This document shows, piece by piece, positions 1 through 64,000 of a stretch of 64,000 nucleotides of DNA. A model generated the notes under the pieces. It did not search any database. It was given only the letters and a program-made list of their open reading frames with translations, and was not told where the DNA came from. Positions within the stretch are counted from its first letter, which is position 1. Each line of letters opens with the position of its first letter. Source of the DNA: Methanobacteriota archaeon (lineage in GTDB: Archaea; Thermoplasmatota; Poseidoniia; Poseidoniales; Thalassarchaeaceae); assembly GCA_011523055.1 (NCBI GenBank), contig WTHQ01000020.1, positions 80,114 to 144,113 on the forward strand, in the 5' to 3' direction. The position numbers were made by a program, and so were the translations under genes.

Positions 1-165
<165 letters not shown>

Positions 166-175
166 AGTTGGTTCG

Positions 176-577
176 ATGGAGAGTATCTCATTCAGGAATG
201 ATGCTTCCTCAGCATCGGTCCCAAGGAGGATTGCAGCCTCATTCTTCTACCTCTCCCACATTTTCGTCACTATGCTCGTTGGATTAGGTTGGCTCGCTCC
301 GTGGGACATAGTTCTCTGGTCAGTGGTTGTAGTTTACTGTGCGACTGAGATACTCTGGCTCACCCGAGATGGCTATTGCATTCTAACCGATATTGAACGG
401 TGGCTTTTGGGTATCGAGAAACCGAAAAGCGCTCTCCAACAAAATTTCATCCAAAGACTGTTATTGTCATGGACGGGTAAATCTTTCACCCCGCAGAACT
501 CAAGGAATTTGACTGTCATCTGGGGTAGGTTGAGCCTCTCCATATGCATCGTCAGACTCTATTCCCCCTGGTTTTGA
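176..577 (+). CDS. Small hypothetical membrane protein (two predicted TM helices)
   Basis: ATG-initiated 133-aa ORF packed between trxB and the MoeZ-like gene, with a hydrophobic core FFYLSHIFVTMLVGLGWLAPWDIVLWSVVVVYCATEILWL. No recognisable family. Confidence 0.35.
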   Translation: MESISFRNDASSASVPRRIAASFFYLSHIFVTMLVGLGWLAPWDIVLWSVVVVYCATEILWLTRDGYCILTDIERWLLGIEKPKSALQQNFIQRLLLSWTGKSFTPQNSRNLTVIWGRLSLSICIVRLYSPWF

Positions 578-582
578 TAGAA

Positions 583-1665
583 ATGGATGAGAGGAGATTG
601 AATCGATTCGATAGGCATATTGTACTTGATCAAATTGGCTTGTCTGGCCAGATTAAGTTCTCAAAGTCGATCGTGACAGTAATCGGAGCGGGCGGCCTTG
701 GAAGTCCCGCTCTTTTGTACTTGGCAGCTGCTGGAATAGGTGAGATCAGGATTATTGATGATGATGTCGTCGACGTCTCCAACTTACAGAGGCAGGTTCT
801 ACACTCGGAAAGAACAATCGGGTTGAAAAAAGTGACATCAGCGACGGACAGGCTGAAGGAAATTGATTCAAATCTCATGATTAGATTTTTCGAATCCAGA
901 CTGACTCCAGAGAACGCAATTGATTTGATCACAGGATCTGATGTAGTCATAGATGGAACAGATAATTTCCAAGCAAGATACGCAATAAATGACGCCTGTG
1001 AGGAGCTAGGCGTTCCCTGGGTGTTTGCCAGTGTGCTGAGATTTGAGGGTCAAGTCTCAGTCTTCAATTATCAGGGCGGGCCGAATTATCGCGATTTATT
1101 CCCCAGTATACCCCCCCGTGAACTGGCCCCGAATTGTTCTGAGGCAGGAATATTGGGGTCAGTGACCGGAATTATCGGATCCATACAAGCCACTGAGGCA
1201 TTGAAAGTCTTACTGGAAAAGAAGGATGTCCTATCCGGAAGACTATTAATTTTTGATGCCCTCAAAATGGAATCTCGGATTCTGAGGTTCGGTGGGGAAC
1301 AAAGGGGCCCTCCCAGGATCGTTGCAAGTCCGATAATGAACAAGAAAATTACTCCAAAGGAGCTTGAAAGAATGATGCGAGAGGGGGAAGATTTGTTTTT
1401 ATTGGACGTCAGGAGAGAATTCGAGGAGTCAATAGCAAGTATTGAAGGAACATCGATTAGGATCGAGCACCTACAAATCCCCGCAAGAATAGATGAACTA
1501 CCGCGAAATTTACCGATAATAGTGTATTGCCATTCTGGAGTTAGATCTGCTGCGGTGGTCGAATATCTTTCAAAACTTGATGATTTTAGTGGAAGCGTAT
1601 CAAACCTGGAGGGCGGGATCGATAGATGGTCTATCGAAATAGATTCGAATATTCCAAGATATTGA
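583..1665 (+). CDS. ThiF/MoeB-family E1-like adenylyltransferase with C-terminal rhodanese domain (MoeZ/MoeB-like; sulfur-carrier or SAMP activation, molybdopterin/thiolation)
   Basis: Nucleotide-binding motif VIGAGGLGSPALLYLAAAGIGEIRIIDDDVVDVSNLQRQ. C-terminal rhodanese active-site loop YCHSGVRS. Start placed at the internal ATG (MDERRLNRFDRHIVLDQ) matching the usual MoeB N-terminus. Confidence 0.8.
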   Translation: MDERRLNRFDRHIVLDQIGLSGQIKFSKSIVTVIGAGGLGSPALLYLAAAGIGEIRIIDDDVVDVSNLQRQVLHSERTIGLKKVTSATDRLKEIDSNLMIRFFESRLTPENAIDLITGSDVVIDGTDNFQARYAINDACEELGVPWVFASVLRFEGQVSVFNYQGGPNYRDLFPSIPPRELAPNCSEAGILGSVTGIIGSIQATEALKVLLEKKDVLSGRLLIFDALKMESRILRFGGEQRGPPRIVASPIMNKKITPKELERMMREGEDLFLLDVRREFEESIASIEGTSIRIEHLQIPARIDELPRNLPIIVYCHSGVRSAAVVEYLSKLDDFSGSVSNLEGGIDRWSIEIDSNIPRY

Positions 1666-1846
1666 AAAATTATCTATTTATGTAAATAATTTTAATTTAA
1701 TTTTCATTTATTATGTAAAATAAATTTTTTTTTTTTCTTAAAATTATGTAAAATACATTTCAGTACAACATTTTATTAATGTATAAAATTTGTTTTAAAA
1801 TTTTTAATATAAGGTAAATAGAATTAATTTCATCAGAATAATTTAT
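1666..1846 (+). promoter_or_regulatory. Extremely AT-rich (about 85-90% AT) intergenic island with phased TTATGTAAA(A/T) repeats and a T13 tract. Likely terminator of the upstream gene plus promoter/operator array for the downstream fused E1 gene.
   Basis: Core ATGTAAA copies begin at about 1680, 1713 and 1747 (33-34 bp spacing, same helical face). Degenerate copies near 1789 (ATGTATAAAA) and 1845 (ATGTGC). Poly-T at about 1724-1737. Confidence 0.4.
1724..1737 (+). terminator. Oligo-T tract (13 T), candidate archaeal intrinsic terminator about 60 bp downstream of the MoeZ-like gene stop
   Basis: Uninterrupted T run. Archaeal RNAP terminates at oligo-T tracts. Confidence 0.3.
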
Positions 1847-1870
1847 GTGCTTTCTATCTATGCAGAGTTC

Positions 1871-4678
1871 ATGTCCTATGAAATATCAGGCATATGGAGA
1901 TGTCCCAATTGCAATCATCACCAACCTTGGAAATCTAGCAAAAGGGAGCTTAAGGCCTTGGATAGAAAATGCACAAAGTGTTCAGAAAGGACTAGGATAA
2001 TGATTCACAGGTCACCAACTGGCCAAGGCCGCACGTCCCATGCAAAAGTATGGATTAGGGAAAAACATAGTGACTCAGACCTTGAGAGTGAGGCGAGAAG
2101 CAGGAACAATCCATTGCATGAGGGACCCGATGAGTACAGCGGTGATCAATCTGACTTGCCAAAGATTTGGGGTCGAGGGTGGAAGCCCACGGAACATTTG
2201 ACCTTTGATAAGGCGATTAAACCGGATTACGTCATCAATGAAGTTCTGAGGTTCACAGCCGAAAGGTGGGATGGTTACCTGGAATTAATCAGAGATGCTC
2301 TCAAAGAATGCGTCGGTACAAAGTCAATGAACGGTGAGGAATTTCATGAGTGGTCAGAGCTGTTTTGCGATCACGTGCATGAATCATTCGATGACAGGCT
2401 TCATACACCAAAAATCAACAGTATCTTGCTGACTGAAATTATCCCGAAGAGGGATGGTAGACTCTATCTGTCAAGAAGAAGGGATAGGTTGCTGTTAGAC
2501 TTGCGCCTTCTTCTCAGAAGGCTTGCGCACTTGGCTTCAATCACCAAAGAAGAGCGTCTTCATTGGCATAGACTGATGTTGAGGACCAGAGTTTTGGACG
2601 GACATCTAAAGGAGCTTTTCGTTGAGGGAGTCGAAACTCCTGACGGGGGCAATTTTGGAGGGAAGGGTTTCAGATCGACCTGGCAAGAGCCTATCGCTGC
2701 ATGTGGCACAGCACTGCAACTGGGGAATGACGTGGCTGCTCCGATGATCAGGGATCTTGGGCTCGCACTCTCAATGGGGCAGACGCCACTATCAATCATG
2801 TCTGCACAGATGGGTAAGTCTGGATCGCAGATGAATGGCGGCCACCCTAACTTCGGGGGCAGAGACCTACATATCGGAGATTGGAATTATGGCATTCTTC
2901 CACCCACTGCCCCGTTACCCATTGCAAGTGCGACTGCTACGGGAATCGCTCTTGCATCATCAAGAAACGGGAACGGAGTGTTCACACTTGCTCCCGTTGG
3001 GGAGGGTTGCAGTAGCAGCGGGGAGTTTTGGGAAGCGATAAACTTCGCAGGCGCTAGGGGGCTCCCAATATGTTACATCATCCAAAACAATCAGATTGCA
3101 CTTGACACATTCTCAAACAAACAATCAGGGGCAGAGACATTCGGGGATAAGGGAGCTTCGGTTGGGCTTCCGGCTTGGAGCATAGATGGGTCTGACCCAG
3201 CGATCTACTATGCTTCGGTTGCAGTGGCCCGAGAGCTTTCTGTTTCTGGATTTGGGGGCTGCATCATACATGTCGAAACCATGAGGGGTTGTGGCCATGC
3301 GCATCATCACGATGACCTCTATCTTGGTGCAGAAAGTGGCAATCCACCAGGCTACGTCGGACAGGACTTAATCCAGTATTGGTCCAAAAAGGAACCAATC
3401 GAAAATCATGAACGGCTGCTGATAGGAATGGGTGTCAGTGCCAAATTACTGAAGTCAATTGTTGACGAAGAAGTCGCTCTTTGCGGGGAGGCGCGATTGG
3501 CCGTGGAGTCCATGGCTTGGCCCGAGCCGGAGACCGTGGCTGTCGGAACGACAAAGCTGACAGATGCAAGAACGCACGAGCAACAGATCAAGGATCTTGA
3601 GGGCGTCCAAAAACTGGTCGGCCATTCGGACCTGGGGCCAATGGAATTCGATGATGCGGTTAACTCGTGGAGTTTCAGTAGAGCAATTCAGAACGCAATG
3701 GTCAATATCGCGGATAATGATGGGGAAAACGTACTATTCATGGGCGAGGACATGGAAATTGCCGGGGCCTTCGGATTGAATCTCGCCCTCAAGGCCAAAG
3801 GGCACGGTGGGAAACTTCTCGACATGCCATTGTCTGAATCTATCATCATAAACGGAGCAACGGGAGCTGCCTTGGCCGGTCTTCGCCCGATCGCGGAGAT
3901 ACAATTCGGAGGGTTCGCCGCTCTGGCAATGAACGCTTTGGTGAACAATGCCGCTCAACTGAGATGGAGATGGGGGGCCAATGTCCCCCTCACAGTGAGA
4001 ATTCCGTTGGGCGGGAAAACGAGAAGTGGGCCGTATCATGCCAATGTGATAGAATCTTGGTTTCTGAATGACCCAGGGCTTTTGATTGGGTTCCCGTCAA
4101 ATCCCCAAGATGCCTATGATCTACTCATTGAGGGGCATTCGTTGGATGACCCTTTCGTACTCTTGGAACACATTGGATTGTACGGATTGCGTGGGGGCCT
4201 GACTGGTTGGGGAGATCGAATAAGCCAGCGCGTCGACACCGAATCGGTGAGGGAGAGACTGCGACAAGGCATGCACACCATTGGAAAAGCGAGAGTAGTG
4301 AAACGAGGTGGGGATGTCTCAGTGATAACTTGGGGTGCAATGGTTCACGTTGCCATGAATGCCGCCAGAGTGCTTTCCAAGGAGGGGATCGATGTAGAGG
4401 TAATTGACCTCAGGACCCTGAATCCACTGGATAGGGGCACATGCGTACAATCTGTCAAAAAGACCGGTCGCATGATCGTTCTACAAGAATCGCAATGGAC
4501 TGGCGGCTTCGGGCACACGATATCATCTGCAGTGCTCGAAGGGTCGTTTTGGTCACTAGAGGCCCCGCCGATTGTAATCGGGGCCCTCGACGTGCCGGTT
4601 CCTTTCTCCCCTCCTCTGGAGGACCACACCATACCTGATGTGGATCTCCTTTCCCAGCATGTCAGGAGATTGGTGTGA
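1871..4678 (+). CDS. Fused E1 alpha-beta component of a TPP-dependent 2-oxoacid (pyruvate/branched-chain/acetoin-type) dehydrogenase, with an approx. 230-aa N-terminal extension carrying a C4 zinc ribbon
   Basis: E1-alpha TPP motif GEGCSSSGEFWEAINFAGARGLPICYIIQNNQ (GDG-x-NN type). E1-beta transketolase-like region MEIAGAFGLNLALKAKG...AEIQFGGFAALAMNALVNNAAQLRWRWG. N-terminus MSYEISGIWRCPNCNHHQPWKSSKRELKALDRKCTKCSE. Open reading frame continuous from GTG 1847; first ATG at 1871. Confidence 0.75.
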   Translation: MSYEISGIWRCPNCNHHQPWKSSKRELKALDRKCTKCSERTRIMIHRSPTGQGRTSHAKVWIREKHSDSDLESEARSRNNPLHEGPDEYSGDQSDLPKIWGRGWKPTEHLTFDKAIKPDYVINEVLRFTAERWDGYLELIRDALKECVGTKSMNGEEFHEWSELFCDHVHESFDDRLHTPKINSILLTEIIPKRDGRLYLSRRRDRLLLDLRLLLRRLAHLASITKEERLHWHRLMLRTRVLDGHLKELFVEGVETPDGGNFGGKGFRSTWQEPIAACGTALQLGNDVAAPMIRDLGLALSMGQTPLSIMSAQMGKSGSQMNGGHPNFGGRDLHIGDWNYGILPPTAPLPIASATATGIALASSRNGNGVFTLAPVGEGCSSSGEFWEAINFAGARGLPICYIIQNNQIALDTFSNKQSGAETFGDKGASVGLPAWSIDGSDPAIYYASVAVARELSVSGFGGCIIHVETMRGCGHAHHHDDLYLGAESGNPPGYVGQDLIQYWSKKEPIENHERLLIGMGVSAKLLKSIVDEEVALCGEARLAVESMAWPEPETVAVGTTKLTDARTHEQQIKDLEGVQKLVGHSDLGPMEFDDAVNSWSFSRAIQNAMVNIADNDGENVLFMGEDMEIAGAFGLNLALKAKGHGGKLLDMPLSESIIINGATGAALAGLRPIAEIQFGGFAALAMNALVNNAAQLRWRWGANVPLTVRIPLGGKTRSGPYHANVIESWFLNDPGLLIGFPSNPQDAYDLLIEGHSLDDPFVLLEHIGLYGLRGGLTGWGDRISQRVDTESVRERLRQGMHTIGKARVVKRGGDVSVITWGAMVHVAMNAARVLSKEGIDVEVIDLRTLNPLDRGTCVQSVKKTGRMIVLQESQWTGGFGHTISSAVLEGSFWSLEAPPIVIGALDVPVPFSPPLEDHTIPDVDLLSQHVRRLV

Positions 4679-4709
4679 TCGGATAACTGTCGCTTCACCC
4701 GTTCCTTAT

Positions 4710-5687
4710 ATGACATCAGAACTACGGGGGGTCATGCTCGCAGGACTTCCTGATGGGGTCCTGTTGATAATCGGCTTGTTATTGCTGGTTTTGGGGGGCG
4801 AGCTGGTCGTTCAGGGCTCTATCAGGATTGCCGGCTTACTTGGGATGCCATCGTTCTTGGTGGGCTTCACCCTGGTTGCGATAGGGACGAGTCTACCTGA
4901 GCTCGGAGTCGTCTTGAACGCCATCAATCGTGAGAGTCTTGAGGCTGTGGACCTGGCTGTAGGGGGAGTCATAGGATCCAACATCGCCAACATCATGCTC
5001 GTGTTGGCAATCGCTATGTTGATCGGGGCAGCTTCTCAGCCAGACAAGGACCTCAAGCAGGATGCCTTGATGCTACTCATCGCTACTGCATTCATCGTGA
5101 TATCGGTCGTCATCGGGGAGTTCTCACTCTTGCTGGGAATTCTGTCGATCGCTACAATGGGAGGCTACTATGCCTACATCTTCAGGACAAGGGGGGGCGA
5201 AGATCAGGGAGAATTGGAGGACTCATGGGTGCCCCAAGGCTACTCCTACGCAATAATTTCATTTTTGCTTGGCCTTCTGTTGGTGAAATATGGGTCTGAC
5301 TTCCTGATCGAGGGAGGGGTCGGGCTGGCTGTGTCATTAGGTGTTTCAGAGGCCGTCATCGGGCTTACTCTCGTAGCATTTGGAACATCGTTGCCAGAAT
5401 TAGCGGTGACGTTGACGGCCTCGATTCGCGGGGTCCAGGGCGTAGCAATAGGGAACATACTAGGATCCAATGTTGCCAACGTGATGGCGGTACTGGGAAT
5501 CGGTTCAATCGTATCCCAGGGTTTGACTGTTTCGAGTTCTTTTCTGACATTGGACATCTGGGTGCTCCTGGGAAGCTCTGGATTAATCGGCCTCTCAATC
5601 CTTACAGGAAAGGGCATATCCAAGCCAATGGGCGCATTCTTGTTGGTTGGGTACCTAGTATACGTCGCTATGTTGTTCATAGGATAG
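4710..5687 (+). CDS. Ca2+/cation antiporter (CaCA/YrbG family) membrane protein
   Basis: Two alpha-repeat signatures GTSLPELGVVLNA and GTSLPELAVTLTAS, with GSNIANIMLVLAI/GSNVANVMAVLGI. About 10 TM helices. ORF opens at 4638 overlapping the E1 3' end; ATG 4710 chosen. Confidence 0.75.
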   Translation: MTSELRGVMLAGLPDGVLLIIGLLLLVLGGELVVQGSIRIAGLLGMPSFLVGFTLVAIGTSLPELGVVLNAINRESLEAVDLAVGGVIGSNIANIMLVLAIAMLIGAASQPDKDLKQDALMLLIATAFIVISVVIGEFSLLLGILSIATMGGYYAYIFRTRGGEDQGELEDSWVPQGYSYAIISFLLGLLLVKYGSDFLIEGGVGLAVSLGVSEAVIGLTLVAFGTSLPELAVTLTASIRGVQGVAIGNILGSNVANVMAVLGIGSIVSQGLTVSSSFLTLDIWVLLGSSGLIGLSILTGKGISKPMGAFLLVGYLVYVAMLFIG

Positions 5688-5694
5688 TTTTGGT

Positions 5695-6291
5695 ATGATC
5701 GACGAGGGCGTCCCAGACTGTCTGATACTTGCATCAGGCCTCAGCAGAAGACTAGGCTACGACAAAGCAACTATCCAATTGGGTGAAACGACACTCTTGT
5801 CAGCCATGATTGAAACCATGAAGGATCATGGAATGAAGACTTGCGTCGTGATTGGTCCGACTTCAGACGAAGCGGGGAGCAGTGACTCTGTGATTTTCGT
5901 CAGAAACGAGAATCCGGATCATGGGAGGACTGGGTCAATACAGGTTGGGTTAGAGGCTCTCGGTTGGCCCGAGAGGGTGATTGTGGCCCCGGTTGACAGA
6001 CCAGGATTTAGCTCAAGGACGCTAAAGAGGCTTTTTTCTGCCGATTCGAGTGCCAGCCCAGAGAAACAGGGCCGAGGGGGCCATCCGGTTTTTTTGGACG
6101 ATGAGGGAGTCATGGCCGTCAGGGATGCTCATCCAGACTCACCGTTGAATTCTCTCATTGACTTTTCCCGCTTCGAGGTCGATGATCCATATTTACACCT
6201 GAATGTGGACACCTCAGAGGACGTCATGTCCTTGAAGATGGCATGGGACGAAATATCAGACTCATGGAAAGTCAACCCCAACCCAGAGTAA
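5695..6291 (+). CDS. MobA/MocA-like molybdenum-cofactor nucleotidyltransferase (likely molybdopterin cytidylyltransferase for an MCD cofactor)
   Basis: N-terminal LILASGLSRRLGYDKA NTP-transferase motif, about 190 aa, sits next to XdhC and an XDH-family enzyme. Confidence 0.6.
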   Translation: MIDEGVPDCLILASGLSRRLGYDKATIQLGETTLLSAMIETMKDHGMKTCVVIGPTSDEAGSSDSVIFVRNENPDHGRTGSIQVGLEALGWPERVIVAPVDRPGFSSRTLKRLFSADSSASPEKQGRGGHPVFLDDEGVMAVRDAHPDSPLNSLIDFSRFEVDDPYLHLNVDTSEDVMSLKMAWDEISDSWKVNPNPE

Positions 6292-7467
6292 TAATAGCCC
6301 ACAAATAAGTCCGGGCAACAGGGTGTGAACAGTGGCCCATAGTGAGGCGGTGCGATGACGTACCAAAAGTGGGAACAGGGCATCTCCGTCCTGAGAGATG
6401 GCATTCGCAACCAATGCCGGGAAGGAAAGAATTCCTTCAACGTAGGCAGTTATTGCAATGATTTGGGGCCCACACCCTGGAATTAGGCCGATGGTTGCAG
6501 CTACTGCTATTGCCCCAGGCCCGTCTCCATTGGTGGCTAGGTCGGATTCAGTCGCCCCAGTTGAAAGCAATAATCCCTCAAAGACCAGGTAGGCTGCTAG
6601 GACCCACGTCGTGACAAAGGCCGTCTCCGATGCGGCGTGGGTCAGCGTTTCATCAAACGAGTGAAGCTTGTCCCCAATAGTTGCCTCAGTGTCATCTGCG
6701 ATGAAGCTCTTCCCTGCGATGTACAATACCAAAGACAGTATCGTGCCAGCCACCCCCACAACAGTGAGAATTCCATCTCTTGTGGACAAATCCCATGACA
6801 GCTCAGGATTGTAACTAGGTTCCCTGGCCAACCAAAATATGAGTAGTACCCCAAGGATGAAGCCGACCATAGTGACTAGCCACCATAACTTGTACCCACT
6901 ATGGACTATCTTGTAGGACAGAGTGCCTGGTTCCTCCCTCGGTAAATTGGAGATGATGTCAGTCATCTCCTTTTTCTCACTCCGGTCCTCTAATGTTTGA
7001 ATCGCCAGATTTCGTTGTGTAATTTTGGGCTTCATTCCGAAGGGGCTTTCAGGTGTGATCATCAACAAATCAGCCCCATAGCCCCAGATCACCCCAGCTA
7101 GGAATGAAATTAGGTGAACGAGGATCACTGGGGCGAGGAATTGATTGTCTTGAATCGCTGCCCCGAACAAAACAAAGGCAGAATCCCCCAGGGTGGCAAT
7201 CAGGGTCGCCAATACAGTCCCGTAGGTGACATAGCCCTTCGCGAACATCGGCATCATGATGATTGCTCCACCGCAACCGGGAATCACGCCCATTAGTGCT
7301 CCGATGAGTGGTTGCCATCTCTTACTCGACCTGATCCAATCAACGAACTTTCCAGCGGTAAGGTACTGTAGCCAGCTGAAGAGGAGGACCATGACGGCGA
7401 CGAACACCGTGACGGCAAGAAACGCATCACGCATTGCAACCAGAATCGTCTCCAGCAGTGGGTTCAC
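6262..7467 (-). CDS. Polytopic membrane protein with two internal repeats, each carrying a conserved IPGCG motif. Permease/transporter of unknown substrate.
   Basis: 401-aa ORF, about 10 TM helices. Motifs GVIPGCGGAIIMMPMF and GLIPGCGPQIIAITAYVEG sit in the N- and C-terminal halves. Located inside the Mo-cofactor/XDH locus. Confidence 0.55.
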   Translation of the reverse strand: MNPLLETILVAMRDAFLAVTVFVAVMVLLFSWLQYLTAGKFVDWIRSSKRWQPLIGALMGVIPGCGGAIIMMPMFAKGYVTYGTVLATLIATLGDSAFVLFGAAIQDNQFLAPVILVHLISFLAGVIWGYGADLLMITPESPFGMKPKITQRNLAIQTLEDRSEKKEMTDIISNLPREEPGTLSYKIVHSGYKLWWLVTMVGFILGVLLIFWLAREPSYNPELSWDLSTRDGILTVVGVAGTILSLVLYIAGKSFIADDTEATIGDKLHSFDETLTHAASETAFVTTWVLAAYLVFEGLLLSTGATESDLATNGDGPGAIAVAATIGLIPGCGPQIIAITAYVEGILSFPALVANAISQDGDALFPLLVRHRTASLWATVHTLLPGLICGLLLLWVGVDFP

Positions 7468-7493
7468 GGTTGTTACAAAAGGCTGGAAGACTT

Positions 7494-8360
7494 ATGACTT
7501 CCCAATGGCTGCAGGAGAAAAAGTGCAAGAGCACCGACGCGGAGATGTTTTTTTTGGGATCAATGACTCTGAGGTGGGCGTTGCACCAATTGGATTTATG
7601 CAATACCGTAGCCATGGCCTCAATAATTGACTCGGATGGTAGCGTCCCTGCCAAAGTGGGGGCGAAATTGGCATTTTCCACCTCTGGAGACAGACATGGC
7701 ACAGTCGGAGGAGCCGGTCTGGAACTCAAAATCGAACACAGACTGAGATCGATACTCAATGGTTCCGAGGGGGGAATTGAGACCTTCGTCCTCTCCAAGT
7801 CATCTAGTGATCCTTCCACCACCAACCTAAACAGCCTCTGTGGTGGCCGGGTGACTGTGGCATTCGAGAGGTTGGATCCAAGCCCCCATATTCTACTGAT
7901 GGGTGGCGGCCACGTTGCAAAAGCCATCAGCGAGGCATGTGAACTCTTGGGATGGCGACATAGCGTCTTTGATGAACGTGGGGAATACGCGTCCTCAGAG
8001 TCATTCCCCGCCTCAGTAGAAAGAATCCATGCCAGCGCAGATGAGTTCCTTGAAATTGAGACTGCCACGTCACTCTCACGGTTTTCCGATATTCTCCTGC
8101 TCGGCCATGACTGGGCGATAGATCAGAAGCTGTTGATTGGGCTGCTGTCATATTCCGAGGATATTCCATGTAGGATAGGGTGCATAGGATCAAAGACCAA
8201 GTGGAGAGAATTCACAAAGTCAGCGAAAGGAGAGGGAGTTTCAGACGATCGTTTGGGTTTGGTCAGATGCCCAATCGGCGCCCCGATAGGAGCTGTGACC
8301 GTGGAGGAGATAGCATTCGCTGTCTGTGGCGAGATCATCTCGCTCATCAGGACCTCGTGA
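7494..8360 (+). CDS. XdhC/CoxI-family accessory protein (Mo-cofactor insertion/maturation for XDH-family enzymes)
   Basis: N-terminal XdhC_CoxI-like segment VAMASIIDSDGSVPAKVGAKLAFSTSGDRHGTVGGAGLE. Rossmann-like XdhC_C LLMGGGHVAKAISEACELLGWRHSVFDER. First ATG at 7494; the listed ORF start 7434 is TTG. Confidence 0.7.
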   Translation: MTSQWLQEKKCKSTDAEMFFLGSMTLRWALHQLDLCNTVAMASIIDSDGSVPAKVGAKLAFSTSGDRHGTVGGAGLELKIEHRLRSILNGSEGGIETFVLSKSSSDPSTTNLNSLCGGRVTVAFERLDPSPHILLMGGGHVAKAISEACELLGWRHSVFDERGEYASSESFPASVERIHASADEFLEIETATSLSRFSDILLLGHDWAIDQKLLIGLLSYSEDIPCRIGCIGSKTKWREFTKSAKGEGVSDDRLGLVRCPIGAPIGAVTVEEIAFAVCGEIISLIRTS

Positions 8361-8398
8361 CTAATCCGCTTCAAGCGCCACCTTCAATTTCATAACCA

Positions 8399-9067
8399 AT
8401 GGCAATGCAACAAACACTCGTGCGTAGGGTTAGGCTTAGGTGGAGTCGCTCAGACTTAGAAGGGGTAGCAGAGTTCAAACAGTTGATGGATGCTGTAAGA
8501 AAATACGAGGTGCTTGCCCACATGAAGCTGGGTGAAGAGGGTATCGAGCATCTCGCTGAGATAATCCCTGTGAAAGGTGAGTTGAGCGCAATGGATGACA
8601 TTCCAACTTTCGATGTGCTGGAAGTCCATGAGAAGGATGATGACTCTGGCTCATACCTAGTCTCTGTGAATCTTACACATTCCCTCCCGATGATGATGTT
8701 AGACCTGGAAAAAATACACTTACATCCGCCATATGGTTTAGACGAAGATGGACTCGAATTGAATTTTACTGGCCGATCAGACTCAATGAAGCGTCTCATT
8801 GAATTGCTGAGGATGATGATGCCCTGGGATTCGATCAGCATACAATCCGTCAGGAGCAATGTAGGCGACATGTGGCGAGGGATATTGACCGACCGACAAA
8901 TAGAAGTTCTTCGCCAGGCTGTAAATCTAGGGTACTACTCAGACGAGAGAGGGATCAAGATAAAAGATCTCGCAGAAAGTATGGGGATGGCAAGGTCCAC
9001 GATGGGGGGGCATCTCAAACTGATAGAACAATCTGTGATGTCAAAGGTGGTTGACGACTTAGGCTGA
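8399..9067 (+). CDS. Archaeal transcription regulator with C-terminal bat-type HTH_10 domain
   Basis: C-terminal LTDRQIEVLRQAVNLGYYSDERGIKIKDLAESMGMARSTMGGHLKLIEQ matches the bacterio-opsin activator HTH_10 pattern. Immediately upstream of the CoxSLM-like genes. Confidence 0.7.
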   Translation: MAMQQTLVRRVRLRWSRSDLEGVAEFKQLMDAVRKYEVLAHMKLGEEGIEHLAEIIPVKGELSAMDDIPTFDVLEVHEKDDDSGSYLVSVNLTHSLPMMMLDLEKIHLHPPYGLDEDGLELNFTGRSDSMKRLIELLRMMMPWDSISIQSVRSNVGDMWRGILTDRQIEVLRQAVNLGYYSDERGIKIKDLAESMGMARSTMGGHLKLIEQSVMSKVVDDLG

Positions 9068-9108
9068 CTAGCCCTAAGTCTCTTACACCTAGCAACAAGT
9101 CGAGGAAC

Positions 9109-9675
9109 ATGGCCCCGCAACCTCTGCCTTTGGCGGACGACGCCCCAGTGGCTGTTTGGAGTGCGGTAGTGAACGGTAATCCTGTCCGTGCGATCATAAA
9201 GAGTCATGATGTTCTGCTCGATGTAATCAGAGACGGAATCGGGTCACTAGGGACCAAGAGAGGGTGCGACATGGGAACCTGTGGCTGCTGCACTGTTATG
9301 ATTGATGGCAAACCAAGACTATCTTGTCTGACTCTTGCGATGGAGGCAAAAAACCACCAAATCACCACGGTGGAGGGTCTCTCCGACGGACATTATCTAC
9401 ATCCAATCCAAGATATGTTTGCCGAATGTGGTGGAAGTCAATGTGGATTTTGTACTCCGGGGTTTCTCGTTGCCAGTGCAGCGTTGTTGGATGGAAACCC
9501 AACACCAACAAGAGAGGAGGCCATGCAAGCCATAGAGGGTAACCTATGCAGATGCACGGGATACCAGCAAATTATCGATTCAATAATGAGCGCATCCAAG
9601 ATACTTTCTGAGGGGTCGCAGATTCAGGCCACCACCGAGCCAGCTAGCGATCCCCACCCGAATTCCAGGGGCTGA
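9109..9675 (+). CDS. [2Fe-2S] small subunit of xanthine dehydrogenase/aldehyde oxidase/CoxS family
   Basis: Plant-type ferredoxin motif CDMGTCGCCTV and second cluster motif CGFCTPGF...NLCRCTGYQQI. Confidence 0.85.
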   Translation: MAPQPLPLADDAPVAVWSAVVNGNPVRAIIKSHDVLLDVIRDGIGSLGTKRGCDMGTCGCCTVMIDGKPRLSCLTLAMEAKNHQITTVEGLSDGHYLHPIQDMFAECGGSQCGFCTPGFLVASAALLDGNPTPTREEAMQAIEGNLCRCTGYQQIIDSIMSASKILSEGSQIQATTEPASDPHPNSRG

Positions 9676-9679
9676 GCTA

Positions 9680-12454
9680 ATGTCGAAGGACAAGGAGATA
9701 GTCGGATATCGCCAACAGCCAGGCAAACTTGACTTTACTAGGCCAGGATCGGGTGGTTCCTCCCCCCTCTCAGAGGACAGGGACCCGGAAATGATTCCTG
9801 CGAGCCAAGGGGGGGAATTAGAGCAACCATGGGGCGCCCATCGTCATGACAACCTGGTCACAGGCAGGGTTATTGGGAAGAGGACGCCCTTGATTGACGG
9901 CAAGTGGAAGGTGACGGGGCAGGCCATTTACGGTGACGATGTCAGATTGCCGGGCGAGATAATCGGCCGCTTGGTGAGGACTGATCGCCATTACGCAAAA
10001 GTTCTCTCGATTGATATGACTGAGGCCGAGTCCATTCCGGGCGTTATCGCAACGGCGACGGGGGTAGACGCCCCATCCGCCTTTGGAGTCTTACCTGTTA
10101 CTAAGGACGAGCATGCAATGGCACTGGAGAAAGTGAGGCATATTGGAGACATTGTTGCATGCGTGGCTGCAGTTGACGAAGAGACCGCCAGGCTAGCGGC
10201 CAGCAAGGTCCAAGTGGAATACGAAGGGCTTGAACCGATTTTCGACATGAGGGACGGGTTGAAGAATTCGACAGACCCGATCCACGATAGAGGAAAATAC
10301 CACATTGGGGAGTCCAATGTTCAGAAAAGAGTGTTCCAGAGGTTCGGAAGAATATCCGACTTGGAGAAATCAATGGCCTCGTATGATGATGATTGGACAT
10401 TTAAGGGCGTGAATCATGGGTTTACAGAGCCACATGCGGTGGTGGCCCACTGGGATCCTAGGGGCCGTCTCACCCTCTACACCCCTCAGCAAGTTCCACA
10501 TTACGTTCATAGGGCTCTAGCAGATGTTTTGGAAATTCCAATGCACCAGATAAACGTCCACAGGACCTATGTGGGAGGTGGCTTCGGAGGGAAGTCCGAC
10601 CCATTCCCTCACGAGATGTGCGCAGCTATACTAGCGAGGAAGAGCGGTAGACCCGTTAGAATCACGTTTGATAGGGAAGAGGTTTTCTGGACAAACAGAG
10701 GACGTCACCCTTCCAGGATTTCAATGTCGATCCATGCTGATGATAAAGGGAGATTAAGCGGGATAGAAACTGACGCGTTGATCGATGGAGGCGGTTTCGC
10801 CTCGTTCGGTCATGTGACCACTTACTACAACGGGGTTCTCCATACCGCACCCTACGAGATAGGGGCATTCCATTACACTGGAGCAAGGGTCTGGACAAAC
10901 AAACCCGCCAGCGGGGCCATGAGAGGGCATGGGGCAGTAAACTCAAGGTGTGCAGTGGAAGTTGGGATTGACCACATCTCCGAAGAGATGGACGTGGACC
11001 CAATTGATCTCAGGCTCGCAAACCTCCTTCCGCCCAATTCAGCAACGATAACCGGTTTCAGGATAACTTCAATCGGAATGAGAGAGTGTCTTGAGAAGGT
11101 TCGCAGACAATCTGGATGGGACGAAAAGTTCAGGAAAATGCCTCTAGGCAAGGGAATTGGGGTAGGCTGTGGCTTCTTTATTTCTGGTAGTGGCCTACCG
11201 ATACACTGGGATCCCAACAAGTTTCCTCATGCCACCGTCCATCTGAAGATTGACATGGATGGGGGGGTTACAGTTCATACCGGTGCGGCTGACATTGGGC
11301 AGGGCTCCGACACTGTTGTTGGACAAGCGGTGGCCGAGGTCCTTGGCCTTCCTATGGACATGATAAGGATCAGGTCGAAAGAGTCAGACACATCTCCGGT
11401 CGATCTTGGTTCTTACTCCAGCAGAGTCACCTTCATGAACGCAAATGCAGCTGTCTCCGCTGCCATGGAAATAAGGTCCAACCTTATCGATGCTGCGTCC
11501 GAACTGACAGGCGTGGAGAGGGCTGACCTGGTTCTCGGAGATAGGCGAATATTCAACAAGAAGGATCCGGGCGTGGGAGTTTCCTACCTCGAAGCATTGC
11601 ACAAGGCACAGGAAGACAAAGGTGCTCTGATAGCCTCTGGGTCTTACAGAACGCCGCCCATGGGGAAAATGCACAAGGGCGCTGCTGCCGGATTGGCTCC
11701 TGCCTACTCCTTCTCTGCTTATGTCGCAGAGGTGGATGTCGATGTCGAGACAGGGAAAATCAAGGTAGAAAAAGTATGGGCAGCACATGATTGCGGAAAG
11801 GCTCTGAACCCACTCTCAGTTGAAGGGCAGATTATCGGATCATGCCACATGGGGCTGGGACAAGTCATATCCGAGGAGATGAAATACGGAAGAACTGGGA
11901 ACCTTCTGAACCCAGACCTCCTCGGCTACAAGATCCCGACGGTCCATGAAATGCCGGAGGTCGTCCCTATAATCGTAGAGTCAAATGATCCAGAAGGGCC
12001 ATTTGGAGCCAAGGAGGCGGGCGAAGGGCCCCTGTTGCCAATCCTCCCCGCGGTTTGCAATGCTGTCTACGACGCCATTGGAGTGAGGGTAAATGAGTTG
12101 CCACTCACCCCTGACAGATTGCACAGGGCAATAGAAAGGACCTGTAAGCATAAGGGGGTCAAAGATCCACGAGATCTCCCCAATCCATCTCTTCAGAAGG
12201 GGGCTTTGTCCGATGTGCTGATTGCACGGGCCGAGGTTCACTCAGAGAGAGACAAACAGAGAAGATTGAATCCAAATCCAGAGGCATACTTCAACGGGCA
12301 ACTATTCAACCATCTTACTACAGGGCCCCCGGAAGAGCATGATCCTGAATGGACTATTCAGGTTCTGCCAGACGAGGAGTATCTGAACAACCCGAAACTG
12401 GCTGGCAGCGCTTGGCTTCACAAGGAAAGAAGGCACATGGAGGAGTCTGGATGA
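9680..12454 (+). CDS. Molybdopterin-binding large subunit of an XDH/CoxL-family hydroxylase (substrate unknown; not a canonical CO dehydrogenase), with N- and C-terminal extensions
   Basis: YVGGGFGGK Mo-binding signature. Active-site loop reads TNKPASGAMRGHGAVNSRC, which is A-x-R-G-x-G type and lacks the AYRCSFR Cys motif of form-I CODH. 924 aa versus about 780-800 typical; approx. 150-aa unique C-terminal tail. Confidence 0.85.
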   Translation: MSKDKEIVGYRQQPGKLDFTRPGSGGSSPLSEDRDPEMIPASQGGELEQPWGAHRHDNLVTGRVIGKRTPLIDGKWKVTGQAIYGDDVRLPGEIIGRLVRTDRHYAKVLSIDMTEAESIPGVIATATGVDAPSAFGVLPVTKDEHAMALEKVRHIGDIVACVAAVDEETARLAASKVQVEYEGLEPIFDMRDGLKNSTDPIHDRGKYHIGESNVQKRVFQRFGRISDLEKSMASYDDDWTFKGVNHGFTEPHAVVAHWDPRGRLTLYTPQQVPHYVHRALADVLEIPMHQINVHRTYVGGGFGGKSDPFPHEMCAAILARKSGRPVRITFDREEVFWTNRGRHPSRISMSIHADDKGRLSGIETDALIDGGGFASFGHVTTYYNGVLHTAPYEIGAFHYTGARVWTNKPASGAMRGHGAVNSRCAVEVGIDHISEEMDVDPIDLRLANLLPPNSATITGFRITSIGMRECLEKVRRQSGWDEKFRKMPLGKGIGVGCGFFISGSGLPIHWDPNKFPHATVHLKIDMDGGVTVHTGAADIGQGSDTVVGQAVAEVLGLPMDMIRIRSKESDTSPVDLGSYSSRVTFMNANAAVSAAMEIRSNLIDAASELTGVERADLVLGDRRIFNKKDPGVGVSYLEALHKAQEDKGALIASGSYRTPPMGKMHKGAAAGLAPAYSFSAYVAEVDVDVETGKIKVEKVWAAHDCGKALNPLSVEGQIIGSCHMGLGQVISEEMKYGRTGNLLNPDLLGYKIPTVHEMPEVVPIIVESNDPEGPFGAKEAGEGPLLPILPAVCNAVYDAIGVRVNELPLTPDRLHRAIERTCKHKGVKDPRDLPNPSLQKGALSDVLIARAEVHSERDKQRRLNPNPEAYFNGQLFNHLTTGPPEEHDPEWTIQVLPDEEYLNNPKLAGSAWLHKERRHMEESG

Positions 12455-13455
12455 AGACCCCGGCATTTGAACTCCACATACCCACCACTTTGAAGGAGGC
12501 CCTGGGCATAGCCAGAGAATTGCATGAAAGGGGGCATGACTTTGACTGGATATCCGGGGGGACTGACCTAATTCCAAATTACAAGTGGGGAATCAACCCT
12601 CGACCTCATGTCATATCAATTTCAGGAGTTGATGAACTCAAGGGAATCTCCCCCACCAGGATTGGGGCGATGGCGAGATTGCAGGATATCGTGGAATCAC
12701 CGGTTGCGCACCCACTGATTGTTGAGGCGGCTGGGACGATTGCGAGTATAATGATCCGCAGGTCAGGGACACTTGGAGGGAACCTTTGCCTAGATACTAG
12801 GTGCTTCTGGCTCAACCAATCAGAGACATGGAGGAAGTCGATAGATTACTGTCACAAATGCGATGCGGGGACGGGTGCGGATTGCAGAGTGATCCCAAAC
12901 CAGAATGAGCTCTGTGTTGCGACCTACCAGGGAGATCTAGCACCTGCACTGATGTGCCTGGACGCAAGTGTTCACCTAGCCTCCCATAGGGGTACTCGGA
13001 GCATGCCGCTTGAGGACTTCTTCCAAGAAGACGGCATCACAAGAAACGTACTACAACAGGGAGAGATAGTCACACACGTCGAGATTCCAAAGGGTTCTAC
13101 GAGCGTAGTCGGGTCCTACCAGAAACTTCGTCATCGAGAGGCGTGGGATTTCCCAGAGGGGGGTGTCGCCTTCTCGGTATCACTCTCTGATGACGGCACC
13201 CCTGTTTCATTCAACATGGCTAGCACAGGGTTTGAGAGCATTCCTCGCAAGCATCACGATTTGGTTGAAACTATCTCAAAGGGTCCTGATTGGGCCGTGG
13301 AAGCAGAACGACTTGGGGTAGAACTCAAGAGAGCGGTCCGGCCCGTGCTAAACACGTGGTTCCCCCCAGCATATCGAAAGAAAATGGCCTCAGTGTTGGC
13401 CAGAAGAGCCATGGAAGAAGCCTCAAAAAGACTTACTTCGGCTTGGCAGTCATAG
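12451..13455 (+). CDS. FAD-binding medium subunit (CoxM/XdhB-like) of the XDH-family enzyme
   Basis: MKTPAFELHIPTTLKEALGIARELHERGHDFDWISGGTDLIPNYKW is a FAD-binding molybdopterin-dehydrogenase signature. Its ATG overlaps the CoxL stop in an ATGA arrangement (12451-12454). Confidence 0.8.
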   Translation: MKTPAFELHIPTTLKEALGIARELHERGHDFDWISGGTDLIPNYKWGINPRPHVISISGVDELKGISPTRIGAMARLQDIVESPVAHPLIVEAAGTIASIMIRRSGTLGGNLCLDTRCFWLNQSETWRKSIDYCHKCDAGTGADCRVIPNQNELCVATYQGDLAPALMCLDASVHLASHRGTRSMPLEDFFQEDGITRNVLQQGEIVTHVEIPKGSTSVVGSYQKLRHREAWDFPEGGVAFSVSLSDDGTPVSFNMASTGFESIPRKHHDLVETISKGPDWAVEAERLGVELKRAVRPVLNTWFPPAYRKKMASVLARRAMEEASKRLTSAWQS

Positions 13456-14351
13456 GCTTCCACCTATTATTGAGCATGGGTATCGCCACTGGACAAGATG
13501 GCCCAGGGGGATGGTCGGTGTCCATTTCAGATGAAAACGGGGAGTCCCAGAAAATTACACTTTCACAAGGTGGTGGCTCCTCTATACCGATACTAGTCGA
13601 AAATAACGAAATATTCGGTACCATAACAGTCTCCCTGGACTGCACTGCCCCATTTGAGGCACAGGTATCCTGTCCAGCTGATGTGACGGTGACCTCAGGA
13701 GAGAACACCACAGTATACGGAGTGGTGAGCGATGTCGATGTTCAGAGTATCCCAGCTGGTACGAATGAGTTGTTCGAGGTAACTGGCACAGTCGTAGCCA
13801 GGAATGGAGTTCCGATCGTACTCCCCGGGGACACGGATTCTGACGACGTTCCAGTTGAAATCCCAGAGATTTACAACCTGGAAGTGACCATCGACGATCC
13901 AGTAGGCCCGATAAACGCTGGAGCCGATACAATCCTGAAGGTCTTCGTCAAAAACATGGGCAACATTGCGGATAGAGTCTCCGAAACTGATGTCTCAGTG
14001 GATTGTACGCTCATAACGGTAGGAGGGCAGACTTCTGAGATAACAAATACCGAAATTGCGATCGGTGCCTCAATTTCAACAAACCTCGTATTTGAGGCTG
14101 CACTTAGCCACCCATCTAGATCGTGCGACGTGGAAATCCAGATTATATCCCAGGGTTCTGGCGGTAGCCAAACATCAACCGACTCTACAAGAATTGAAGT
14201 GCAAGCCGCAACAGATGATAATGAAGAGAAGAAGCCGACTGAAGATGACACAGGGACTGTCGAGGTAGTTACCACTGGACTTCCCTCAATAGGAATTCTT
14301 GGATCTACAGCATCATTGTTGATCGCGGCCTTTTTGCGAAGGAAGTCCTGA
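13443..14351 (+). CDS. Secreted, C-terminally membrane-anchored surface protein with CARDB/Ig-like fold region
   Basis: Signal-like N-terminus (KKTYFGLAVIGFHLLLSMGIATG). Body VTIDDPVGPINAGADTILKVFVKNMGNIADRVSETDVSVDC. C-terminal TM plus basic tail LPSIGILGSTASLLIAAFLRRKS. No in-frame ATG before the signal; TTG 13443 is proposed and the start is uncertain (the listed ORF TTG 13290 overlaps coxM). Confidence 0.5.
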   Translation: MAVIGFHLLLSMGIATGQDGPGGWSVSISDENGESQKITLSQGGGSSIPILVENNEIFGTITVSLDCTAPFEAQVSCPADVTVTSGENTTVYGVVSDVDVQSIPAGTNELFEVTGTVVARNGVPIVLPGDTDSDDVPVEIPEIYNLEVTIDDPVGPINAGADTILKVFVKNMGNIADRVSETDVSVDCTLITVGGQTSEITNTEIAIGASISTNLVFEAALSHPSRSCDVEIQIISQGSGGSQTSTDSTRIEVQAATDDNEEKKPTEDDTGTVEVVTTGLPSIGILGSTASLLIAAFLRRKS

Positions 14352-14439
14352 ATTCTCCTGCGTTTTCTAAAATGTGATTTCAACCCTCCTTCAGCAACCT
14401 ATAACACCTCGGGAATGCCCCAGACTTCTGTCGGCCTCC

Positions 14440-16089
14440 ATGGGGGGGCCTCAGTGGGCGGGGAATATGGCCAAAACAGACTCTGATACCGAGCGGTTCA
14501 ACAGAATCGTTGTTTGGTCACTCGGAGCCACTGCGGTCTTGCTACTGATCCTGCCTATGTTCTTCGTGTTGTCCAATGTGACCTACTACTCTGCCTATGT
14601 GGATAGTGGTGACACTGACGAGGAGAAATTCGCTCAGCTCTCAACAATGAGGTCTACACTAATGGAAGATTTGGACAGGGGAAATGGGGATGTCTCATTG
14701 GGATATGACGTCGCCAATACCATCTCAACCCCGATGCTCGTCAATGACTGGAGGGACCCCCACAGAAGCATGCTAGTGATAGTGGGGCCCGAGAAGCCGA
14801 TTGACCAGACTGAGGCACGGTCTATCCATGACTTCGTAACTAAATCAGGTGGGAAGGTGATCGTCGCTGCCGAAAACTCGAATGCCAACGAGCTGGCTTC
14901 CCTATTCGGAGTGACTTTTTTTGATGACCCCCTACACGACGAAAACCAACATTTCCTGATATACAACGAAGATGGAGAGCCCTACGCCCCATCATGGAGG
15001 AACGTTTGGTCTGCTGCCTCAGTTAGCCAGGACGTTGAATCCATGCAGCCTGCTTACCTCAGCCAAGTATGCACAGACGATCAAATCAGGAACAACCTCA
15101 TGACAAATTGCAGGCTCCCCCTGATGTTCAGATCCCCGACAGGAATGAAGTTTGAACCGACCAACATGGACCAGTCAGACCCTGAACATAGAACCGTGAA
15201 GATACTAGCCAAAGCTTCCTCAGGAGCGTTCATCGACGTCGCAGGCACTGGCGACGCTGGTGACTACAGAAACCCTGCCCCCGGGGACTTGGCCCTTGTC
15301 ATACGTGTGGACTACCCTGTGAAAGCATATGACAAGCCGCAAGAAAGTCAAGGTGGTTTCGCCGGCACCTCGGAGGTTGCCGAGGTTGACGTCACTGGAA
15401 GCATTACGTTCGTTGCAGATGATGAGGCATTCTCGAACATGCTATGGGATCTGCAACAAGCCCAAACCCAAGGAATAAGGTCAAACTGCGATACTGTGAA
15501 CTCCTGTTGGCTGGACGTCCTGCCCGAGGGGCAGTGGAATGGAAACTCAATGTATTTTTCAGCTTTGATTTTCGATATGATGGAACACAGGAACCCTGAT
15601 CTCTCATCCACATTCAGGGACGATAAATCACAATATCAGGTTGTTTTTGATGAAAGCAGACACTCCACAGGAAGATTATCCGCGCCCTTTGTCGAGACGA
15701 TGGGGACCGTGGTTCTTCTGACCTCTAACCCATTCTTGAAATGGCTCGTGGTCCTAAATGTCGGATTATTGCTTCTGGTGTCTATGATGGTTGTGCCGCA
15801 GAAGGAGAATTGGAGGCACGTGTTTGACCTGACCAGGTTCAAAGAAAGGCCTGGAAAGCTAGATCCCTCGACCTACAGAGAAAGGGTCCAACAGGCATTG
15901 TTCACCAAGGTGAGGGTTCACTATGATTTGACAAGAGACCAGTTAGCCCTCAAGCCCCCGTCCGAGGTTCAGGACATGATCAATGACCCCAAGCTAGTAG
16001 AATTGGCATACAGCCAATCTCGCGTTTACCATTCCCAAGAATTGCGACAATTGATGATCGCTATTCGTAAATGGGGGAAGCAAAACTGA
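14440..16089 (+). CDS. Membrane-anchored protein of the MoxR/DUF58 module (N- and C-terminal TM helices, large extracytoplasmic domain)
   Basis: N-terminal TM IVVWSLGATAVLLLILPMFFVL and C-terminal TM VVLLTSNPFLKWLVVLNVGLLLLVSMMVV. Sits directly upstream of MoxR. Alternative ATG at 14467. Confidence 0.55.
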   Translation: MGGPQWAGNMAKTDSDTERFNRIVVWSLGATAVLLLILPMFFVLSNVTYYSAYVDSGDTDEEKFAQLSTMRSTLMEDLDRGNGDVSLGYDVANTISTPMLVNDWRDPHRSMLVIVGPEKPIDQTEARSIHDFVTKSGGKVIVAAENSNANELASLFGVTFFDDPLHDENQHFLIYNEDGEPYAPSWRNVWSAASVSQDVESMQPAYLSQVCTDDQIRNNLMTNCRLPLMFRSPTGMKFEPTNMDQSDPEHRTVKILAKASSGAFIDVAGTGDAGDYRNPAPGDLALVIRVDYPVKAYDKPQESQGGFAGTSEVAEVDVTGSITFVADDEAFSNMLWDLQQAQTQGIRSNCDTVNSCWLDVLPEGQWNGNSMYFSALIFDMMEHRNPDLSSTFRDDKSQYQVVFDESRHSTGRLSAPFVETMGTVVLLTSNPFLKWLVVLNVGLLLLVSMMVVPQKENWRHVFDLTRFKERPGKLDPSTYRERVQQALFTKVRVHYDLTRDQLALKPPSEVQDMINDPKLVELAYSQSRVYHSQELRQLMIAIRKWGKQN

Positions 16090-16107
16090 AAAACAGGAGC
16101 GAATGAA

Positions 16108-17172
16108 ATGTCAGACACACCACCGCCACCAGCCAGTAGTAAGAACAAATCGAAGAACGCAGATAAAATTGAGGAAGGCTATGCAAAGAAGGCAGCAGAG
16201 GCCCGTGGAGGAGAGAAGGTTAGCGATCGGCTTACAGCCGTAAGTGCAATTGCGAAGGCAATCTCCGGCGAAGTACAGAAGGTCATTATCGGGAAATCTC
16301 ACGTCATTGACAACGTCCTGATAAATATCCTATCCAACGGCAACCTACTTTTCGAGGATTATCCTGGATTGGCGAAGACCCTGATGACGAATACTTTCGC
16401 AGATGCATTGGGTTGCGACTTCAAGAGGGTTCAATTCACCCCTGACCTGCTTCCAGCGGATATCACTGGAACGAACATCTATGATGCCAAGAAGGGAGAG
16501 TTTACGTTCAAGCCTGGACCAATATTTTGCAACCTTCTCCTGTCTGACGAGATTAACCGAGCCCCGCCAAAGACGCAAGCTGCGTTGCTAGAGGCGATGC
16601 AAGAAAAGCAGGTCACCATAGGAACTGTGACGCACAAACTACCTGCACCTTTCTTGACGATGGCCACACAGAACCCCGTCGAGCAAGAAGGGACATACCC
16701 GCTCCCCGAGGCTCAACTTGACAGGTTCATGTTCAAGATGAGCGTCGGCTACCCCGACAGAGGAGACGAGGACGAGATACTCGCTCGTAGAATAGAGCGA
16801 AAGAAGGACGATGTAGATGTCGAAGTGATCACCGATCCGTCCCGAGTAGTGGCCATGCAAGAGGCAATAGAAGACGTGTATGTTGACCCCGCTGTCAGGA
16901 TGTACATGGTAGAAGTTGTTGCAAGGACCAGGGAAGACCCGCGTGTCCTAGTGGGGTCATCTCCCCGTGGCTCCCAGGCATTGCTGAAGACCTCTCGTGC
17001 TGCGGCTGCAATGCGCGGAAGAGATTTCGTAACACCTGATGACGTCAAGTCAGTCGCAACACTGGCTGTATCCCACAGACTGATTCTGAAGCCAGAACAT
17101 CAGATTAAGGGCCTAGAGACAGAGGAAGTTGTGCGAGACATATTGAATCAGGTTCCAGTACCAACTGTATGA
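16108..17172 (+). CDS. MoxR-family AAA+ ATPase
   Basis: AAA_3 signature VIIGKSHVIDNVLINILSNGNLLFEDYPGLAKTLMTNTFADALG and LLSDEINRAPPKTQAALLEAMQEKQVTIG. Has an approx. 50-aa Ala/Lys-rich N-terminal extension. Confidence 0.85.
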   Translation: MSDTPPPPASSKNKSKNADKIEEGYAKKAAEARGGEKVSDRLTAVSAIAKAISGEVQKVIIGKSHVIDNVLINILSNGNLLFEDYPGLAKTLMTNTFADALGCDFKRVQFTPDLLPADITGTNIYDAKKGEFTFKPGPIFCNLLLSDEINRAPPKTQAALLEAMQEKQVTIGTVTHKLPAPFLTMATQNPVEQEGTYPLPEAQLDRFMFKMSVGYPDRGDEDEILARRIERKKDDVDVEVITDPSRVVAMQEAIEDVYVDPAVRMYMVEVVARTREDPRVLVGSSPRGSQALLKTSRAAAAMRGRDFVTPDDVKSVATLAVSHRLILKPEHQIKGLETEEVVRDILNQVPVPTV

Positions 17173-17229
17173 ATTTCAACCTAATTGTGGACAGGAGGGA
17201 TTGCACTGGCGTGGAGCAGAAAGTCAGCG

Positions 17230-18525
17230 ATGTTCGCATCACTGGCAATCGGGCTCTATCTACTTGGACTTGTTTTGAGAAATCAGCAACTTGTTACAGT
17301 CGCAGTCGTTCTGCTCTCATTCCTGACCTATGCTGCATTCAGAACCACGCACGCCGACGTGGCCTCCGCTGGGAGAAGGCTTGAGGACAACGATTCGGAC
17401 GAGGGGATTCAACTCGGTGGAATTTCAGCTCTGAGGAAGGTGTCTTCCTCGAGGGTATTCGAGGATGGCGAGATTGACGTAATTCTCAGAATTCAAAACA
17501 GGACGCCCATGGCGAAAATAATCGAGGTCAGGGACAGGGTGCCAGAGGTCATGCGGATAAAGAAGGGGGCGAATTACGTACTGATGGAACTCGGAGGCAG
17601 AAGAGAGACTGAAATTTCCTACACCATAGAGGCCCCTCTCAGAGGTTTCTACACCATTGGCCCTGTTTGCGTAAGGATCCAGGACACCTTCGGCCTGTTC
17701 CACAATGAACGTGAGATACAGCTCTATGATGACTTCCTCGTATTCCCCAAGATGGAGGACATCAAGGACGCCATGATCAAGAGTAAAGTCCCCAAGATAT
17801 TCACAGGTGCGGTGAACATAAGAAACCCAGGAGAAGGGTCCAATTTCTACAACCTCAGGGAGTACATTCCTGGGGACCCCATGAAGAAAGTGAATTGGAA
17901 TGCTACTGCAAGGAGTGGCGGGAAGATGATGGTGAATGAATACGAGAGGGACGCAGTTAGCGATATCATCCTCATAGTAGACAGTCGTGCGATAAGCGAA
18001 ACAGGTCCTGTGAGCCGGAACTCGTTGGTATACAGTACTCGAGCAGCTGCCAGCCTAGCGCAACATTTCCTTGCGAGACGTGATTCGGTTGGTCTCGTGA
18101 CCTATGGGGATGAAATTGTGTCTGTTGACAGGGACACAGGAAAAAAGCAACTTTACGTAATCCTAACCAAGTTGGCTGGAGCGGTTGCCAAGGGCAATAC
18201 TCCCTTGAGGGTTGTAACGAATAGGCTGATGCCGCATATCAACAGAGGAAGCCCGATCATCATACTCAGCCCATTAGAAGACGATCCAACCATCATTGAT
18301 GCCGTAAGGGACCTCAGAGCTAGGAATTTCATGGTCACCATACTTTCCCCCAGTAGCATTGATTTCGAGTTCGATGCCAGGAGGTTAGACCCGGTGGGCT
18401 ATGAGCTCCTCAAGACCGAGAGGGACATTCTGATGTCTGAGATTAGGGGGCTAGGGGCCAACATCATGGATTGGGAACCAGAAATGCTGCTTGTTACTGC
18501 CCTAGCAGGGGCAAGAGGATACTGA
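17230..18525 (+). CDS. DUF58 protein with vWA-like domain (MoxR partner)
   Basis: Hallmark DUF58 motif LREYIPGDPMKKVNWNATARSG. vWA-like DVSDIILIVDSRAIS. Two N-terminal TM helices. ATG 17230; a TTG alternative lies at 17185. Confidence 0.8.
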   Translation: MFASLAIGLYLLGLVLRNQQLVTVAVVLLSFLTYAAFRTTHADVASAGRRLEDNDSDEGIQLGGISALRKVSSSRVFEDGEIDVILRIQNRTPMAKIIEVRDRVPEVMRIKKGANYVLMELGGRRETEISYTIEAPLRGFYTIGPVCVRIQDTFGLFHNEREIQLYDDFLVFPKMEDIKDAMIKSKVPKIFTGAVNIRNPGEGSNFYNLREYIPGDPMKKVNWNATARSGGKMMVNEYERDAVSDIILIVDSRAISETGPVSRNSLVYSTRAAASLAQHFLARRDSVGLVTYGDEIVSVDRDTGKKQLYVILTKLAGAVAKGNTPLRVVTNRLMPHINRGSPIIILSPLEDDPTIIDAVRDLRARNFMVTILSPSSIDFEFDARRLDPVGYELLKTERDILMSEIRGLGANIMDWEPEMLLVTALAGARGY

Positions 18526-18534
18526 GGTGCGAAT

Positions 18535-19461
18535 ATGTCAGACGAAACCAATACAGACACCTCACACCTGTATGAGGGCAAAAGCGTAAGATCCTCCGCG
18601 CCAAGCAGGAAAAAGGCAGCAGGTCGAGTTACACAGTCAACCTCCATACCGAAGGATGCCATTCCCGAAACGAAGATTCCGACATGGGTAGAGTCATTTT
18701 TCGGAGGCCCCCTGGTCCCCTCGGTCAAGTTCCTGAGTCCGAACAAAACAGTGGTCAGGCTACAAATGGCATCTGTCACCACATTGGTTATGCTTGGATT
18801 AGTAACATTCGTGATTACCCCCTCCTCCGGAACCGTCTGGTTCTGGCTCTCGAACGTTGTCGGAGTGCCTTTCTTCAGCGGGCTTATTCACTACCTCCTA
18901 TTGATCGGGGGGGTTGTCTTGGGAGCCTACGGCATCCTTCAAAGAGACCAGCGGATGATTCTGATATCACAGGTAGCAATGATTCTGATCACCATTCGAT
19001 TCGCAGGAAGCAAGGTAGAATTCGCTATGGCAGCATTGGATATTGACAATGAATTTATCCAGAAGTTATTGCTAATCTTCTACGCATTATTCCTGGTGAT
19101 GTACATTGAGCTTTCTTCAGGAGTTATTCGTTTTTCGATGCTTGACACATCAATCAGAACCCGTGAGGTCTACGTAATGGGGCAGGATAAAATTATCCAG
19201 AAATACAACAGGTCCTTGGGGACAACTCCGTTGATAGCAGGTTTCGTAGCACTGATCACCCTTCTCATAAATGTCATCATTCCTGCAATTATCGGAATTT
19301 TTGACGAGGTATCCTCAAACAGGCTGAGCGAAAGCGTCGAGTTGACGAGCGTGTATGGAGTCGCGCTAGGTACCGCGATGGTGTTCGGCCTGATTGCAAT
19401 ATCTTTCAGCGTGAACCTTCCAGCGAGAATACAGAAGTTCCAAGAAGGACGTTCGAGATAA
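18535..19461 (+). CDS. Polytopic membrane protein (last gene of the MoxR module)
   Basis: ATG start 5 bp after the DUF58 gene stop. Multiple hydrophobic helices; 308 aa. Confidence 0.55.
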   Translation: MSDETNTDTSHLYEGKSVRSSAPSRKKAAGRVTQSTSIPKDAIPETKIPTWVESFFGGPLVPSVKFLSPNKTVVRLQMASVTTLVMLGLVTFVITPSSGTVWFWLSNVVGVPFFSGLIHYLLLIGGVVLGAYGILQRDQRMILISQVAMILITIRFAGSKVEFAMAALDIDNEFIQKLLLIFYALFLVMYIELSSGVIRFSMLDTSIRTREVYVMGQDKIIQKYNRSLGTTPLIAGFVALITLLINVIIPAIIGIFDEVSSNRLSESVELTSVYGVALGTAMVFGLIAISFSVNLPARIQKFQEGRSR

Positions 19462-19480
19462 CCAGACTACTCATTTGAGC

Positions 19481-20572
19481 CTAATGCTCTTTTGCCATCT
19501 CAAGAAGATCCGCGATGACGAGGACTGCCGATGCTTCGACCACAGGAACCGCCCTAGGTCCGATGACTGGGTCATGCCTGCCCTTGATGTTGAGGGGGGC
19601 CTTCTCCCCACTTGGAAGGTGAAGTGTGCTCTGGGTCTTGGAGATGCTGCTTGGTGGTTTGAAATGAACAACAATGCGCAGGGGGGCCCCAGTCGACCTT
19701 CCGCCCAAGGCGCCATCGGGCATGTTACCTGACTCCGATTCTTGGGAAATCATCCCTTCATGGATGGCCCACGCGTCGTTGTGCTCAGATCCCTTCATGG
19801 TGGAGGATCGGAAACCTTTGCTGAACTCAACTGCCCTAGCACCGGGTATTGCCATCATGACCCTGGCTAATGCAGGTTCGATCCCATCAAACCATGGCTC
19901 TCCGATGCCCATTGGAAGACCCTCAATTAGACATTCCACAGCAGAGCCAATGGAGTCACCGGCTTTCCTGCTCGCTTCCACGTCAATCGAGAAAATTTTT
20001 GACATTTCAGGATCGCAACAATTCAACCTCTGCATCTCACTATTCTCAATGTCTGAGTCTGGTTCCAGATTTACGAGGGAGTTTGCAACCCTTTCTCCTA
20101 CGGCGTACAGTCCGGCCCTCACGGAGATATTCTCTGCGGACAGCAGTTGTCTCACCTGACTCGCTGCTGCCACCAATCCGAGAGTCAATCTAGCGGATTG
20201 TGAGCCTCCGCCCCTGAGATCCGTGAAACCCCCGGATCTTTCAATTTCCACCATGTCAGCGTGTCCTGGTCTCGGGTGGTCTGGTAGAAATCCATAATCT
20301 TTAGACCTGGCATCATTATTTCTCGCGAGGAGTAGGATTGGCCACCCCGTGGCCACACCATCGTGCACGCCAGACATGATCTCACATTCGTCAGATTCCA
20401 GTCGCCTACTCATTCCTTTTCTGCCAGGCTTCCGCCTCTCTATCTCTTCGATTAGCGTGTCATAGTCTATTGGGGTCCCAGGGGGGATGCCCTGAAGGAG
20501 TGCACCTACGCAGGCCCCATGACTCTCCCCGAAAAGGGTAATTCGGATTTTGTTGCCGAGTGTCATCCCCAT
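19481..20572 (-). CDS. aroC: Chorismate synthase
   Basis: N-terminus MGMTLGNKIRITLFGESHGACVGALLQGIPPG and GGGSQSARLT motifs are typical AroC. Confidence 0.85.
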   Translation of the reverse strand: MGMTLGNKIRITLFGESHGACVGALLQGIPPGTPIDYDTLIEEIERRKPGRKGMSRRLESDECEIMSGVHDGVATGWPILLLARNNDARSKDYGFLPDHPRPGHADMVEIERSGGFTDLRGGGSQSARLTLGLVAAASQVRQLLSAENISVRAGLYAVGERVANSLVNLEPDSDIENSEMQRLNCCDPEMSKIFSIDVEASRKAGDSIGSAVECLIEGLPMGIGEPWFDGIEPALARVMMAIPGARAVEFSKGFRSSTMKGSEHNDAWAIHEGMISQESESGNMPDGALGGRSTGAPLRIVVHFKPPSSISKTQSTLHLPSGEKAPLNIKGRHDPVIGPRAVPVVEASAVLVIADLLEMAKEH

Positions 20573-20574
20573 TG

Positions 20575-21417
20575 CTAACCAACCTCAGGAGGTTGTTGAA
20601 GGACCTTTGTAGTGATAACTCTGCCAAAAGATTGGCAGAAATCCGATACCAAATCAATCTGATCATCCTCATGTAGAATCGCGATACTTGGTCCGGAACC
20701 GGTGATCGTGGATGCCAAACCGACAGAATCGAGTGACTTCAGCAAGTCTTTGCCCTCGTAATCACGAGTTGCCTCTGCGACTGCCAGACCATTGAGTTTG
20801 AAGGCCTCGATTACGTCGCCTTTCATCAGCGTATTTTTCGCGACTTGAAATTGCTCGCTATGTTCTTCAAAGTCGGACTTCGTGGGTGGTGAACCCCTCA
20901 CTCCCCTATCTAGAATCGTGCAATTCAATTTGCGCAACCGGAAAAAACCCACAGGTGATGATGGTTTGCCAGAGTCAGTCCTCACGATCGCAGAATTGTA
21001 CCCTAGTGCAGCCCAATTGTCATCATAGGAACCTGTCATGGAACAACCGCTCCGGATTTGCATGTCTGCAGCAACTTCGACGATCTGTCTTGGGTCTAGA
21101 GAGAGGTTTGAATCACGTGTTACACATTTTATCGAGCTCACCGCTACTGCTGAAGATGACTTTAGGCCCATCGACGAGGGGACGTCACTAGTGATTGATA
21201 CCGAGATATCTTGATCGATTTTATGTCCTGTAAGTGAATATATTGATGAATGGATTCTGGTCAATAGGCCATCATCCTCTGGATTATGCTCATTTTCCTC
21301 CCTTTGTATTTCGGCAGTGCAAGAGAGCTCAACAGGCGTTGAGCAACCCCAGCCACACCCTGCTGCATGAAGGATGCTCACTCCGCCATATGCGACATCT
21401 GGGTTCTTCTGAGTCAT
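20575..21417 (-). CDS. aroK: Archaeal GHMP-family shikimate kinase
   Basis: GHMP motif region GLKSSSAVAVSSI, 280 aa. Sits between DHQ synthase II and aroC; 3-4 bp gene overlaps or spacers. Confidence 0.7.
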   Translation of the reverse strand: MTQKNPDVAYGGVSILHAAGCGWGCSTPVELSCTAEIQREENEHNPEDDGLLTRIHSSIYSLTGHKIDQDISVSITSDVPSSMGLKSSSAVAVSSIKCVTRDSNLSLDPRQIVEVAADMQIRSGCSMTGSYDDNWAALGYNSAIVRTDSGKPSSPVGFFRLRKLNCTILDRGVRGSPPTKSDFEEHSEQFQVAKNTLMKGDVIEAFKLNGLAVAEATRDYEGKDLLKSLDSVGLASTITGSGPSIAILHEDDQIDLVSDFCQSFGRVITTKVLQQPPEVG

Positions 21418-22367
21418 CTCTCATCCATCACTCCATCCAAACTTCTTCCGACATGCCGCATGCCTGAGGAAACTCTGGTCAGCACTCTGTCTCCAAGTTC
21501 GATGTCAGTCACGCTTATGAGCCCACCATCTCCAAGTAATCTGATTGTTTCCGCCTGTTGAAGTGCAGCCTGTCCGGATACACTGCCGTGGCCGTACTTC
21601 AATAGCAAAAATGGCCTTCTTTCAATCTTGACTCTTCCTACCGTAGAGCTTCGAATCCTACCTTCCTCGTTGATCACTGCAACCTTGTCCCCAGAGGTCA
21701 ATTCACTGAGGTATTTCGTGTTCTTGTCAGCCATGAGACAATATGAGTGCACAGCTCCTGCATTCACCCTAAATGGACGTGTTGGGACGTATTCGGACGG
21801 AACGGTCTCACCATGTACCAATATCATGGCGTTCGCCGTGGAACCCACTAGAACGCCCTCTCCCAACTCTAGCCTTTCAATGAGGTCCACGCAGACTCTA
21901 TCTCCGATTCCAATGGCCTCCAAGCCTGTGACCTCAGAATACTCCAAGATCGGATGCTCGTGAGTCCTATCTTGTTCTTTTTCTTCTGTTTGAGGTGAGA
22001 TTGAGACAGAATAGTTTAGCAAGTTAACGTCAGGGGGGATCATCACCGCGTCTACGCCATGTTCCAGAGAAAATCTCGCTCCTGATATGTCATCTTCAGA
22101 CATGGTTGCCACGGCAATCTTTGTTCCACTGCCTCTTGAAGCCGAAATTATGTTTTCCAATGGAATCATCTTCCAATCTGAACACCGTAGTAGAATCCAA
22201 TCAACCAATCCGACCAATGAAAGGGCCTCTTCCTGGCCCCTGAAACCGTCTATTTTCACTTCAATTACTTCTTTGGACTCCCCGCGCCATATCCTCTGAA
22301 CATTTTCAACCAAAGCTGGTTCAATACTTAGATCATCGCTAGACGTCATGTCAAGCCATATCTCCAT
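21414..22367 (-). CDS. 3-dehydroquinate synthase II (archaeal AroB')
   Basis: 317-aa protein in the archaeal shikimate operon immediately downstream of the ADH synthase. Size and context fit DHQ synthase II. Confidence 0.7.
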   Translation of the reverse strand: MEIWLDMTSSDDLSIEPALVENVQRIWRGESKEVIEVKIDGFRGQEEALSLVGLVDWILLRCSDWKMIPLENIISASRGSGTKIAVATMSEDDISGARFSLEHGVDAVMIPPDVNLLNYSVSISPQTEEKEQDRTHEHPILEYSEVTGLEAIGIGDRVCVDLIERLELGEGVLVGSTANAMILVHGETVPSEYVPTRPFRVNAGAVHSYCLMADKNTKYLSELTSGDKVAVINEEGRIRSSTVGRVKIERRPFLLLKYGHGSVSGQAALQQAETIRLLGDGGLISVTDIELGDRVLTRVSSGMRHVGRSLDGVMDER

Positions 22368-22373
22368 GGGCTA

Positions 22374-23165
22374 TCACCCCATCAATTCAATGGCTTCAGC
22401 CGAGGTCTTGCCCTCGTGAATTATTGCTCTTAGTGCCCTTATTCTTTGGATTCGATCGGGAGCAGAAAAAATCTGTCTGCCCATGCAGACCCCAGCCCCA
22501 CCAGCAGAAATTGCTGACTCTACAATGTCCAGTGTCTCGACGAATGGACCATTAGGCTTACCGCCTGCGATGAGAACAGGTATCGGGACAGAAGAGCAGA
22601 CATCATGGAAAGATTCCGCACTTCCAGTCCATGGGACTTTTGCTACCTGGCATCCAAGCTCCCATGCCAATCTAGCCGCATGAGCGACCCCTTTAGTCGC
22701 ATCTCCCTCTATATTCACAAGATTCTGGCCACGAGGATAAATCATACCGAGCACGGGCATTTCTGAAGGCAATGCCGACGTAGTTAGATGGCCTGCGTCC
22801 TTTACCATCTCAGCCTCTCCCTCAGAACCCAGATTGACCTGGCATGAGATCCCGATTGCCCCTCTCCTTACGGCCTCTTCAACAGTCCCAACTGGAACTT
22901 TTTTGTCTACATTTGCACCAGCATGAACAGTGGACGCGGAAACATGCATTATGAAATTCGGCCATGAAAGTCGTTTGGCTTGATGGCTCAGGACCCCCTT
23001 TTGCAGGACGATGGCGTCTACACCTGCCTCGATGCAATCGTCTATTGCCCCGTCAATTCTCTCAATGCCCTTCACTGGAAATGATGTGAGTCCATGATCC
23101 ATCGGCACCCAGACACCCTTGCCACCGGGAAGCAGCGATTCCAAGGCGCTCTTGAAGGGATCCAT
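22374..23165 (-). CDS. 2-amino-3,7-dideoxy-D-threo-hept-6-ulosonate synthase / class I aldolase DhnA family (archaeal AroA')
   Basis: DhnA-type class I aldolase fold (VPMDHGLT...AGVDAIVLQKG...KVPWTG). First gene of the aro operon. Confidence 0.7.
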   Translation of the reverse strand: MDPFKSALESLLPGGKGVWVPMDHGLTSFPVKGIERIDGAIDDCIEAGVDAIVLQKGVLSHQAKRLSWPNFIMHVSASTVHAGANVDKKVPVGTVEEAVRRGAIGISCQVNLGSEGEAEMVKDAGHLTTSALPSEMPVLGMIYPRGQNLVNIEGDATKGVAHAARLAWELGCQVAKVPWTGSAESFHDVCSSVPIPVLIAGGKPNGPFVETLDIVESAISAGGAGVCMGRQIFSAPDRIQRIRALRAIIHEGKTSAEAIELMG

Positions 23166-23194
23166 GGTTCTACGTGGTAGTGATTGCGTTTGAA

Positions 23195-23986
23195 TTAGTG
23201 CCCATCCTCAGAGAAATCAGCCATCACCGGAGCGTGGTCTGAAATGCTCAATCCTCCTTCCCTTACAACCTCGGCAGAGACAAATTGTTTGGACGCAGCT
23301 TGGTTGGCAAGGATGTAATCTATCCTCCAACCCCTATCTAACTCCCTGGCTCGACCACGGTTTGACCACCATGAGTATGGGCCCTTTCGCTCACCGTAAT
23401 GTGATCTGACGAGATCCTTCCAACCAGATTTGAGCAATCTGTCAAACCATTCGCGCTCGTGATCGAGAAAGCCCGAAGTGCCACGATTCCCAGTTGGGTT
23501 CCAGATATCGTTCTCATTGTGGGCGATGTTGAGGTCTCCACACAGCACGACTGGATTGGAATCCCTCAGGAAGTCTTGGCTCCACACCAACATGTCTTCT
23601 AGCCACCTGTCCTTGTAGTGTTGTCTCTGTGGGCTTGAGGACCCATTGGGCAGGTACATGTTTATGCATGTGAAATTTCCATGGCGTGTGACGAGCACCC
23701 TTCCCTCTGGATCGGGAGTCTCATCTAGGTCAGTGGCTATTCCCCTCCCGATCTCAATGATCTCATTTTTCGAACAAGTCATTACCCCCGAATACCCTTT
23801 TTTGATAGCTGGATGCCAAATGACTCTGTAGCCTGGCGGCTGTTTCCATTCACTAGGCATCTGCTCGGGAAGCGCCCTGACTTCTTGGAAAAGAAGCACA
23901 TCCGCATCCAATTTCCTGATAAAGGGGTCCAATCCCTTCTTGTATGCTGCCCTAATGCCATTTAGATTCCAAGATACTACCCTCAC
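23195..23986 (-). CDS. xth: Exodeoxyribonuclease III / AP endonuclease (Xth family)
   Basis: MRVVSWNLNGIRAAYKKGLDPFIRKLDADVLLFQEVRA together with the C-terminal SDHAPV motif. Confidence 0.8.
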   Translation of the reverse strand: MRVVSWNLNGIRAAYKKGLDPFIRKLDADVLLFQEVRALPEQMPSEWKQPPGYRVIWHPAIKKGYSGVMTCSKNEIIEIGRGIATDLDETPDPEGRVLVTRHGNFTCINMYLPNGSSSPQRQHYKDRWLEDMLVWSQDFLRDSNPVVLCGDLNIAHNENDIWNPTGNRGTSGFLDHEREWFDRLLKSGWKDLVRSHYGERKGPYSWWSNRGRARELDRGWRIDYILANQAASKQFVSAEVVREGGLSISDHAPVMADFSEDGH

Positions 23987-23995
23987 ACCAACGCC

Positions 23996-26443
23996 TCATT
24001 GAGTTAGGTTCTTCACTTTATCAACCAGATCCATCCGACGTAAGCGCCAGATCCCGATCGGAGTCATGCCAATAGCAATCACCACTACACCGGCCATAAG
24101 CTGGTAGGCAACGCTAGGCACGATTAGGATAGTCACGTAGAACTGCCATGAGGAGAATGACGCTGCCAGGCCCACTGCGCCACCGTAGGCAAATGCCACT
24201 CCTACTATTCCGCCGACGAAGCCGATTAGCAGGCTTTCGAACAGAAGCATGATACCGAGGCTTGCTGTTGATCCTCCGAGCACTCTCAGGGTAGCGAGTT
24301 CGAAATCTCGCTCTGCGACATTCATGATCATCGTGTTGAACATAACGGCTATGGTGAAAATTAGTCCCAAATACATCATGGCAGTAAAAATCTGAGTCTG
24401 TTGGTCAATGAGGCTGTTCATACCGTCAATGAGGGTCTTTCGCTCGACCACCCCAATTGAAATCTCCGCTAAGGTCGGGTCTACCTCGATTCCATCAGGA
24501 AGTTGGAGGTAGACAGAGGTAGCATTGATCCCCATCACACCAGCCAAATCCGCCCTCATGAAGTACATCGTTCGAGCTAATTCCCCCCTTGTCACACCTA
24601 CGATGACAACCTCTTGTTCAGCACCGTTCAACATGATTGAATGGCTTTCCCCTAGGCTCCATCCCAAAAGGGCCATCGAACCCTCATCCAGCATCACTTC
24701 TAATGTGCCGTCGCTTAAATCTGGCCTATCACCCTGGACAATGTTCACTCCTCGTAGTCCGCCATCGTAGCTCTCCAAGCCAACCACGGTGAATACACGT
24801 TCAATTCCCTCGTGGTCTTCCACACTCCCCAGAGGCAATTCGATGAGCTGTTCGTAAGGTGCGCCACGTTCTTCGGCCCATGCAATGACTTTGGCCTCTC
24901 CATCTTTGCCGATGTAGACTTGAGCATCCCATGATTGCCGCTCTTCAATCCCACCCACGATTGTGTTCTCCAGGCCAGCCGACATCATCTGTACTGACCC
25001 GAAAAGCATCAGGGAAATGCCAACTGCAAGAAATGTCATCATCAAACGAACTGGCTTGCGAACGCTTGAACGGATGGATAGGCCGAGTGTCGTTGGCATC
25101 CAAGAGGTAAGGCGACGAAGGGTGTTGGATCCAACTCGAATTTGGTTTTGGCCGCCGAGCACGCTGAGGGGGTCCAAACGGCTAGCCTTCCAAGCCGGGA
25201 AGGTTCCCGATAGGAACACCACAATCATGGTTGGAATAATTATTCTCGCGATCAGTGAGAAGGGGATCTCACGCTCGATGATCGGAAGGCCGACAATACC
25301 CTCGTAGAAGTCCAACATGCCATTTACACCCCATGGTCCAATAATGGCCCCTAGTCCACAGCCGACCGTACCAATGGCCAAGGGAGCGATTAGGTACCCA
25401 GTCATCAACGACCTCCTGCTTACCCCAAGGGTCCTCAGGGCGGCTATCTCTTTCTCTTGACTCTGTACCAACCGCTGAAGACTGAGCACAATGGTGATTG
25501 AGGCTATGGCAGCAATCATCAATGCAAATGGTATGCTCGTTCGCTTGGCGCCCTCAAGATCTTGTCGCATTATTTCGACGGGCTCGTTCTGACCCCTATC
25601 TCTTACCCGCCCCTCTAATTCAGTTGACTCAAGGGCGGATGAAACAAGATCCTTGACAACATCAATTTCACCGCCCTCGTATATCTTAGTGTCAGGGAAA
25701 TCGAATGATGGTGTGCCAGTTACGTCCAATAGTATCGTGTTACCTGAGCCCAAAGAGGTATTTGTCAGACGGGCCATCCCGGAGTCAGAAAGGTACCCCA
25801 CTACGTACTGTCCTGGCTCTGGTGGGAAGAGTGAGCCCTCGGGCGCCATGAAGACATGAAGGGGATGGTATCCTATGCCCACTACCTCAAACTCCGCGGA
25901 GTCGCTGCCAGCACCGATTTCTACTATATCGCCAAGTGAGATGTTTAGCGCCTCGACAACATGTGCGTCGATTACGATTTCATCGTCTCCTGAGGCTACC
26001 CTCCCTTCACTGTGCCCCTTGGGCATCCATATCCTGTCAGCATTGGCATCATCAGGTATTCCATGCCACAAGGAATTGATTATCCGTGTACGTCCCCCCT
26101 CATGATGGAACATTGTTCCCTGCATGATTTTTCGTCCCTCGCAGGAGTCTATTCCTGGCAAATCTACGGGCCATGATGATTCCAGATTATCGCAGAAGTT
26201 GTTAATTTCGTCTTGAGTCCATGAATTACTACGGTTGTCTATCCAAAGGTCAGCTAAGTTTGATCCTTCATCATCGTCTGCTTGTAGCGCCTCGTACATG
26301 CCGTCTAAATTGTGAGAATAACCACTGAATGTGATTCCTGCGAATATGCCAACTGAGACCATCATCACTACTGCCAACAATCGAAGCTTCGTTCGCCACA
26401 GGCTGCGAGCCAAACGCTTGTTCAGGAGAATTGACATCATCAC
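23996..26443 (-). CDS. ABC transporter permease with duplicated FtsX domains and large extracytoplasmic loops (MacB/YbbP-like)
   Basis: 815 aa. Two FtsX-type 4-TM bundles (LRTLGVSRRSLMTGYLIAPLAIG.. and LRVLGGSTASLGIMLLFESLLIG..). Adjacent to the cognate ATPase. Confidence 0.75.
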   Translation of the reverse strand: MMMSILLNKRLARSLWRTKLRLLAVVMMVSVGIFAGITFSGYSHNLDGMYEALQADDDEGSNLADLWIDNRSNSWTQDEINNFCDNLESSWPVDLPGIDSCEGRKIMQGTMFHHEGGRTRIINSLWHGIPDDANADRIWMPKGHSEGRVASGDDEIVIDAHVVEALNISLGDIVEIGAGSDSAEFEVVGIGYHPLHVFMAPEGSLFPPEPGQYVVGYLSDSGMARLTNTSLGSGNTILLDVTGTPSFDFPDTKIYEGGEIDVVKDLVSSALESTELEGRVRDRGQNEPVEIMRQDLEGAKRTSIPFALMIAAIASITIVLSLQRLVQSQEKEIAALRTLGVSRRSLMTGYLIAPLAIGTVGCGLGAIIGPWGVNGMLDFYEGIVGLPIIEREIPFSLIARIIIPTMIVVFLSGTFPAWKASRLDPLSVLGGQNQIRVGSNTLRRLTSWMPTTLGLSIRSSVRKPVRLMMTFLAVGISLMLFGSVQMMSAGLENTIVGGIEERQSWDAQVYIGKDGEAKVIAWAEERGAPYEQLIELPLGSVEDHEGIERVFTVVGLESYDGGLRGVNIVQGDRPDLSDGTLEVMLDEGSMALLGWSLGESHSIMLNGAEQEVVIVGVTRGELARTMYFMRADLAGVMGINATSVYLQLPDGIEVDPTLAEISIGVVERKTLIDGMNSLIDQQTQIFTAMMYLGLIFTIAVMFNTMIMNVAERDFELATLRVLGGSTASLGIMLLFESLLIGFVGGIVGVAFAYGGAVGLAASFSSWQFYVTILIVPSVAYQLMAGVVVIAIGMTPIGIWRLRRMDLVDKVKNLTQ

Positions 26444-26446
26444 TCC

Positions 26447-27148
26447 TCATTGTTCAATACTTTCGGGAATTTTTTCATCGGAAACTATCTTCCCGCTGTC
26501 TATTCGGATTACACGGCTTGCAAATCGTGTCAGGCCCTCGTCATGGGTGACGAAAACGGAAGTGATGTTCTCTTGCCTGCAGGCCTTCACCAGTGCTTCC
26601 ATGACCTTGTTCGAAGTCTCAGTGTCCAAGTTGCCGGTTAACTCATCCCCCAACAACAACTTGGGTCGCTTAGCGATGCTGCGGGCAATAGCCACACGTT
26701 GCTGTTGGCCCCCGCTTATCTCTCCCGGAAATCGATTTACCTCTAACTCCAATCCCACAAGTTCCAGGAGTTCTTTCGCACGAGAAGCGTTCTTTTTCCC
26801 GGAAAGCTCTTGGATAAGGAGTATGTTTTCAAGCACCGTTAAATCTTGGAGCAGATTGAAAAATTGGAATACATAACCTATGTTTTCCCTTCGAAATGAG
26901 GTCATTTTCTCAGAATGGTTCCGTGGGACTTCGCTCCCGAGGAAGCTGTATGACCCTCCTGATGGGCTATCTAGAGCAGACAAACAATTGAGCAAGGTTG
27001 TTTTTCCAGAGCCGGATGGGCCTAGTAGTACGACTCGCTCACCCTCCTCGATTTCGAAACTGACGCCATCCAACGCCCTCACAACGCCTGCGGGAGTCTC
27101 ATAGTGTCGCGTGATATTTTCCATTCTCAATAGGGGCATAGACATCAC
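26447..27148 (-). CDS. ABC transporter ATP-binding protein (MacB/LolD-type)
   Basis: Walker A GPSGSGKTT, signature LSGGQQQRVAIARS, Walker B LLLGDELTGNLD. Confidence 0.85.
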   Translation of the reverse strand: MMSMPLLRMENITRHYETPAGVVRALDGVSFEIEEGERVVLLGPSGSGKTTLLNCLSALDSPSGGSYSFLGSEVPRNHSEKMTSFRRENIGYVFQFFNLLQDLTVLENILLIQELSGKKNASRAKELLELVGLELEVNRFPGEISGGQQQRVAIARSIAKRPKLLLGDELTGNLDTETSNKVMEALVKACRQENITSVFVTHDEGLTRFASRVIRIDSGKIVSDEKIPESIEQ

Positions 27149-27374
27149 AATTTATTTTTTGAACGTCCATGGGGGTGGTATAAACGGTGCGCAACATTGG
27201 GGATTAGCGATATGTAGTCATGCTCTGAGGTTTTTGTGATCAAACGATGGCTGCAAAAACGTATTTGATGCTCACCCCGTAGATACTCTGAGTTTCCTAG
27301 TCCATCTGCATGAGCCAGTGGGAGGGTTTGGGCTGCCTGCTTCACACTGTCATGATTTGATCGCTCGTAAATGG

Positions 27375-29456
27375 TCAATCTAATGAGACCCTTGAGAAAA
27401 ACAACATCGACTCTCTGAAGAGTTCTTCCCTCCTGAGCCTCTTGTTTCGCCTCAGATGGAAGAATGTGAACAAGAAAACTAATCCAATTAAAAATGGTAT
27501 CAAGACTTCTGCCTGATACCTTTCCATGAACTCAATTATTCCCCGCGCCGTATATGCCCAGGTTATCGAAGCAGCGGTTCCACCCACAGTACAGGCCAAG
27601 AGAACCCTCTCAAACTTCATCCTTGCAACAAGACCAAGCATGGCTCCGACCAGTACACCGCTGGCCATGAATGGTATCCAAACAAAGACGATCAGGCCCC
27701 AGAATCCATATTTGTCTATCCTGTTCCTGTTTCTCTGTGCGACATACTCAACGCTAGAGAGGATGTCTCCCCCCACAGTTTGCAATAGTGTTCCAGTGAT
27801 GCCATGTTGTTTTGCAACCAGTGCCTCTCCGGCGAAATCTGATCCTCCCTGTTCTACTCTACCGGCCACAGCTTGATCCGCGAGGGTTCTTTTGAGATTC
27901 CTAGCGCTGACGATCACCTTTCGGTCCCCCAGGAGGTTCGATAGCCCATCCCTCAAGCGATCAGAAAGGCTCTCCTCTATCTCTAGGAAATTTCGTGGGA
28001 ATAGGAAATATCCAAATCTCATTTTTGGTCGATAGATCATTCTGACATAGATCGCCTTTTCATCTGCAGAAACAAGTGTGCCTTCATCCTCTAGGTCATA
28101 TTGGTTAAGCAGTTCTTGGATGACTGGCCTGGCTAGGTCCTCAATTGTCCCGATGATGGAGATGGACTCAAAGAATGGTCTGTAGTCATCATCCACGACT
28201 GAGGGGTCAAATCCATGCATCGTCAAATCATTGTCGAGCATTATCGTTTCTTCAGACAGACTTGCAGTCATTGATTGCACCCTCAACTGGAGGGGCCTCA
28301 TTTCTCCGAAGATCGAGAACTCAGAAAGAAGGTTGCGCAATAGAGTCGACCTAACGTCGGTGACAGTCATGATGCTCCTGCTCTGGGGAGCGTATGGCAC
28401 GAATACATCAATTGAAATGGCTCTCTCTTGCATTCTCAATAGTTCGAAGTCGATCTTTACAGAGACTTCCTCCTGTGAGTTTTCAAGAACCCTAGTTATC
28501 AACCTCTTCACCTGTTCTTTGTTTAGGGCTTCTTCACCCTCTCGGTGGTACATCTTGTGCATCAATGGGTACTGTATGCAGAGGAAGACGATCGACATCC
28601 CCAGGGATACGAAGGCCATCCACCAGGCAGGGACACCCCCACTCCCTCCTGTCAGCATGGCTGTCTCTCTTCCACCTGCCCATTCAGCTGCCATCAGAAG
28701 CCACCCCCACTCGCCGAGATCCTTGAAAGTCAAGCAAGCACGAGGTCCCGTTTCTCTGAGGTCAATGTCTATTACCTCTTCATCAGAAAACAGTCCAGAA
28801 AACAATCCGCCCCCAGCACGGCGCTCCACCCCAACAGAGGACGATTGAGAGAAAATTTCGCTCGATCCGAGAGTGATATTACTATCGTCTACCGAGGGGT
28901 CTGAGCTTAGGTTGTGCAGTGAAACGGTCAAAGTCTGATCGCCGACAAAGAGATCTTCCCCCTCTATCTCGATCGCAAGGTTGCCTGTCCCACGTTGGAA
29001 GATTTCAGTGAGGTTCCCATCGATATTTGTGTATGATACTACCATAGCTGTATTTATTTCAGGAACGTTGTACGATTTCACTTTGAGATCGTGATGATCT
29101 TCGTATATCGAAAGCCAGATCTGTCCCTGTTTATCGATGCATTCGCCACCGTTATCCAATGGGGTCTTGGAGAGAGTTTGGTCGATGGTCACAGAGTCGC
29201 CCGAAAGTAAACCCGTGCTGGCGGTGGCAATCAGTAAGAGGAAGAAGCCACCAAATGCAACCCCGAAGAGGAGGACATAGTCCTCAACTGCCCATCTAAA
29301 GAACCTCGTGTCCCCCAGTCTTCTCTCCCTGATTGAGTCTAATTCTCGGTCCAACTTGGCGCGCTCTGCCTCAGAGAAGATGTGAGATATGTCCCCCGCG
29401 TCAACTTTACCATCCTTGTTTAGGTCGAGAGAGTGGTGCTCGCCCCGCGATGGCAT
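27375..29456 (-). CDS. Membrane protein with N-terminal EF-hand/dockerin-like Ca-binding loop, large extracytoplasmic domain and C-terminal multi-TM domain
   Basis: Real start at the ATG MPSRGEHHSLDLNKDGKVDAGD. The listed ORF runs on to 29627 only by reading through the tRNA-Leu gene. Loop DLNKDGKVDAGD is D-x-N-x-D-G-x-x-D. C-terminus has 4 TM helices. Confidence 0.55.
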   Translation of the reverse strand: MPSRGEHHSLDLNKDGKVDAGDISHIFSEAERAKLDRELDSIRERRLGDTRFFRWAVEDYVLLFGVAFGGFFLLLIATASTGLLSGDSVTIDQTLSKTPLDNGGECIDKQGQIWLSIYEDHHDLKVKSYNVPEINTAMVVSYTNIDGNLTEIFQRGTGNLAIEIEGEDLFVGDQTLTVSLHNLSSDPSVDDSNITLGSSEIFSQSSSVGVERRAGGGLFSGLFSDEEVIDIDLRETGPRACLTFKDLGEWGWLLMAAEWAGGRETAMLTGGSGGVPAWWMAFVSLGMSIVFLCIQYPLMHKMYHREGEEALNKEQVKRLITRVLENSQEEVSVKIDFELLRMQERAISIDVFVPYAPQSRSIMTVTDVRSTLLRNLLSEFSIFGEMRPLQLRVQSMTASLSEETIMLDNDLTMHGFDPSVVDDDYRPFFESISIIGTIEDLARPVIQELLNQYDLEDEGTLVSADEKAIYVRMIYRPKMRFGYFLFPRNFLEIEESLSDRLRDGLSNLLGDRKVIVSARNLKRTLADQAVAGRVEQGGSDFAGEALVAKQHGITGTLLQTVGGDILSSVEYVAQRNRNRIDKYGFWGLIVFVWIPFMASGVLVGAMLGLVARMKFERVLLACTVGGTAASITWAYTARGIIEFMERYQAEVLIPFLIGLVFLFTFFHLRRNKRLRREELFRESMLFFSRVSLD

Positions 29457-29523
29457 AGTTTTCGAATTGGCAGGTACTTCATCAAACCGTTGGCTTATTT
29501 TTTGGAAACCCCGTTGAAGATAT

Positions 29524-29608
29524 TGGTGCAGGGGACAGGATTCGAACCTGCGAAGCACTACGCACTGGGACCTAAACCCAGCCCCTTTGACCGCTCGGGA
29601 ACCCCTGC
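29524..29608 (-). tRNA. tRNA-Leu (anticodon UAG), type II with long variable arm, CCA encoded
   Basis: Reverse complement GCAGGGGUUCCCGAGCGGUCAAAGGGGCUGGGUUUAGGUCCCAG...GCAGGUUCGAAUCCUGUCCCCUGCACCA. Acceptor GCAGGGG/CCCCUGC, anticodon loop UUUAGGU, T-loop UUCGAAU. Confidence 0.8.
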
Positions 29609-29828
29609 TTGAGCCATGGGGCGTCACCGTCTATATTTTACAATGCCGAGGGGTGAAATCTAGCACTATCCATACTTTTGGAGATTCAAACCTTGTCCTT
29701 TGCACTACCAGAGCGATTATTTTCACAACTTGGCACTTACGTCCAGCAGCTTTTCCGCCCCTGTAGTTGGAAATCTCCCATCAAGGTCATAACGGATTCG
29801 TGCCGGCGGGAGGAAATAGGGTGGTCCG

Positions 29829-30833
29829 ATGGCGCGCATAGGAATTTTTGGCATGGGCAACTGGGGAACCGCATTGGCGAAGGTATGGAGTGATGATGGC
29901 CATACTGTCACGGGGTGGACAATCGAGAGTGAAGTCTATGAGTCGCTAATGATTGAATCAACCAATCACAAATATCTTCCTGGAGTGAAGATGCCGAATC
30001 TCCAGGCGACGATGGCACACAGAGATATTCTCGATAGTTCAGAGATTCTCGTTTTTGCATTGCCCAGTAGTGTGATTCTTGACGTCATAGACCTAGTTCT
30101 ACCGGATTTAAAACCATCACACGTCATTCTCGACCTTGCCAAGGGTCTTGCCCCGGAAGAAGCGAGTGAGGATGGAATGATCTCAACTGCCATTGAACAC
30201 AAATTGAGGTCACAGGGCAAATCGAATCCTGTCCTTGTTCTTACCGGCCCCACTATTGCCCCAGAGGTGGCCAGGGGAGTTGTAACGAGTGCATTGGTTG
30301 CATGTGACGACGATTCAGTTGCCAAGAAAATAGCCCAGAGATTATCCACAAAAACTCTGATTCTCAGTTCAGCTGACGATCCTGTCGGAGCAGAGCTGTG
30401 GGGTGCCTACAAGAACACAGTAGCCCTAGCATGCGGAATAGTTGATGGCCTCAGGGACTCCATAGGGGGGGACAACCTCAAGGCTGCTCTTGTTCAATCA
30501 GGTTTCAATGAGGGGAGAGCGCTCCTATCGAAGATGGGAGCGAGCACGGATACTGCATTCGGTCCAGCAGGGTTGGGGGACTTGTATGTAACATCTACAA
30601 GCCCACGCAGCAGAAACAGAACGCTCGGAGAAAAACTAGGGGAAGGGAAAAGCCTGCAAGACGCTCTAGATGAAATGACGATGGTTGCCGAGGGGGTTCG
30701 AGCAACGAGAATGTTTAATCAAACGGCGATGAGGAATGGCTGGAATACACCCTTCTTGAATTCCCTATGTGATCTACTCGATGGGAAGATAACACCGGAT
30801 GAATCAGTCAGAAAGATGGTCGAGTCATTTTAG
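29829..30833 (+). CDS. gpsA: NAD(P)H-dependent glycerol-3-phosphate dehydrogenase (bacterial-type GpsA)
   Basis: MARIGIFGMGNWGTALAKVW Rossmann N-terminus. GpsA C-terminal domain GLGDLYVTSTSPRSRNRTLGEKLGEGKSLQDALDEM. Confidence 0.85.
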   Translation: MARIGIFGMGNWGTALAKVWSDDGHTVTGWTIESEVYESLMIESTNHKYLPGVKMPNLQATMAHRDILDSSEILVFALPSSVILDVIDLVLPDLKPSHVILDLAKGLAPEEASEDGMISTAIEHKLRSQGKSNPVLVLTGPTIAPEVARGVVTSALVACDDDSVAKKIAQRLSTKTLILSSADDPVGAELWGAYKNTVALACGIVDGLRDSIGGDNLKAALVQSGFNEGRALLSKMGASTDTAFGPAGLGDLYVTSTSPRSRNRTLGEKLGEGKSLQDALDEMTMVAEGVRATRMFNQTAMRNGWNTPFLNSLCDLLDGKITPDESVRKMVESF

Positions 30834-30848
30834 GAAGAAGAATCCATT

Positions 30849-31724
30849 TCACCCCCGCTTTGGGACGAGCACAGATTTCCACTTGGGCCTGTTTAATGGC
30901 CTCTCGTCTGTAAAAAACGATCGAATGAAAACAGAGATTGAATCAATAATTAGCACCATCAAGAATACCAGTATCAGATATGCGATTACCTTGTCATAGA
31001 CAAGGAATCCTAGATACAAATCAATGTAGTACCCAATTCCTCCCGCCCCGACGATCCCGATCACGGAACCATGCCTTACATTGTACTCGAACATGAATAT
31101 CGCTTGAGATATCAAGTCGTTAGCGGACTCTGGGATGACGATGTTGATGGCCTTCTCGATTGCCCCGAGGCCTGCAGCTTCCGCGGCTTCCAAGGGAAGG
31201 CTGCTCATCCCCTCTATTGCCTCATACTGTAGTTTTCCAAGATAGCCAACGGTGTAGACGGTCATTGCGAGGATGCCTGATATCGGTCCGAAGCCGATCA
31301 GGATAACAAAGAAGATAGCCCATATTAGCGCAGGGAGACTCCTCAAGGAAGCGAGTAAGATTCTGATTACGGAGGAAATTCCGGGTGTGCTAAGATTTCT
31401 CGCAGCCAGTAGAGAGAGGGGCAGGGATATTGTCATTCCAAAAACAGTGGATATGAACGCAATTTTCAACGTCTCTGACATACCGATCCAGGCTGTAGAG
31501 CAAGTGATTGAGAATCCGAGAGGTGCGTTGCATTCAGGGTAGAGTCTCGGTTCGAAGATACTCCAATCGGGAGGCCAAAGAGACTCAACAAAGAAGGTTT
31601 TCAAATTCGCGAACCCAGTTGATAGCCTTCCCCAGTCGTCAACTGCCCCCAGGGCCAAGTAGACAGAGGTAAAAAAACAGAAAACCGCGAACAAAGCGGG
31701 GTTGATTCGGATCTTTCTCGTCAC
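30849..31724 (-). CDS. ABC transporter permease, PhnE-like (phosphonate/phosphite-type importer)
   Basis: 6-TM permease with EAA-like loop LEAAEAAGLGAIEKAINIVIPES. Adjacent to a PhnC-like ATPase, with a 4-bp overlap. Confidence 0.65.
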   Translation of the reverse strand: MTRKIRINPALFAVFCFFTSVYLALGAVDDWGRLSTGFANLKTFFVESLWPPDWSIFEPRLYPECNAPLGFSITCSTAWIGMSETLKIAFISTVFGMTISLPLSLLAARNLSTPGISSVIRILLASLRSLPALIWAIFFVILIGFGPISGILAMTVYTVGYLGKLQYEAIEGMSSLPLEAAEAAGLGAIEKAINIVIPESANDLISQAIFMFEYNVRHGSVIGIVGAGGIGYYIDLYLGFLVYDKVIAYLILVFLMVLIIDSISVFIRSFFTDERPLNRPKWKSVLVPKRG

Positions 31725-32440
31725 ATCCTTACCTCCATAGTCTTCGTTTCAGACAAGAATGGGTTCAATCGTCCATCATCCATCACGACTAGCCTATCCG
31801 CGATCCTTCTTGCTCGGCCGATGTCGTGTTCAATTAGGACAATCGCTGCTGCTTCCTCGCGAGAATATTCTACAACAGCTTGTATAACATTCAACATGGT
31901 TTCCTCGTCTAACTCGCTAAGAAACTCATCAGCGAGGATTAAATTCGGCCTCTGAGCCAATGTCCTAGCCGTGGCGACTCTTCTTTGTTGGCCCCCTGAT
32001 AAACGTCTAATCGGTTCCCATGTCTTGTCCTCAAGTCCCATCTGGATGATTGACCTTTTTGCCCACTCTTTTGCTTCTTTTGAGGCAAAGAGGTCGATTG
32101 GGCCACAGAACCTCGCACGGGATCCGATCAATACGTTGTGGAACACGCTTGCATGTCGAATGAGCCCTAATCGCTGTGGAATGTAACCAAGTTGACCTCT
32201 GTATGGTTTTGAGGGGGCCCTTGCGCCGCAAACCTCAATTTTTCCGGCTAATGGTGGAACTAAGCCAGCAATTGTCTTCAGTAGTGTTGACTTGCCAATC
32301 CCAGATGGCCCGGCAATCGCTAAGATTTCCCCATTCTTTATTCGCAGGGATGGTATTTTGGCAAGGGGGGCCTTTTTGTCATATCCTATCGTTACACCCT
32401 CAAGGCTGACCGCTATGTCGCCAGTCACCTTTGTTGACAT
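31721..32440 (-). CDS. ABC transporter ATP-binding protein, PhnC-like
   Basis: Walker A GPSGIGKST, signature LSGGQQRRVATARTL, Walker B LILADEFLSELD. Confidence 0.75.
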   Translation of the reverse strand: MSTKVTGDIAVSLEGVTIGYDKKAPLAKIPSLRIKNGEILAIAGPSGIGKSTLLKTIAGLVPPLAGKIEVCGARAPSKPYRGQLGYIPQRLGLIRHASVFHNVLIGSRARFCGPIDLFASKEAKEWAKRSIIQMGLEDKTWEPIRRLSGGQQRRVATARTLAQRPNLILADEFLSELDEETMLNVIQAVVEYSREEAAAIVLIEHDIGRARRIADRLVVMDDGRLNPFLSETKTMEVRM

Positions 32441-32580
32441 TAATTTAGGCCAACCTAATCCTCTATTTGGACCTAGTGGGAGGTGCTTGATATTGGGTTT
32501 GGGAAAACGATATCAAACCTGTACGAATTTCCAATGTTGCAGACATAGAATGAAGTGTTGGGGCAATCCGTACTGCAGCC

Positions 32581-34629
32581 ATGAACAAGGTCCACGCACT
32601 TGTGTTCTCAATGATGATGCTGCTTGTTGGAGCATCAGGCTTGGTCGTCTCCGATACTCAGACACTGCCGCCTGATCAAGCGCCTATGAATCAATTTGGC
32701 GGAGACACCTCATTTGAGGCCCAGTGCTCAAAGAGTTCCTTCGAGGACGTATTCACATACACTTGGGCCAACTTCGACGTCACAGTTGCAGACAACTGGC
32801 GCACTGCACAAATTCAGGCCGTGGCGTGGATAAACGGGACCATGGCAGATGACTTCAGGGCATTCTTGGACGGCTTGTTGGATGGATTGATCCCGAGCGG
32901 CGGGGATGGGTGGCTTTCTTCTGATGAAAGAGAGGCTGTCCGAGCCGTAGCTGCTGATTGTGTCGAATACACGATGACTAGGGTAGGCGTCAGGGATGGG
33001 GAACATCATAGAGGCGGCCCTGCGGTTGATTGGCGGAATGCAACCTGGGTGGAAGACGGTGTTTCCATCGATGAATGGAACATGGTTCCAGAGCGGCACG
33101 AATCAGTCAGGTCTTGCACTAGCTTCGGTAGCAGCGATTGCTATGAGGTGCCTGTTTCCCCAGGGAATGCCCGAGATTGCGACACGGATGTGGTCAATGT
33201 CGATGAATGTAGGATCGAGTTGATGTTACTTGGAACGGTGGACCTCCACAATATACAGTCCCTGGAAACACTAACTCTGGCGATGAACACCTCAAACATC
33301 TCCAGAGCAACCTACACTGTCACCGCACCATATGTTGAGGGGATGAGGGTTTCTTTATTTGAGGAGTGCGAGGGAAGGGATTTACTTCACGGCGGCACGG
33401 CGACGCCCCTAAGAGGGTCTTGTATAGGCGATGGTTCCTCTGTAGCCACCTTCGCATACAACGAGCTAGGAGGGTTGGTTCTGACGATCATGCCAGATAG
33501 GCCAAATTCATTTTGGCCTGCGGGAGAAGACCTATTCTTTGATCTCACAACCATCCCGCCTTCTGTTGACGAGTTCCCAATTTGGACGCCGATCGCTCCT
33601 GAGAACGGCACCACATGGTTATTCAGCACGAAATTCTCCTCCTCTGACCCAACTTCGATTGTGATCGGGGAATGGAGCGAGGTCGCAGCATGGTTCTCAG
33701 ACGAGGATGCCGTCTCTACCTTGGATCTGTTTTGCTATGAGGAGGAGTCCGAGTCAAATCTTGTGACAGAGTCAAGATCAATTGTGATTACAATCGGTCG
33801 AGATGTGGATTTCACCACGGTTGCTTGCTCGGCTGTGGATGCAGCTGGCCAATCAACACCAACACGTCATTTTCACGTAATGAGGGGGTTCCTAGTCAAC
33901 ACTCCATCAAATTCCTCGGATGTTCATGACAACTTGGAGTTAGTGTTCACCAACATAACGACGACCCATCCCACAAACCAAGTCTTGCTTGATGTAGAGG
34001 TTGTTGTGGGGCTGGAGTGGGGTGGAGACGGCCCGACATACTATGATGAGGTCGTCACCTTGGGCCAAGTTAACCTAAGTCAGGAGATATTTTTTTCTGG
34101 TGACGCCCGCATTGCCACACCTGGGCCATTGAATGTCTGGTTCAAGTACTCAGGAACAGGGGTGTACGAACGCATCGAGAAAAGCGATATTTTTCTTCAG
34201 AAGATCGGGTCTCCCCCCATACTTAGCATTCTTGAATCCAGATGGACTGGAACAGAATGGGTAATGAACGGTATGTTCAGCGACCCAGATGGAGAGGATG
34301 TGACGTTTGCAATGTTCATCAATGGGGAAAATGTCGGATCTGTGCAGTCTACTGGGAACTCATGGTCGGTGGGGCCAATAGACTTCCAGTTGTTTGAGCC
34401 CGGAGCCTACACGGTTACCGTCCAAGGGTGTGACTCATCGGGAATGTGCTCAATTTCGGAAAGGAGTTTGAACTCCACATCTGCACTCTATCAACCGCCT
34501 CTCGGAGAGTCACCAGAGGATGGAGGAGACAGTGGGACGGGATTCGTTCCTTTCCCTCTTTACTCGTCCTTTATGGGAATTCTTGCTGCTGCATTCATGT
34601 ATGGTAGGGGTCACAGGAAGGAACAATGA
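32581..34629 (+). CDS. Large secreted surface protein with C-terminal TM anchor
   Basis: Signal peptide MNKVHALVFSMMMLLVGASGLVVS. 682 aa. C-terminal GTGFVPFPLYSSFMGILAAAFMYGRGHRKEQ (hydrophobic helix plus basic tail). Confidence 0.6.
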   Translation: MNKVHALVFSMMMLLVGASGLVVSDTQTLPPDQAPMNQFGGDTSFEAQCSKSSFEDVFTYTWANFDVTVADNWRTAQIQAVAWINGTMADDFRAFLDGLLDGLIPSGGDGWLSSDEREAVRAVAADCVEYTMTRVGVRDGEHHRGGPAVDWRNATWVEDGVSIDEWNMVPERHESVRSCTSFGSSDCYEVPVSPGNARDCDTDVVNVDECRIELMLLGTVDLHNIQSLETLTLAMNTSNISRATYTVTAPYVEGMRVSLFEECEGRDLLHGGTATPLRGSCIGDGSSVATFAYNELGGLVLTIMPDRPNSFWPAGEDLFFDLTTIPPSVDEFPIWTPIAPENGTTWLFSTKFSSSDPTSIVIGEWSEVAAWFSDEDAVSTLDLFCYEEESESNLVTESRSIVITIGRDVDFTTVACSAVDAAGQSTPTRHFHVMRGFLVNTPSNSSDVHDNLELVFTNITTTHPTNQVLLDVEVVVGLEWGGDGPTYYDEVVTLGQVNLSQEIFFSGDARIATPGPLNVWFKYSGTGVYERIEKSDIFLQKIGSPPILSILESRWTGTEWVMNGMFSDPDGEDVTFAMFINGENVGSVQSTGNSWSVGPIDFQLFEPGAYTVTVQGCDSSGMCSISERSLNSTSALYQPPLGESPEDGGDSGTGFVPFPLYSSFMGILAAAFMYGRGHRKEQ

Positions 34630-35240
34630 CAGTCAGGGGCCGCATAGTCTCAATGTCTCATCTCGGAGGTCTATTGGTCAAATTCGATGGAGTTGCGCCG
34701 GGTCTTGGTTGGGAGGTTCGGATCGAGGGAGGGCGAAGCGTCGGAAGGGTTGATTCAGTCATAGGCAGCGTCAACTCAGGCATAATTCACGTTACTCTGT
34801 CGGAGAGCATCGACCCTGCTTCCGCTACGGGTGCGCCCGTTGAAATTACCAGATCGGCCAATCGAAAGGGCCGGGTTCGTGAAAATCGACGAGGTGGCTC
34901 GAAAACTTCCATGGTAAGGCAGGCGAAAAATAGGGGGAAAAGACGAGAACGGTCTGACATGGCCCTTCCAACATGGGTCTGCAAAAAATGTAGAACATTG
35001 AACTCTAAAACCTGGAAGTGCACGAATTGCGGGGAGGGGCGGCCAGAAAGGCAGCGTTCGATTGGAAATCGAAGTTCTGACGGTCCGAAAAGGCCTAGGC
35101 GCCAGCAATCAGGACGACATGGGGGGAGAAGAGCCTCTAAGAGAGAAAGACCCATGTCAGGAGGATCGAAGTCGAAACAGAGATCATTCCCCCCAAGAGT
35201 AAGGGGCAGGGGAAAGCAGGGCAGGAAACCTCCGAGATAG
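34626..35240 (+). CDS. Gar1-like small barrel domain (H/ACA RNP subunit-like) fused to a RanBP2-like C4 zinc finger and an Arg/Gly/Lys-rich tail
   Basis: N-terminal GRIVSMSHLGGLLVKFDGVAPGLGWEVRIEGGRSVGRVDSVIGSVNSGIIHV resembles the archaeal Gar1 pattern (LG.V.H...G.L+V+...P.LG..V.D...+G.V.DV.G.V). Zinc finger WVCKKCRTLNSKTWKCTNCG. Basic tail RRQQSGRHGGRRASKRERP...RVRGRGKQGRKPPR. ATGA overlap with the preceding gene. Confidence 0.45.
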   Translation: MTVRGRIVSMSHLGGLLVKFDGVAPGLGWEVRIEGGRSVGRVDSVIGSVNSGIIHVTLSESIDPASATGAPVEITRSANRKGRVRENRRGGSKTSMVRQAKNRGKRRERSDMALPTWVCKKCRTLNSKTWKCTNCGEGRPERQRSIGNRSSDGPKRPRRQQSGRHGGRRASKRERPMSGGSKSKQRSFPPRVRGRGKQGRKPPR

Positions 35241-35275
35241 GAGCATTCATCGTTCAGTCTCGCCTCGCCGGCCCG

Positions 35276-36259
35276 ATGGATGGCGACAGGTATGACCTAG
35301 ATTGGATCAAGGAGGTCAAGGGGAGTCAGTCTCGAGAAGAGGCCCTGGATAGCATAAATTCCGCTTTGGAAGAAGAGCCTGGGAATGCGCTACTATGGGT
35401 AGAGGCAGCTGATCTCAATCTGCCGCCCAGAAGTCGTGGCAGGCCAATTGACCCGACTCTCATACAGTGTGCGAATGCGCTTAGGTGCCTTCGAAAGTCT
35501 GTTGAATGTGACCCTACGATGGATGAGGCATGGGCCCTAGGGGGCCTAATCCTGGTGGACCACCTTGGAATGATGGAGGATGCGCTCCAGTGGTGGTCAG
35601 ATTACAGCGCTGTAAATCAGGAGTCCATGGTCCCCCATATTGAACAAGCAGCAATTTTATTGAGATACGGAGAATATGACAAGGCTTCGATGGTGGCAGG
35701 CAAGATACCTCCGGATGAAGAGGGGAGCCTTTCAGCATCGCAGAAGAGGAGAGTTGAGGAACTCCGAAGAAATCTAAAGAGAGCCTCGAAGGAGAAGGAA
35801 GGTGATATTTTCAAGCCTCAGGACCCCAATCACCCAAGATGGGGAAAAATTGGGACATATCGTAACCAAAAGCCTGTTTCTCAGACCTATTTTCTGTTTT
35901 TCATAATCGCGCCATTCGTGTTCATGATAGGATTCATCGCGTCTGCTTCGCTCTCCTCCTATGGGGCCAGAGGGCAGGTAGCCACTTTCTTGACTATCCT
36001 AGTGGCCTTCTACACCCTGACACGTGCCTCAGAGCCTCTGTTCAGGTGGATGAACAGGAATGCAACTGATCTAGACAGGGCCCTGGACATAGAGATGGCC
36101 TCGGGGGGAACATGCATCCCCGAGAACGTCAGAAGTGGCAGGTTACACAAGAAGATGTTGACCTACAGGCCACCCGCATGGCTCGAGCGCCATGAGAGGA
36201 TCGTTGCCGATGGGCAACGAATCCCACGCAAATGGTCCACGGCATTTGAGCTTGATTAG
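35276..36259 (+). CDS. Hypothetical protein with N-terminal helical (TPR-like) domain and two TM helices
   Basis: 327-aa ORF. TM helices YFLFFIIAPFVFMIGFIASASL and VATFLTILVAFYTLT. No family recognised. Confidence 0.45.
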   Translation: MDGDRYDLDWIKEVKGSQSREEALDSINSALEEEPGNALLWVEAADLNLPPRSRGRPIDPTLIQCANALRCLRKSVECDPTMDEAWALGGLILVDHLGMMEDALQWWSDYSAVNQESMVPHIEQAAILLRYGEYDKASMVAGKIPPDEEGSLSASQKRRVEELRRNLKRASKEKEGDIFKPQDPNHPRWGKIGTYRNQKPVSQTYFLFFIIAPFVFMIGFIASASLSSYGARGQVATFLTILVAFYTLTRASEPLFRWMNRNATDLDRALDIEMASGGTCIPENVRSGRLHKKMLTYRPPAWLERHERIVADGQRIPRKWSTAFELD

Positions 36260-36263
36260 ACCC

Positions 36264-39200
36264 TCACTTCTTGTTCAAGTTGGCATAATAGTCCTTGGCA
36301 TATTGCCTTGCGTAGTCCTCTGGGTATCCTTGGCCGACCATTTGTTGGACGTAAGCTTCCACAGGATCCAGATCTTGGACCCCTTGGAATGACTGAATTT
36401 CGTCGCTGATCGCGCTCTTTCCTCTGCCCCTCATTGCTATGGTGACTCCTGCAATTGCTAGTATTAGCAGAAGGCCGCCCACGATTGGAATCACGAGGCC
36501 GATGCCCTGTCCCTCCGAGTCACAGCCGGCTGCGGATGGGTCCCTCACACATGGGTCGTTGCTCCTCTTGAGCAAGTAAATGTCCTCACTCGTTGTGGTC
36601 GTGTATCTCAGCCCATCCCCCTCGATAACACGTATGTACACCGTGGATAGGACCCCTTCGCTCTCTGAGTACAGGTCCGAGATGTCCAGGGTGATCGAGA
36701 ACGTTGATCCATCGCCTAATAGGCCAGTTTCGTTGTACTTGCCGATTTGCTTCTGTGTAGCCTTGGGCGTTGGGGATAGGTCCAGTATCAAGGCGTCCGC
36801 AAGCGCAACTTGTATTCTGACGTCTGAGTTCTCAGCCCCTGACACCACAGACCCGCTGATGGTGACTCGATCCTCTGTCTGTGAGTCATTCGGCTTCGGG
36901 GAGCTGAAGGTCACGACTGGTGGTTCGTCACCGAAATCCTCGCCTACCACAACGAAGTACATCCTCGCCTTGGGGGATGACTTCCCTGCCTTGTCGTAGA
37001 CAATCAGTTCCAGCCTGATCTGGTTCTCAAGGGTGCCGTCGCTCGTGATGTTCCTGAAGGTGTAGCTGAATGCGTCTCCGCCGGCAGTTGCGGGAATATC
37101 GAAGACATGGCCATCGAGGCTTGGTTGGGACGTGACTGGATAGTCGAAGTAGACTCTCCAGGAGTACATCTGAATGCCACTCTCTCCCTCGGGCGCATCG
37201 GCATCGCTGCTCTCTGCTCCTGAGAAAGACAGGGTTATGTCCCCAGTTGGGGTTTGTCGGACCCTGTAAACATCCCATTCTGTTCCTGCGACTGTCTTTG
37301 TACCGTCCTCTGACACGAACTCGTCAGTCAGGGAGTCCTCAACGAGGTCGATTGATGCTGTGGGGTCTGATTCATCAGCGAGTGTGTCATTGGTGATGAG
37401 TCGGACGTATGTCATCCTGGTGTGGCCCTCAGCGTCATGGAGATAGAGGGTCAACAGCCACTCGGCGCCGATAAAGCAGCCTGTGGAGGACAATGTGCTC
37501 TCGACGCAGAAGGACCCCAGGGTGGGTATCTCCGCTGAGGTCTGTGAGACGTGAGAGAACTCACCGGGATCGACTATCTCGTTGTTCCAACCGGTTACAG
37601 AGCCCTCCCCACCAGGTTCGAGTGTCCAGTCTGCGATGAGATCCGAAACGTCCGAGACATAACTGAACTGCAGTTCCGAGTTGGATTTGATGTAGACGGT
37701 GTTGTACGCCTTCGTTACAGTGTTGATCGAGGGGGAGATTCCGTTGATCGTGAGGTCGAACGTGTCGCCCGCAATTCCAAAGTCCATGGGGTATGGCGTG
37801 ACCGAGTACCCGAGCATGTTCGATAGAAGTGGCATTGTCTGCCCCCCATACGGCTCGGAGAAGCTTGGGTTCTCAACGTCCATCGTTGTGACAATCATGC
37901 CCCCGTTGCCTCTATTGCATAGGCTCAGGAGGGACTGTGAACCATATTCGACGCTTCCAAGGAGGCTGTGGAATGTGCCTAGCGGATCTGATATCCTGCC
38001 CCCGCATGCAGATGGGATCTGGTTGGGAAGGACCTGTGAGATGTCCAAGCCCGACATAGCAACATATTGTCCGCCATGCACGCCCTGCAGCGCAGTCAGG
38101 TCGACGCCCCCTAGGAGGGGGTGGTATCGGTCGATTACCCGCACGTCGTCATAGTCGAACCTTATCGAGGAGTTCGCGGGGTTTCTCTCCTGTATGTCCA
38201 TTCCGAACGGTAGGTTGTCGGGGACGTAGTCGTTCCTGTAAGGGCCAAGATGGACTTGGAGCGTGCCCCCGTTTACCATGAAGTCGTCAAGGACGTCTAT
38301 CACAGAGAGGCCGCTGGCTCGAACCTCGCTGAGCTTCTGGTAGTAGTCGCCGTAGGCAGCGTTGTAGTCGGTCTGCCATGGGAGCAGTACCTTCTGGTAG
38401 ACTCCTGTCCAATCCTCGGTGACGTAGGACTCCCATTCACTGGTTCTGAACTGGGTGTAAGTCATCCCCATTGCCTCTAGGTCGGATTTTACCCTCTGCA
38501 GCCGGTTCTGGTCGGTTGGGTTTGAGAGTATGGCTACGTCAATCTCGTCCATGAACGTGATTTCGAAGTATCTCTTGTTTCCGTTCTCTGAGCCGTCTGA
38601 TACCAACTGGGCCCCCCAACTCAGGTTGTAGGCCCTTCCGGGTTCCCAGGAATTGAACATTCCAGTGGACCCCACAAGGGCATTGCTACCGAGTGTCCAG
38701 TTTGCGAAGGATCTCTGGTGCGGGACCAGGTCGAAGGGTCCGTTGTCTGCTGTTGCCTGCCAGACCATCTGTCCCGTGGTCGTGTCGACGATTGACATGG
38801 TTACTTCATACACGCCTTCGATGACTCCGTTGAGGATAGGCAGTGAGAATGTGTGTGCCGTGGTGGAGCTGATTGGGTAGACGCACTCGTAGGTCACATC
38901 TCCGACGCAGTCCAGAACGTTTGGCTGCAGCAATGTGATTTCTGCGCTATCGATGCTGAACTGGACCTTTGAGAAGTTATTGCTGGGGTTGACTTCCTCT
39001 GCGAGGTACCATTTCTGGGCTGGGTCGTTGTTATCGAAGATAGTCCGCACATCGATCCTGTACAGCCCGGAGTCGAAGTTGTGGTTCCCTAGGCTCACGA
39101 TCTGACTTTGCTGGGAGTCCAGGCCGGTCACATCTGCGCTGTAGCTGCCATCGTCCTCGAATGTGAATTCCTCGAATCGAATGTTGTCTATGGCAAAGCC

Positions 39201-42200
39201 AGCCAGGCCCGCGTTGCCGTTTACACCATCCCCGTTGGATATGAATCTCCAAGTCAGGGTTACATCGGAGCCCCTCAGTGACGTGCATTCGTCCCTCCAG
39301 AACGCTGGCTCGTCGGATGTCCTGTTCTCCAAGATTATGTGAGTGAGGTCCAAGACCACTGACTTGACGATCTGTTCAGAGTCGAACCATGTGTAGTACC
39401 CTCGGTCTCCAAAGTCGCCAAAGTACTCAGCTTCATCGTAGTTTCCATCGTTGTCGAAGTCTTCGCATGCATGGAATTGGGGGTCCTCGGGGTTGGTCCT
39501 TTGGATGCCATTCTCATTGAGGTCTACCCATGAGCCTTGCACCAGGCCGTTGTATGACTGTCCGTTCTTCGTCCACTCTATGAACAGAGCCGCTTGGTCT
39601 CTAATTGCCTGGATATTCCCAAACTGGTCCACTAGGTAGTCGCCCTCGGCGTAGTAGTCCCAGGACACGTAGGTATAGTCGGAGTCGGTCTGACCGACTC
39701 CGACAGGCCCGACTGACATCGGTTCATTCCAATTGTCTCCATAACCGACATCCGGGTCTCCGAGCCAGTATGCGTAGTTCTTGAAGACCCCTTGGTTTTG
39801 TGGGAGAACCTGGTTTGAGGTGGTCGAATCGTCCAGCCTGCTTCCATTTTCGTTCCCGTCATCTGACCATATCGGGTTGACTCCCGAGAAGTCCTCGATG
39901 GCAGTTAGGTCGGGAAGTGCATTGAATATCTCTGCCTCCGTAGTCCAATTGGTGATGGTGTTGCCGAAGTTCTGTACCCTGATGTCTATCGGGTATTCCG
40001 CCGATGCATAACGAACCCCGGGCTCGAAGTCGATGAATGGATCAGCCGCCAGCCCTGGATCATAGAGGTTCTTGACGGTGGTCTGGAACTTCAAAGCGTC
40101 GTTTATTGGGTCCTGGTCGGTGAAGCCATTGAAGTTGGTCAGAGCGGCGCTGATGTAGTACGTGGTGTCGTCCAAAAAGTCCGCCGAGAGTGTGATCTCC
40201 CTCTCCTCTCCGGCCGCGAGTGGTTGGAAGCTCACCTGCTGGGTGACTGATTGCTCCAATCCGAAGACGGTGTTCCTTTTTCGGATTGTGATGTTGTCGA
40301 ACGCGAATCCGTCTAGGCCCGTGTCGTAGGAGGTGTCCGTTGTCCCGACTGACCCGTAGAGGCCGCTTCTGAATCGGAACCTTAGGTCAATTACCTCTCC
40401 GGCATATGGCGTGAGGTCAATGGACTCTTCAGTGTTCAGGTTCTCATCATCGGTGCCACCCTCTGAGTAGTTGGTCCAATCGGTTATGTATTGGGGGTAA
40501 ATGGCGAAGTTTTTGATTTCCAGCTCGGGGTCTTGGTTCAGTTGTAGGAGGTTGAAGTATCGATCGAGGTCATACCCCCCCTGGAACCAAACGCTTTCCC
40601 ATCCACGGCCCTCTGAGAATGCCTCGATTCCACAGGAGTCCTCGTAGAGCCACCTCTCTTGTACGACGTAGGGTTCCGCTAGGAAGAGGTTCGTGAAGGC
40701 AACGCTGCAAAGTATGGAGACGTCGAGGAACGCAGCGTCGGCTCCAGTGAGGTCAACACCCTGCAGTATGAACGCCTCGTCCATGTTGTTAAAGTACCCT
40801 GAGTTGTTCTCTGCAGTACCGTTGTAGTCGAGCCCTGCCCACATGTAGGTCGTTGGGTTGTGGTCGGCCTCATAGGTCGAGACGTTTTCCGAGGCGGCGG
40901 TGGAATTGGTTTCGGCATGCCAGGATGTCCCTGGAGCGAAGTCAGAGGTGTATGACGCCCCCACCCAATTGCACGCAGAGCAATTCGTGTTGTCGATGTT
41001 GCCATCGAAGTCGTTCGAGTAGACTACCGTGTCGACTCCGCCAGCGACCTCTTTCACCGAGAGGTCGAGGTCTACTGAACCACTGACTGGGTTCAACCCT
41101 GTGTTCATCAGTGTGACATTGACAAATCGTGTCCCCTCGCCGAGTTGGGCGTTTCCAGTCGCAGGATCTGTGGAGGCAGGGGCGATGGTCAAGCCATCGA
41201 TCGCGACGTCCTGATTGTCGAGGGTCAGGACAGATAGGAAATCCCCTGCCCCTGGCCAACCTAGGCTATCCATCCACATGGCGCCACTCCCGAACCGGTA
41301 GGAGTAGTCCCTCTGTCCGATTATGATCTCCTGAGCGGTTGTGTCGTCCCCCTTGAGTTGCGCTGGTTCAGCGACGGTTGGCCTTCTTCCGACATCGAAT
41401 GATATCGGAGATAGGTACCCTGTGCCCTGCCCGTTAGACAGAATGATCTCGACGCTGTTCAATTCTCTCAGATTCTCGACTGTCGTGTATGTCTGGTTCC
41501 TGGAGGATGAGTCCTGTAGTCTCGTTAGCGTCAGCTCCGTGGGTATGAAGAAATCCATGTTGCCATCTCCGTTGACATCGGAGATTGTGATGGAGGCGCC
41601 CTTGTAATTGCCAAGGGCGATATAATTCCTGGTGTCCCAGTTTGAACCCACTGAAGATCGGGTTGCGTAGCTGATTCTGCCTTCGATCCCATCAACTGCT
41701 GCGACCATGTCAACGATGCCATCGTCATCCGTATCCTCCACATCGATCTGCAGTTCGTACCCATGCTCGGCATCTAGGGTGAAGTCGTGGACGGCGGCAG
41801 CGGCGGATCCCCCGACGTTCGGATCAGCATACAGTCCTGTGACGCAATCGAACTCGAGCACTGTCATGTTATCGTAGTTGCCAACGGAGTAGCCGGCACC
41901 TGGATTGAACCTCGGGGTTCTCAGGACCCAGAGATCGAGATCCTCGCACTCACCGGGCAGGGTCTGTCCAGTGAATGGGTCCTGTGCCAAATCCTCGCCC
42001 CACTGGCCTAGTTCTATGTAGCTGTAGTGGCCATAGGTCGGGGCGGGAACCAGGATGGTCTGGTCTGCCTGAGGCCCGGGATCTGGCCCCTTGAAGACCT
42101 CGAGATAGGTCTGGCCGCCATCCGGGGTCATGGTTGCTAGAACGATATCGTCATCCCCATCGTCATCGATGTCGCCGATATCCATCCCTTGGCTGAACGG

Positions 42201-42683
42201 ATGAGAAGGTATCTCGATGATATCGCGGTCCCATTGGTGTGTATTCTTGTTGCACTCCCCCCACATAACCGTTAGGTTGGCGGGCCTGACGAAGGTCTCT
42301 CCAACGAATCTGACGTTCTCTTGGAAGTATACGATGTCTGGCATTTGGTCCCCGTCTATGTCTGCAATCTGGATTTGTTGGCTGTTGGCGGTTTGGAAGA
42401 TGTTTTGACGTTGTGAGTCGCCTACTCCGCCTGCGATGAATATGTCCTGCCTGTCAGGGAAGCCTCCTTGACCGTCATTGAACATTGAAGTGAGGTAGAA
42501 GCCCATGCTGCTGGACGCAACGATGTCATTGTCCCCGTCGCAGTCCAGGTCCCCTGTGTCGACATAGTGTGGGTCCCGCTGGACAGCATACTGCGTGATC
42601 TGTGAGGCACTGGCAGCTGGCACAAGGCTCAGCATGGTCATAGACACCATCATGGTCACAAGGGTGATTGCCTTGAACCTCAT
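36264..42683 (-). CDS. Giant (about 2140 aa) surface adhesin-like protein with FG-GAP/VCBS repeats, signal peptide and C-terminal TM anchor
   Basis: Signal MRFKAITLVTMMVSMTMLSLVPAASAS. Ca-binding FG-GAP-like repeats DLDCDGDNDIV, DIDGDQMPDIV, DIGDIDDDGDDDIV, DVNGDGNMDFF. C-terminal TM GLVIPIVGGLLLILAIAGVTIAM plus cytoplasmic tail. The ORF opens at 42809 but the signal peptide dictates start 42683. Confidence 0.8.
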   Translation of the reverse strand: MRFKAITLVTMMVSMTMLSLVPAASASQITQYAVQRDPHYVDTGDLDCDGDNDIVASSSMGFYLTSMFNDGQGGFPDRQDIFIAGGVGDSQRQNIFQTANSQQIQIADIDGDQMPDIVYFQENVRFVGETFVRPANLTVMWGECNKNTHQWDRDIIEIPSHPFSQGMDIGDIDDDGDDDIVLATMTPDGGQTYLEVFKGPDPGPQADQTILVPAPTYGHYSYIELGQWGEDLAQDPFTGQTLPGECEDLDLWVLRTPRFNPGAGYSVGNYDNMTVLEFDCVTGLYADPNVGGSAAAAVHDFTLDAEHGYELQIDVEDTDDDGIVDMVAAVDGIEGRISYATRSSVGSNWDTRNYIALGNYKGASITISDVNGDGNMDFFIPTELTLTRLQDSSSRNQTYTTVENLRELNSVEIILSNGQGTGYLSPISFDVGRRPTVAEPAQLKGDDTTAQEIIIGQRDYSYRFGSGAMWMDSLGWPGAGDFLSVLTLDNQDVAIDGLTIAPASTDPATGNAQLGEGTRFVNVTLMNTGLNPVSGSVDLDLSVKEVAGGVDTVVYSNDFDGNIDNTNCSACNWVGASYTSDFAPGTSWHAETNSTAASENVSTYEADHNPTTYMWAGLDYNGTAENNSGYFNNMDEAFILQGVDLTGADAAFLDVSILCSVAFTNLFLAEPYVVQERWLYEDSCGIEAFSEGRGWESVWFQGGYDLDRYFNLLQLNQDPELEIKNFAIYPQYITDWTNYSEGGTDDENLNTEESIDLTPYAGEVIDLRFRFRSGLYGSVGTTDTSYDTGLDGFAFDNITIRKRNTVFGLEQSVTQQVSFQPLAAGEEREITLSADFLDDTTYYISAALTNFNGFTDQDPINDALKFQTTVKNLYDPGLAADPFIDFEPGVRYASAEYPIDIRVQNFGNTITNWTTEAEIFNALPDLTAIEDFSGVNPIWSDDGNENGSRLDDSTTSNQVLPQNQGVFKNYAYWLGDPDVGYGDNWNEPMSVGPVGVGQTDSDYTYVSWDYYAEGDYLVDQFGNIQAIRDQAALFIEWTKNGQSYNGLVQGSWVDLNENGIQRTNPEDPQFHACEDFDNDGNYDEAEYFGDFGDRGYYTWFDSEQIVKSVVLDLTHIILENRTSDEPAFWRDECTSLRGSDVTLTWRFISNGDGVNGNAGLAGFAIDNIRFEEFTFEDDGSYSADVTGLDSQQSQIVSLGNHNFDSGLYRIDVRTIFDNNDPAQKWYLAEEVNPSNNFSKVQFSIDSAEITLLQPNVLDCVGDVTYECVYPISSTTAHTFSLPILNGVIEGVYEVTMSIVDTTTGQMVWQATADNGPFDLVPHQRSFANWTLGSNALVGSTGMFNSWEPGRAYNLSWGAQLVSDGSENGNKRYFEITFMDEIDVAILSNPTDQNRLQRVKSDLEAMGMTYTQFRTSEWESYVTEDWTGVYQKVLLPWQTDYNAAYGDYYQKLSEVRASGLSVIDVLDDFMVNGGTLQVHLGPYRNDYVPDNLPFGMDIQERNPANSSIRFDYDDVRVIDRYHPLLGGVDLTALQGVHGGQYVAMSGLDISQVLPNQIPSACGGRISDPLGTFHSLLGSVEYGSQSLLSLCNRGNGGMIVTTMDVENPSFSEPYGGQTMPLLSNMLGYSVTPYPMDFGIAGDTFDLTINGISPSINTVTKAYNTVYIKSNSELQFSYVSDVSDLIADWTLEPGGEGSVTGWNNEIVDPGEFSHVSQTSAEIPTLGSFCVESTLSSTGCFIGAEWLLTLYLHDAEGHTRMTYVRLITNDTLADESDPTASIDLVEDSLTDEFVSEDGTKTVAGTEWDVYRVRQTPTGDITLSFSGAESSDADAPEGESGIQMYSWRVYFDYPVTSQPSLDGHVFDIPATAGGDAFSYTFRNITSDGTLENQIRLELIVYDKAGKSSPKARMYFVVVGEDFGDEPPVVTFSSPKPNDSQTEDRVTISGSVVSGAENSDVRIQVALADALILDLSPTPKATQKQIGKYNETGLLGDGSTFSITLDISDLYSESEGVLSTVYIRVIEGDGLRYTTTTSEDIYLLKRSNDPCVRDPSAAGCDSEGQGIGLVIPIVGGLLLILAIAGVTIAMRGRGKSAISDEIQSFQGVQDLDPVEAYVQQMVGQGYPEDYARQYAKDYYANLNKK

Positions 42684-42784
42684 ATCTCTATTTCTCCTAG
42701 CCTGGGCTGCGCTGCGCATGGCTTGGGGGAGTAGCAATGGTCTCTTATTATTTGCCGCCGGATGGACGTTGAAACGGCCTGACG

Positions 42785-43387
42785 TCAGTCCCTGTAGACC
42801 TGTATCCAAGACGGTGAAGGTGCGTACTCGTCACCAGTATCTGTTAGGATTCTGTCCACCTTCCCTGAAGCCCATAGGCGCTTCAATGCTAGGCTAATCG
42901 CGATTTCGTCGAGCGTTGTTCTCTCAGAAAGCAAGTCAGCCAGACTCTGAGGTGACGTGGACGAGAGACCGTGCTCTGTCACAAGAATGGCCATCACAAG
43001 CCTGAGCCACTCCTCCGTGAGTGGGTCCATCGATATCGAGTCAGGGGGGATCTGTGGCTCTGGCATCTCAGAAATGAAGGTCCTGAGTTCATCCTTATCA
43101 AGGTCCGGGGGGGCCTTGGAATCGAGTTCATCAGTAGGGTCAAACGACCCTATTTCCCTGATCACCGATGGAATTTTCGAGGGATCCGGTGTTGGCCCAG
43201 GGAGAGTATATTGCTCCCCATTTCGCCCCTTTGGAGCTGATGTTCTACTCCCTGATAGTTCCATGAGCCAACCAGATTCAACGTCTAGGCCTATCTGGCC
43301 CGCGAAGTGTTTCACCCAGGCCTCAGGCCCTTCCACTACCGCTGTTATCTCGTAGCTGTCATTCCTAAAGACGAGTCTGGATTTCAA
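42785..43387 (-). CDS. Hypothetical protein, possible winged-helix C-terminal domain
   Basis: 200-aa ORF between aconitase and the giant adhesin. C-terminal SPQSLADLLSERTTLDEIAISLALKRLWASGKVDRIL is wHTH-like. Acidic/Pro-rich linker. Confidence 0.4.
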   Translation of the reverse strand: MKSRLVFRNDSYEITAVVEGPEAWVKHFAGQIGLDVESGWLMELSGSRTSAPKGRNGEQYTLPGPTPDPSKIPSVIREIGSFDPTDELDSKAPPDLDKDELRTFISEMPEPQIPPDSISMDPLTEEWLRLVMAILVTEHGLSSTSPQSLADLLSERTTLDEIAISLALKRLWASGKVDRILTDTGDEYAPSPSWIQVYRD

Positions 43388-43389
43388 TG

Positions 43390-46080
43390 CTACAACCCCT
43401 TTGCCAAGCCCCTCAGAACGGTTTGAAGGATTCCACCATTTTGAAAATATTCAACCTCAACGGGAGTGTCGAGCCTCACCTTGGCCTCGAAAGTGATTGG
43501 CTTTCCTTCCTCCTTAGTTGCAGTGATCGTGATGTTTTGGCCTGGCTTCGTGGCGAGGTTTGAAGGGATATCAAAGGATTCCGACCCATCAAGGCCTAGG
43601 ATTTCAGGGCCCTCTCCTTCAAGGAAAGTGAGGGGAAGGATGCCCATGCCCACCAAGTTGGACCTGTGGATGCGCTCGAAGGAGGTGGCGATTACTGCCT
43701 TTATGCCCAACAGGAGTGGTCCCTTCGCAGCCCAGTCCCTGCTGCTTCCAGTCCCATATTGACTCCCGGCGATCACAATGAGCGGGGTCGCCTCGGCTTT
43801 GTACCTCACACTAGCGTCAAAGACCGTTACAACCTCCTTTGATGGGATGTGTGTTGTATAGCCGCCTGTTGTGCCAGGAGCCAACTTGTTCCTGATCCTT
43901 ACATTGGCGAACGTCCCTCTCATCATGACCTCGTGGTTCCCGCGCCTGCTCCCATATGAGTTGAATTCAGCTGGACCTATCCCCTGTCGTTGAAGATACT
44001 CCCCCGCGGGGGATGATGCTGAGAACGCCCCAGCAGGGCTGATGTGATCCGTCGTAACACTGTCGCCAAGCACTAGCAGCGGACGGGCCCCGATGATTGG
44101 TCGAATGGGGGTGATTTCCTGTGGTATGTCGGTCAAGAAGGTTGGCCTTCTGACGTAGGTTGAATTTGGGTCCCAATCGTACAGCCCTGTGTCCGGTGCG
44201 GGGATCGCCTCCCACCGCGGCTCTGAAAGAACGTCTGAGTACCGCTCACGGTACATCTCTGGAGTAATTGCTTTCGCTACGACCTCTGAAATTTCTCTAT
44301 CTGATGGCCAAATGTCTGCCAGATACACCGGCTGACCACTCTTGTTTTGTCCAATTGGATCAGTGGTGAAGTCAATGTCGAGATGACCTGCGATCGCATA
44401 TGCGACGACTAATGGGGGGCTTGCGAGATAGTTCGCTTTCACTTTTGCATGGACCCTGCCTTCGAAGTTCCTGTTTCCAGAGAGTACACTAGCGACCACT
44501 AGATCCCCCGTGTCGATCGCAAGCTCCACGTCATCATCCAGGGGCCCAGAGTTTCCTATGCAGGTAGTGCATCCATAGCCCACTGTGCTGAATCCGAGCT
44601 TTGTGAGATCCTCGTCGAGGCCTGCAGCTTCAAGGTACTCCGTCACAACCCTAGAGCCTGGTGCGAGGCTCGGTTTGACCCACGGCTTGATAGAAAGGCC
44701 TGCTCTAACAGCGTTTCTTGCGAGCAAGCCTGCTCCGACCATCACAGATGGGTTGCTGGTATTCGTGCAGCTGGTTATCGCAGCGATCACCACAGACCCA
44801 TGGCTGAGAGATGATTCCCTATCGCTTAGGATTTGGGTTTTCGATGTGTCTGCAGGGTCTACCCCATGTCCAGAGTGGCCTAGTGGTGCTGTCAGTGAGT
44901 TCCTCCAATGTTCTCTCATGCCGTTTAGTTGAACCCTGTCTTGTGGTCGCTTCGGACCAGCCATTGAGGGCTCAACTGTTGACAGGTCGAGTTTCAATGA
45001 TGACGTGAATTTCGGGACAGGTGAGGTTTCCGCCCTAAACAGAGAGTTTGCCATTAGGTAGCGCCTAATGTCCTCAACCGTTGCATGGCCCCTCCCTGAA
45101 GATATCAGATAGTCCATCGTAACCTGGTCCGGAGGGAAGAATCCGCAGGTCGCGCCGTACTCCGGGGCCATATTTGCGATGGTGGCCCTATCAGGTAGGC
45201 TGAGGGAATCGAGACCCTCTCCGTAAAACTCAACGAAACGTCCAACGACCCCGTGCTGTCTAAGCATCTCTACGATTCTGAGAGCCATATCGGTAGCAGT
45301 AACACCTGGGCCCAATGTGCCAGTCAACTCCATTCCTACCACCTCAGGTAGGAGCATGTAGATTGGCTGTCCCAGCATGACTGCCTCCGCCTCAATTCCT
45401 CCGACTCCCCAGCCGAGTACCCCCAGTCCGTTGATCATCGTAGTATGGCTATCCGTGCCGACCAAAGAATCTGGTAACCAGAGGCCATTTTCCTCTCTAG
45501 CGACCGTTGCTATCCATTCAAGATTCACCTGGTGTACTATACCCCTTCCAGGGGGGACTGCCCGGAAATTTTTGAAGGAGGATTGTCCCCATTTCAGGAA
45601 TGAGTACCTCTCCATGTTCCTGTGATATTCATACTCGAGGTTGAGTTCCAGCGCATCAGGCACCAAACCAGATGCATCGACCTGTATGCTGTGGTCGATG
45701 ACGAGGTCGACGGGCACCTGGGGGTTCACCCTGTCTGGATCTCCCCCCATTTCTACCATCGAGTCCCGCATGGCGGCTATGTCAACCACTGCGGGAACGC
45801 CCGTGAAGTCTTGGAGCAGGACCCTGCTGGGCCTGTATGGTATTTCCCCCCTCTCGCAATCTGGCGCCCAAGACGCGATGTCTCTGATGTTGTCTTCATT
45901 GATCAGCCGGCCATCACACAGCCTCAATGCGGACTCTAGCAGGATTCGAATGGTGTATGGCATGTCCTGGATCCTACACAGCCCGGCTTCCTCGAGCGCC
46001 TGAATAGATGCGAAATGGGCGGTTGAGCCATCTGACTTTTCAAATTGTCTTCTAGAGTCAAACGGCAAAGTGTCGCCCAT
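43390..46080 (-). CDS. acnA: Aconitate hydratase A
   Basis: About 900-aa aconitase with typical N-terminus ...FASIQALEEAGLCRIQDMPYTIRILLES and a C-terminal swivel domain. Start taken at ATG MGDTLPFD (the ORF opens at 46131). Confidence 0.85.
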   Translation of the reverse strand: MGDTLPFDSRRQFEKSDGSTAHFASIQALEEAGLCRIQDMPYTIRILLESALRLCDGRLINEDNIRDIASWAPDCERGEIPYRPSRVLLQDFTGVPAVVDIAAMRDSMVEMGGDPDRVNPQVPVDLVIDHSIQVDASGLVPDALELNLEYEYHRNMERYSFLKWGQSSFKNFRAVPPGRGIVHQVNLEWIATVAREENGLWLPDSLVGTDSHTTMINGLGVLGWGVGGIEAEAVMLGQPIYMLLPEVVGMELTGTLGPGVTATDMALRIVEMLRQHGVVGRFVEFYGEGLDSLSLPDRATIANMAPEYGATCGFFPPDQVTMDYLISSGRGHATVEDIRRYLMANSLFRAETSPVPKFTSSLKLDLSTVEPSMAGPKRPQDRVQLNGMREHWRNSLTAPLGHSGHGVDPADTSKTQILSDRESSLSHGSVVIAAITSCTNTSNPSVMVGAGLLARNAVRAGLSIKPWVKPSLAPGSRVVTEYLEAAGLDEDLTKLGFSTVGYGCTTCIGNSGPLDDDVELAIDTGDLVVASVLSGNRNFEGRVHAKVKANYLASPPLVVAYAIAGHLDIDFTTDPIGQNKSGQPVYLADIWPSDREISEVVAKAITPEMYRERYSDVLSEPRWEAIPAPDTGLYDWDPNSTYVRRPTFLTDIPQEITPIRPIIGARPLLVLGDSVTTDHISPAGAFSASSPAGEYLQRQGIGPAEFNSYGSRRGNHEVMMRGTFANVRIRNKLAPGTTGGYTTHIPSKEVVTVFDASVRYKAEATPLIVIAGSQYGTGSSRDWAAKGPLLLGIKAVIATSFERIHRSNLVGMGILPLTFLEGEGPEILGLDGSESFDIPSNLATKPGQNITITATKEEGKPITFEAKVRLDTPVEVEYFQNGGILQTVLRGLAKGL

Positions 46081-46127
46081 CGTGGGCCCCTCCAGTGGGT
46101 GGCAATTGAAGATGCCGGGGGAATGGA

Positions 46128-47255
46128 TCAAAGCAGTACAGCTGATTCAAGATTGACTGGGTTTGTTGGGCGATCATTGCTGCCAGTTGGGACCTCGCTG
46201 ATGCTAGTAACTGCCTCGCACCCAGAGACTATTCTTCCGAAAACGGTGTGTTGCCCGTCGAGCCAGCTTGGAGTGCTGTCCTCTGGGATCAAGAAGAACT
46301 GGCTTCCGCCCGTGTTGGGCGAGCTGGTTTTTGCCATCGAAATTGTGCATGGCTCGTGCTTAAGTCCGTTGTCAGCTTCATCCGGGAGGGTGTACTGAGT
46401 GTAAGAGCAAGCCGCTGCATTCGACTCCTGATCACCGTTGCAGTAGCCATAGAAACTGGCAGCATAACCGCCTGTACCGTCGGAGTTCTCGAAGTCTCCG
46501 CCTTGGATCATGAAATCGTCTATGATCCGATGGAAGATTGTCTGGTCGTACGCCCCATCGCTTACATGTTTGACGAAGCTGGAAACATGTGATGGCGCTA
46601 GTTCGGGGTAGAGTAGTATGTCAATCTCGCTGGTGACCTTCTGACTGCCCAATTGGGGGTAGTAACTCACAGTTAGCCTAACGCTGTCTCCCTCTACAAT
46701 CTGGGAGTTGTCGTCATCATCGAAACCCGATATCAGCTCTCTACCTTGGCCGATAACTACCAACAGGACAATTCCAGATAGGAACATAGCCAACAACCCG
46801 AAAGGAGTGGGCTCCCCATTTGCGAAAATTGAGAAACCCCTACCAACTTGCACGCCGGCTTCGTCCATCATGGACATCAGGGCATTCAACTGCCTTCTCG
46901 TTTCCTTATTTCCTGGGTCCATTTTCAGTGCGCGCTCAAGACTCTTTCTCGATTCCTTCCATGATGACCTTCGAGTCGTCTCGTCATTTTGTCCCCATGT
47001 CATGTGGACGATTCCTGCAGTTCTAACCAGAAGAACTCGGTCGCCCTTTCCTAGCTTCGGATCCCAGGAGGTCCGCAAAGTTGAGAGAGCTGCAATGTAG
47101 TCCCCATCTTCCATAAGAGCCTTTGACTTTGCGACTGAGTCCCTCACTGCGGCGGACGGCATGGCCCTTCGGCAAGTGTGGGAGATGAAAAGATGACGGG
47201 TGTCTGAATCGGATTTGAGATTGTAGGAGGTCGGGACTACGACAGCAATGCTCAA
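46128..47255 (-). CDS. Membrane-anchored cyclophilin-type peptidyl-prolyl cis-trans isomerase with N-terminal helical (TPR-like) cytoplasmic region
   Basis: Cyclophilin core FHRIIDDFMIQGGDF...GGSQFFL...HTVFGRIVSG preceded by TM FGLLAMFLSGIVLLVVIG. Listed start 47255 is TTG; first ATG at 47162. Confidence 0.7.
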   Translation of the reverse strand: MSIAVVVPTSYNLKSDSDTRHLFISHTCRRAMPSAAVRDSVAKSKALMEDGDYIAALSTLRTSWDPKLGKGDRVLLVRTAGIVHMTWGQNDETTRRSSWKESRKSLERALKMDPGNKETRRQLNALMSMMDEAGVQVGRGFSIFANGEPTPFGLLAMFLSGIVLLVVIGQGRELISGFDDDDNSQIVEGDSVRLTVSYYPQLGSQKVTSEIDILLYPELAPSHVSSFVKHVSDGAYDQTIFHRIIDDFMIQGGDFENSDGTGGYAASFYGYCNGDQESNAAACSYTQYTLPDEADNGLKHEPCTISMAKTSSPNTGGSQFFLIPEDSTPSWLDGQHTVFGRIVSGCEAVTSISEVPTGSNDRPTNPVNLESAVLL

Positions 47256-47323
47256 GTCCCTTGCACATCACCGCGGCTCGCTCGTGCTGCACGTGTGCGC
47301 TTGCAAGGATGTGTATTCCCGAA

Positions 47324-49111
47324 ATGGACGTATCAATAAATGACTTCGTGATCAATGTCGCAACCGCCAACGGGACTGGTTCTCAGTCCTCGAACCTTAT
47401 TCTCCTCAACGCGCTGTTTGAGATGGGCGTTCCGGTGAGCGGAAAGAACTTATTCCCAAGCAACATATCCGGCCTTCCGACTTGGTTCATCATACGTGCA
47501 TCAGACAGAGGATACCAAGCGCCGGGGGACAAGACCGACATACAGGTCCTGATGAACCCCGACACCTGGTACAAGGACATCGAGAAGGTTGAATCCGGTT
47601 CTATAATCATCTTCAACGAGAACGTGAAGTTGCCAGTCGATCGTGATGATTGTCTAGTGTTTGGACTTCCGATGACCAAGCTAGCACGGTCCATAAGCCC
47701 GAAAATGGCGAAGATGATCGCGAACATGTATTATGTGGGCGTAATCCAGCACCTCGTTGGAATCGACCAAAGTGCTCTCGAAACGGCTGTGAATCGGCAA
47801 TTCAAAGGAAAGGCATCGGCTGTGGAGGTCAATCTGAGAGCAATAGATGAAGGCAGGAAGATTGCTCAGGAGGGCATCGAATGGCAATGCCCACATGCGG
47901 TCGAGGGGCGAGAAAAGGAGGAGGGGACGTTCCTGATTGAGGGAAACGAGGCTACTGCCCTAGGATCGATTTACGGAGGGATAAACATGCTCTCATGGTA
48001 CCCAATTACGCCTTCATCATCACTTGCGGAGGGCATCATCCACTGGCTTCCTGAGTTGAGGGGGACTGAGGACGGGAAGTCCACTTGCGCCGTGGTACAG
48101 GCCGAGGATGAGTTGGCGGCCGCTGGAATGGTGGTCGGTGCCGGATGGGCCGGTGGCAGGGGCATGACCTGTACCTCGGGCCCGGGCATCTCATTGATGT
48201 CGGAATTCATTGGTTTGGCATACTTCGCAGAGGTCCCAGGGGTGATCTGGGACGTAAACAGGGTCGGCCCGTCTACGGGGCTTCCAACAAGAACCCAACA
48301 AGGGGACTTGAACCTACTCAGAGAAGCGAGCCACGGGGACACGGAACACATCGTGTTGATTCCCGGCACAGTGGAGGAATGCTTTGAATTTGGGTGGAGG
48401 GCCTTCGACTATGCTGAGAGGTTCCAAACACTAGTGTTTGGCTTCTCGGACCTAGACCTGGGGATGAACAACTGGGTGTGCAGAGGTTTTGATTATCCTG
48501 ATGAGCAAATCGACCGGGGCAAGGTGGTAAGATCGGCCGAACAGATGGCCGCGATTGAGAACTATGGCAGATACAGGGACATCGATGGTGATGGGATTCC
48601 CTACAGAACCCTCCCCGGATCGGGCTTGGACCCGATCTTGTACAGAGGAACTGGGCATGACGAGGACGGGATCTACAGCGAGGACCCGGAAGTTTACAGA
48701 AAACTCATGATGCGGCTAAAGACTAAATTGTTCAATGCTAGGAAGGTGCTTCCTGCACCTGTGATCCGCGAGGAGCCCGAGGAGGATGTTGGCATAATCT
48801 ACATGGGGTCTATGGAGAACACTATCCAAGAGATTGACGACATGATCGAGGAAACAGGGCTGAAGGTGAGTCAATGTAGAGTCAGGGCACTGCCCCTTCA
48901 CCCAGACGTAGAGAAATTCATAGACAGCCACAACAAGGTGGTCGTTCTCGAGATAAACAGGGATGGGCAATTGTATGGTGTGCTGAGGAAGGAGCTCCCC
49001 ATAAATCTGGTACCAAAGATAACCAGCGTTGCATTTTCCGACGGGATGCCCCCGAGGGCCAGGATCTATTCGGACCTGATACTCGACGCACTTGTGGAGG
49101 TGGAATCATGA
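47324..49111 (+). CDS. korA: 2-oxoacid:ferredoxin oxidoreductase, alpha subunit (fused gamma-alpha type; KorA/OFOR)
   Basis: N-terminus DFVINVATANGTGSQSSNLILLNALFEMGVPVSGKNLFPSNISG. Domain I LIEGNEATALGSIYGGINMLSWYPITPSS. About 595 aa. Confidence 0.8.
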   Translation: MDVSINDFVINVATANGTGSQSSNLILLNALFEMGVPVSGKNLFPSNISGLPTWFIIRASDRGYQAPGDKTDIQVLMNPDTWYKDIEKVESGSIIIFNENVKLPVDRDDCLVFGLPMTKLARSISPKMAKMIANMYYVGVIQHLVGIDQSALETAVNRQFKGKASAVEVNLRAIDEGRKIAQEGIEWQCPHAVEGREKEEGTFLIEGNEATALGSIYGGINMLSWYPITPSSSLAEGIIHWLPELRGTEDGKSTCAVVQAEDELAAAGMVVGAGWAGGRGMTCTSGPGISLMSEFIGLAYFAEVPGVIWDVNRVGPSTGLPTRTQQGDLNLLREASHGDTEHIVLIPGTVEECFEFGWRAFDYAERFQTLVFGFSDLDLGMNNWVCRGFDYPDEQIDRGKVVRSAEQMAAIENYGRYRDIDGDGIPYRTLPGSGLDPILYRGTGHDEDGIYSEDPEVYRKLMMRLKTKLFNARKVLPAPVIREEPEEDVGIIYMGSMENTIQEIDDMIEETGLKVSQCRVRALPLHPDVEKFIDSHNKVVVLEINRDGQLYGVLRKELPINLVPKITSVAFSDGMPPRARIYSDLILDALVEVES

Positions 49112-50142
49112 GCAAAGTGATCAAACTCAACGTTATTGAAAGACCGAAGAGCGATTACACTGGAGGGGCTTCCTCCCTTTGCCCGGGCTGCGGTCACGAC
49201 CAGATCTCAGGGGTAATCATACAAGCGTGCTGGGAAAACGGCATAGAGCCTAGCAAAATAGCCAAGATGAGCGGCATCGGCTGTTCCTCCAAGACTCCGG
49301 CGTATTTCCTAGGGCAGTCACATGGATTCAACACAGTTCATGGCAGAATGCCATCGGTCACTACAGGTGCCAACATGGTCAACAAGGACCTAGTTTACCT
49401 CGGAGTGTCTGGAGACGGGGACTCCGCGAGCATCGGAATAGGGCAATTTATCCATGCCATCAGGAGGAACCTGAACATGGTCTACATCATCGAAAACAAT
49501 GGTGTATACGGCCTCACCAAGGGCCAGTATTCTGCCACGGTTGAGAAGGGCTCCAAGAAACGGAAAGGCTCGCCCAACGAGCAACCTCCAATTGACATGT
49601 GCAAATTGGCGATAAATCTTGGCTGCGGATTCGTTGCCCGCTCCTTCTCAGGGGCCAAGAAGCAGCTCACGGCACTGATGAAGGCCGCGCTCAGCCACAA
49701 CGGGATGGCAGTGATAGACGTCATCTCCCCCTGTGTTACATTCGCAAACAATGATGAGTCATACAAGTCATATGGATACGTCAAGGACCAAACTGAGGAG
49801 TTGCATGGTGTCGACTACATTCATCACTTCCAGCCCCTCAACGAAGTGGACATTCCAGAGGGGAGCTTCGAGGACGTCGAGTTGTTTGACGGCAGTGTAC
49901 TGAGGCTCGAGACCTTGTCCTCAGAATACGACCACAACGACCCGACTGCTGCAATAGTTGCCCTACATAGGGCCGAGATGGACAAGAAGCACATTACGGG
50001 ATTGCTCCATCACAATACGGACATGCCAACAGCGGACGAGGACCAGGGGCTTGTAGATACGCCTCTTTGTGACCTCAGTGAGGACATGCTGCGCCCAAGC
50101 AGGGCCAAGCATGAGGAACTGATGGCAAGGTTCCGGGCTTGA
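49108..50142 (+). CDS. korB: 2-oxoacid:ferredoxin oxidoreductase, beta subunit (TPP-binding; KorB)
   Basis: CPGCGHDQISG plus TPP-binding GIGCSSK...GDGDSASIG. ATGA start/stop overlap with korA. Confidence 0.8.
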   Translation: MSKVIKLNVIERPKSDYTGGASSLCPGCGHDQISGVIIQACWENGIEPSKIAKMSGIGCSSKTPAYFLGQSHGFNTVHGRMPSVTTGANMVNKDLVYLGVSGDGDSASIGIGQFIHAIRRNLNMVYIIENNGVYGLTKGQYSATVEKGSKKRKGSPNEQPPIDMCKLAINLGCGFVARSFSGAKKQLTALMKAALSHNGMAVIDVISPCVTFANNDESYKSYGYVKDQTEELHGVDYIHHFQPLNEVDIPEGSFEDVELFDGSVLRLETLSSEYDHNDPTAAIVALHRAEMDKKHITGLLHHNTDMPTADEDQGLVDTPLCDLSEDMLRPSRAKHEELMARFRA

Positions 50143-50190
50143 TTCCTCATGGGTTCGTTGAAATATGGAACCATCCACCGACACATCCGA

Positions 50191-50266
50191 AGTCCCGTAG
50201 TGTAGTGGTCCATCATATGGCACTCTGGATGCCATGACCCTGGTTCGAATCCGGGCGGGACTACCA
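50191..50266 (+). tRNA. tRNA-Gln (anticodon CUG), CCA encoded
   Basis: AGUCCCGUAGUGUAGUGGUCCAUCAUAUGGCACUCUGGAUGCCAUGACCCUGGUUCGAAUCCGGGCGGGACUACCA. Acceptor AGUCCCG/CGGGACU, anticodon stem UGGCA/UGCCA with loop CUCUGGA, T-loop UUCGAAU. Confidence 0.7.
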
Positions 50267-50466
50267 ACGCCTAGCTTGAATTCAAACTGCCCTGAAAAGA
50301 AACTGAGACACCCATGATACCATTATGATAATCATGAACCATCCCAACGCCGATCGCATCGATTGTTTTCTCTCGGGCCTGGGAGGAAAGGGGTCTATTC
50401 CCAGCCTCATAGCCTCGGCGATCAACTCGAGTTCCTCCTCGATCGTTTCTGGGTCCCCGTTGCTGT

Positions 50467-51324
50467 TCATGGCTCCACCGTGGGGTCCCATCCTGAGACA
50501 TGATTAGAATCTAATCGGTTCACTTCTTCCATTATTCCTGAGATGTCGATTTCCATGGATTGGATGTTCTCTAGCTGCCTCCCCGGGTGGCTAGACTTCG
50601 GAATTACCACGGCACCGTTGTCCAGGCACCACTTTATGGCAGCTTGTGGCGCGGTGAAACCTTGTCCCTCGCACAGTCTTTCCAACTGTTGGTCCCGAGC
50701 CTTCTGACCCCGCGCCAAAGGGGAATATGCCATGGTAAGAGCCCCGATACTCCTAGTGGCTTCATGCAATTTCGGCCTCTGTATCCAAGGGTTCAATTCG
50801 ACTTGGTTCACTGAGGGGAGGATGTTTGCATGGGTCCTTAGCTGGTCGAGGTGATGTATGCCATAGTTGCTTACTCCGATCGACCTTACGATTCCTTCGG
50901 ACAGAAGGTCCTCCATGGCCCTCCAAACTGGCTCTCGTGCAGTTTGATCCTCAGGGGGGGCATGTACAAGATACAGGTCGATGTATTCCAATCCCAACAG
51001 CTCCAAGCTTAATTTGCAGTTCTTGATTGTGGATTCATAACCCGTGGCATGTACCCTCCTCAACTTAGTGACGATGGTCAATTCCTCTCTTGGAACACCA
51101 CACCCCCTCACCGCGTCACCTACCTCTCGCTCATTGCCGTATGCCCTTGCTGTGTCGATTAACCTGTAGCCGATGGAGATCGCGTTTGACACAGATCGAT
51201 AGCACTCGCCAGGCTCATTCATCATCCAAACTCCGAGTCCAATCGCAGGCATATCGATGGCTGATTTTTCGCCTCCGGTGCTAACTTCGTGATTGATCGC
51301 TCTCAGCACGGCCACATCGCTCAC
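50467..51324 (-). CDS. Aldo/keto reductase (2,5-diketo-D-gluconate reductase-like)
   Basis: MPAIGLGVW...GYRLIDTARAYGNEREVG...IVRSIGVSNY...YSPL are AKR signatures. Confidence 0.8.
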   Translation of the reverse strand: MSDVAVLRAINHEVSTGGEKSAIDMPAIGLGVWMMNEPGECYRSVSNAISIGYRLIDTARAYGNEREVGDAVRGCGVPREELTIVTKLRRVHATGYESTIKNCKLSLELLGLEYIDLYLVHAPPEDQTAREPVWRAMEDLLSEGIVRSIGVSNYGIHHLDQLRTHANILPSVNQVELNPWIQRPKLHEATRSIGALTMAYSPLARGQKARDQQLERLCEGQGFTAPQAAIKWCLDNGAVVIPKSSHPGRQLENIQSMEIDISGIMEEVNRLDSNHVSGWDPTVEP

Positions 51325-51362
51325 ATTAAGCCGTCAGTATTCAGGTCTGCGGAATTTGGGGC

Positions 51363-51734
51363 TTAGTGTGATGCCAACGCGGATGCTAATCTCCAACCCC
51401 CCAGAGCCATAAATGGGCAGCCCAAGGCCGTAAAAGACATGTAAACCGCCATCGAAGCGATGCCAGTCGAGTTCCCGATCTCCAATGTTTGGAGCGCATA
51501 TGTGGACATTGTCGTGAATGACCCCAAGAGGCCGACTCCGATTAACTGAACAGATTCTTTTGAGGTGAGACCCAATGAGTAAGTCGCCATGATCGCACCC
51601 AACAGGAATGAGCCGATCAAATTGACAAATAACGTCGCAATGGGTGCCTGAGAGACAGGGGCGATCGAATCAGCGACCCACCTGAGGACGGCTCCGACGG
51701 ACCCTCCCAGAGCCACGAGGAAAACGCTATTCAC
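51363..51734 (-). CDS. crcB: Fluoride ion channel CrcB/Fluc
   Basis: 123 aa, 4 TM helices. Motifs GGSVGAVLRW and LGSFTTMSTY are typical of CrcB. Confidence 0.8.
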   Translation of the reverse strand: MNSVFLVALGGSVGAVLRWVADSIAPVSQAPIATLFVNLIGSFLLGAIMATYSLGLTSKESVQLIGVGLLGSFTTMSTYALQTLEIGNSTGIASMAVYMSFTALGCPFMALGGWRLASALASH

Positions 51735-51847
51735 AGATATAAAATGGGTGCGAGGAAAATAGAGGTTCCTGTTCTAGCCTTGTAGACAATTGGTCATGGA
51801 GGATTACAGCATTTCATTTGACAGGCGAATAACCCTTGACTGTGGAA

Positions 51848-53503
51848 ATGCACCCGAGGTTATCTGCCAGCCGGCAAGGAGGGGGGTTCCAATCCTTGCT
51901 TCGCGATGATGGAAGAGCCACCCCAAAAAGATGGGTATTCCTACTCTATGATCAGCTCAATCTGAACCTGCTACCCTTCGATGATTCTCCTCCTGAAGAG
52001 ACTGGGATACTCCTCATCGAGTCGACGGCCAAAGGCACTAGCCGGCCCTATCACAAGCAGAAGATAGCGATGCTGATATCCAACATGCGGCACTTCGCAA
52101 TCGAAGCGCAGAGCGAGGGTTACCCCGTTGCCTACCTCATGACCAAAGATTACTACTCTGTCGCGCTCGAAAAATTTGCCAGTGTTGGCAGCATCCATGT
52201 GATCAAGGCTGCAGAGAAGTCGACGCGTGATGAGTTGTCGCCTCTAATCGACTCTGGACTTCTCACGGTTCACCCACACAGGGGTTGGATTACCCCAATG
52301 AAATGGTTCATCGAGGCGGTAGGGGCAAAGCCACCCTACAGAATGGCGCCATTCTACCAGAAGTTCAGGCAAGAAACGGGTATATTGATGGATGGATCCA
52401 CCCCCATCGGAGGCAAATATTCGTTCGACTCAGAGAACAGGTCGCCCTGGGATGGAAAGCATGAGCTTCCAGAACCCCCTGTATATCCTAAGGATGACAT
52501 AGACCTGGAGGTGGAGTCCCTCATAGATTCGAAATTCTCAGGCCACCCTGGAAAGGCGGATCTCTCAGCCCTGCCAACAACGATTGATCAAGTCAATGCT
52601 GCCTTGGGGTACGCAATCTCAGTCCTACCCCTATTCGGAAGGTATGAGGATGCGATGACCGTGCACTCCAAGGGCCTGTTTCACAGCAGGTTGGCATCCC
52701 TGCTGAACCTAAGCAGACTACTCCCGAGGGATGTGCTCGATCGGGTGTTGAGTGCCGATGCACCTCTGAACAGCATCGAGGGGTTCGTGCGCCAGATTGT
52801 CTGGAGGGAATACGTCCACCACGTCCATGTAATCACCAATGGCTTTCAGGATATTGAGGTAAACAAGACACTCAACACAAGGAACGATGCCGGTTGGTGG
52901 GAATCCGACCACAACGGCAGTTACAGACGAAGCAGCCCGAACCACCTCAATCAGGACCGCTCACTACCGATGGCCTACTGGGGGGAGCAGTCCGGCCTGA
53001 ACTGCTTGGATCAGACCATCCAGTCTGTCATGGAGGACGGATGGACCCATCACATCCCTAGATTGATGGTGCAAAGCAACATTGCGAGTCTACTGGATGT
53101 TAATCCCAGGGAGCTCACTGATTGGTTCCACGCCTCTTTCATCGATGCATTTGACTGGGTTGTGGAGCCAAACGTTTTGGGGATGGGCACGTATGCATTA
53201 GGCGATGCCATGATGACTAAGCCATATGTCTCTGGAACGCCATACATAAATCGCATGGGGGATTATTGCAAATCCTGCTCCCTTGACCCGAGGAAAAGTT
53301 GCCCCATATCTTCGCTTTATTGGGCATACCTCGAACGCCATCGTAGCCATTTTGAAGGCAACTTCAGGATGTCAATGCCACTCAGAACGCTTTCAAAGCG
53401 ATCACACGACAAGAAATTCGAGGACCAAAGGGTGTTTGAGTCTGTTTACAGTAGTCTTCGTGCCGGCAAGGTTTGGAGACCTGAGGACCTCCCTCCCGTG
53501 TGA
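51848..53503 (+). CDS. Photolyase/cryptochrome-related protein of the FeS-BCP / DPRP type (possible (6-4) photolyase)
   Basis: Photolyase N-terminal fold KRWVFLLYDQLN. C-terminal Cys cluster YINRMGDYCKSCSLDPRKSCP resembles the [4Fe-4S] ligands of PhrB-like enzymes. First ATG at 51848 (the ORF TTG is at 51836). Confidence 0.55.
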   Translation: MHPRLSASRQGGGFQSLLRDDGRATPKRWVFLLYDQLNLNLLPFDDSPPEETGILLIESTAKGTSRPYHKQKIAMLISNMRHFAIEAQSEGYPVAYLMTKDYYSVALEKFASVGSIHVIKAAEKSTRDELSPLIDSGLLTVHPHRGWITPMKWFIEAVGAKPPYRMAPFYQKFRQETGILMDGSTPIGGKYSFDSENRSPWDGKHELPEPPVYPKDDIDLEVESLIDSKFSGHPGKADLSALPTTIDQVNAALGYAISVLPLFGRYEDAMTVHSKGLFHSRLASLLNLSRLLPRDVLDRVLSADAPLNSIEGFVRQIVWREYVHHVHVITNGFQDIEVNKTLNTRNDAGWWESDHNGSYRRSSPNHLNQDRSLPMAYWGEQSGLNCLDQTIQSVMEDGWTHHIPRLMVQSNIASLLDVNPRELTDWFHASFIDAFDWVVEPNVLGMGTYALGDAMMTKPYVSGTPYINRMGDYCKSCSLDPRKSCPISSLYWAYLERHRSHFEGNFRMSMPLRTLSKRSHDKKFEDQRVFESVYSSLRAGKVWRPEDLPPV

Positions 53504-53555
53504 GTCATTCGCGTGGACATAGTGGTTAGATACCACACATGAGGCCCATGGAGAC

Positions 53556-55061
53556 ATGCAGGGCTACTCCAGTCGCACCCCCAGGGAGCCGCGACTTGCC
53601 TCGAGTGCAGTGATAACAAGGCTAATTGAAGGGGAGGGCAGGATGCTGATGGGCCTTAGGCACCCCGAGGTACCAACATTCCCTGGTTTCTGGGCCTTTC
53701 CAGGCGGTGGTGTCTCACGGCATGACAGGGAATACGCAGAGGGGGAACATTCAGCAGTCAACGAGAAGGATGGTGCTTGGCTAGTCGCCCTATTCAGGGA
53801 GCTGACCGAGGAGACCGGGTTCGCCTTCGGAGCCGATGGGCAATGGGGTTTGGTGAGTGATGACCTGAGAGATGGTCTCTGCAATAAGGGTTTGATCTGG
53901 GCTCATGCGGTTGAACAGGGGTTGTTCAGCGTTGACTTTGGATTGGCCTCACTCGTTACCGAGCGGACCACGCCCCCTCTCGCTCCCGTTCGTTACACCA
54001 ACAGATTCTACCACATTGACTTCGGAAATTTCGCCTTAGAGCCCAAGCAACCCCCAGGGAGGAGTGAATTTACTCGATTCAAGTGGTGGGCCCCTGAAGA
54101 ATTGCTATCTGAGTGGGAAAAGGGGGAGGCGAAGATGGCCCCCCCGCAGGTCACCTTCGTCAGGGACATAATCAAGGGGATGGTCGAGGGAAAGGGTATG
54201 ATCGGATCATTATCCGAGATGTCTGAACTCCCTCCGAGGGGACCCCATAAAATCGAATTTGCACCGGGTGTAGAGTGCCTACCAATACCAACTGCCACAC
54301 TACCCCCAGCTACACACACCAATTGTTTCATTATCGGCAGGGGGGCGGAAGTTTTAGTCGTAGATCCAGCGGTTCAAAACCAAGAGGGCTTTGAAATTCT
54401 CGAGCGAAGATTGTCGGAACTTCGAGAGGACGGGAAGACTTTGCGAGGGGCACTTTACACCCACAGGCACCCTGACCACATAGGTGACCAAACTATGGTT
54501 CGTAGGTTGATAGATCAGCAGATTTTCGGGACTGCTGAAACAATTGAGGAGCTGGGGGCAGGGACCTTGATCAGGGATGGTCAGACCATCGACCTCTCAG
54601 ACGGGCATCCATGGACTGTGATTGAGACCCCTGGACACTGTCCTGGCATGGTCTCGCTTGCCTCAGGGGTTGGCACCATATCCGCTGACAACGTTACCAT
54701 GGTTGGAACGATTCTAGTTCCTTCGAAAGAAGGCTCAATGACTCAATACATGGAAAGTCTTCAGCGTCTGATGGCTATCGATCCAAAGCTGCTTTTTCCA
54801 AGCCATGGCCCTGTTTGCGCTTCGCCAAGGAGGTTGCTTGACAGGACTTACAAACATCGTCAACAACGGCATGAGAAAGTACTTGAAGCGATACAGGAAG
54901 GTAATACAAGGCTTGCAGACATCGCGAAAGAGGCCTACAAAGACGCACCAGATGCCCCAATTATGTTATCGGAAGACCAGACGCTGTCCCACATCATGGG
55001 CTTGATTGAGCAAGGTCTTGTGGCCAAATCAGCCGAGGGTTACCGCCCTACTAATCACTAA
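53556..55061 (+). CDS. Fusion protein: N-terminal NUDIX hydrolase domain plus C-terminal metallo-beta-lactamase-fold hydrolase domain
   Basis: Nudix box GGGVSRHDREYAEGEHSAVNEKDGAWLVALFRELTEETGF (REx2EExG). MBL motifs LYTHRHPDHIGD (HxHxDH), VIETPGHCPGMVS, LLFPSHGP. Confidence 0.7.
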   Translation: MQGYSSRTPREPRLASSAVITRLIEGEGRMLMGLRHPEVPTFPGFWAFPGGGVSRHDREYAEGEHSAVNEKDGAWLVALFRELTEETGFAFGADGQWGLVSDDLRDGLCNKGLIWAHAVEQGLFSVDFGLASLVTERTTPPLAPVRYTNRFYHIDFGNFALEPKQPPGRSEFTRFKWWAPEELLSEWEKGEAKMAPPQVTFVRDIIKGMVEGKGMIGSLSEMSELPPRGPHKIEFAPGVECLPIPTATLPPATHTNCFIIGRGAEVLVVDPAVQNQEGFEILERRLSELREDGKTLRGALYTHRHPDHIGDQTMVRRLIDQQIFGTAETIEELGAGTLIRDGQTIDLSDGHPWTVIETPGHCPGMVSLASGVGTISADNVTMVGTILVPSKEGSMTQYMESLQRLMAIDPKLLFPSHGPVCASPRRLLDRTYKHRQQRHEKVLEAIQEGNTRLADIAKEAYKDAPDAPIMLSEDQTLSHIMGLIEQGLVAKSAEGYRPTNH

Positions 55062-55155
55062 TGGACCAAGGTTCATCACTAATCCCCCCCTGCCGTACCC
55101 ATGGCAACCCCAACAATCACGATGATACCTGGTTCAGGTTGCTTTAGGATGGACA

Positions 55156-56079
55156 ATGTCGACCAAAGGCAATGGCTATCTCCGGATTTCAATTAATCGA
55201 TGTCTGATCACAAATACGGAGGCTAGTGAAATGGACGACCCTTGGAAGTCAATGCCAAACGACCGTGGCTTTGAATCAGAGTCCCGAATGGTGGAAGTTG
55301 AGGATGGATGGCGCCTACGAGTTATCACTTGCAAACCGCTCACCAAGCAAAACAACCCTCCAGTCGTAATGGTCCCGGGTTGGAACAGCGTTTTCGAAGG
55401 CTGGAGGGAAATCATTGAGGCATGGGCACCCTCGAGAATGATTATCTACATCGAGACCAGAGAAAAGGGGAGTGCAGAATCAACCAGGGAGTCGAGTAGG
55501 TCGACAATGTCCATAGGCCAGAGTGTCCAGGACCTCAAGACACTCGCCTCGAAACTACCTGAAATGAGTTCAGAGTGTGATTTTTTCGCCTCCTCGCTGG
55601 GTGCAACCGTACTTCTGGAGGCATTGGCCATGGGGGCTCTCAACGCCAGGAGCGTGTCCTTGTTGGCCCCGAACATAAGCTTCGACTTCCCGTTGTGGAG
55701 TAGGCCCCTCATTGCGATGCCCAGCTTCCTTTATCCTCCGCTCATTCGAGCAGCCATTCTCTACCTAAATCTGAGATTGAAGGATGATGGGCAAAAGATC
55801 CGGTATCGTAGAACGCTGCTCGCTTCCAACGTGAAGCGGCTTCGGCTGAGTGCCCTTTCGAATGGGTCCTACAAAATGAGTGTCGACCTAACCAGAATAA
55901 ATTCCAGAATAGCACTGATCACTGCGGAGTCGGACACGCTCCACGCAGGAAGTGCAGTAGGATTCTTGGCCGAGAAACTACCGAACGCAACTACAATAGA
56001 GGTTCCAAGCAACCAGTTCGCCCACGACAGGGAAATTATTCCGATTTTGGAGGCCTTCCAGGATGATCAGAGGTCCTAG
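55156..56079 (+). CDS. Alpha/beta-fold hydrolase
   Basis: VVMVPGWNSVFEGW plus nucleophile-elbow-like FASSLGATV. 307 aa. Confidence 0.5.
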   Translation: MSTKGNGYLRISINRCLITNTEASEMDDPWKSMPNDRGFESESRMVEVEDGWRLRVITCKPLTKQNNPPVVMVPGWNSVFEGWREIIEAWAPSRMIIYIETREKGSAESTRESSRSTMSIGQSVQDLKTLASKLPEMSSECDFFASSLGATVLLEALAMGALNARSVSLLAPNISFDFPLWSRPLIAMPSFLYPPLIRAAILYLNLRLKDDGQKIRYRRTLLASNVKRLRLSALSNGSYKMSVDLTRINSRIALITAESDTLHAGSAVGFLAEKLPNATTIEVPSNQFAHDREIIPILEAFQDDQRS

Positions 56080-56146
56080 AACCCCCCTTCATCGAAGCAT
56101 CCAGAAGTTGAGATTATACGGTGGCTGCTTCGAAGATCACACAGGC

Positions 56147-59100
56147 ATGAGACACAGCGGGGCGAAACAGGCGGTTTTTCTATCCCTCCTGATTATAATT
56201 ATGGACGCGTCTGCAGGAGCGTCGATTCTCACTGAGGATCTTTCGACACAAGACGATCAATGCGCCTCTTCCGATTGTAGCCCTGATTTCTTTAGCTCAT
56301 TCGAAATGCCCGTGGACGCTAGTGAGCCCGTCGAGGAGCCTGGTTGGTGGCTATCCTATGGCTATGACCACAACTCTGATGGGATGGATGATCGTCTGGA
56401 GAATATAATCAACGGCTCTTCAGAGTCAATCTCCCCAACTTCAGTTTTGGCCCCAGATGGCAGAATGACTGTCGCAATAGTCGTAAACTACGCTTGGCAC
56501 CCCGGAAACTCGGACACAGAGGCATTGAAATCGACCCTGCGAGGACATGGATGGATCTCAGAGGGATCCTTCTTCTTCAACGTGGACATCTTGGATTCGA
56601 TTCTCGTGGACAGAGTCCCAGTGTCAGCTTTGAATGACGTGCTTTCCCTTGATGGAGTGGTTCTGATCGAACAACAGAACGTACTGGAACCTTACCTGGA
56701 TATCGCAACCAAGGCCTCCAAAGTTCGAGTTAGTGATGTCTACCCGCAGTCATTCTGGAGCAATGGATACATGGGGGACGGTGTTGTGATCGCCATCTTG
56801 GATACGGGCGTGGACAACGAACACTTCTCACTGGATGACTTTTCAGACGCCAATCAAGACAATGAAAATGCCCCAAGCGACCTAAATGACCCAAAATGGG
56901 TGGCTGGATGTGACGCGACCTCGAGCAATCAAGTCGAATGCTCTGACGGGAATTTCGATCCTGACGACGGAGATGGCCACGGGACCCACGTGGCCGGGAT
57001 CGCATTGGGGACGGGCGACTCAGACCGCGAAAACATAGGTTATTCCCCTGGTTCATATCTAGTTGACGTTAAGGTCCTGAACGACATTGGGACCACAAAC
57101 TCCGGTGCGACCATCAAGGGAATAAATTGGGTTGCGAACAACGTCGACACCGACTGGGGCAACAATGAATCAAGCAGGGGGATCGATGTCATGTCCATGT
57201 CGTTTGGTTCCATAAATTCCCCCGGAGGCGACGGCCAAGGGGATGATGGGCAGAACGCAGATGCGCGAGCAGTTAACGCCGCAGTGGATGCCGGTGTCGT
57301 TGCTGTGGCGGCTATAGGCAACGACGGGCAAAACAGGGTAACGTCGGTCGGTGCTGCTGACAAGGCGATCACAGTGGGCTCTATTGATGATGATGACTCA
57401 ATCAGCAGGGAGGATGACAGTATAGCCTCCTATTCAAACTACGGTCCTCGAACAGACGATGGAGATAATGACTTCCAAGATGAGTTGAAGCCTGATGTCG
57501 TTGGACCAGGTAGCGGCATAATTTCTGCGGAGTACGCGCCACTAAACCCACTACCAGTTGGGGACCAACCCAGGGCCTCTGATGGCTATACGAGCAAAGA
57601 CGGAACGAGCATGGCCTGCCCTGCAGTCGCTGGCCTGGCAGCCCTCCTCCTCTCCTACGACGGTGACCTCACGCCAGAGGATGTGAAGAATATCATCAAA
57701 GAGACTGCTGAACAAAGGGGGGATGCCAGTGCCCCCTCGATAGACGATAGATGGAACAACCAGTATGGTTACGGCATAGTCGATGGCGAGGCTGCTTTTC
57801 GCTGTGTGATAGGTGGTGAATGCACCCAGATCACAGGCGGGGCAGAATGGGTCCATGTTCAATCCCCGTCAAGGGGGGATTGGTTGGTCCAGGGCAGAAA
57901 CTACTCATTCAGCGGCATACTGAATGAAAGCGACCCTGGTACTTTCGGAATTCAGGCGGTTGAGATAAGCGCAGAACTCAGCTACAAGAAACAGAAGCCG
58001 AATGGAAAGATCGAATCGATTAAGTCAATACTCGTAAACACAACGAACGTAACACTAGTCGAAGGCAGGTGGTCGACCATAGTACCAATTCCTGAGATAG
58101 ACGTTAATGACTACTACGGTGCCGATGTCAAGCTCAAGGCAACGGCCACAAATGAGTCTGGAAGAAGGAGTCAGACCAACGTGAGTTTGCACCCCATCGG
58201 CTTCCTTGACATTGGGATATCCGAGCCAGAGCAGGACTCAACTGCCTCAGGCTCGATGGCGGTCAGAGGATCCTACTCGACTGTCGATGGGGGGGTTATC
58301 AGATGGAAGATCGATGACGGGAGTTGGGTCGATGGGCCCACGCTCTCGGACCAGAATCTCAATCGGAGCGGATATACGGGTGAGTTCCAATTCTCAATTG
58401 ACTCCGAAGAGTACGAGGAGGGCGAGCACGACCTTTTCCTCCAGATTGTGTCCGGCGATGGGTTCCTAAGCCAAGTTGGACGGAGAACGATAGATATTGA
58501 CAACTACCCTCCTCGTCCGAACCTTATTTTGATGGATAGCGTTCAGGTTACCGACTATGGCATTCCGATAAGTGAATCCCGTGTCGGCTCTTACCTCGAG
58601 GTCAGGGGAGAGGTCAGAAACGAGGGAGACATCGGCGCGAATGACATCCTGGTATCACTCTATGAGAATGGACAACGGAGATTCGAGACCTCGATAGAGA
58701 AGATATCCGTAGGTGAACAAGTGCCCTTCATACTGTATTGGAGCCCGTCCATCCCTGGGACCAAGGACGTCAAGGTGGTAATCGACCACTTGAACTCCAT
58801 AGAGGAGCTCGACGAATCCGACAACACGATTTCTCTCGACTTCGAGATTATACCATTGGCAGATGGAGTAGACATCGATGTGTTGGACGGCGGGGTGTTC
58901 ACAACGCCCAGCATACCCACGCCGAGTGATCAGTTCATTCTCAGCACCATGATAAAAAATCAGGGCTCTGAAGACGCCGCCTCCATCGAAGTCACATTTT
59001 ACTCGATGGAGGAAGGTGGCATTGGATGGCTGCCCGTCGCGTCAAGGTCGCTTTCGATGCTCCCCTCCGGCCAGGCCGTGATAATTGAGTTCCCAGTCCC

Positions 59101-60763
59101 CGGTAACGGACCCGGTGTAATGAACTACAGATTCACTGCTTCGGGGCCGGAATTGGCTGACGAAGATTGGTCCAACAACGAGTTAGAGGGTTCCATCGTA
59201 ATCGAAGACTCCCAGGTGAATTCTAGACCAGCCCGAATTGCCCAACCTGAAACGCCACTTGCGGTGATGTCTTTTCGGGAAACTGGCGTAATTCTCGCCT
59301 CAGAGGGAACTCAGATAATCGTTTACAAAATCCAGGAGGATGGGGAAACAGTTCGATGCAGCACCCCTCTCGAAAGATTCTGGAGCGGGTCGATCTCAAC
59401 TACCGTGGATGATGGAGGCTTGGCACACGTTGTTTGGACGCGCAGGCTGGTCACGGGCACAGGGGTATTGAGCGAGACGGTCTCATACGCCACGATAGAC
59501 GACCAATGCTCCTCCACGGTTCCACAAGACCTCATGAATCCACTTCCAATGAATCTGGGGGACTACTTCGGGGTTGACCTAGATGAGGATGACGGGAGGA
59601 TCATCATAGCCGGATATCTCCGTGACATAGCGAGTGGATCACTTTTCGAACCCTCTGAGTCAATTTTCATCCTTGAGGGCAACGAGCCCCAATCAGCAAG
59701 TGAGTGGAGCCTCACCGAGAACGTAATTCAAGGAATTGACACCATGTCTCAAAGTGAAGCGCCAATAGAAGTTGAAATCGGGGATGAGTTGGTTCATCTC
59801 ATCTACATGTCTTCGAGGAACGACACCTCCTCAGTACCTGTCCTCGGCCTGTGGTACGCGCATGGGCTCGAGGGGGCAGGTTCCTGGAATTACAAACGGG
59901 CTATCGCCGTCCAAGGATCTTCGCCCTCAATGGCTGTGACCAATGTGGAGGGGGACGACAGGGTTTCCATCGTTTGGTTCGAAGGCGAGCCAGACAAATC
60001 TACGCTGAATGCAATGATAGTGGATGAGAGCTTCAACATCATCAACGGGGCTTCTGTCTCCATCATGGCACGAGGGGGGGAGTACGCAAAGATCTCTCAG
60101 CGAGGTGACATACTGTTTCTCACATACGACCATGTCACCCCCGTCGGACGCGTGGTAAGCCTGGGCGTGATCGATCCAAACGAGGGGTGGATCGGGATTG
60201 GGAACAGGGTGTCCACGGGGAGTGCCTTCGCTGCCTCTGCCGCTTCGGATGGCTTGGTATTTCCCTTCATGGTCCGAACCACCTCTGGCGATTGGGTCTC
60301 GATTGAAATTTCGAGTAACGGCAATTTGGATGACGGCCCGAGTAATATTTTTGAGAGTGCGAGGATGGCCCTTGGGCTGAACGAGAATGAATTCAACCTG
60401 CTTCTGATGGGGCTCGCAACCGCGCTGTTGATGATTTTGGTCTCCCTCTTGATCGGGACGGTGAGACAAGGGCTCTCTAACATGAGGGACAAAAGAAGGT
60501 CCGCCTCGGTTGTAATTGAGACTGATCCCGAGGATGCGCTGGATATCGATCAAGACGAAGTGGAGGAAGTTTCACCGACTTTAATCTCACCAACACTCGA
60601 GGGGGCGTTTACAGCCGAACCTTTGCCTCCTCCGCCTTTGGATCCGAGCGATCCCTACAGAACTGTGATTTGCGATGCCTGCGGTACGAGGTTCGAGCTG
60701 CTCAGGAAAATTATGAAGACGACGTGCCCATCCTGCGGTGAGCGGGTCGAGGACTTCCGATGA
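56147..60763 (+). CDS. Giant (about 1539 aa) membrane-anchored subtilisin-like serine protease (peptidase S8) with multiple beta-rich accessory domains, a C-terminal TM helix and a cytoplasmic C4 zinc-ribbon tail
   Basis: Signal MRHSGAKQAVFLSLLIIIMDASAGAS. Catalytic triad motifs AILDTGVD, HGTHVAGI, GTSMACPAVAGLAALL. TM LLLMGLATALLMILVSLLIG. Tail CDACGTRFELLRKIMKTTCPSCGERVEDFR. Confidence 0.8.
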   Translation: MRHSGAKQAVFLSLLIIIMDASAGASILTEDLSTQDDQCASSDCSPDFFSSFEMPVDASEPVEEPGWWLSYGYDHNSDGMDDRLENIINGSSESISPTSVLAPDGRMTVAIVVNYAWHPGNSDTEALKSTLRGHGWISEGSFFFNVDILDSILVDRVPVSALNDVLSLDGVVLIEQQNVLEPYLDIATKASKVRVSDVYPQSFWSNGYMGDGVVIAILDTGVDNEHFSLDDFSDANQDNENAPSDLNDPKWVAGCDATSSNQVECSDGNFDPDDGDGHGTHVAGIALGTGDSDRENIGYSPGSYLVDVKVLNDIGTTNSGATIKGINWVANNVDTDWGNNESSRGIDVMSMSFGSINSPGGDGQGDDGQNADARAVNAAVDAGVVAVAAIGNDGQNRVTSVGAADKAITVGSIDDDDSISREDDSIASYSNYGPRTDDGDNDFQDELKPDVVGPGSGIISAEYAPLNPLPVGDQPRASDGYTSKDGTSMACPAVAGLAALLLSYDGDLTPEDVKNIIKETAEQRGDASAPSIDDRWNNQYGYGIVDGEAAFRCVIGGECTQITGGAEWVHVQSPSRGDWLVQGRNYSFSGILNESDPGTFGIQAVEISAELSYKKQKPNGKIESIKSILVNTTNVTLVEGRWSTIVPIPEIDVNDYYGADVKLKATATNESGRRSQTNVSLHPIGFLDIGISEPEQDSTASGSMAVRGSYSTVDGGVIRWKIDDGSWVDGPTLSDQNLNRSGYTGEFQFSIDSEEYEEGEHDLFLQIVSGDGFLSQVGRRTIDIDNYPPRPNLILMDSVQVTDYGIPISESRVGSYLEVRGEVRNEGDIGANDILVSLYENGQRRFETSIEKISVGEQVPFILYWSPSIPGTKDVKVVIDHLNSIEELDESDNTISLDFEIIPLADGVDIDVLDGGVFTTPSIPTPSDQFILSTMIKNQGSEDAASIEVTFYSMEEGGIGWLPVASRSLSMLPSGQAVIIEFPVPGNGPGVMNYRFTASGPELADEDWSNNELEGSIVIEDSQVNSRPARIAQPETPLAVMSFRETGVILASEGTQIIVYKIQEDGETVRCSTPLERFWSGSISTTVDDGGLAHVVWTRRLVTGTGVLSETVSYATIDDQCSSTVPQDLMNPLPMNLGDYFGVDLDEDDGRIIIAGYLRDIASGSLFEPSESIFILEGNEPQSASEWSLTENVIQGIDTMSQSEAPIEVEIGDELVHLIYMSSRNDTSSVPVLGLWYAHGLEGAGSWNYKRAIAVQGSSPSMAVTNVEGDDRVSIVWFEGEPDKSTLNAMIVDESFNIINGASVSIMARGGEYAKISQRGDILFLTYDHVTPVGRVVSLGVIDPNEGWIGIGNRVSTGSAFAASAASDGLVFPFMVRTTSGDWVSIEISSNGNLDDGPSNIFESARMALGLNENEFNLLLMGLATALLMILVSLLIGTVRQGLSNMRDKRRSASVVIETDPEDALDIDQDEVEEVSPTLISPTLEGAFTAEPLPPPPLDPSDPYRTVICDACGTRFELLRKIMKTTCPSCGERVEDFR

Positions 60764-61401
60764 GGGTAATTTTAGCCTCGTCATCCTCCACGAGAAGGAT
60801 CTGGATGTCACAACAGAGTTGGATGGAGGGGCACCAGCTTGAAATCAGATCACTGGCTTATGACGAGTCAGTCCAATCAGTTGAGGGGGACGTGTCTGAC
60901 ACCGTCAGAGAGATCGCGATCGGTAAGGCCGATTTCGCTATACGTGCCCTAGCTGATCACCAAGGTGGTTGGGTTTCAGTAGTCTCTGACACCGTGATTG
61001 AAGACCCAGACACAGGATTGCCAATGGGTAAACCGCGCGACTCGATCGAAGCAGAGAGGATGCTGAGGAGGCTCTCCGGAAGAAGGCACCTTGTTCACAG
61101 TTGCACGGGAGTCATTACACCAAGTAACACGATGGGCAGGGAAATGTTCTCGGATCGATCCCAGGTGCTTTTGGGGCCCTTGTCTGAAGATGACCTCAGT
61201 GTACTGATCGAGACCGAGTCTTGGAGAGGGAAGGCAGGGGGATATGACATCAAGGGGCTGGCACGGAGGCATCTCAAGATCATTGATGGCGATGAGGTCA
61301 CTGTGCTGGGTTTCTCACCCAGAGGCATAGAGAGATTGAAGAGGGCTTTGGCAGAACCGAATAATCCACCATCAGGCGAAAGTGACACCACCGTGTTCTA
61401 G
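60760..61401 (+). CDS. maf: Maf-like nucleoside triphosphate pyrophosphatase
   Basis: MRVILASSSSTRR N-terminus and Maf-family length (213 aa). ATG overlaps the protease stop (ATGA). Confidence 0.65.
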   Translation: MRVILASSSSTRRIWMSQQSWMEGHQLEIRSLAYDESVQSVEGDVSDTVREIAIGKADFAIRALADHQGGWVSVVSDTVIEDPDTGLPMGKPRDSIEAERMLRRLSGRRHLVHSCTGVITPSNTMGREMFSDRSQVLLGPLSEDDLSVLIETESWRGKAGGYDIKGLARRHLKIIDGDEVTVLGFSPRGIERLKRALAEPNNPPSGESDTTVF

Positions 61402-61863
61402 GACGAAATCCCTCTGGATCTCAGTGAACCAATCGAGCATGCCACGATTGAACCTCACCCTGGAGATTTTCGGATCGGCCAACAGGTCGTCTTGAATTCC
61501 CTTCAGGGTTCCGGGGGCAGCCCCACAAGAAACACATGCTCCGTCTAAGTCGATGACCAATGATAGTGATTCGGCGCCCTCGCCGTCATTGGAAATTGAA
61601 TGGTCATGGATCACGAGTGCGCCACCATGGCCAATTAGCGCCGCTCTGACGTCCCCTAGTCTTGCCATAAGGGCAGGAACAGCATCCTCTGAGGAAGAGG
61701 TCACAATATCGATGATATCCAGATCAAGGAGCCTCCGATCTTCCCGGACATCAATGTTTTCGGCTATCCTCTTTTTTGCTTCTTGGCTCATCAACGACTC
61801 GATCTGAGTTCGATATCGAGCCGCAAGGTCGTCGACATCGGAGCGACTCCATGAGTCTGGCAT
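61372..61863 (-). CDS. Nfu/NifU C-terminal domain Fe-S cluster carrier protein
   Basis: LVIDLDGACVSCGAAPGTLKGIQDDL is a CxxC NifU-like domain. Adjacent to sufCB. Confidence 0.65.
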   Translation of the reverse strand: MPDSWSRSDVDDLAARYRTQIESLMSQEAKKRIAENIDVREDRRLLDLDIIDIVTSSSEDAVPALMARLGDVRAALIGHGGALVIHDHSISNDGEGAESLSLVIDLDGACVSCGAAPGTLKGIQDDLLADPKISRVRFNRGMLDWFTEIQRDFVLEHGGVTFA

Positions 61864-61965
61864 GAAACCCCCACGGGAACCAAGGATATGTTATGTTCTA
61901 TCTCGTGGGCTGATAAAGGGGTTGAAAAGCCGTGGCTTCAAGGATGGCTCACGAGAGTGATAGTG

Positions 61966-62736
61966 ATGCCTGAAAAAGAGCCCGTGCTGTCTATCAAAGA
62001 CCTTCGAGTTGGCATTGAAGGCAACGAAATACTCCATGGCATAAATCTCGATATCGCTCCGGGGGAAATACACGCGATAATGGGTAGGAACGGCAGCGGC
62101 AAGACCACAGCTGCAAGCACAATAATGGGCCATCCTGACTACGAAGTCAATTCTGGCTCCATTTCACTAAACGGGGAAGACCTTCTGGAGTTGGAAGCAT
62201 GGGAAAGAGCCAGAAAGGGGGTTTTCCTTTCATTTCAGTATCCCCAAGCGGTTCCAGGGCTCCAAGTTGGCCACTTCCTGAGGAAATCCGTCGCTTCCAT
62301 CAGAGGGGAGGATGCAGCTAAGGGGCCAGCGTTCAGGCAATCCCTCAAATCAGCGATGGAAGAGGTTTCTATCCCGAGAACATTCCTCTCCCGATACGTC
62401 AATGACGGTTTCAGCGGCGGTGAGAAAAAGCGGTTTGAAATCCTACAACTAATGTTACTTCAGCCAAAACTCGCTATCCTTGACGAGACTGATTCTGGAC
62501 TCGACATCGACGGCATCAGGGTCGTGTCCCGTGGCATTAACGCCGCAATAAGAGGATCTGACTCAGGGGCGCTCATCATTACGCACTACAGCAGGATCCT
62601 CGAACACGTCAAACCGGATCATGTTCATGTCCTGATAGAGGGGAAGATAGTCAAGAGCGGTGGGCCGGATCTTGCACTTGAGCTAGAGGAAAAGGGGTAT
62701 GAGTGGCTTGAGTCCGAAGCGGAGATAGGAGAGTGA
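61966..62736 (+). CDS. sufC: Fe-S cluster assembly ATPase SufC
   Basis: LSIKDLRVGIEGNEILHGINLDIAPGEIHAIMGRNGSGKTT, FSGGEKKRFEILQL and LAILDETDSGLD. Start placed at ATG MPEKEPV. Confidence 0.85.
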   Translation: MPEKEPVLSIKDLRVGIEGNEILHGINLDIAPGEIHAIMGRNGSGKTTAASTIMGHPDYEVNSGSISLNGEDLLELEAWERARKGVFLSFQYPQAVPGLQVGHFLRKSVASIRGEDAAKGPAFRQSLKSAMEEVSIPRTFLSRYVNDGFSGGEKKRFEILQLMLLQPKLAILDETDSGLDIDGIRVVSRGINAAIRGSDSGALIITHYSRILEHVKPDHVHVLIEGKIVKSGGPDLALELEEKGYEWLESEAEIGE

Positions 62737-62751
62737 GTCTATGGCCATGGA

Positions 62752-63999
62752 AGATGCAAGAGGGGCAGTTGGCGACTATGACATGGGATGGCACGATCCC
62801 GAACACTCCACGATTCGATTCGATTCCGGGCTGAGCGAAGAAGTTGTCAGGAACATATCTTCAATCAAAAACGAGCCTGCCTGGATGACGGAGGTACGCG
62901 TGAAGGCCTACCACCACTTCATCGAAAGGGCTATGCCAGGATTTGGGGACACTAAGGCCTTGGAGGGTATCAAATTTGACGAGGTTTGCTACTATCTCCG
63001 GTCTTCAGACGCCACGGAGAAGGACTGGGACGACGTTCCCGATGACATTCGAAACACCTTCGACCGGCTGGGCATACCAGACGCTGAGCAGAAATGGCTC
63101 TCTGGAGTGACTGCTCAATACGAATCCGAAGCAGTCTACCACAGCATCAGAGAAGACCTAGAGGCACAGGGTGTCATCTTCCTGGACATGGACAGCGGCC
63201 TTCGTGAGTTCCCGGATCTCGTGAAGGAGTACTTCTGCAGCGTGATCCCATACCAGGACAACAAGTTCTCCGCGTTGAACACCGCAGTCTGGTCTGGAGG
63301 GTCTTTCATCTACGTTCCCAAGGGAGTTAAGGTAGAGATGCCCGTGCAAGCATACTTCCGCATCAATGCCAAAAACATGGGCCAGTTTGAGAGGACGCTA
63401 ATAATTGCAGACGAGGGGTCGAGCATCCACTATGTCGAGGGCTGTACTGCGCCTACTTACTCCACAGACTCCCTGCACTCAGCAGTGGTTGAATTGATAG
63501 CCTTGGATGGGGCGCACATTCGTTACTCAACGATCCAGAACTGGTCTGCCAACGTCTACAACCTCGTGACCAAGAGAGGCATAGCACACAAAGACGCTTC
63601 CATAGAGTGGATTGATGGGAACATCGGGTCCAAACTCACCATGAAGTACCCATCCGTCATACTCAAGGGAGAGGGCTCACATGCCGAAGTGATATCCATC
63701 GCATACGCCGGGAAGGGGCAGCACCAAGATGCTGGCGCCAAAGTCCATCATCTGGCATCCAACACAACGAGCAAGATCCTATCCAAGTCAATATCTAAGG
63801 ACGGTGGGCGAGGATCTTACAGAGGCATGGTCACTGTCTCACCCAAAGCTGAAAACTGCAAATTGAACGTTGTTTGTGACGCACTGATCCTAGATGACCA
63901 GAGCCAAACCGACACCTACCCCACCATGGAGGTAGCGAACTCCTCAGCAAGATGCGAACATGAGGCCAGCGTTTCCAAGGTCAGTGACGACCAAGTTTT
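62752..63999 (+). CDS. sufB: Fe-S cluster assembly scaffold SufB (3' end outside window)
   Basis: Translation from ATG 62752 (MAMEDARG...) runs without a stop to the window edge. SufB motifs: ...ADEGSSIHYVEGCTAP...IQNWSANVYNLVTKRG... Confidence 0.8.
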
Positions 64000-64000
64000 C

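Follow-up and report, generated by a model that had tools for sequence, protein, structure and literature searches.

The heterotetrameric alpha2beta2 E1 enzymes of pyruvate and branched-chain 2-oxoacid dehydrogenase complexes, such as the E1p of Geobacillus stearothermophilus (1W85/3DUF) and the E1b of Thermus thermophilus (1UM9), are built from the same three domains as the fused protein described here. The latter also has the activating Glu and the two active-site His of these enzymes, along with a variant of their ThDP motif. The E1beta of G. stearothermophilus is 35-36% identical to the E1beta part of the fused protein. In contrast to the heterotetramers, the fused protein is one chain, it has an N-terminal extension of about 230 aa, a GEG instead of a GDG motif, a 9-aa insertion in the alpha active-site loop and a 19-aa insertion in the beta part, and its gene lies in an operon without E2 or E3. 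A single alpha-beta polypeptide is also found in KEGG K11381 (bkdA), the "fused" 2-oxoisovalerate dehydrogenase E1. Members of K11381 are typically bacterial and have a length of about 650-800 aa. The canonical archaeal complex operon, represented by the metagenome-assembled genome (MAG) SIMO Bin 19-2 and by MG2_0836-0840, belongs to the same superfamily, but its E1 is split, encoded in the operon and of ordinary length, whereas the fused gene occupies a separate, fixed locus between a ThiF-rhodanese gene and a Na/Ca exchanger gene.

Further relatives are bacterial E1alpha proteins of divergent sequence with a length of about 450 aa (P0322 and P0323, labelled Planctomycetota, and P0324 and P0325 from high-GC bacteria), which are 34-39% identical to the fused protein. 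They share the motifs GGKGF(R/K)S..QE, PMIRDLG and GHA(H/F)HD..YL, two of the four contain GEG, and about 110 aa at their N-terminus extend beyond the core in collinearity with the helical module described below. However, the bacterial proteins are split and lack a Zn ribbon, while the Poseidoniales protein is fused. E2 and E3 were not found alongside the two bacterial relatives that were inspected, and one of these was also without an adjacent E1beta. The literature on K11381 was not found to describe a Zn-ribbon or helical N-terminal extension for its members, and the protein was not found described in the literature on Marine Group II 2-oxoacid/oxoisovalerate dehydrogenases, K11381 and fused archaeal E1 enzymes. 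New here is the anatomy of the N-terminal extension, which consists of a predicted helical bundle and an add-on of putative Zn ribbon and linker.

Open reading frames and domains were analyzed in the window, i.e., the whole stretch of 64 kb of DNA. The reading frame from GTG 1847 or ATG 1871 to 4678 on the + strand was found to be a genuine ORF, which runs without a break in the window; the same is true of 78 of 80 GTDB loci, and the remaining two run off the contig end. As the earlier note had stated, E1alpha and E1beta are present in a single chain: E1_dh (102.2 bits, cut-off 22), Transket_pyr (66.0 bits, cut-off 27) and Transketolase_C (114.6 bits, cut-off 25.9) were all detected by Pfam in one protein of 935 aa. 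The scores for the pyruvate dehydrogenase (PDH) E1 families of NCBIfam were far below every cut-off (TIGR03181, 112.8 versus 411; TIGR03182, 84.2 versus 394; PRK09212, 193.3 versus 321; PRK11892, 185.1 versus 454), and therefore homology gives no basis for assigning a substrate or a partner. The name pyruvate dehydrogenase E1 is to be avoided for this gene. Relatives carry the JGI name "2-oxoisovalerate dehydrogenase E1 component", and K11381 was assigned automatically to the SIMO Bin 19-2 orthologue; a branched-chain substrate is suggested only by such automatic annotation. At least 168 species genomes carry the fused gene. The 80 best of these were fetched, and nearly all of them are labelled Poseidoniales or unclassified marine archaea. 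The features of the locus are summarized in Table 1.

Table 1. Features of the fused E1 gene and its surroundings (positions refer to the window).
Feature	Position	Strand	Basis or remark
ThiF/MoeB-like adenylyltransferase with rhodanese domain	544..1665	+	Pfam ThiF plus Rhodanese
AT-rich intergenic and 5' region	1667..1870	+	GC about 0.19-0.34; contains GTG 1847
Complete CDS, fused E1alpha-E1beta with N-terminal extension, 935 aa plus stop	1871..4678	+	ATG aligned in 71/75 loci
Putative Zn-ribbon module (aa 1-80) plus low-confidence linker (to aa 93)	1871..2149	+	Invariant Cys, AF2, dN/dS
Helical module (aa 94-223)	2150..2539	+	Motifs LPxIWGxxWxP and FxAER(H/W)DG(H/Y)L
E1alpha (ThDP/PP-binding) core	2540..3526	+	Pfam E1_dh aa 282-548
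GGKGFRSTWQE	2657-2689	+	Inside E1alpha core
ThDP-Mg motif GEG-x27-NN	2999-3091	+	aa 377-407, E1alpha core
Active-site loop GCGHAHHHDDLYLG	3287-3328	+	E1alpha core
Alpha-beta linker	3527..3670	+	pLDDT <50 for aa 553-589; variable in alignment
E1beta pyrimidine-binding domain	3671..4183	+	Pfam Transket_pyr
Cofactor-activating Glu, PLSE	3827-3838	+	E59beta->E656 (1W85_B/3DUF_B alignment), invariant
Lipoate-acylation His, GPYHAN	4028-4045	+	H128beta->H723 (1W85_B/3DUF_B alignment), invariant
Insertion of about 19 aa versus Geobacillus E1beta, motif GLYGLRGGxTGWG	4175..4282	+	Gap versus 3DUF_B
E1beta C-terminal domain (Transketolase_C)	4283..4645	+	Pfam, 115 bits
Na+/Ca2+ exchanger family gene	4710..5687	+	Pfam Na_Ca_ex; start from gene calls on identical DNA

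The catalytic core was compared with classical E1 structures. In the alignment with 1W85_A, D173, N202 and H271 correspond to E378, N407 and H476, all three of which were invariant in 61 orthologues. The classical motif G-D-G-x(24-27)-N-N appears as G-E-G-x27-N-N, with a conservative change of the Asp173alpha equivalent to Glu. GEG was found 81 times and the GDG variant not at all in the 82 loci that were searched, and the active-site loop motif was exact in 78 of them. HAHHHDD was considered as a new metal site and rejected, because it aligns with the active-site/phosphorylation loop of classical E1alpha; GHHSTSDD is the comparable sequence in the branched-chain enzyme BCKDH. The predicted beta part superposes on the E1beta of G. 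stearothermophilus with a TM score of 0.88. The insertion motif of the beta part was nearly invariant in the orthologues, and it was also found in P0326, a protein of the clade that lacks the Zn ribbon. Like H476, E656 and H723 were invariant in the 61 orthologues. All known E1s have the His128beta that H723 represents, and lipoate acetylation requires it; in other ThDP enzymes, Gln or Asn is found in its place (PMC2663715). The residues predicted to mediate ThDP chemistry and lipoate acylation are thus invariant.

Next, the translation start was addressed, for which ATG 1871 and internal starts such as the Met of MNGEEFHEW had been proposed. The sequence comparison identifies ATG 1871 as the translation start, rather than GTG 1847 or an internal Met. 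The start at MNGEEFHEW was ruled out because conservation extends upstream of that Met. GTG 1847 falls inside the AT-rich 5' region, and ATG 1871 is aligned in 71 of the 75 loci compared, which comprise 74 orthologues in addition to the window. In at least 19 of these loci, in-frame stop codons are located at most seven codons upstream of the ATG. In the same 75 loci, the 150 nt upstream have a mean GC content of 27%, and conserved blocks were found near -36 (GAAyAwwT), at about -59, and at -10 to -7. In the window, promoter-like elements were seen in the 5' region, and a motif rich in G lies 7-10 nt 5' of the ATG. An Rfam scan of the window yielded two tRNAs only; neither a TPP riboswitch nor another known leader RNA was found upstream.

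The N-terminal extension has been suspected to be of recent origin due to its base composition. It is indeed AT-richer than the remainder of the gene, with a GC content of 45.6% in comparison to 52.9% for the E1 core, and only 1.5% of the 669-nt coding windows from the other genes of the 64 kb have a GC content that low. Such a difference could be produced by the recent fusion or foreign insertion of a segment, or by a leader that is not translated because the start lies at the E1alpha core. Moreover, for the identical gene one gene caller chose a start that corresponds to Met 44 of the protein from ATG 1871 (P0001, 892 aa). However, the same GC dip was found in 95% of 76 orthologues, mostly at codon positions 1 and 2, and it therefore reflects amino-acid composition. 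The dN/dS ratios were 0.09 for the Zn module, 0.25 for the linker, 0.11 for the helical module, and 0.04 for the core, and the entire extension is under purifying selection. In addition, the frame, the four Cys and many further residues are kept across orthologues of about 60% overall identity, the ATG is aligned in nearly all loci, and the Zn ribbon was found in 80 of 80 species genomes fetched (the best 80 of at least 168). These conservation data refute a recent fusion or leader, to which we ascribe a negligible probability. As judged from these comparisons, the extension is old and conserved in Poseidoniales (Marine Group II), and the word "recent" had to be dropped.

The extension begins, as the earlier note had described, with CPNC (aa 11-14)-x19-CTKC (aa 34-37), and it is present, translated and conserved in orthologues. 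All four Cys (11, 14, 34 and 37) and seven Arg around the C4 site were invariant in the alignment of 61 orthologues. The AF2 model of this module has a pLDDT of about 56-88 and predicts beta strands at aa 5-10, 17-22, 29-33 and 40-44; the overall layout comprises beta strands within aa 5-63 and a helix at 68-79. Searches of Pfam, NCBIfam, PHROGs and PDB sequences did not yield a family match for the first 231 residues or so, and the Pfam Zn-ribbon models gave only sub-threshold scores with the putative C4 zinc ribbon. The second module forms a predicted helical bundle that runs on into the first helix of E1alpha.

The two modules differ in their distribution. A sister clade of Poseidoniales (L091/L092) has the gene at the same locus without the Zn ribbon. 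Because this clade and the bacterial relatives lack it, the Zn ribbon with its linker (aa 1-93) is counted as an accreted module that appears to have been gained in one Poseidoniales clade. Thus, domain accretion as such, irrespective of its age, was borne out. The helical module is probably common to a wider divergent E1alpha subfamily that includes the bacterial members. Separate alpha and beta genes in L091/L092 were not accepted as real, since the contigs contain many other broken genes and the proteins P0256 and P0326 read through; the splits look like frameshift artefacts.

The surroundings of the gene were conserved. Wherever the locus extends far enough, the ThiF-rhodanese gene was found upstream (72 of 72 loci) and the Na/Ca exchanger gene downstream (74 of 74 loci), and the order ThiF - E1 - Na/Ca exchanger is fixed across orthologous loci. 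In the Zn-ribbon clade the ThiF-rhodanese gene directly adjoins the fused gene, and in the sister clade the two are separated by genes for a response regulator and for an MFS transporter. The antiporter gene had been reported to overlap the 3' end of the E1 gene. It is the next gene, but an overlap would need ATG 4638, whereas gene callers use 4710, 31 nt past the E1 stop, and the median gap in the orthologues is +40 nt. The exchanger gene is possibly co-transcribed with the fused gene; the exchanger is not part of the enzyme.

A pivotal point is the supply of partner subunits. In accordance with the earlier note, the window is devoid of E2 (2-oxoacid_dh, Biotin_lipoyl), E3 and lipoylation genes, none of which were detected by the Pfam scan of the about 40 longer ORFs (at least 150 aa). 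They were also missing from the gene calls in the flanks of about 10 kb at six further loci (L001-L004, L091 and L092). At the genome level, the designation "orphan" was not supported: the published annotation table for the related Poseidoniales MAG SIMO Bin 19-2 lists the fused gene as K11381, with a few transcripts and with a Na/Ca exchanger gene after it, as well as an operon lipB-lpdA-E2-E1beta-E1alpha-lipA (PMC9723583 supplement). Therefore, on the annotation of this MAG, the fused gene is a second E1 beside the canonical split E1. A canonical E2/E3 operon elsewhere that pairs with the gene had been named as a finding that would refute the note's reading; the annotation of the related MAG supplies the operon, but not the pairing. 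The canonical operon probably supplies E2, E3 and the lipoylation machinery.

On balance, we favor, if by a modest degree, a divergent fused E1 with a two-layer N-terminal extension that transfers acyl groups to the lipoyl of the canonical-operon E2. A dimer of the 935-aa chain would be the counterpart of the classical alpha2beta2 tetramer. It would most likely bind ThDP-Mg2+, decarboxylate some 2-oxoacid and hand the acyl group to a lipoyl group on the E2 of the lipB-E3-E2-E1beta-E1alpha-lipA operon, so that the fused E1 would give the E2/E3 of that operon a second point of substrate entry. Speculatively, the conserved Arg-rich surface of the Zn ribbon might bind nucleic acid or another anionic partner and thereby tether or regulate the enzyme.

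Alternatively, the divergent subfamily, fused in Poseidoniales and split in bacteria, could be an E2-independent 2-oxoacid decarboxylase, a carboligase, or an oxidoreductase with another acceptor, in which the helical module would stand in for complex assembly. We regard this as the less probable reading, at roughly half the weight of a shared E2/E3. It fits with the great divergence from the curated PDH E1 families, the family-specific insertions and the additional N-terminal domain. Two observations that favor it also speak against the shared-E2/E3 model, namely that a split E1 is already encoded within the canonical operon, and that E2/E3 were never adjacent among the archaeal or bacterial members examined, with no lipoylation gene near the fused gene either. 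The replacement of the Mg-binding Asp of the classical GDG by Glu is a further point against that model. However, the orthologues invariably have the equivalent of His128beta, a position at which ThDP enzymes other than E1 have Gln or Asn, and because of this lipoate-acylation His the idea of a stand-alone TPP enzyme is weakened. In addition, the E1beta C-terminal domain, the E2 dock in classical E1s, is fully kept, and the annotated MAG with the fused gene also has E2, E3, LipA and LipB.

A nucleic-acid-binding role of the Zn ribbon, either in autoregulation at its own mRNA or promoter or as a DNA/RNA tether, with capture of the ribbon from a small mobile element, would be compatible with either catalytic scenario. 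The only other Zn-ribbon homologues found are small, very basic proteins of about 100-180 aa whose genes lie on DNA circles with a size of about 4.6-5.9 kb; on one such element, Dam and C5 DNA methylase genes are located beside the gene. No significant match to these free-standing proteins was obtained by tblastn among the phages of INPHARED and the plasmids of PLSDB, or by scans of IMG/VR. The basic homologues with their genomic setting, the seven invariant Arg around the C4 site and the top BFVD fold matches, two unnamed viral proteins (E values of 2e-3 and 6e-3), are in line with nucleic-acid binding, and the lack of the module in the outgroup and the sister clade favors a gain. On the other hand, the characterised nucleic-acid-binding Zn-ribbon families do not match, the net charge of the putative module in the window protein is only about +5, Zn ribbons often mediate protein contacts too, and a transfer could have run either way. 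Taken together, we consider this role and origin doubtful. Similarly improbable is the more far-reaching view of a separate E1-like ThDP class outside the classical complex with a nucleic-acid-binding ribbon captured from tiny circular mobile elements; if true, an enzyme of central metabolism would be tied to DNA/RNA or to a regulator that stems from such an element.

Although no member of the Marine Group II archaea is in culture, few archaea are more abundant in the surface ocean, and their carbon metabolism has been inferred from annotation alone. The fused gene is automatically labelled as branched-chain or pyruvate dehydrogenase E1, but it is actually a divergent paralogue with two extra domains, present beside a canonical complex. 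Therefore, metabolic reconstructions that take it as "the" PDH or BCKDH E1 may err. Its ribbon leads to a family of tiny DNA circles from metagenomes, in part marine, which were not represented in the phage, plasmid and IMG/VR collections that were searched. The gene is also a clean natural example of how a metabolic enzyme acquires domains step by step.

The site holds one long forward-strand reading frame, and its product carries the E1_dh, Transket_pyr and Transketolase_C domains of Pfam in a single chain, with scores far above threshold. The PDH E1α and E1β models of NCBIfam were matched only far below their curated cut-offs. The N-extension of about 231 residues matched no family in Pfam or in a sequence search of the PDB. 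It opens with MSYEISGIWRCPNC-x19-CTKC, with cysteines at positions 11, 14, 34 and 37 (numbered from ATG 1871). The reading frame, the domains and the cysteine motif bear out a fused E1 with a Zn-ribbon-type N-extension, as the earlier note had proposed; what the note made of these features was supported in part.

The catalytic residues were compared with those of G. stearothermophilus E1p by alignment to the structures 1W85 and 3DUF. The equivalents were E378 (GEG) for D173α, N407 for N202α, E385 and E388 for D180α and E183α, H476 for H271α, E656 for E59β, and H723 for H128β. E378, N407, H476, E656 and H723 were invariant in 61 orthologues, and the β part of the model superposed on E1β with a TM score of 0.88. 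H128β is conserved in all known E1s and is required for the reductive acetylation of lipoate, while other ThDP enzymes have Gln or Asn at this position (Pei et al. 2008, PMC2663715). The invariant residues, including the H128β equivalent, together with the superposition favour a true lipoyl-dependent E1.

Over 100 homologous proteins, each about 950 aa long, were 58-82% identical over 99-100% of their length, N-extension included. Homologue names identify the organism as a Poseidoniales (Marine Group II) archaeon. An N-extension profile matched at least 168 species genomes of GTDB. With few exceptions, the 80 best-scoring ones (loci L011-L090) bore the labels Poseidoniales, Thalassarchaeaceae or unclassified marine archaea; the Neomarinimicrobiota labels of two of them are probably due to mis-binning. 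Invariant positions in the alignment of 61 orthologues comprised the four cysteines, seven ribbon arginines and numerous sites in the helical part. Median dN/dS values (161 pairs) were 0.09 for the Zn module, 0.25 for the linker, 0.11 for the helical module and 0.04 for the E1 core, showing that the N-extension is translated and constrained.

Several observations identify ATG 1871 as the start codon. In the alignment, its methionine matches the first residue of most orthologues (71 of 75 loci have an ATG there), an in-frame stop lies at most seven codons upstream of the start in at least 19 orthologues, a conserved G-rich element is situated 7-10 nt 5' of the ATG, and the eight codons from GTG 1847 to ATG 1871 are unconserved even among the closest relatives. 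The spacing of the GIW motif from the start was identical in 58 of 76 loci. Upstream blocks were retained in the orthologues near -59, -36 (GAAyAwwT) and -10 to -7 (G-rich) relative to the ATG; they look like an archaeal promoter and a Shine-Dalgarno-like element, and GTG 1847 falls inside these blocks. The intergenic region preceding the ATG is extremely AT-rich (GC 0.19-0.20 in 200-nt windows). The internal methionine of MNGEEFHEW, considered earlier as a start, was excluded because it sits within the conserved helical module.

AlphaFold2 predictions for the full-length protein (pLDDT 74, pTM 0.78) and for residues 1-232 (pLDDT 82, pTM 0.74) yielded the same four parts of the N-extension, which are included in the table.

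Features of the fused E1 and of the window around it (aa, residues numbered from ATG 1871; other positions in nt)
Feature	Position	Strand	Remarks
MoeB/ThiF-rhodanese gene	544-1665		upstream of E1
Intergenic region	1667-1870
Longest reading frame of fused E1	1847-4678	+	GTG 1847, stop 4676-4678, 943 aa
Small β Zn ribbon	aa 5-63		strands; AlphaFold2
Single helix	aa 68-79		AlphaFold2
Linker	aa 80-100 or more (about)		low confidence; AlphaFold2
Helical bundle	aa 118-223		pLDDT mostly 75-96; continues into first E1α helix
Antiporter, called start	4710		ATG, 31 nt past E1 stop
Hydroxylase region	5695-13455		MobA-like nucleotidyltransferase, XdhC, HTH_10 regulator; xanthine-dehydrogenase/CO-dehydrogenase-like hydroxylase (2Fe-2S, MoCo-binding and FAD subunits)
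MoxR region	14374-18525	+	DUF4350-like protein, MoxR-type AAA+ ATPase, DUF58 protein
Shikimate cluster	19481-23165	-	chorismate synthase, GHMP-family kinase, 3-dehydroquinate synthase II, DeoC/LacD-family aldolase
Longest ORF overrunning tRNA-Leu	27375-29627	-	750 aa
tRNA-Leu	29524-29608	-
Giant ORF	36264-42809	-
Aconitase gene	43390-46131	-
2-oxoacid:ferredoxin oxidoreductase, two subunits	47261-49111; 49108-50142	+	Pfam
Giant ORF	56063-60763	+

The lower GC content of the N-extension, noticed by eye, was confirmed: it is 45.6% versus 52.9% in the E1 core, and equally low values occur in just 1.5% of same-size coding windows from the other genes of the window. A recent acquisition had been suggested as the cause. 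However, the dip was present in 95% of 76 orthologues (mean 4 points), and first and second codon positions account for most of it (44% versus 51-53%). It reflects amino-acid composition, with Arg, Lys, Glu, Ser and Leu in the N-extension versus a Gly/Ala/Pro-rich core, rather than a recent acquisition.

The antiporter is indeed the next gene, whereas the proposed overlap with the 3' end of E1 hinges on the choice of start and does not exist with the start picked by the gene callers. Among loci with enough flank, ThiF-rhodanese was found upstream of E1 in 72 of 72 and the Na/Ca exchanger downstream in 74 of 74. This gene order most likely represents general synteny in Poseidoniales rather than a functional operon; co-transcription of E1 with the antiporter is possible. 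The flanking genes (544-1665 and 5695-13455) are related to molybdenum cofactor metabolism. Further away, the window contains a conserved MoxR/DUF58/DUF4350-like triad and an archaeal-type shikimate pathway cluster. The real start of the ORF that overruns tRNA-Leu on the same strand must lie further downstream. The products of the two giant ORFs, one of 2181 aa with FG-GAP repeats and one of 1566 aa with subtilase and CARDB domains and a sub-threshold C-terminal Zn-ribbon match, are probably secreted or located at the cell surface, as is typical of protein-degrading Marine Group II archaea.

In agreement with the earlier note, a Pfam scan covering about 40 of the window's longer ORFs (at least 150 aa) detected no E2, E3 or lipoylation genes. 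At the genome level, the related MAG SIMO Bin 19-2 argues against an orphan E1. Its genes 137-142, equivalent to MG2_0820 and MG2_0836-0840, are lipB, lpdA, E2, E1β, E1α and lipA, and its gene 1141 is a fused 'bkdA' (K11381, MG2_0557) that has a few transcripts and, as in the window, a Na/Ca exchanger as the next gene (Damashek et al. 2021, PMC9723583 supplement). Judged from this annotation, the fused gene would be a second, paralogous E1 in genomes with E2, E3 and lipoylation enzymes. A stand-alone role is kept open by bacterial relatives, near which no E2 or E3 was found (L093-L095; P0323, labelled Planctomycetota, and P0324). The ferredoxin oxidoreductase pair shows that the organism also has a ferredoxin-dependent route for 2-oxoacid oxidation; an aconitase gene lies in the same window.

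A profile search with the N-extension against 1.84 billion representative proteins returned only 120 matches, which made its modular make-up evident. Positions 5-90, the Zn ribbon, also occurred as free-standing proteins that are very basic and about 100-180 aa long (GIWxCxxC...W...LDRxCxxCxxRxR...RGR...RP.YMP..AL..E...RN), and a second group of E1 proteins had positions of about 100-230, the helical module, but no ribbon.

The contigs encoding free-standing ribbon proteins were short and circularly permuted relative to one another, with terminal overlaps. The unit was 4,642 bp (GC 59%) for L005-L008 (17 or more contigs, recovered from several samples and more than 99.8% identical), 4,767 bp (GC 50%) for the two contigs L009 and L010, and about 5.9 kb (GC 43%), consisting of two related 2.9-kb halves, for L096 and L097 from Tara Oceans. 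Apart from the ribbon genes and the Dam and C5 DNA methylase genes of L005-L008, they hold only small ORFs without a Pfam match, and their proteins had no match in PHROGs, INPHARED, PLSDB or IMG/VR. These tiny circular DNA elements resemble small, as yet uncharacterised plasmids or viruses. In the profile search they were the only other home of the Zn-ribbon module, which suggests that the ribbon may bind nucleic acids.

With a ribbon-less E1 protein as query, a Poseidoniales sister clade (L091, L092; P0252-P0260, P0326) was retrieved, one member being labelled Poseidoniaceae. Its locus is the same (riboflavin genes, thioredoxin-reductase-like, ThiF-rhodanese, E1, Na/Ca exchanger, MobA-like, XdhC), with two extra genes, response-regulator and MFS, inserted between ThiF and E1 in L091 and L092. 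The proteins open with MxQGxxPxIxGxxWxP, equivalent to about residue 94 of the window protein, and tblastn detected no Zn module in these two loci. Many copies in long-read assemblies appear as frameshifted fragments. An apparent α/β split in this clade was rejected as a frameshift artefact, as broken genes abound on the contigs and the proteins P0256 and P0326 are uninterrupted.

The next relatives, at 34-39% identity, were bacterial split E1α proteins some 450 aa long with the subfamily motifs, including GEG in two; one adjoins a sulfite-oxidase-like molybdoenzyme gene, without an adjacent E1β. Their N-terminal extension of about 110 aa lacks Cys pairs, and comparing profiles aligned it collinearly with the helical module over 104 columns (E 2.8e-4, probability 41%); FVLERHPFAL in one of them resembles FTAERWDGYL of the window protein. 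The helical module thus seems to be a long-standing feature of a divergent E1α subfamily. The Zn ribbon and linker (residues 1-93) are an add-on confined to one clade of Poseidoniales and were probably gained there, which is more parsimonious than a loss elsewhere. Together, the protein is an ancient, divergent fused E1 that is widespread in Poseidoniales, and its N-extension was probably built in two steps.

Follow-up and report, generated by a model that had tools for sequence, protein, structure and literature searches.

A conserved molybdenum-enzyme locus of Marine Group II archaea probably encodes a divergent relative of 4-hydroxybenzoyl-CoA reductase

Which enzyme uses the molybdenum cofactor of Marine Group II archaea, and on what substrate? 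Rinke et al. 2018 and Damashek et al. 2021 describe these organisms as uncultured and as more abundant in the surface ocean than any other planktonic archaea; they are usually viewed as aerobic consumers of proteins and lipids. Synthesis of the cofactor was reported in all Marine Group II and nitrate reductase in three genomes only (Rinke et al. 2018). The locus analysed here lies in a 64-kb stretch of DNA (the window) from a Marine Group II archaeon (Poseidoniales), whose labelled relatives are Ca. Thalassarchaeaceae. All seven of its ORFs were confirmed at the coordinates given in an earlier note on this DNA, with strong family matches, and they are listed below with one further gene of the window.

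544..1665, + strand: ThiF plus rhodanese (MoeZ/UbaA-like) sulfur-activating enzyme, context only (Pfam ThiF E 3e-75, Rhodanese E 2e-12)
5695..6291, + strand: MocA-like nucleotidyltransferase (Pfam NTP_transf_3 E 2e-24)
6262..7467, - strand: ArsP_2-family 10-TM permease with two IPGCG motifs (Pfam ArsP_2 E 3e-82)
7494..8360, + strand: XdhC-family chaperone for cofactor maturation and insertion (Pfam XdhC_C E 5e-26, XdhC_CoxI E 2e-10)
8399..9067, + strand: HTH_10 transcription regulator (Pfam HTH_10 E 2e-15, residues 163-214)
9109..9675, + strand: gamma (small) subunit S, two [2Fe-2S] clusters (Fer2_2 E 1e-29)
9680..12454, + strand: alpha (large) molybdenum-cofactor subunit L, 924 aa, HcrA-like (MoCoBD_1 E 1e-65, MoCoBD_2 E 4e-74)
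12451..13455, + strand: beta (medium) FAD subunit M, HcrB-like (FAD_binding_5 E 6e-35)

The family matches bear out the view of a self-contained Mo-enzyme locus, in which the S-L-M structural genes are accompanied by those of a cytidylyltransferase, an XdhC chaperone, and a regulator, and the ATGA overlap proposed to couple the L and M genes is indeed seen, the start of M overlapping the stop of L. The MocA-like product, which scores 69.6 bits against the NCBIfam MocA/YgfJ model (cut-off 186), probably converts the molybdenum cofactor to its cytosine-dinucleotide form. The XdhC ORF opens at 7434, and its true start is likely the in-frame ATG at 7494 because the resulting 288 aa are close to the 279-280 aa of the homologues. 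The regulator gene stands immediately upstream of S in 79 loci, and the 160-aa N-terminal domain of its product had no Pfam match. The MoeZ-like gene previously placed at 583-1665 is present as the ThiF plus rhodanese ORF at 544-1665 and is syntenic in relatives.

The synteny of the cluster is kept in 86 of 86 fetched loci, and a relative is encoded in 445 species genomes. The permease, which scores 228.7 bits against the NCBIfam model "arsenic efflux protein" (cut-off 100), had been taken as embedded in the Mo-enzyme system. Of 70 syntenic loci, however, only 32 have it (23 in the same orientation as here, 9 in the opposite one), and its slot is empty in 15 of the 70 and occupied by other cargo in 23. 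Because this slot is variable, and is filled in either orientation, the ArsP_2 permease is variable cargo outside the core system. A recent horizontal transfer of the locus was also considered and is unsupported by base composition, the GC content of the locus being that of its flanks.

To which family does the enzyme belong? The S-L-M genes had been described as a generic "Cox" set, but all three subunits have the models of 4-hydroxybenzoyl-CoA reductase (HcrCAB, PDB 1RM6) as their top match. Against solved structures, residues 64-818 of L matched 1rm6_A with an E value of 1e-185 and 622 bits (41.8% identity), the next best structure reaching at most 252 bits, and M matched 1rm6_B with an E value of 2e-44 and 155 bits. 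Among NCBIfam models, L scored 795 bits with TIGR03194 (cut-off 994.55) and at most 518 bits with any other, M scored 223 bits with TIGR03195 (cut-off 404.55), and the top match of S was the 4-hydroxybenzoyl-CoA reductase gamma model TIGR03193 with 165 bits (cut-off 257.8). Other archaeal members scored 811-831 bits with TIGR03194, and a genuine HcrA (P0136) 1301.7 bits. In a neighbour-joining tree of 145 sequences, calculated without bootstrap support, the archaeal clade and the HcrA of Thauera aromatica fell within one 20-member clade. S-L-M is very probably a divergent member of the HcrCAB-type family. Whether L groups firmly with a characterised clade thus has a divided answer, since it groups with HcrA by score and in the tree but stays below the orthologue cut-offs. 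As all three subunits fall short of their NCBIfam cut-offs and four pocket motifs differ (see below), L is best regarded as a separate sub-lineage within the HcrA-like group and not as a strict HcrA orthologue. The Thauera enzyme (PDB 1RM6/1SB3) has the same three subunit types as the archaeal locus, and the MocA-type and XdhC-type accessory genes of the latter fit a cytosine-dinucleotide cofactor; the archaeal host differs in being aerobic and planktonic.

The cofactor motifs of the enzyme are intact, and the surroundings of the metal could be compared residue by residue.

10901..10939, + strand: active-site loop KPASGAMRGHGAV (L aa 408-420; no Cys)

This loop had been placed near the AFRGFG and AYRGAGR types. 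Its core GAMRGHG (L 412-418) is instead identical to that of Thauera HcrA and of the genuine HcrA P0136. The same holds for the other residues close to the metal, since Gln271, Tyr383, Trp510, GSYSSR (577-582), and Glu782 of L are those of HcrA, in which the reference positions nearest to Mo are Gln214, Tyr326, GAMRGHG, a Trp, GSYSSR, and Glu726. The distal part of the pocket is different. L carries GGK-SD, GCGFF-ISG, SPVD-LG, and T-YYNG at the places where the two sequences that served as the orthologue reference, Thauera HcrA and P0136, share G(A/H)R-TE, SHF-VSG, TPKD-NG, and I-LY(T/A)G, so that all four motifs differ.

A second trait of the family was overlooked in the earlier note, namely a cysteine-rich insertion of about 40 aa in the medium subunit.

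12787..12915, + strand: Cys-rich insertion of beta, aa 113-155, predicted [4Fe-4S] site (alignment to 1rm6_B)

Cys118, Cys134, Cys145, and Cys155 of M align with the 1rm6_B cysteines 122, 138, 146, and 155 and are predicted to be the [4Fe-4S] ligands. They are kept in 85 of 85 related archaeal loci and in three bacterial relatives (P0121, P0122, and P0123). The [4Fe-4S] loop alone is no proof of reductive electron flow, because the Methylobacillus aldehyde oxidase has the four-cysteine pattern in its medium subunit too (5y6q_B alignment) and, by its annotation as "FAD-binding Fe-S subunit", E. coli PaoB belongs to the same type.

L is longer than HcrA at both ends.

9680..9868, + strand: N-terminal extension of alpha, aa 1-63 (motif Y-x-QQPGK-xx-F-xx-PGSGG conserved)
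12134..12451, + strand: C-terminal extension of alpha, aa 819-924, ~105 aa (measured against the solved HcrA structure)

Of the lengths first proposed, the N-terminal ~60 aa held (63 were found), and the C-terminal ~150 aa came down to ~105 aa against the solved HcrA. The extensions are not unique to this protein. Both are present in 120 of 120 listed homologues and in all Marine Group II homologues inspected, and the matches span nearly the whole protein in 80 of 80 genome loci. The conservation of the C-terminal extension in relatives, which had been suggested as a check, was therefore confirmed; across the 120 listed homologues this extension is almost gap-free, with 45-60% identity and 21 invariant residues. 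The N-terminal extension also holds residues that are invariant across homologues, and the confidence of its structure model was low. The model of L, built on a 43-sequence alignment, was poor (mean pLDDT 54.8), and nothing but the helices called in the C-terminal extension was taken from it; a helix is predicted at 843-863, in a block with pLDDT 79-90. None of the best 150 representative matches outside Marine Group II aligned with either extension, and no Pfam or PDB match was obtained for them. The extensions are real, conserved, and specific to the lineage. In the bacterial P0121 locus, a small ORF separates L from M; the idea that the C-terminal extension is such an ORF fused to L found no similarity in its favour.

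The nearest relatives of L are the uncharacterised bacterial HcrA-like proteins P0121-P0124 (47-54% identity). They share the archaeal pocket motifs GGK-SD-PF(P/A) and T-YY(N/S)G, and P0121 and P0123 have GCGFF/GCGFY as well, but they are without the long extensions of the archaeal L, and two of them have S fused to L. P0122, P0123, and P0124 (47-50% identity) have neighbouring HGD-D and BcrAD_BadFG genes, which belong to the benzoyl-CoA reductase type of class I; a CoA-ligase domain stands beside one of the three and a 2-oxoacid:ferredoxin oxidoreductase beside one. MocA-like genes adjoin P0122 and P0124, and an XdhC gene adjoins P0122. The other two of the five bacterial relatives examined, P0121 and P0125, had no aromatic gene context. 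The archaeal locus, unlike those of P0122-P0124, is without a benzoyl-CoA-reductase-like cluster: the larger annotated ORFs of the window include none for an aryl-CoA ligase, a benzoyl-CoA reductase, or ring cleavage, and neither the window nor the 20-kb regions flanking the archaeal loci showed a 4-hydroxybenzoate-CoA ligase, benzoyl-CoA reductase, or ferredoxin gene. A 2-oxoacid:ferredoxin oxidoreductase is encoded in the window at 47261-50142 and could supply ferredoxin electrons to the Mo enzyme or accept them.

Taken together, the locus is predicted to encode an intact three-subunit Mo enzyme that is neither a CO nor a xanthine dehydrogenase, and we lean, if only slightly, towards the HcrCAB-type explanation as a whole. 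By homology to 4-hydroxybenzoyl-CoA reductase, we infer an HcrCAB-type enzyme with its full set of molybdenum, iron-sulfur, and flavin cofactors, served by its own MocA-like, XdhC, and HTH_10 genes. Electrons would pass, in either direction, between a ferredoxin-type partner, the [4Fe-4S] cluster and FAD of beta, the two [2Fe-2S] clusters of gamma, the Mo cofactor of alpha, and the substrate. Glu782 would be the catalytic residue, and Gln271, Tyr383, Arg415, His417, and Trp510 would form the walls of the pocket. The likeliest reaction would be the removal of a ring hydroxyl (in reverse, its addition) on an aromatic acyl-CoA akin to 4-hydroxybenzoyl-CoA and probably not identical to it. This aryl-CoA dehydroxylase function is put forward tentatively, as a possible assignment and not yet a probable one; the CoA ester as substrate and the direction of the reaction would follow from the same analogy. 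A reductive role has the physiology against it, because the hosts are mainly aerobic heterotrophs of the surface ocean, while 4-hydroxybenzoyl-CoA reductase is oxygen-sensitive and serves anaerobic catabolism. Our search found no literature that links Marine Group II with 4-hydroxybenzoyl-CoA reductase. Another dehydroxylase, the urolithin C dehydroxylase of Enterocloster (Ucdh/UcdCFO), is set apart by its description: it shares only 32.7% identity with 4-hydroxybenzoyl-CoA reductase, uses NADH, acts on a free polyphenol, and is without the [4Fe-4S] loop.

The same enzyme could be run oxidatively, as a hydroxylase acting on an acid with an aromatic or heteroaromatic ring, perhaps in the form of a CoA ester (compare 2-furoyl-CoA dehydrogenase), with the electrons leaving via FAD and the [4Fe-4S] cluster for an acceptor such as ferredoxin. 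[quoted passage not shown] We nevertheless hold it to be rather unlikely; the closest of the characterised enzymes compared and the genes that surround the nearest relatives suggest reductive aryl-CoA metabolism. No literature linking furoyl-CoA dehydrogenase with 4-hydroxybenzoyl-CoA reductase was found.

A xanthine or purine dehydrogenase is what the published account would lead one to expect, as Damashek et al. 2021 (PMC9723583) proposed the salvage of purine nitrogen for Ca. Thalassarchaeaceae from xdhC and yagS annotations and reported a highly transcribed xanthine/uracil permease. L does reach 511-518 bits with the XdhA models, but these scores lie far under the cut-offs (780 and 916) and under the HcrA score. 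In the supplement of that paper, different pipelines call the locus hcrA, cutA, and yagS. The pocket also disagrees: with a bovine reference sequence checked only by residue spacing (78, 34, 95, and 252 between the numbered residues, which agreed), Ser306 occupies the position of bovine Glu802, no Arg is found in L 366-402, the segment aligned with the region of bovine Arg880, and His417 and Trp510 replace Phe914 and Phe1009, as in HcrA. This makes purine salvage by the locus improbable. E. coli XdhA was dropped as a comparator for the xanthine residues, as it is itself without the Glu and the Arg at the aligned positions.

Just as improbable is a broad-range detoxifying aldehyde oxidoreductase similar to PaoABC or to the archaeal glyceraldehyde dehydrogenase, a reading to which the labels "aldehyde oxidase" and "glyceraldehyde dehydrogenase" given to relatives by NCBI and Prokka would lead. 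PaoABC (5G5G) and the Methylobacillus aldehyde oxidase (5Y6Q) are likewise heterotrimers with an iron-sulfur protein as their FAD subunit, and the cysteine insertion of M discussed above is common to this type. The large subunit has much lower scores there than with HcrA (316 bits for PaoC, cut-off 1180; 313 bits for glyceraldehyde dehydrogenase alpha, cut-off 790), is 29% identical to E. coli PaoC, and has different pocket motifs. PaoABC is described as periplasmic, and S has no twin-arginine motif at its N-terminus.

Form I CoxL is marked by an AYRCSFR loop in which the Cys is a copper ligand. A form II CO-dehydrogenase-like CoxSLM, in which the downstream MoxR AAA ATPase and DUF58 genes on the same strand would act as CoxD and CoxE and with which the S-L-M order fits, is effectively refuted by the low scores of the CODH models (270-299 bits against cut-offs of 950-991; form I CoxL 270 against 991) and by the GAMRGHG loop without that Cys, as the earlier note had rightly concluded for CO dehydrogenase proper. 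The MoxR/DUF58 module was missing beside all five bacterial relatives examined and was dropped as a candidate pair of CoxD/E-like maturation factors, its synteny among close archaea being uninformative on function.

The conserved locus is clearly a user of the molybdenum cofactor throughout the order. It is not the sole one, since one genome has an annotated molybdopterin oxidoreductase from a different family. Annotation pipelines and one paper disagree on the name of the locus, which appears as xanthine dehydrogenase, aldehyde oxidase, glyceraldehyde dehydrogenase, or hcrA. Assigning it to the lineage of 4-hydroxybenzoyl-CoA reductase, though not to the orthologue group itself, puts metabolic reconstructions right and directs experiments to aromatic CoA esters instead of purines. 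It is a more doubtful proposal that Marine Group II use the enzyme to remove or add ring hydroxyls on phenolic acyl-CoA esters that stem from the organic matter of phytoplankton. On this view, the lineage-specific ends of alpha might fit an enzyme that is otherwise sensitive to oxygen for life in oxic water, or for a new partner. If the proposal is true, the surface ocean would have a sink for aromatic carbon that has not been described before, and this class of enzyme would work in a physiological setting new to it. The product of such a reaction could enter an oxygen-dependent aryl-CoA route; in a published Ca. Thalassarchaeaceae genome, an annotated BoxB/PaaA-like di-iron oxygenase adjoins a crotonase and moaC/moaE.

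All seven ORFs that the earlier note had claimed for this locus were found in place, each with an unambiguous Pfam match:

5695-6291, plus strand, MocA-like gene (NTP_transf_3)
6262-7467, minus strand, permease (ArsP_2)
7434-8360, plus strand, XdhC, likely start ATG 7494 (XdhC_CoxI and XdhC_C)
8399-9067, plus strand, regulator (HTH_10)
9109-9675, plus strand, S, the gamma subunit (Fer2_2)
9680-12454, plus strand, L, the alpha subunit (Hammerhead, MoCoBD_1 and MoCoBD_2)
12451-13455, plus strand, M, the beta subunit (FAD_binding_5)

The stop codon of L and the start codon of M do overlap as ATGA. Both [2Fe-2S] cysteine motifs are present in S and the flavin motifs GGTDL and TLGGN in M, and the enzyme looks intact. 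The description of the locus as a self-contained molybdenum-enzyme system was borne out.

The solved structure closest to L was the alpha subunit (HcrA) of the Thauera aromatica 4-hydroxybenzoyl-CoA reductase (1rm6_A, E 1e-185, 622 bits, residues 64-818), with 41.8% identity over 759 residues; the second best, a CoxL, scored 252 bits. M matched the beta subunit of the same enzyme (1rm6_B, E 2e-44), and for S, L and M alike the top NCBIfam model was the matching 4-hydroxybenzoyl-CoA reductase subunit. The alignment of M with 1rm6_B is continuous across the HcrB-specific insertion, a feature absent from the earlier description, and places Cys118, Cys134, Cys145 and Cys155 of M on cysteines 122, 138, 146 and 155, reportedly the [4Fe-4S] ligands in the 2004 structure. 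All four are conserved in 85 of 85 related archaeal loci, and M of three bacterial relatives has them too. Ucdh, the sole other reductive dehydroxylase known in the enzyme family, stands farther from 4-hydroxybenzoyl-CoA reductase, at 32.7% identity, and has no [4Fe-4S] loop. [quoted passage not shown]

The residues of L nearest the metal match those of HcrA. The loop GAMRGHG and the motif GSYSSR are the same in both, and Gln271, Tyr383 and Glu782 of L correspond to Gln214, Tyr326 and Glu726 of HcrA, all next to the molybdenum. Judged from these residues, the pocket is of the HcrA type. A loop without Cys means that it is not a CO dehydrogenase pocket, as had already been proposed. A xanthine dehydrogenase has a precedent in the literature, as Damashek et al. 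(2021; PMC9723583) proposed a putative one from the annotations xdhC and yagS; their supplement labels the same locus cutA (glyceraldehyde dehydrogenase), hcrA (K04108) or yagS depending on the pipeline, with low transcript values, and the top eggNOG matches of L and M in their table are MG2_0570 and MG2_0571 of another Marine Group II genome. For comparison, L was aligned with a segment of the bovine enzyme, checked by the published Glu802/Arg880/Phe914/Phe1009/Glu1261 spacing, which it matched exactly. In this alignment Glu802 falls on Ser306, no Arg is found in residues 366-402 (the Arg880 region) with either plausible gap placement, and Phe914 and Phe1009 are replaced by His417 and Trp510, as in HcrA; the pocket is therefore not of the xanthine type.

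The archaeal enzyme is nevertheless set apart from genuine HcrA. All three subunits fell below the curated NCBIfam cut-offs (L, 795 bits against 994.55; M, 223 against 404.55; S, 165 against 257.8). Three other archaeal members scored 811-831 with the HcrA model, compared with 1301.7 for P0136, a genuine HcrA. Among 1.8 billion representatives, searched exhaustively, nothing outside the archaeal group exceeded 54% identity to L, and the ten closest that were scanned (54-43% identity) did not reach the HcrA cut-off either. A neighbour-joining tree with 145 sequences and no bootstrap support put the archaeal clade in one group with the HcrA-like proteins P0121, P0123, P0122 and P0129, nested in a 20-member clade with Thauera HcrA and P0136. 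At a greater distance from the metal, four motifs are common to the latter two and altered in the archaeal clade:

Motifs of genuine HcrA and of the archaeal enzyme
Motif 1: G(A/H)R-TE in genuine HcrA, GGK-SD in the archaeal enzyme
Motif 2: SHF-VSG in genuine HcrA, GCGFF-ISG in the archaeal enzyme
Motif 3: TPKD-NG in genuine HcrA, SPVD-LG in the archaeal enzyme
Motif 4: I-LY(T/A)G in genuine HcrA, T-YYNG in the archaeal enzyme

The substrate is probably akin to 4-hydroxybenzoyl-CoA and not the same. Ocean metagenomes are rich in homologues at 73-99% identity, and those with names are Marine Group II archaea, Ca. Poseidoniales or Ca. Thalassarchaeaceae. When one genome per species was scanned, 445 stretches encoding a relative came up; among the best 80 of these, every specifically named one is from Poseidoniales or Marine Group II, the others having generic archaeal titles. 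Within the 4-hydroxybenzoyl-CoA reductase lineage, the enzyme is a distinct, extension-bearing, order-wide archaeal subfamily.

Matches to structures and representatives span only residues ~60-825 of L, leaving a surplus of 63 N-terminal and ~105 C-terminal residues. The C-terminal extension reported earlier therefore exists, but its length of ~150 aa had to be corrected to ~105 aa. Both extensions are nearly gap-free in all of the 120 homologues listed, at 45-65% identity against 53-99% (mostly >70%) for the core blocks. Invariant residues are Y10, Q12, Q13, P14, G15, K16, F19, P22, G23, S24, G25 and G26 at the N-terminus and 21 at the C-terminus, including H854, R857, D858, W891, W912, H914, E916 and R918. 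Because of this conservation in relatives the extensions are not frameshift artefacts and are under selection. They had no match among Pfam families or solved structures. A structure model of L from a shallow alignment was poor overall (pLDDT 54.8), with helices predicted at 811-825 and 843-863 (block pLDDT 79-90) and an N-terminus of low confidence. A 141-aa lipoprotein-like ORF between L and M at the bacterial P0121 locus (L087, 8050-8475) was considered as kin of the C-terminal extension and found unrelated; one archaeal lineage has a 42-aa ORF between L and M (12757-12885 in L004-L006).

Several bacterial relatives lie among genes for CoA-ester chemistry. P0123 (50% identity) is surrounded by three HGD-D and three BcrAD_BadFG genes, one of the latter fused to an AMP-binding CoA-ligase domain, with a short-chain dehydrogenase and a thiolase. 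P0124 (47%, Ignavibacteriales) has two of each, an acyl-CoA dehydrogenase, a 2-oxoacid:ferredoxin oxidoreductase and a MocA-like gene, and P0122 (49%) has two HGD-D genes, a MocA-like gene and XdhC. The P0121 (54%) and P0125 loci showed no such HGD-D or BcrAD_BadFG surroundings, and nothing like these clusters was found among the annotated ORFs of the window. HGD-D with BcrAD_BadFG is the make-up of class I benzoyl-CoA reductases and also of related CoA-ester dehydratases; in either case these neighbours act on CoA thioesters. The likeliest function, which we put forward tentatively, would be the removal or addition of a hydroxyl group on an aromatic acyl-CoA, with electron transfer linked to ferredoxin. 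The 2-oxoacid:ferredoxin oxidoreductase of the window, encoded by two genes at 47261-50142 (plus strand; fused POR/POR_N subunit and TPP_enzyme_C subunit), might supply the molybdenum enzyme with ferredoxin electrons or take them up from it. Our literature search found no paper connecting Marine Group II with 4-hydroxybenzoyl-CoA reductase. In Ca. Thalassarchaeaceae SIMO Bin 19-2 (contig 29, 39763-44740; PMC9723583, Supplementary table 4), a BoxB/PaaA-like di-iron aryl-CoA oxygenase adjoins crotonase, moaC and moaE and has comparatively high transcript values. It is a weak lead to an oxygen-dependent aryl-CoA route and might take over an aryl-CoA product downstream.

The permease gene is cargo for metal resistance that occupies a variable slot and stands outside the enzyme system. 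At 70 syntenic loci where the MocA-like gene and XdhC both occur, the slot that separates the two holds ArsP_2 in 32 (23 in the orientation of the window, 9 opposite), is empty in 15 and carries other cargo in 23, for example a ZIP transporter with two multicopper oxidases. The ArsP_2 gene exceeds the NCBIfam 'arsenic efflux' cut-off, and arsenic detoxification has been reported order-wide (Rinke et al. 2018). A second variable slot, between XdhC and HTH_10, holds a gene of ~1.3 kb in 50 of 67 loci (peptidase-S8-like where annotated, in L001-L003) and is empty in the window (8361-8398). Apart from these two slots the archaeal locus is rigid across L001-L086.

Downstream of M, five tightly packed genes follow (13422-19461, plus strand): a 309-aa membrane-anchored protein, overlapping the end of M with its start, then DUF4350 (571 aa), a MoxR AAA_3 ATPase, DUF58 and a 308-aa protein. 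Their synteny holds in every archaeal locus of sufficient length (MoxR ~91% identical); since the bacterial relatives have no such genes beside them, the five are not counted in the system. Other annotated genes of the window are for shikimate synthesis, ABC transporters, aconitase, the 2-oxoacid:ferredoxin oxidoreductase named above, peptidases and large surface proteins. The shikimate genes are consecutive on the minus strand (19481-23165): a DeoC-family aldolase (possibly ADH synthase), type II dehydroquinate synthase, a GHMP-family kinase (probably shikimate kinase) and chorismate synthase. All of these but the aldolase keep synteny with the locus in relatives, as does a 943-aa single-chain 2-oxoacid dehydrogenase E1 (1847-4678, plus strand; E1_dh, Transket_pyr and Transketolase_C fused). 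The start codon of a listed 750-aa ORF (27375-29627, minus strand) is over-called, since the ORF runs across a same-strand tRNA-Leu (29524-29608). Presumed surface proteins include a 2181-aa giant with FG-GAP repeats (36264-42809, minus strand) and a 1566-aa subtilase carrying a CARDB domain and, at its C-terminus, a zinc ribbon (56063-60763, plus strand).

Follow-up and report, generated by a model that had tools for sequence, protein, structure and literature searches.

A MoxR/DUF58 gene block joined to a DUF4350 membrane protein and an anchored surface protein in a Marine Group IIb archaeon

Layout of the gene block and its regulatory features

The window is the whole 64,000-nucleotide stretch of DNA that was analysed, and its host is a marine archaeon of Marine Group IIb (MGIIb; Thalassarchaeaceae). 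Five ORFs lie on one strand in the order g1-g2-MoxR-DUF58-g5 (Table 1), and the ORF calls bear out the five-gene block proposed at these positions in a first-pass annotation. Gaps of 5-90 bp had been claimed; with refined starts they are 115, 18, 57, and 9 nt, the last three falling within that range and the g1-g2 gap outside it. The probable start of g1 is a GTG at 13356, and homologues are called from the same position; the alternative ATG at 13476 would remove the signal peptide. The overlap with the 3' end of a Mo-enzyme operon was also correctly noticed, as g1 and coxM, whose stop is at 13455, share ~100 nt. The giant envelope proteins that had been brought into connection with the module are 17-37 kb away and unlinked to it.

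Table 1. Coordinates of the gene block, its context, and its putative regulatory elements in the window.
Feature	Coordinates	Strand	Basis or remark
XdhC	7434-8360		Pfam; upstream of cox genes
HTH_10 regulator	8399-9067		Pfam; upstream of cox genes
coxS-, coxL-, coxM-like genes (context)	9109..13455	+	Pfam; xanthine-dehydrogenase-family Mo hydroxylase
Five-gene block	13356-19461	+	g1-g2-MoxR-DUF58-g5
g1	13356..14351	+	ORF and translation; secreted surface protein
Promoter-like box	14392..14405	+	CAGCAAC(C/A)TATAA(C/T), BRE/TATA-like; ~60-75 nt 5' of g2 start codon
5'-leader hairpin	14426..14463	+	downstream of box; inner stem GGCCTCC/GGGGGCC (14433-14450)
g2	14467..16089	+	DUF4350 / arCOG01314-type protein
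g3 MoxR	16108..17172	+	AAA_3 and AAA_lid_2 Pfam matches
g4 DUF58	17230..18525	+	Pfam DUF58 match and signature motif
g5	18535..19461	+	polytopic membrane protein without a Pfam family
Giant FG-GAP protein	36264-42809		unlinked to module
Giant subtilase+CARDB protein	56063-60763		unlinked to module

The coxM stop and the g1 start overlap or abut (0 to ~100 nt) in all genera, and g1 is translationally coupled to coxM. Between g1 and g2 there are 106-200 nt in every case, and this spacer contains a conserved TATA-like box; 68 distinct locus sequences have it 5' of g2, and its AAC.TATA core is invariant in an alignment of the spacers from 13 loci. The box is a candidate promoter for g2-g5. Because g1 is coupled to coxM and g2-g5 lie behind their own conserved box, the five-gene block is probably two transcription units.

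The g2 leader can form a hairpin in which pairing is kept between genera while sequence varies (for example TTGGGCC-TAC-GGCCCAA, TGTAGG-TGCTG-CCTACA, and CAGCACC-GTA-GGTGCTG). In an RNAfold survey of 61 distinct leaders, the mean z was -1.2, and 64% had z < -1; a clear hairpin is absent in one group of genera. RNAalifold found nothing on a MAFFT alignment of the leaders because the stems were misaligned, and the hairpin has no match in Rfam.

Proteins encoded by the block

MoxR proteins are AAA+ ATPases, and g3 is one of the MoxR-proper (MRP) type. It matches AAA_3 over its full length (213.7 bits) and AAA_lid_2 (81.7 bits), has Walker A (PGLAKT) and Walker B (LLLSDE) motifs, and has neither a signal peptide nor a TM helix. 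Its nearest solved structure is 2R44 (E = 6e-81).

In the g4 protein, an N-terminal TM hairpin precedes a beta-sandwich region and a vWA-like domain. The motif by which it was first recognized (LREYIPGD...ARSG) is present in a fuller form, LREYIPGD...NWNATARSGG, and Pfam DUF58 matches with 55 bits; sequence search finds no solved relative. The MIDAS position reads D-x-R-x-x-S, not the canonical DxSxS, and residues D251, R253, and S256 are invariant in an alignment with distant homologues. Makarova et al. label DUF58 "likely secreted" (2015; PMC5898192). We place the g4 domain in the cytoplasm, as suggested by the positive-inside rule and the need for contact with MoxR, which would be impossible if DUF58 were secreted.

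Possible DUF4350, DUF4129, or transglutaminase domains had been suggested for g2 and g5. DUF4350 holds for g2; DUF4129 and transglutaminase domains are absent from the module proteins in Pfam and family searches, including 20 g2 homologues. The g2 protein scores 29.3 bits against Pfam DUF4350, just below the cut-off of 30.4, and weakly matches ABC_transp_aux, but both families are matched by 20/20 homologues, and hhalign aligns g2 with the bona fide DUF4350 protein of a distant module (locus L092) at 99.6% (E = 8e-25) over its full length, tail included. One TM helix is predicted at the N-terminal end of g2 and another towards the C-terminus; the large domain between them is GldG-like and extracellular and has four cysteines that never vary, and the second helix is followed by ~95 cytoplasmic residues that form an almost invariant tail. 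Homologues form 444 clusters, and all those with a source name are from Poseidoniales, Thalassarchaeaceae, or "Euryarchaeota archaeon."

The g5 protein is polytopic, with about six predicted TM helices. Two conserved elements are placed on the cytoplasmic side by the predicted topology: an N-terminal tail (~65 residues) and a set of loops (GxYGIxQRDQR, YxELSxGxIRFSMLDTSIRT, and ESVELTSVYGVALGT). There is no match in Pfam or NCBIfam, and the family is, judging from these searches, undescribed. Its relatives form 790 clusters at 90% identity; a search of 1.84 billion representatives gave only 80 matches, with one full-length 50% cluster. In the distant loci L101 and L092, DUF58 is followed by 179-aa proteins that hhalign (98.4%) and an alignment identify as homologues of g5.

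The g1 protein begins with a signal-peptide-like segment (..LKKTYFGLAVIGFHLLLSMGIATG/QDG) in a conserved region. Two beta-sandwich domains of Ig-like type come next, then an acidic linker and the conserved motif VEVVTTGLPxxG, and a C-terminal TM helix with an RRK tail forms the anchor. It has no Pfam family in a Pfam search. The earlier description as "CARDB-like" stands only weakly: CARDB is matched in 17/18 homologues, always sub-threshold (best E = 0.017), and the match to the NCBIfam "choice-of-anchor T" family (E = 6.6e-9) is below cut-off. An AF2 model has two beta-sandwich domains, with low confidence overall (pLDDT 52) and ~70-80 in domain 2, and Foldseek leads from it to tandem Ig-like folds. 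The protein evolves fast; a search of 5.8 billion proteins gave only 27 clusters of relatives at >=60% identity.

Conservation in MGIIb and in distant archaea

Conservation of gene order in relatives, on which the first-pass proposal was staked, is found, and the MoxR/DUF58 pair is indeed joined in one module with membrane and surface proteins. The order of all five genes is kept in 67/67 loci of related MGIIb species with enough flank, far beyond chance, although the whole ~16 kb is syntenic in MGIIb, including unrelated shikimate genes, so within-family order says little by itself. The gene coxM lies upstream of g1 in 66/66 MGIIb loci with enough flank, and linkage of the module to coxSLM is universal in MGIIb. 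Median identity drops from the inside to the outside of the cell: MoxR 88% (78 species loci), DUF58 85% (80 species), g5 61%, g2 60%, and g1 34%. Neither CoxL (77%) nor chorismate synthase (64%) is as conserved as MoxR and DUF58, on which purifying selection is unusually strong.

A DUF4350-MoxR-DUF58-g5-like core recurs in two deeply diverged archaeal lineages (L092 and L101-L103), which are as distant from each other as either is from the window. Identities among the three lineages are 60-66% for MoxR (60-65% between the window and the distant modules), 39-46% for DUF58, 22-35% for DUF4350, and 28-30% for g5. In both distant lineages the core lies directly 3' of giant TSP3/Ig-repeat/Laminin_G/CARDB surface proteins, to which g1 has no detectable homology, and no Mo-enzyme or cox genes are near either module.

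Proposed function and comparison with known systems

A complex for secretion or for remodelling of the membrane has been predicted from arCOG01314 neighbourhoods by comparative genomics (Makarova, Galperin & Koonin, 2015, Biochimie; PMC5898192, section 3.2, Table 2). We favour, with some reserve, the reading that the block is the MGIIb version of this archaeal module, a predicted membrane-embedded complex powered by the MoxR AAA+ ATPase. A cytoplasmic MoxR hexamer would engage the vWA-like domain of DUF58, which would be held at the inner membrane face by its two-helix hairpin. DUF58 would in turn touch g2 at its cytoplasmic C-terminal tail and g5 at its N-terminal tail and loops, and ATP-driven remodelling would be relayed to the large GldG-like domain that g2 has outside the cell. 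This ectodomain may then assemble, position, or remodel Ig-like surface proteins, with g1 as the candidate client here. Domain identities, predicted topologies, five-gene order, and the occurrence of the four-gene core beside other Ig/CARDB proteins are observed; the physical contacts, direction of action, and client identity we infer. The first-pass annotation had suggested a maturation or insertion system for envelope proteins. Its envelope-directed part agrees with the published prediction (PMC5898192) and is not new; the maturation or insertion of envelope proteins is a putative role.

Some observations count against the arCOG01314-type model. The g1 gene is tied to coxM and not to g2, with the largest gap and the promoter-like box between them; g1 lacks detectable homology to the distant surface proteins, and its structural model is of low confidence; and no canonical MIDAS is present in the vWA-like domain.

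Alternatively, the block could be two unrelated units, with g1 a member of the cox operon or an independent surface protein, g2-MoxR-DUF58-g5 the module, and their adjacency inherited synteny in a compact genome. The close coxM/g1 junction, set against the wide, box-bearing g1-g2 gap, fits this explanation, as do the non-homology of g1 to surface proteins 5' of the distant modules and the equal synteny of flanking housekeeping genes. We nevertheless regard it as unlikely: an Ig/CARDB-type surface protein gene lies directly 5' of DUF4350 in both distant lineages, several non-homologous Ig-like families occur in such neighbourhoods (Makarova et al., PMC5898192), and an anchored secreted Ig-like protein has no evident role beside a cytoplasmic Mo enzyme.

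Maturation of the adjacent Mo hydroxylase, in which MoxR and DUF58 would serve it in the manner of CoxD (AAA+) and CoxE (a membrane-bound vWA protein) and perhaps also as a membrane tether, is more doubtful still. The position of coxS-coxL-coxM immediately 5' in the 66 MGIIb loci, the coxM/g1 junction, and the XdhC-family gene within the cluster speak for it. So does Afipia (Oligotropha) carboxidovorans, in which coxMSL is followed by genes for a MoxR-like ATPase, a vWA protein, and an XdhC-family protein, factors needed for assembly of the CO dehydrogenase active site (PMC4240915). Against it, the window MoxR has only a 109-residue local match to CoxD (30%), CoxD is AAA_5-type with a sub-threshold AAA_3 score, and CoxE is a VWA_CoxE protein with no similarity to the window DUF58 protein. 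The same core also occurs without cox genes beside giant surface proteins in the two other lineages, g2-g5 lie behind their own box, the extracellular g1 and g2 ectodomain would have no role for a cytoplasmic enzyme, and the shikimate genes on the opposite side are equally syntenic. As the pairs belong to other subfamilies with essentially no pairwise similarity, CoxD/CoxE identity for MoxR/DUF58 was rejected.

A MoxR-vWA ternary system for conflict or defence, responding to invasion in an NTP-dependent manner, is very improbable: g3 weakly matches Pfam bpMoxR, but with 37 bits against 214 for AAA_3, beta-propeller and effector domains are absent, PADLOC gives 0 matches for the five proteins, and in all species examined the locus keeps its position and is very strongly conserved, not patchy as defence islands are.

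The arCOG01314-type reading can be set beside other MoxR-DUF58 systems. Bacteroides/Flavobacterium Bat (aerotolerance) operons (MRP MoxR-DUF58-BatA/BatB-TPR) and the Rhizobium envelope operon RL3499-RL3502 also have an MRP MoxR, then DUF58, then membrane proteins, and their mutant phenotypes point to the cell envelope or to stress tolerance. The BatA/BatB-type VWA membrane proteins and TPR proteins of Bat operons are absent from the window by Pfam.

Actinobacterial DUF4350-MoxR-DUF58 operons (Mycobacterium tuberculosis Rv3689-Rv3695) and the bifidobacterial PFNA cluster (pkb2-fn3-MoxR-duf58-tgm) share with the window the gene order DUF4350 (or secreted FN3/Ig-like) protein, MRP-type MoxR, DUF58, polytopic membrane protein. 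Rv3691-Rv3693 genes are co-regulated in M. chelonae (PMC8191103), and fn3-MoxR-duf58-tgm is carried by the PFNA cluster (PMC8430577). The bacterial operons also have transglutaminase/DUF4129, membrane proteins of SpoIIM-like or RDD type, and a Ser/Thr kinase, domains that are absent from the module here. Haloarchaeal DUF4129-DUF7269/DUF11/DUF58-DUF7519-MoxR clusters (e.g., Haloferax mediterranei pHME322) likewise combine MoxR with an Ig-like+DUF58 protein that is anchored in the membrane and has a small polytopic membrane protein encoded directly after it. Gene order differs, DUF4129 replaces DUF4350, DUF58 identity to the window is only 23-28%, and the slot after DUF58 is filled in these plasmids by DUF7519, for which hhalign (7%) detects no relationship to g5.

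The CO dehydrogenase maturation factors CoxD/CoxE/CoxF of A. carboxidovorans pHCG3 resemble the window in that a MoxR-family ATPase, a membrane-associated protein of vWA type, and a member of the XdhC family are encoded next to coxS/L/M-type genes. They differ in AAA_5 versus AAA_3 and VWA_CoxE versus DUF58, and lack DUF4350, Ig-like, and g5-type partners, all of which the window has.

The arCOG01314 complex itself has the same components as the block in the window, all in a single predicted operon: a DUF4350 protein that is anchored in the membrane and carries a flavodoxin/GldG-like domain on the outside, a MoxR ATPase of COG0714, a protein with Ig-like and vWA (DUF58) parts, Ig-like or S-layer-like surface proteins, and a multi-TM protein. 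The 2015 paper did not include Poseidoniales, to which the window belongs. Compared with the complex described there, the MGIIb module has g1 and g5 families without Pfam models, an extra conserved N-terminal tail on g5, and fusion to the end of a coxSLM-like operon.

Gene block and synteny in Marine Group IIb

The block consists of a predicted secreted, Ig-like anchored protein (g1), a DUF4350 protein (g2), a MoxR ATPase (g3), a DUF58 protein (g4), and a membrane protein with about six TM helices (g5). All five ORFs are present as the first-pass annotation described them. The window derives from an uncultured archaeon of Marine Group IIb (MGIIb; Candidatus Thalassarchaeaceae, Poseidoniales), an origin that fits the archaeal type II dehydroquinate synthase encoded beside the module. 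Many marine metagenome contigs encode an identical g5 protein, and the named homologues are labeled Thalassarchaeaceae, Poseidoniales, or "Euryarchaeota archaeon." The window has no paralogues of the module genes, and Rfam gave nothing credible between 13000 and 20000. Elsewhere in the window, a tRNA-Leu (29524-29608, minus strand) sits within the 5' end of a maximal ORF (27375-29627), so the true start of this gene (Sm_multidrug_ex family; 727 aa as called on other contigs) must be downstream of the tRNA.

Features of the block and its surroundings, with median protein identity to the window among the MGIIb relatives compared
Feature	Position	Strand	Annotation	Median identity
2-oxoacid dehydrogenase E1	1847-4678		other ORF of at least ~900 aa	
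XdhC	7434-8360	+	Pfam	
HTH_10 regulator	8399-9067	+	Pfam	
coxS-like	9109-9675	+	Pfam	
coxL-like	9680-12454	+	Pfam	77%
coxM-like	12451-13455	+	Pfam	
g1	13356-14351	+		34%
BRE/TATA-like box	14392-14405		CAGCAAC(C/A)TATAA(C/T), ~60-75 nt before g2 ATG	
Short 5'-leader hairpin	14426-14463		~30 nt downstream of box	
g2	14467-16089	+		60%
MoxR (g3)	16108-17172	+		88%
DUF58 (g4)	17230-18525	+		85%
g5	18535-19461	+		61%
AroC	19481-20572		chorismate synthase; shikimate genes, convergent, after g5	64%
Giant secreted-type protein, 2181 aa	36264-42809	-	FG-GAP repeats	
Aconitase	43390-46131		other ORF of at least ~900 aa	
Giant secreted-type subtilase, 1566 aa	56063-60763	+	true CARDB domain, C-terminal zinc ribbon	

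With the DUF58 protein as query, a scan of GTDB species genomes identified 451 relatives, of which the 80 closest (82-99% identity) were compared. Gene order, which the first-pass annotation had proposed as a check, is kept from g1 through g5 in all 67 MGIIb loci with enough flank, and coxM lies upstream of g1 in 66 of 66. Across the 80 species, MoxR and DUF58 are the most conserved proteins of the neighborhood, above CoxL and chorismate synthase, and the exposed g1 is the fastest evolving. DUF58 proteins are not usually so strongly conserved. Synteny extends just as well to the shikimate genes on the other side, so order within MGIIb alone does not prove functional linkage.

In all MGIIb genera examined (loci L009-L095), the end of coxM and the start of g1 either overlap or adjoin, and the g1-g2 spacer, always 106-200 nt in MGIIb, carries the BRE/TATA-like box. 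We therefore read the region as two putative transcription units, coxSLM-g1 and g2-MoxR-DUF58-g5. The box is present upstream of g2 in 68 distinct locus sequences (L001-L089), and its core (AAC.TATA) is invariant, which suggests that g2-g5 have their own promoter. The hairpin that follows may act in the leader of this unit. Its sequence varies between genera while pairing is kept (TTGGGCC/GGCCCAA, TGTAGG/CCTACA, CAGCACC/GGTGCTG). Folding each of 61 leaders separately gave a mean z-score of -1.2, with the hairpin missing in one group of genera. RNAalifold found no structure in the g2 leaders, where MAFFT misaligned the variable stems, and Rfam has no family for the hairpin.

Components of the module

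Makarova, Galperin and Koonin (2015) described a neighborhood around arCOG01314 (DUF4350), which is anchored in the membrane and has a flavodoxin/GldG-like domain outside the cell. Its partners are COG0714 MoxR, an Ig-like+vWA protein, several Ig-like S-layer-like families, and proteins with 2-5 TM helices, and it was proposed to be a novel secretion or membrane-remodeling complex (PMC5898192).

The g1 gene encodes a conserved signal-peptide-like segment upstream of the ATG at 13476, and the called start of its homologues corresponds to the GTG at 13356. In the window's genus the last part of coxM thus also encodes the signal peptide, in a different reading frame (13356-13476), and the overlap of about 100 nt bears out the earlier remark that the block overlaps the end of the Mo-enzyme operon. 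No Pfam family covers g1. Its earlier description as CARDB-like stems from sub-threshold matches: CARDB (PF07705) matches 17 of 18 homologues below threshold (best E = 0.017), the window protein reaches 10.8 bits where the cut-off is 22.7, and its local NxGN-type motif aligned to a true CARDB protein with an hhalign probability of 2%. A match to the NCBIfam "choice-of-anchor T" model (E = 6.6e-9) is also below cut-off. The structural model, of low confidence (pLDDT 52 overall, ~70-80 for domain 2), has two beta-sandwich domains, and its Foldseek matches are tandem Ig-like folds. The signal-like N-terminus, the two beta-sandwich domains (assigned with low confidence), and the C-terminal anchor would make g1 the Ig-like secreted or S-layer-like component of the arCOG01314 module.

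The C-terminus of g1 (14256-14351) has an invariant VEVVTTGLPxxG, then a TM helix, then RRK. This shape resembles the archaeosortase-type tripartite sorting signals (PGF-CTERM and relatives), and the NCBIfam sorting-signal models have no match on g1. Among window ORFs of at least ~900 aa, only the FG-GAP and subtilase+CARDB proteins are of surface type. The suggestion that the module serves such giant proteins found no backing; a g1-like tail is absent from these and from every other large ORF in the window.

The g2 protein falls just below the Pfam DUF4350 cut-off (29.3 bits against 30.4) and matches the GldG-like ABC_transp_aux weakly, but all 20 homologues compared match both. Its family profile aligns over the full length (hhalign 99.6%, E = 8e-25) with the DUF4350 protein of locus L092, from a distant archaeal lineage, which itself scores 50.7 bits on DUF4350. 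We thus assign g2 as the DUF4350 protein of the module, membrane-anchored and, by predicted topology, with a large extracellular GldG/flavodoxin-like domain. An N-terminal TM helix probably leads into this ectodomain (~370 residues), which is followed by a second TM helix and a cytoplasmic tail of ~95 residues. The ectodomain has four invariant cysteines, and the tail is almost invariant. Searching plasmids with g2 by tblastn gave no match.

The MoxR gene starts 18 nt downstream of g2, as predicted for a COG0714 ATPase adjoining arCOG01314. Its product has full-length AAA_3 (213.7 bits) and AAA_lid_2 (81.7 bits), and the closest solved structure is 2R44 (E = 6e-81; BchI just 3e-7). These domains, together with the DUF58 partner gene, place it in the MoxR-proper (MRP) subfamily.

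The g4 protein has DUF58 (55 bits) with the LREYIPGD...ARSG signature, and the region preceding this domain is conserved in alignment, with a predicted beta-sandwich fold, consistent with the Ig-like+vWA component. Its N-terminus is a two-helix hairpin. Because most positive charge follows the second helix, the beta-sandwich and vWA-like domains would lie in the cytoplasm with MoxR. Makarova et al. considered the DUF58-type protein likely secreted (PMC5898192). At the MIDAS position of the vWA-like domain (residues 251-256), D-x-R-x-x-S replaces the canonical DxSxS and is invariant even in distant DUF58 homologues of 39-46% identity.

The g5 gene begins 9 nt downstream of DUF58, and its product has no Pfam family. 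In the model, about six TM helices form a bundle (pLDDT 68, pTM 0.64), with a conserved N-tail of ~65 residues, cytoplasmic by predicted topology, and conserved loops. It may correspond to the multi-TM component, for which Makarova et al. list 5-TM families, and is a candidate counterpart of arCOG07126 or arCOG11232. An exhaustive profile search of 1.84 billion representatives returned only 80 matches, comprising one full-length 50% cluster, fragments for the most part, and three distant relatives that have the motifs GxYGI..RD, Y.E....I.F..L, and S.EL.S.YG in common. A more diverged g5 lineage (..IRYSMLDTSIRTNEVYVMN..; L104 on an ENA ERZ28548091 contig, and proteins P0269, P0272, P0284, and P0288) keeps the cox-g1-DUF4350-MoxR-DUF58-g5-aroC synteny and was seen only on frameshift-ridden or short contigs. 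Two distant g5-like proteins (P0345 and P0340) are on contigs too short for gene context, and locus L093 is a disrupted fragment.

Distant archaeal modules and the molybdenum enzyme

Tracing the three remote g5 relatives led to two distant lineages, both archaeal and AT-rich. In L092 the order is a TSP3-repeat protein, an Ig-repeat protein ending in DUF4129, DUF4350, MoxR, DUF58, and a g5-like protein. Loci L101-L103 have a TSP3 protein, a 1669-aa Laminin_G/DUF2341/CARDB protein, DUF4350, MoxR, DUF58, a g5-like protein, and a histone gene. The g5-like proteins of both lineages have 179 aa and align with g5 (hhalign 98.4%); homology of g1 to the giant Ig/CARDB proteins of these modules was not detected. 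The two lineages have diverged from each other as much as either has from the window (identities of 60-66% for MoxR, 39-46% for DUF58, 22-35% for DUF4350, and 28-30% for g5). The association is thus conserved in distant lineages, as in the arCOG01314 module, and there are no cox genes near the core in L092 or L101-L103. The four-gene core (g2-MoxR-DUF58-g5) following Ig/CARDB-type surface proteins is therefore an ancient unit independent of the Mo enzyme.

This bears on a second reading, in which the window MoxR and DUF58 have a Cox-related function. CoxD and CoxE are a MoxR/vWA pair encoded beside coxMSL that, with the XdhC-like CoxF, matures CO dehydrogenase (PMC4240915). Linkage to the cox genes is universal in MGIIb, and the cluster contains an XdhC-family gene. 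However, the window MoxR matches CoxD of pHCG3 at 30% over only 109 residues (BLASTP, E = 8e-7), and CoxD is of AAA_5 type, with an AAA_3 score below threshold. The DUF58 protein matches CoxE at E > 1, and VWA_CoxE, on which CoxE scores 288 bits, matches no window protein. The different subfamilies, together with the loss of cox adjacency in both distant lineages with the same core, rule out CoxD/CoxE orthology and leave a Cox-related function unlikely.

The neighboring enzyme itself (7434-13455) looks like a generic xanthine-dehydrogenase-family enzyme and not CO dehydrogenase. The form-I CODH active-site motif is presumably missing from its CoxL-like subunit (...GAMRGHG...), which resembles a generic member of that family; the closest matches among plasmids are generic XDH-family subunits (~33% identity). 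Putative xanthine dehydrogenase genes have been reported in Thalassarchaeaceae MAGs (Damashek et al. 2021; PMC9723583). It is conceivable, though we consider it quite improbable, that the MGIIb core was recruited to this enzyme as a non-homologous CoxD/CoxE/CoxG analogue for maturing the Mo enzyme or docking it at the membrane. Recruitment, if true, would account for the linkage throughout MGIIb, for the translational coupling between coxM and g1, and for the unusually strong conservation of MoxR and DUF58. It would also give a MoxR/DUF58 pair of MRP type its first concrete client.

Proposed role and comparison with known systems

From the set of parts, the side of the membrane on which each is predicted to lie, and their joint inheritance, we infer a role in the cell envelope, in which the contacts, direction of action, and client are conjectural. 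A MoxR hexamer would act on the vWA-like domain of membrane-tethered DUF58, which may touch the conserved tails that g2 and g5 would extend into the cytoplasm. Energy could then be passed on to the GldG-like ectodomain of g2, which would assemble or remodel Ig-like surface proteins such as g1.

Poseidoniales rank among the most abundant surface-ocean archaea. Conservation of MoxR and DUF58 exceeds that of core metabolic enzymes, so the module probably has an important function in the cell envelope of this uncultured group. To our knowledge, MoxR-proper/DUF58 pairs are among the most widespread prokaryotic AAA+ systems still without a defined client, and the archaeal version linked to DUF4350 is a prediction dating from 2015. 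Our analysis leaves the known picture unchanged and adds to it a clean parts list, a previously undescribed membrane-protein family (g5) encoded after DUF58 in three deep lineages, predicted topologies with conserved tails within reach of a cytoplasmic ATPase, and a conserved promoter-like box with a leader hairpin, which would delimit a transcription unit.

The MoxR-vWA-beta-propeller conflict system fits poorly (bpMoxR 37 bits against 214 for AAA_3, no propeller), and PADLOC returned 0 anti-phage defense matches for all five proteins. In the Bat-type operon (MoxR-DUF58-BatA/B-TPR), the VWA and TPR proteins are unmatched by g1, g2, and g5 in Pfam. Haloarchaeal plasmids carry a looser version in the order DUF4129, DUF7269-DUF11-DUF58, the small membrane protein DUF7519, and MoxR. 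Their small membrane proteins score 123-155 bits on DUF7519 (PF24363), whereas g5 shows no detectable relationship to it, with no Pfam match and an hhalign probability of 7%. On Haloferax mediterranei pHME322 (L096, 8657-13661 of the locus), DUF4129-DUF58-DUF7519-MoxR adjoins a "baseplate J/gp47 family protein," with a very large hypothetical protein alongside and Halocin H4 also near.

Bacterial parallels include the co-regulated Rv3689-Rv3695 region, with DUF4350-MoxR-DUF58, and the bifidobacterial cluster pkb2-fn3-MoxR-duf58-tgm. Actinobacterial DUF4350-MoxR-DUF58 operons also have a DUF4129/transglutaminase membrane protein. A search for these domains, proposed in the first-pass annotation, gave no match in g1, g2, or g5, even at E <= 1 among family members (20-21 for g2 and g5).

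Our full-text literature search found no experimental follow-up of the arCOG01314 complex prediction. The earlier reading of the block as an envelope module is partly supported, and it is not new because the literature anticipated it: the window block belongs to the known, still uncharacterized arCOG01314 kind.
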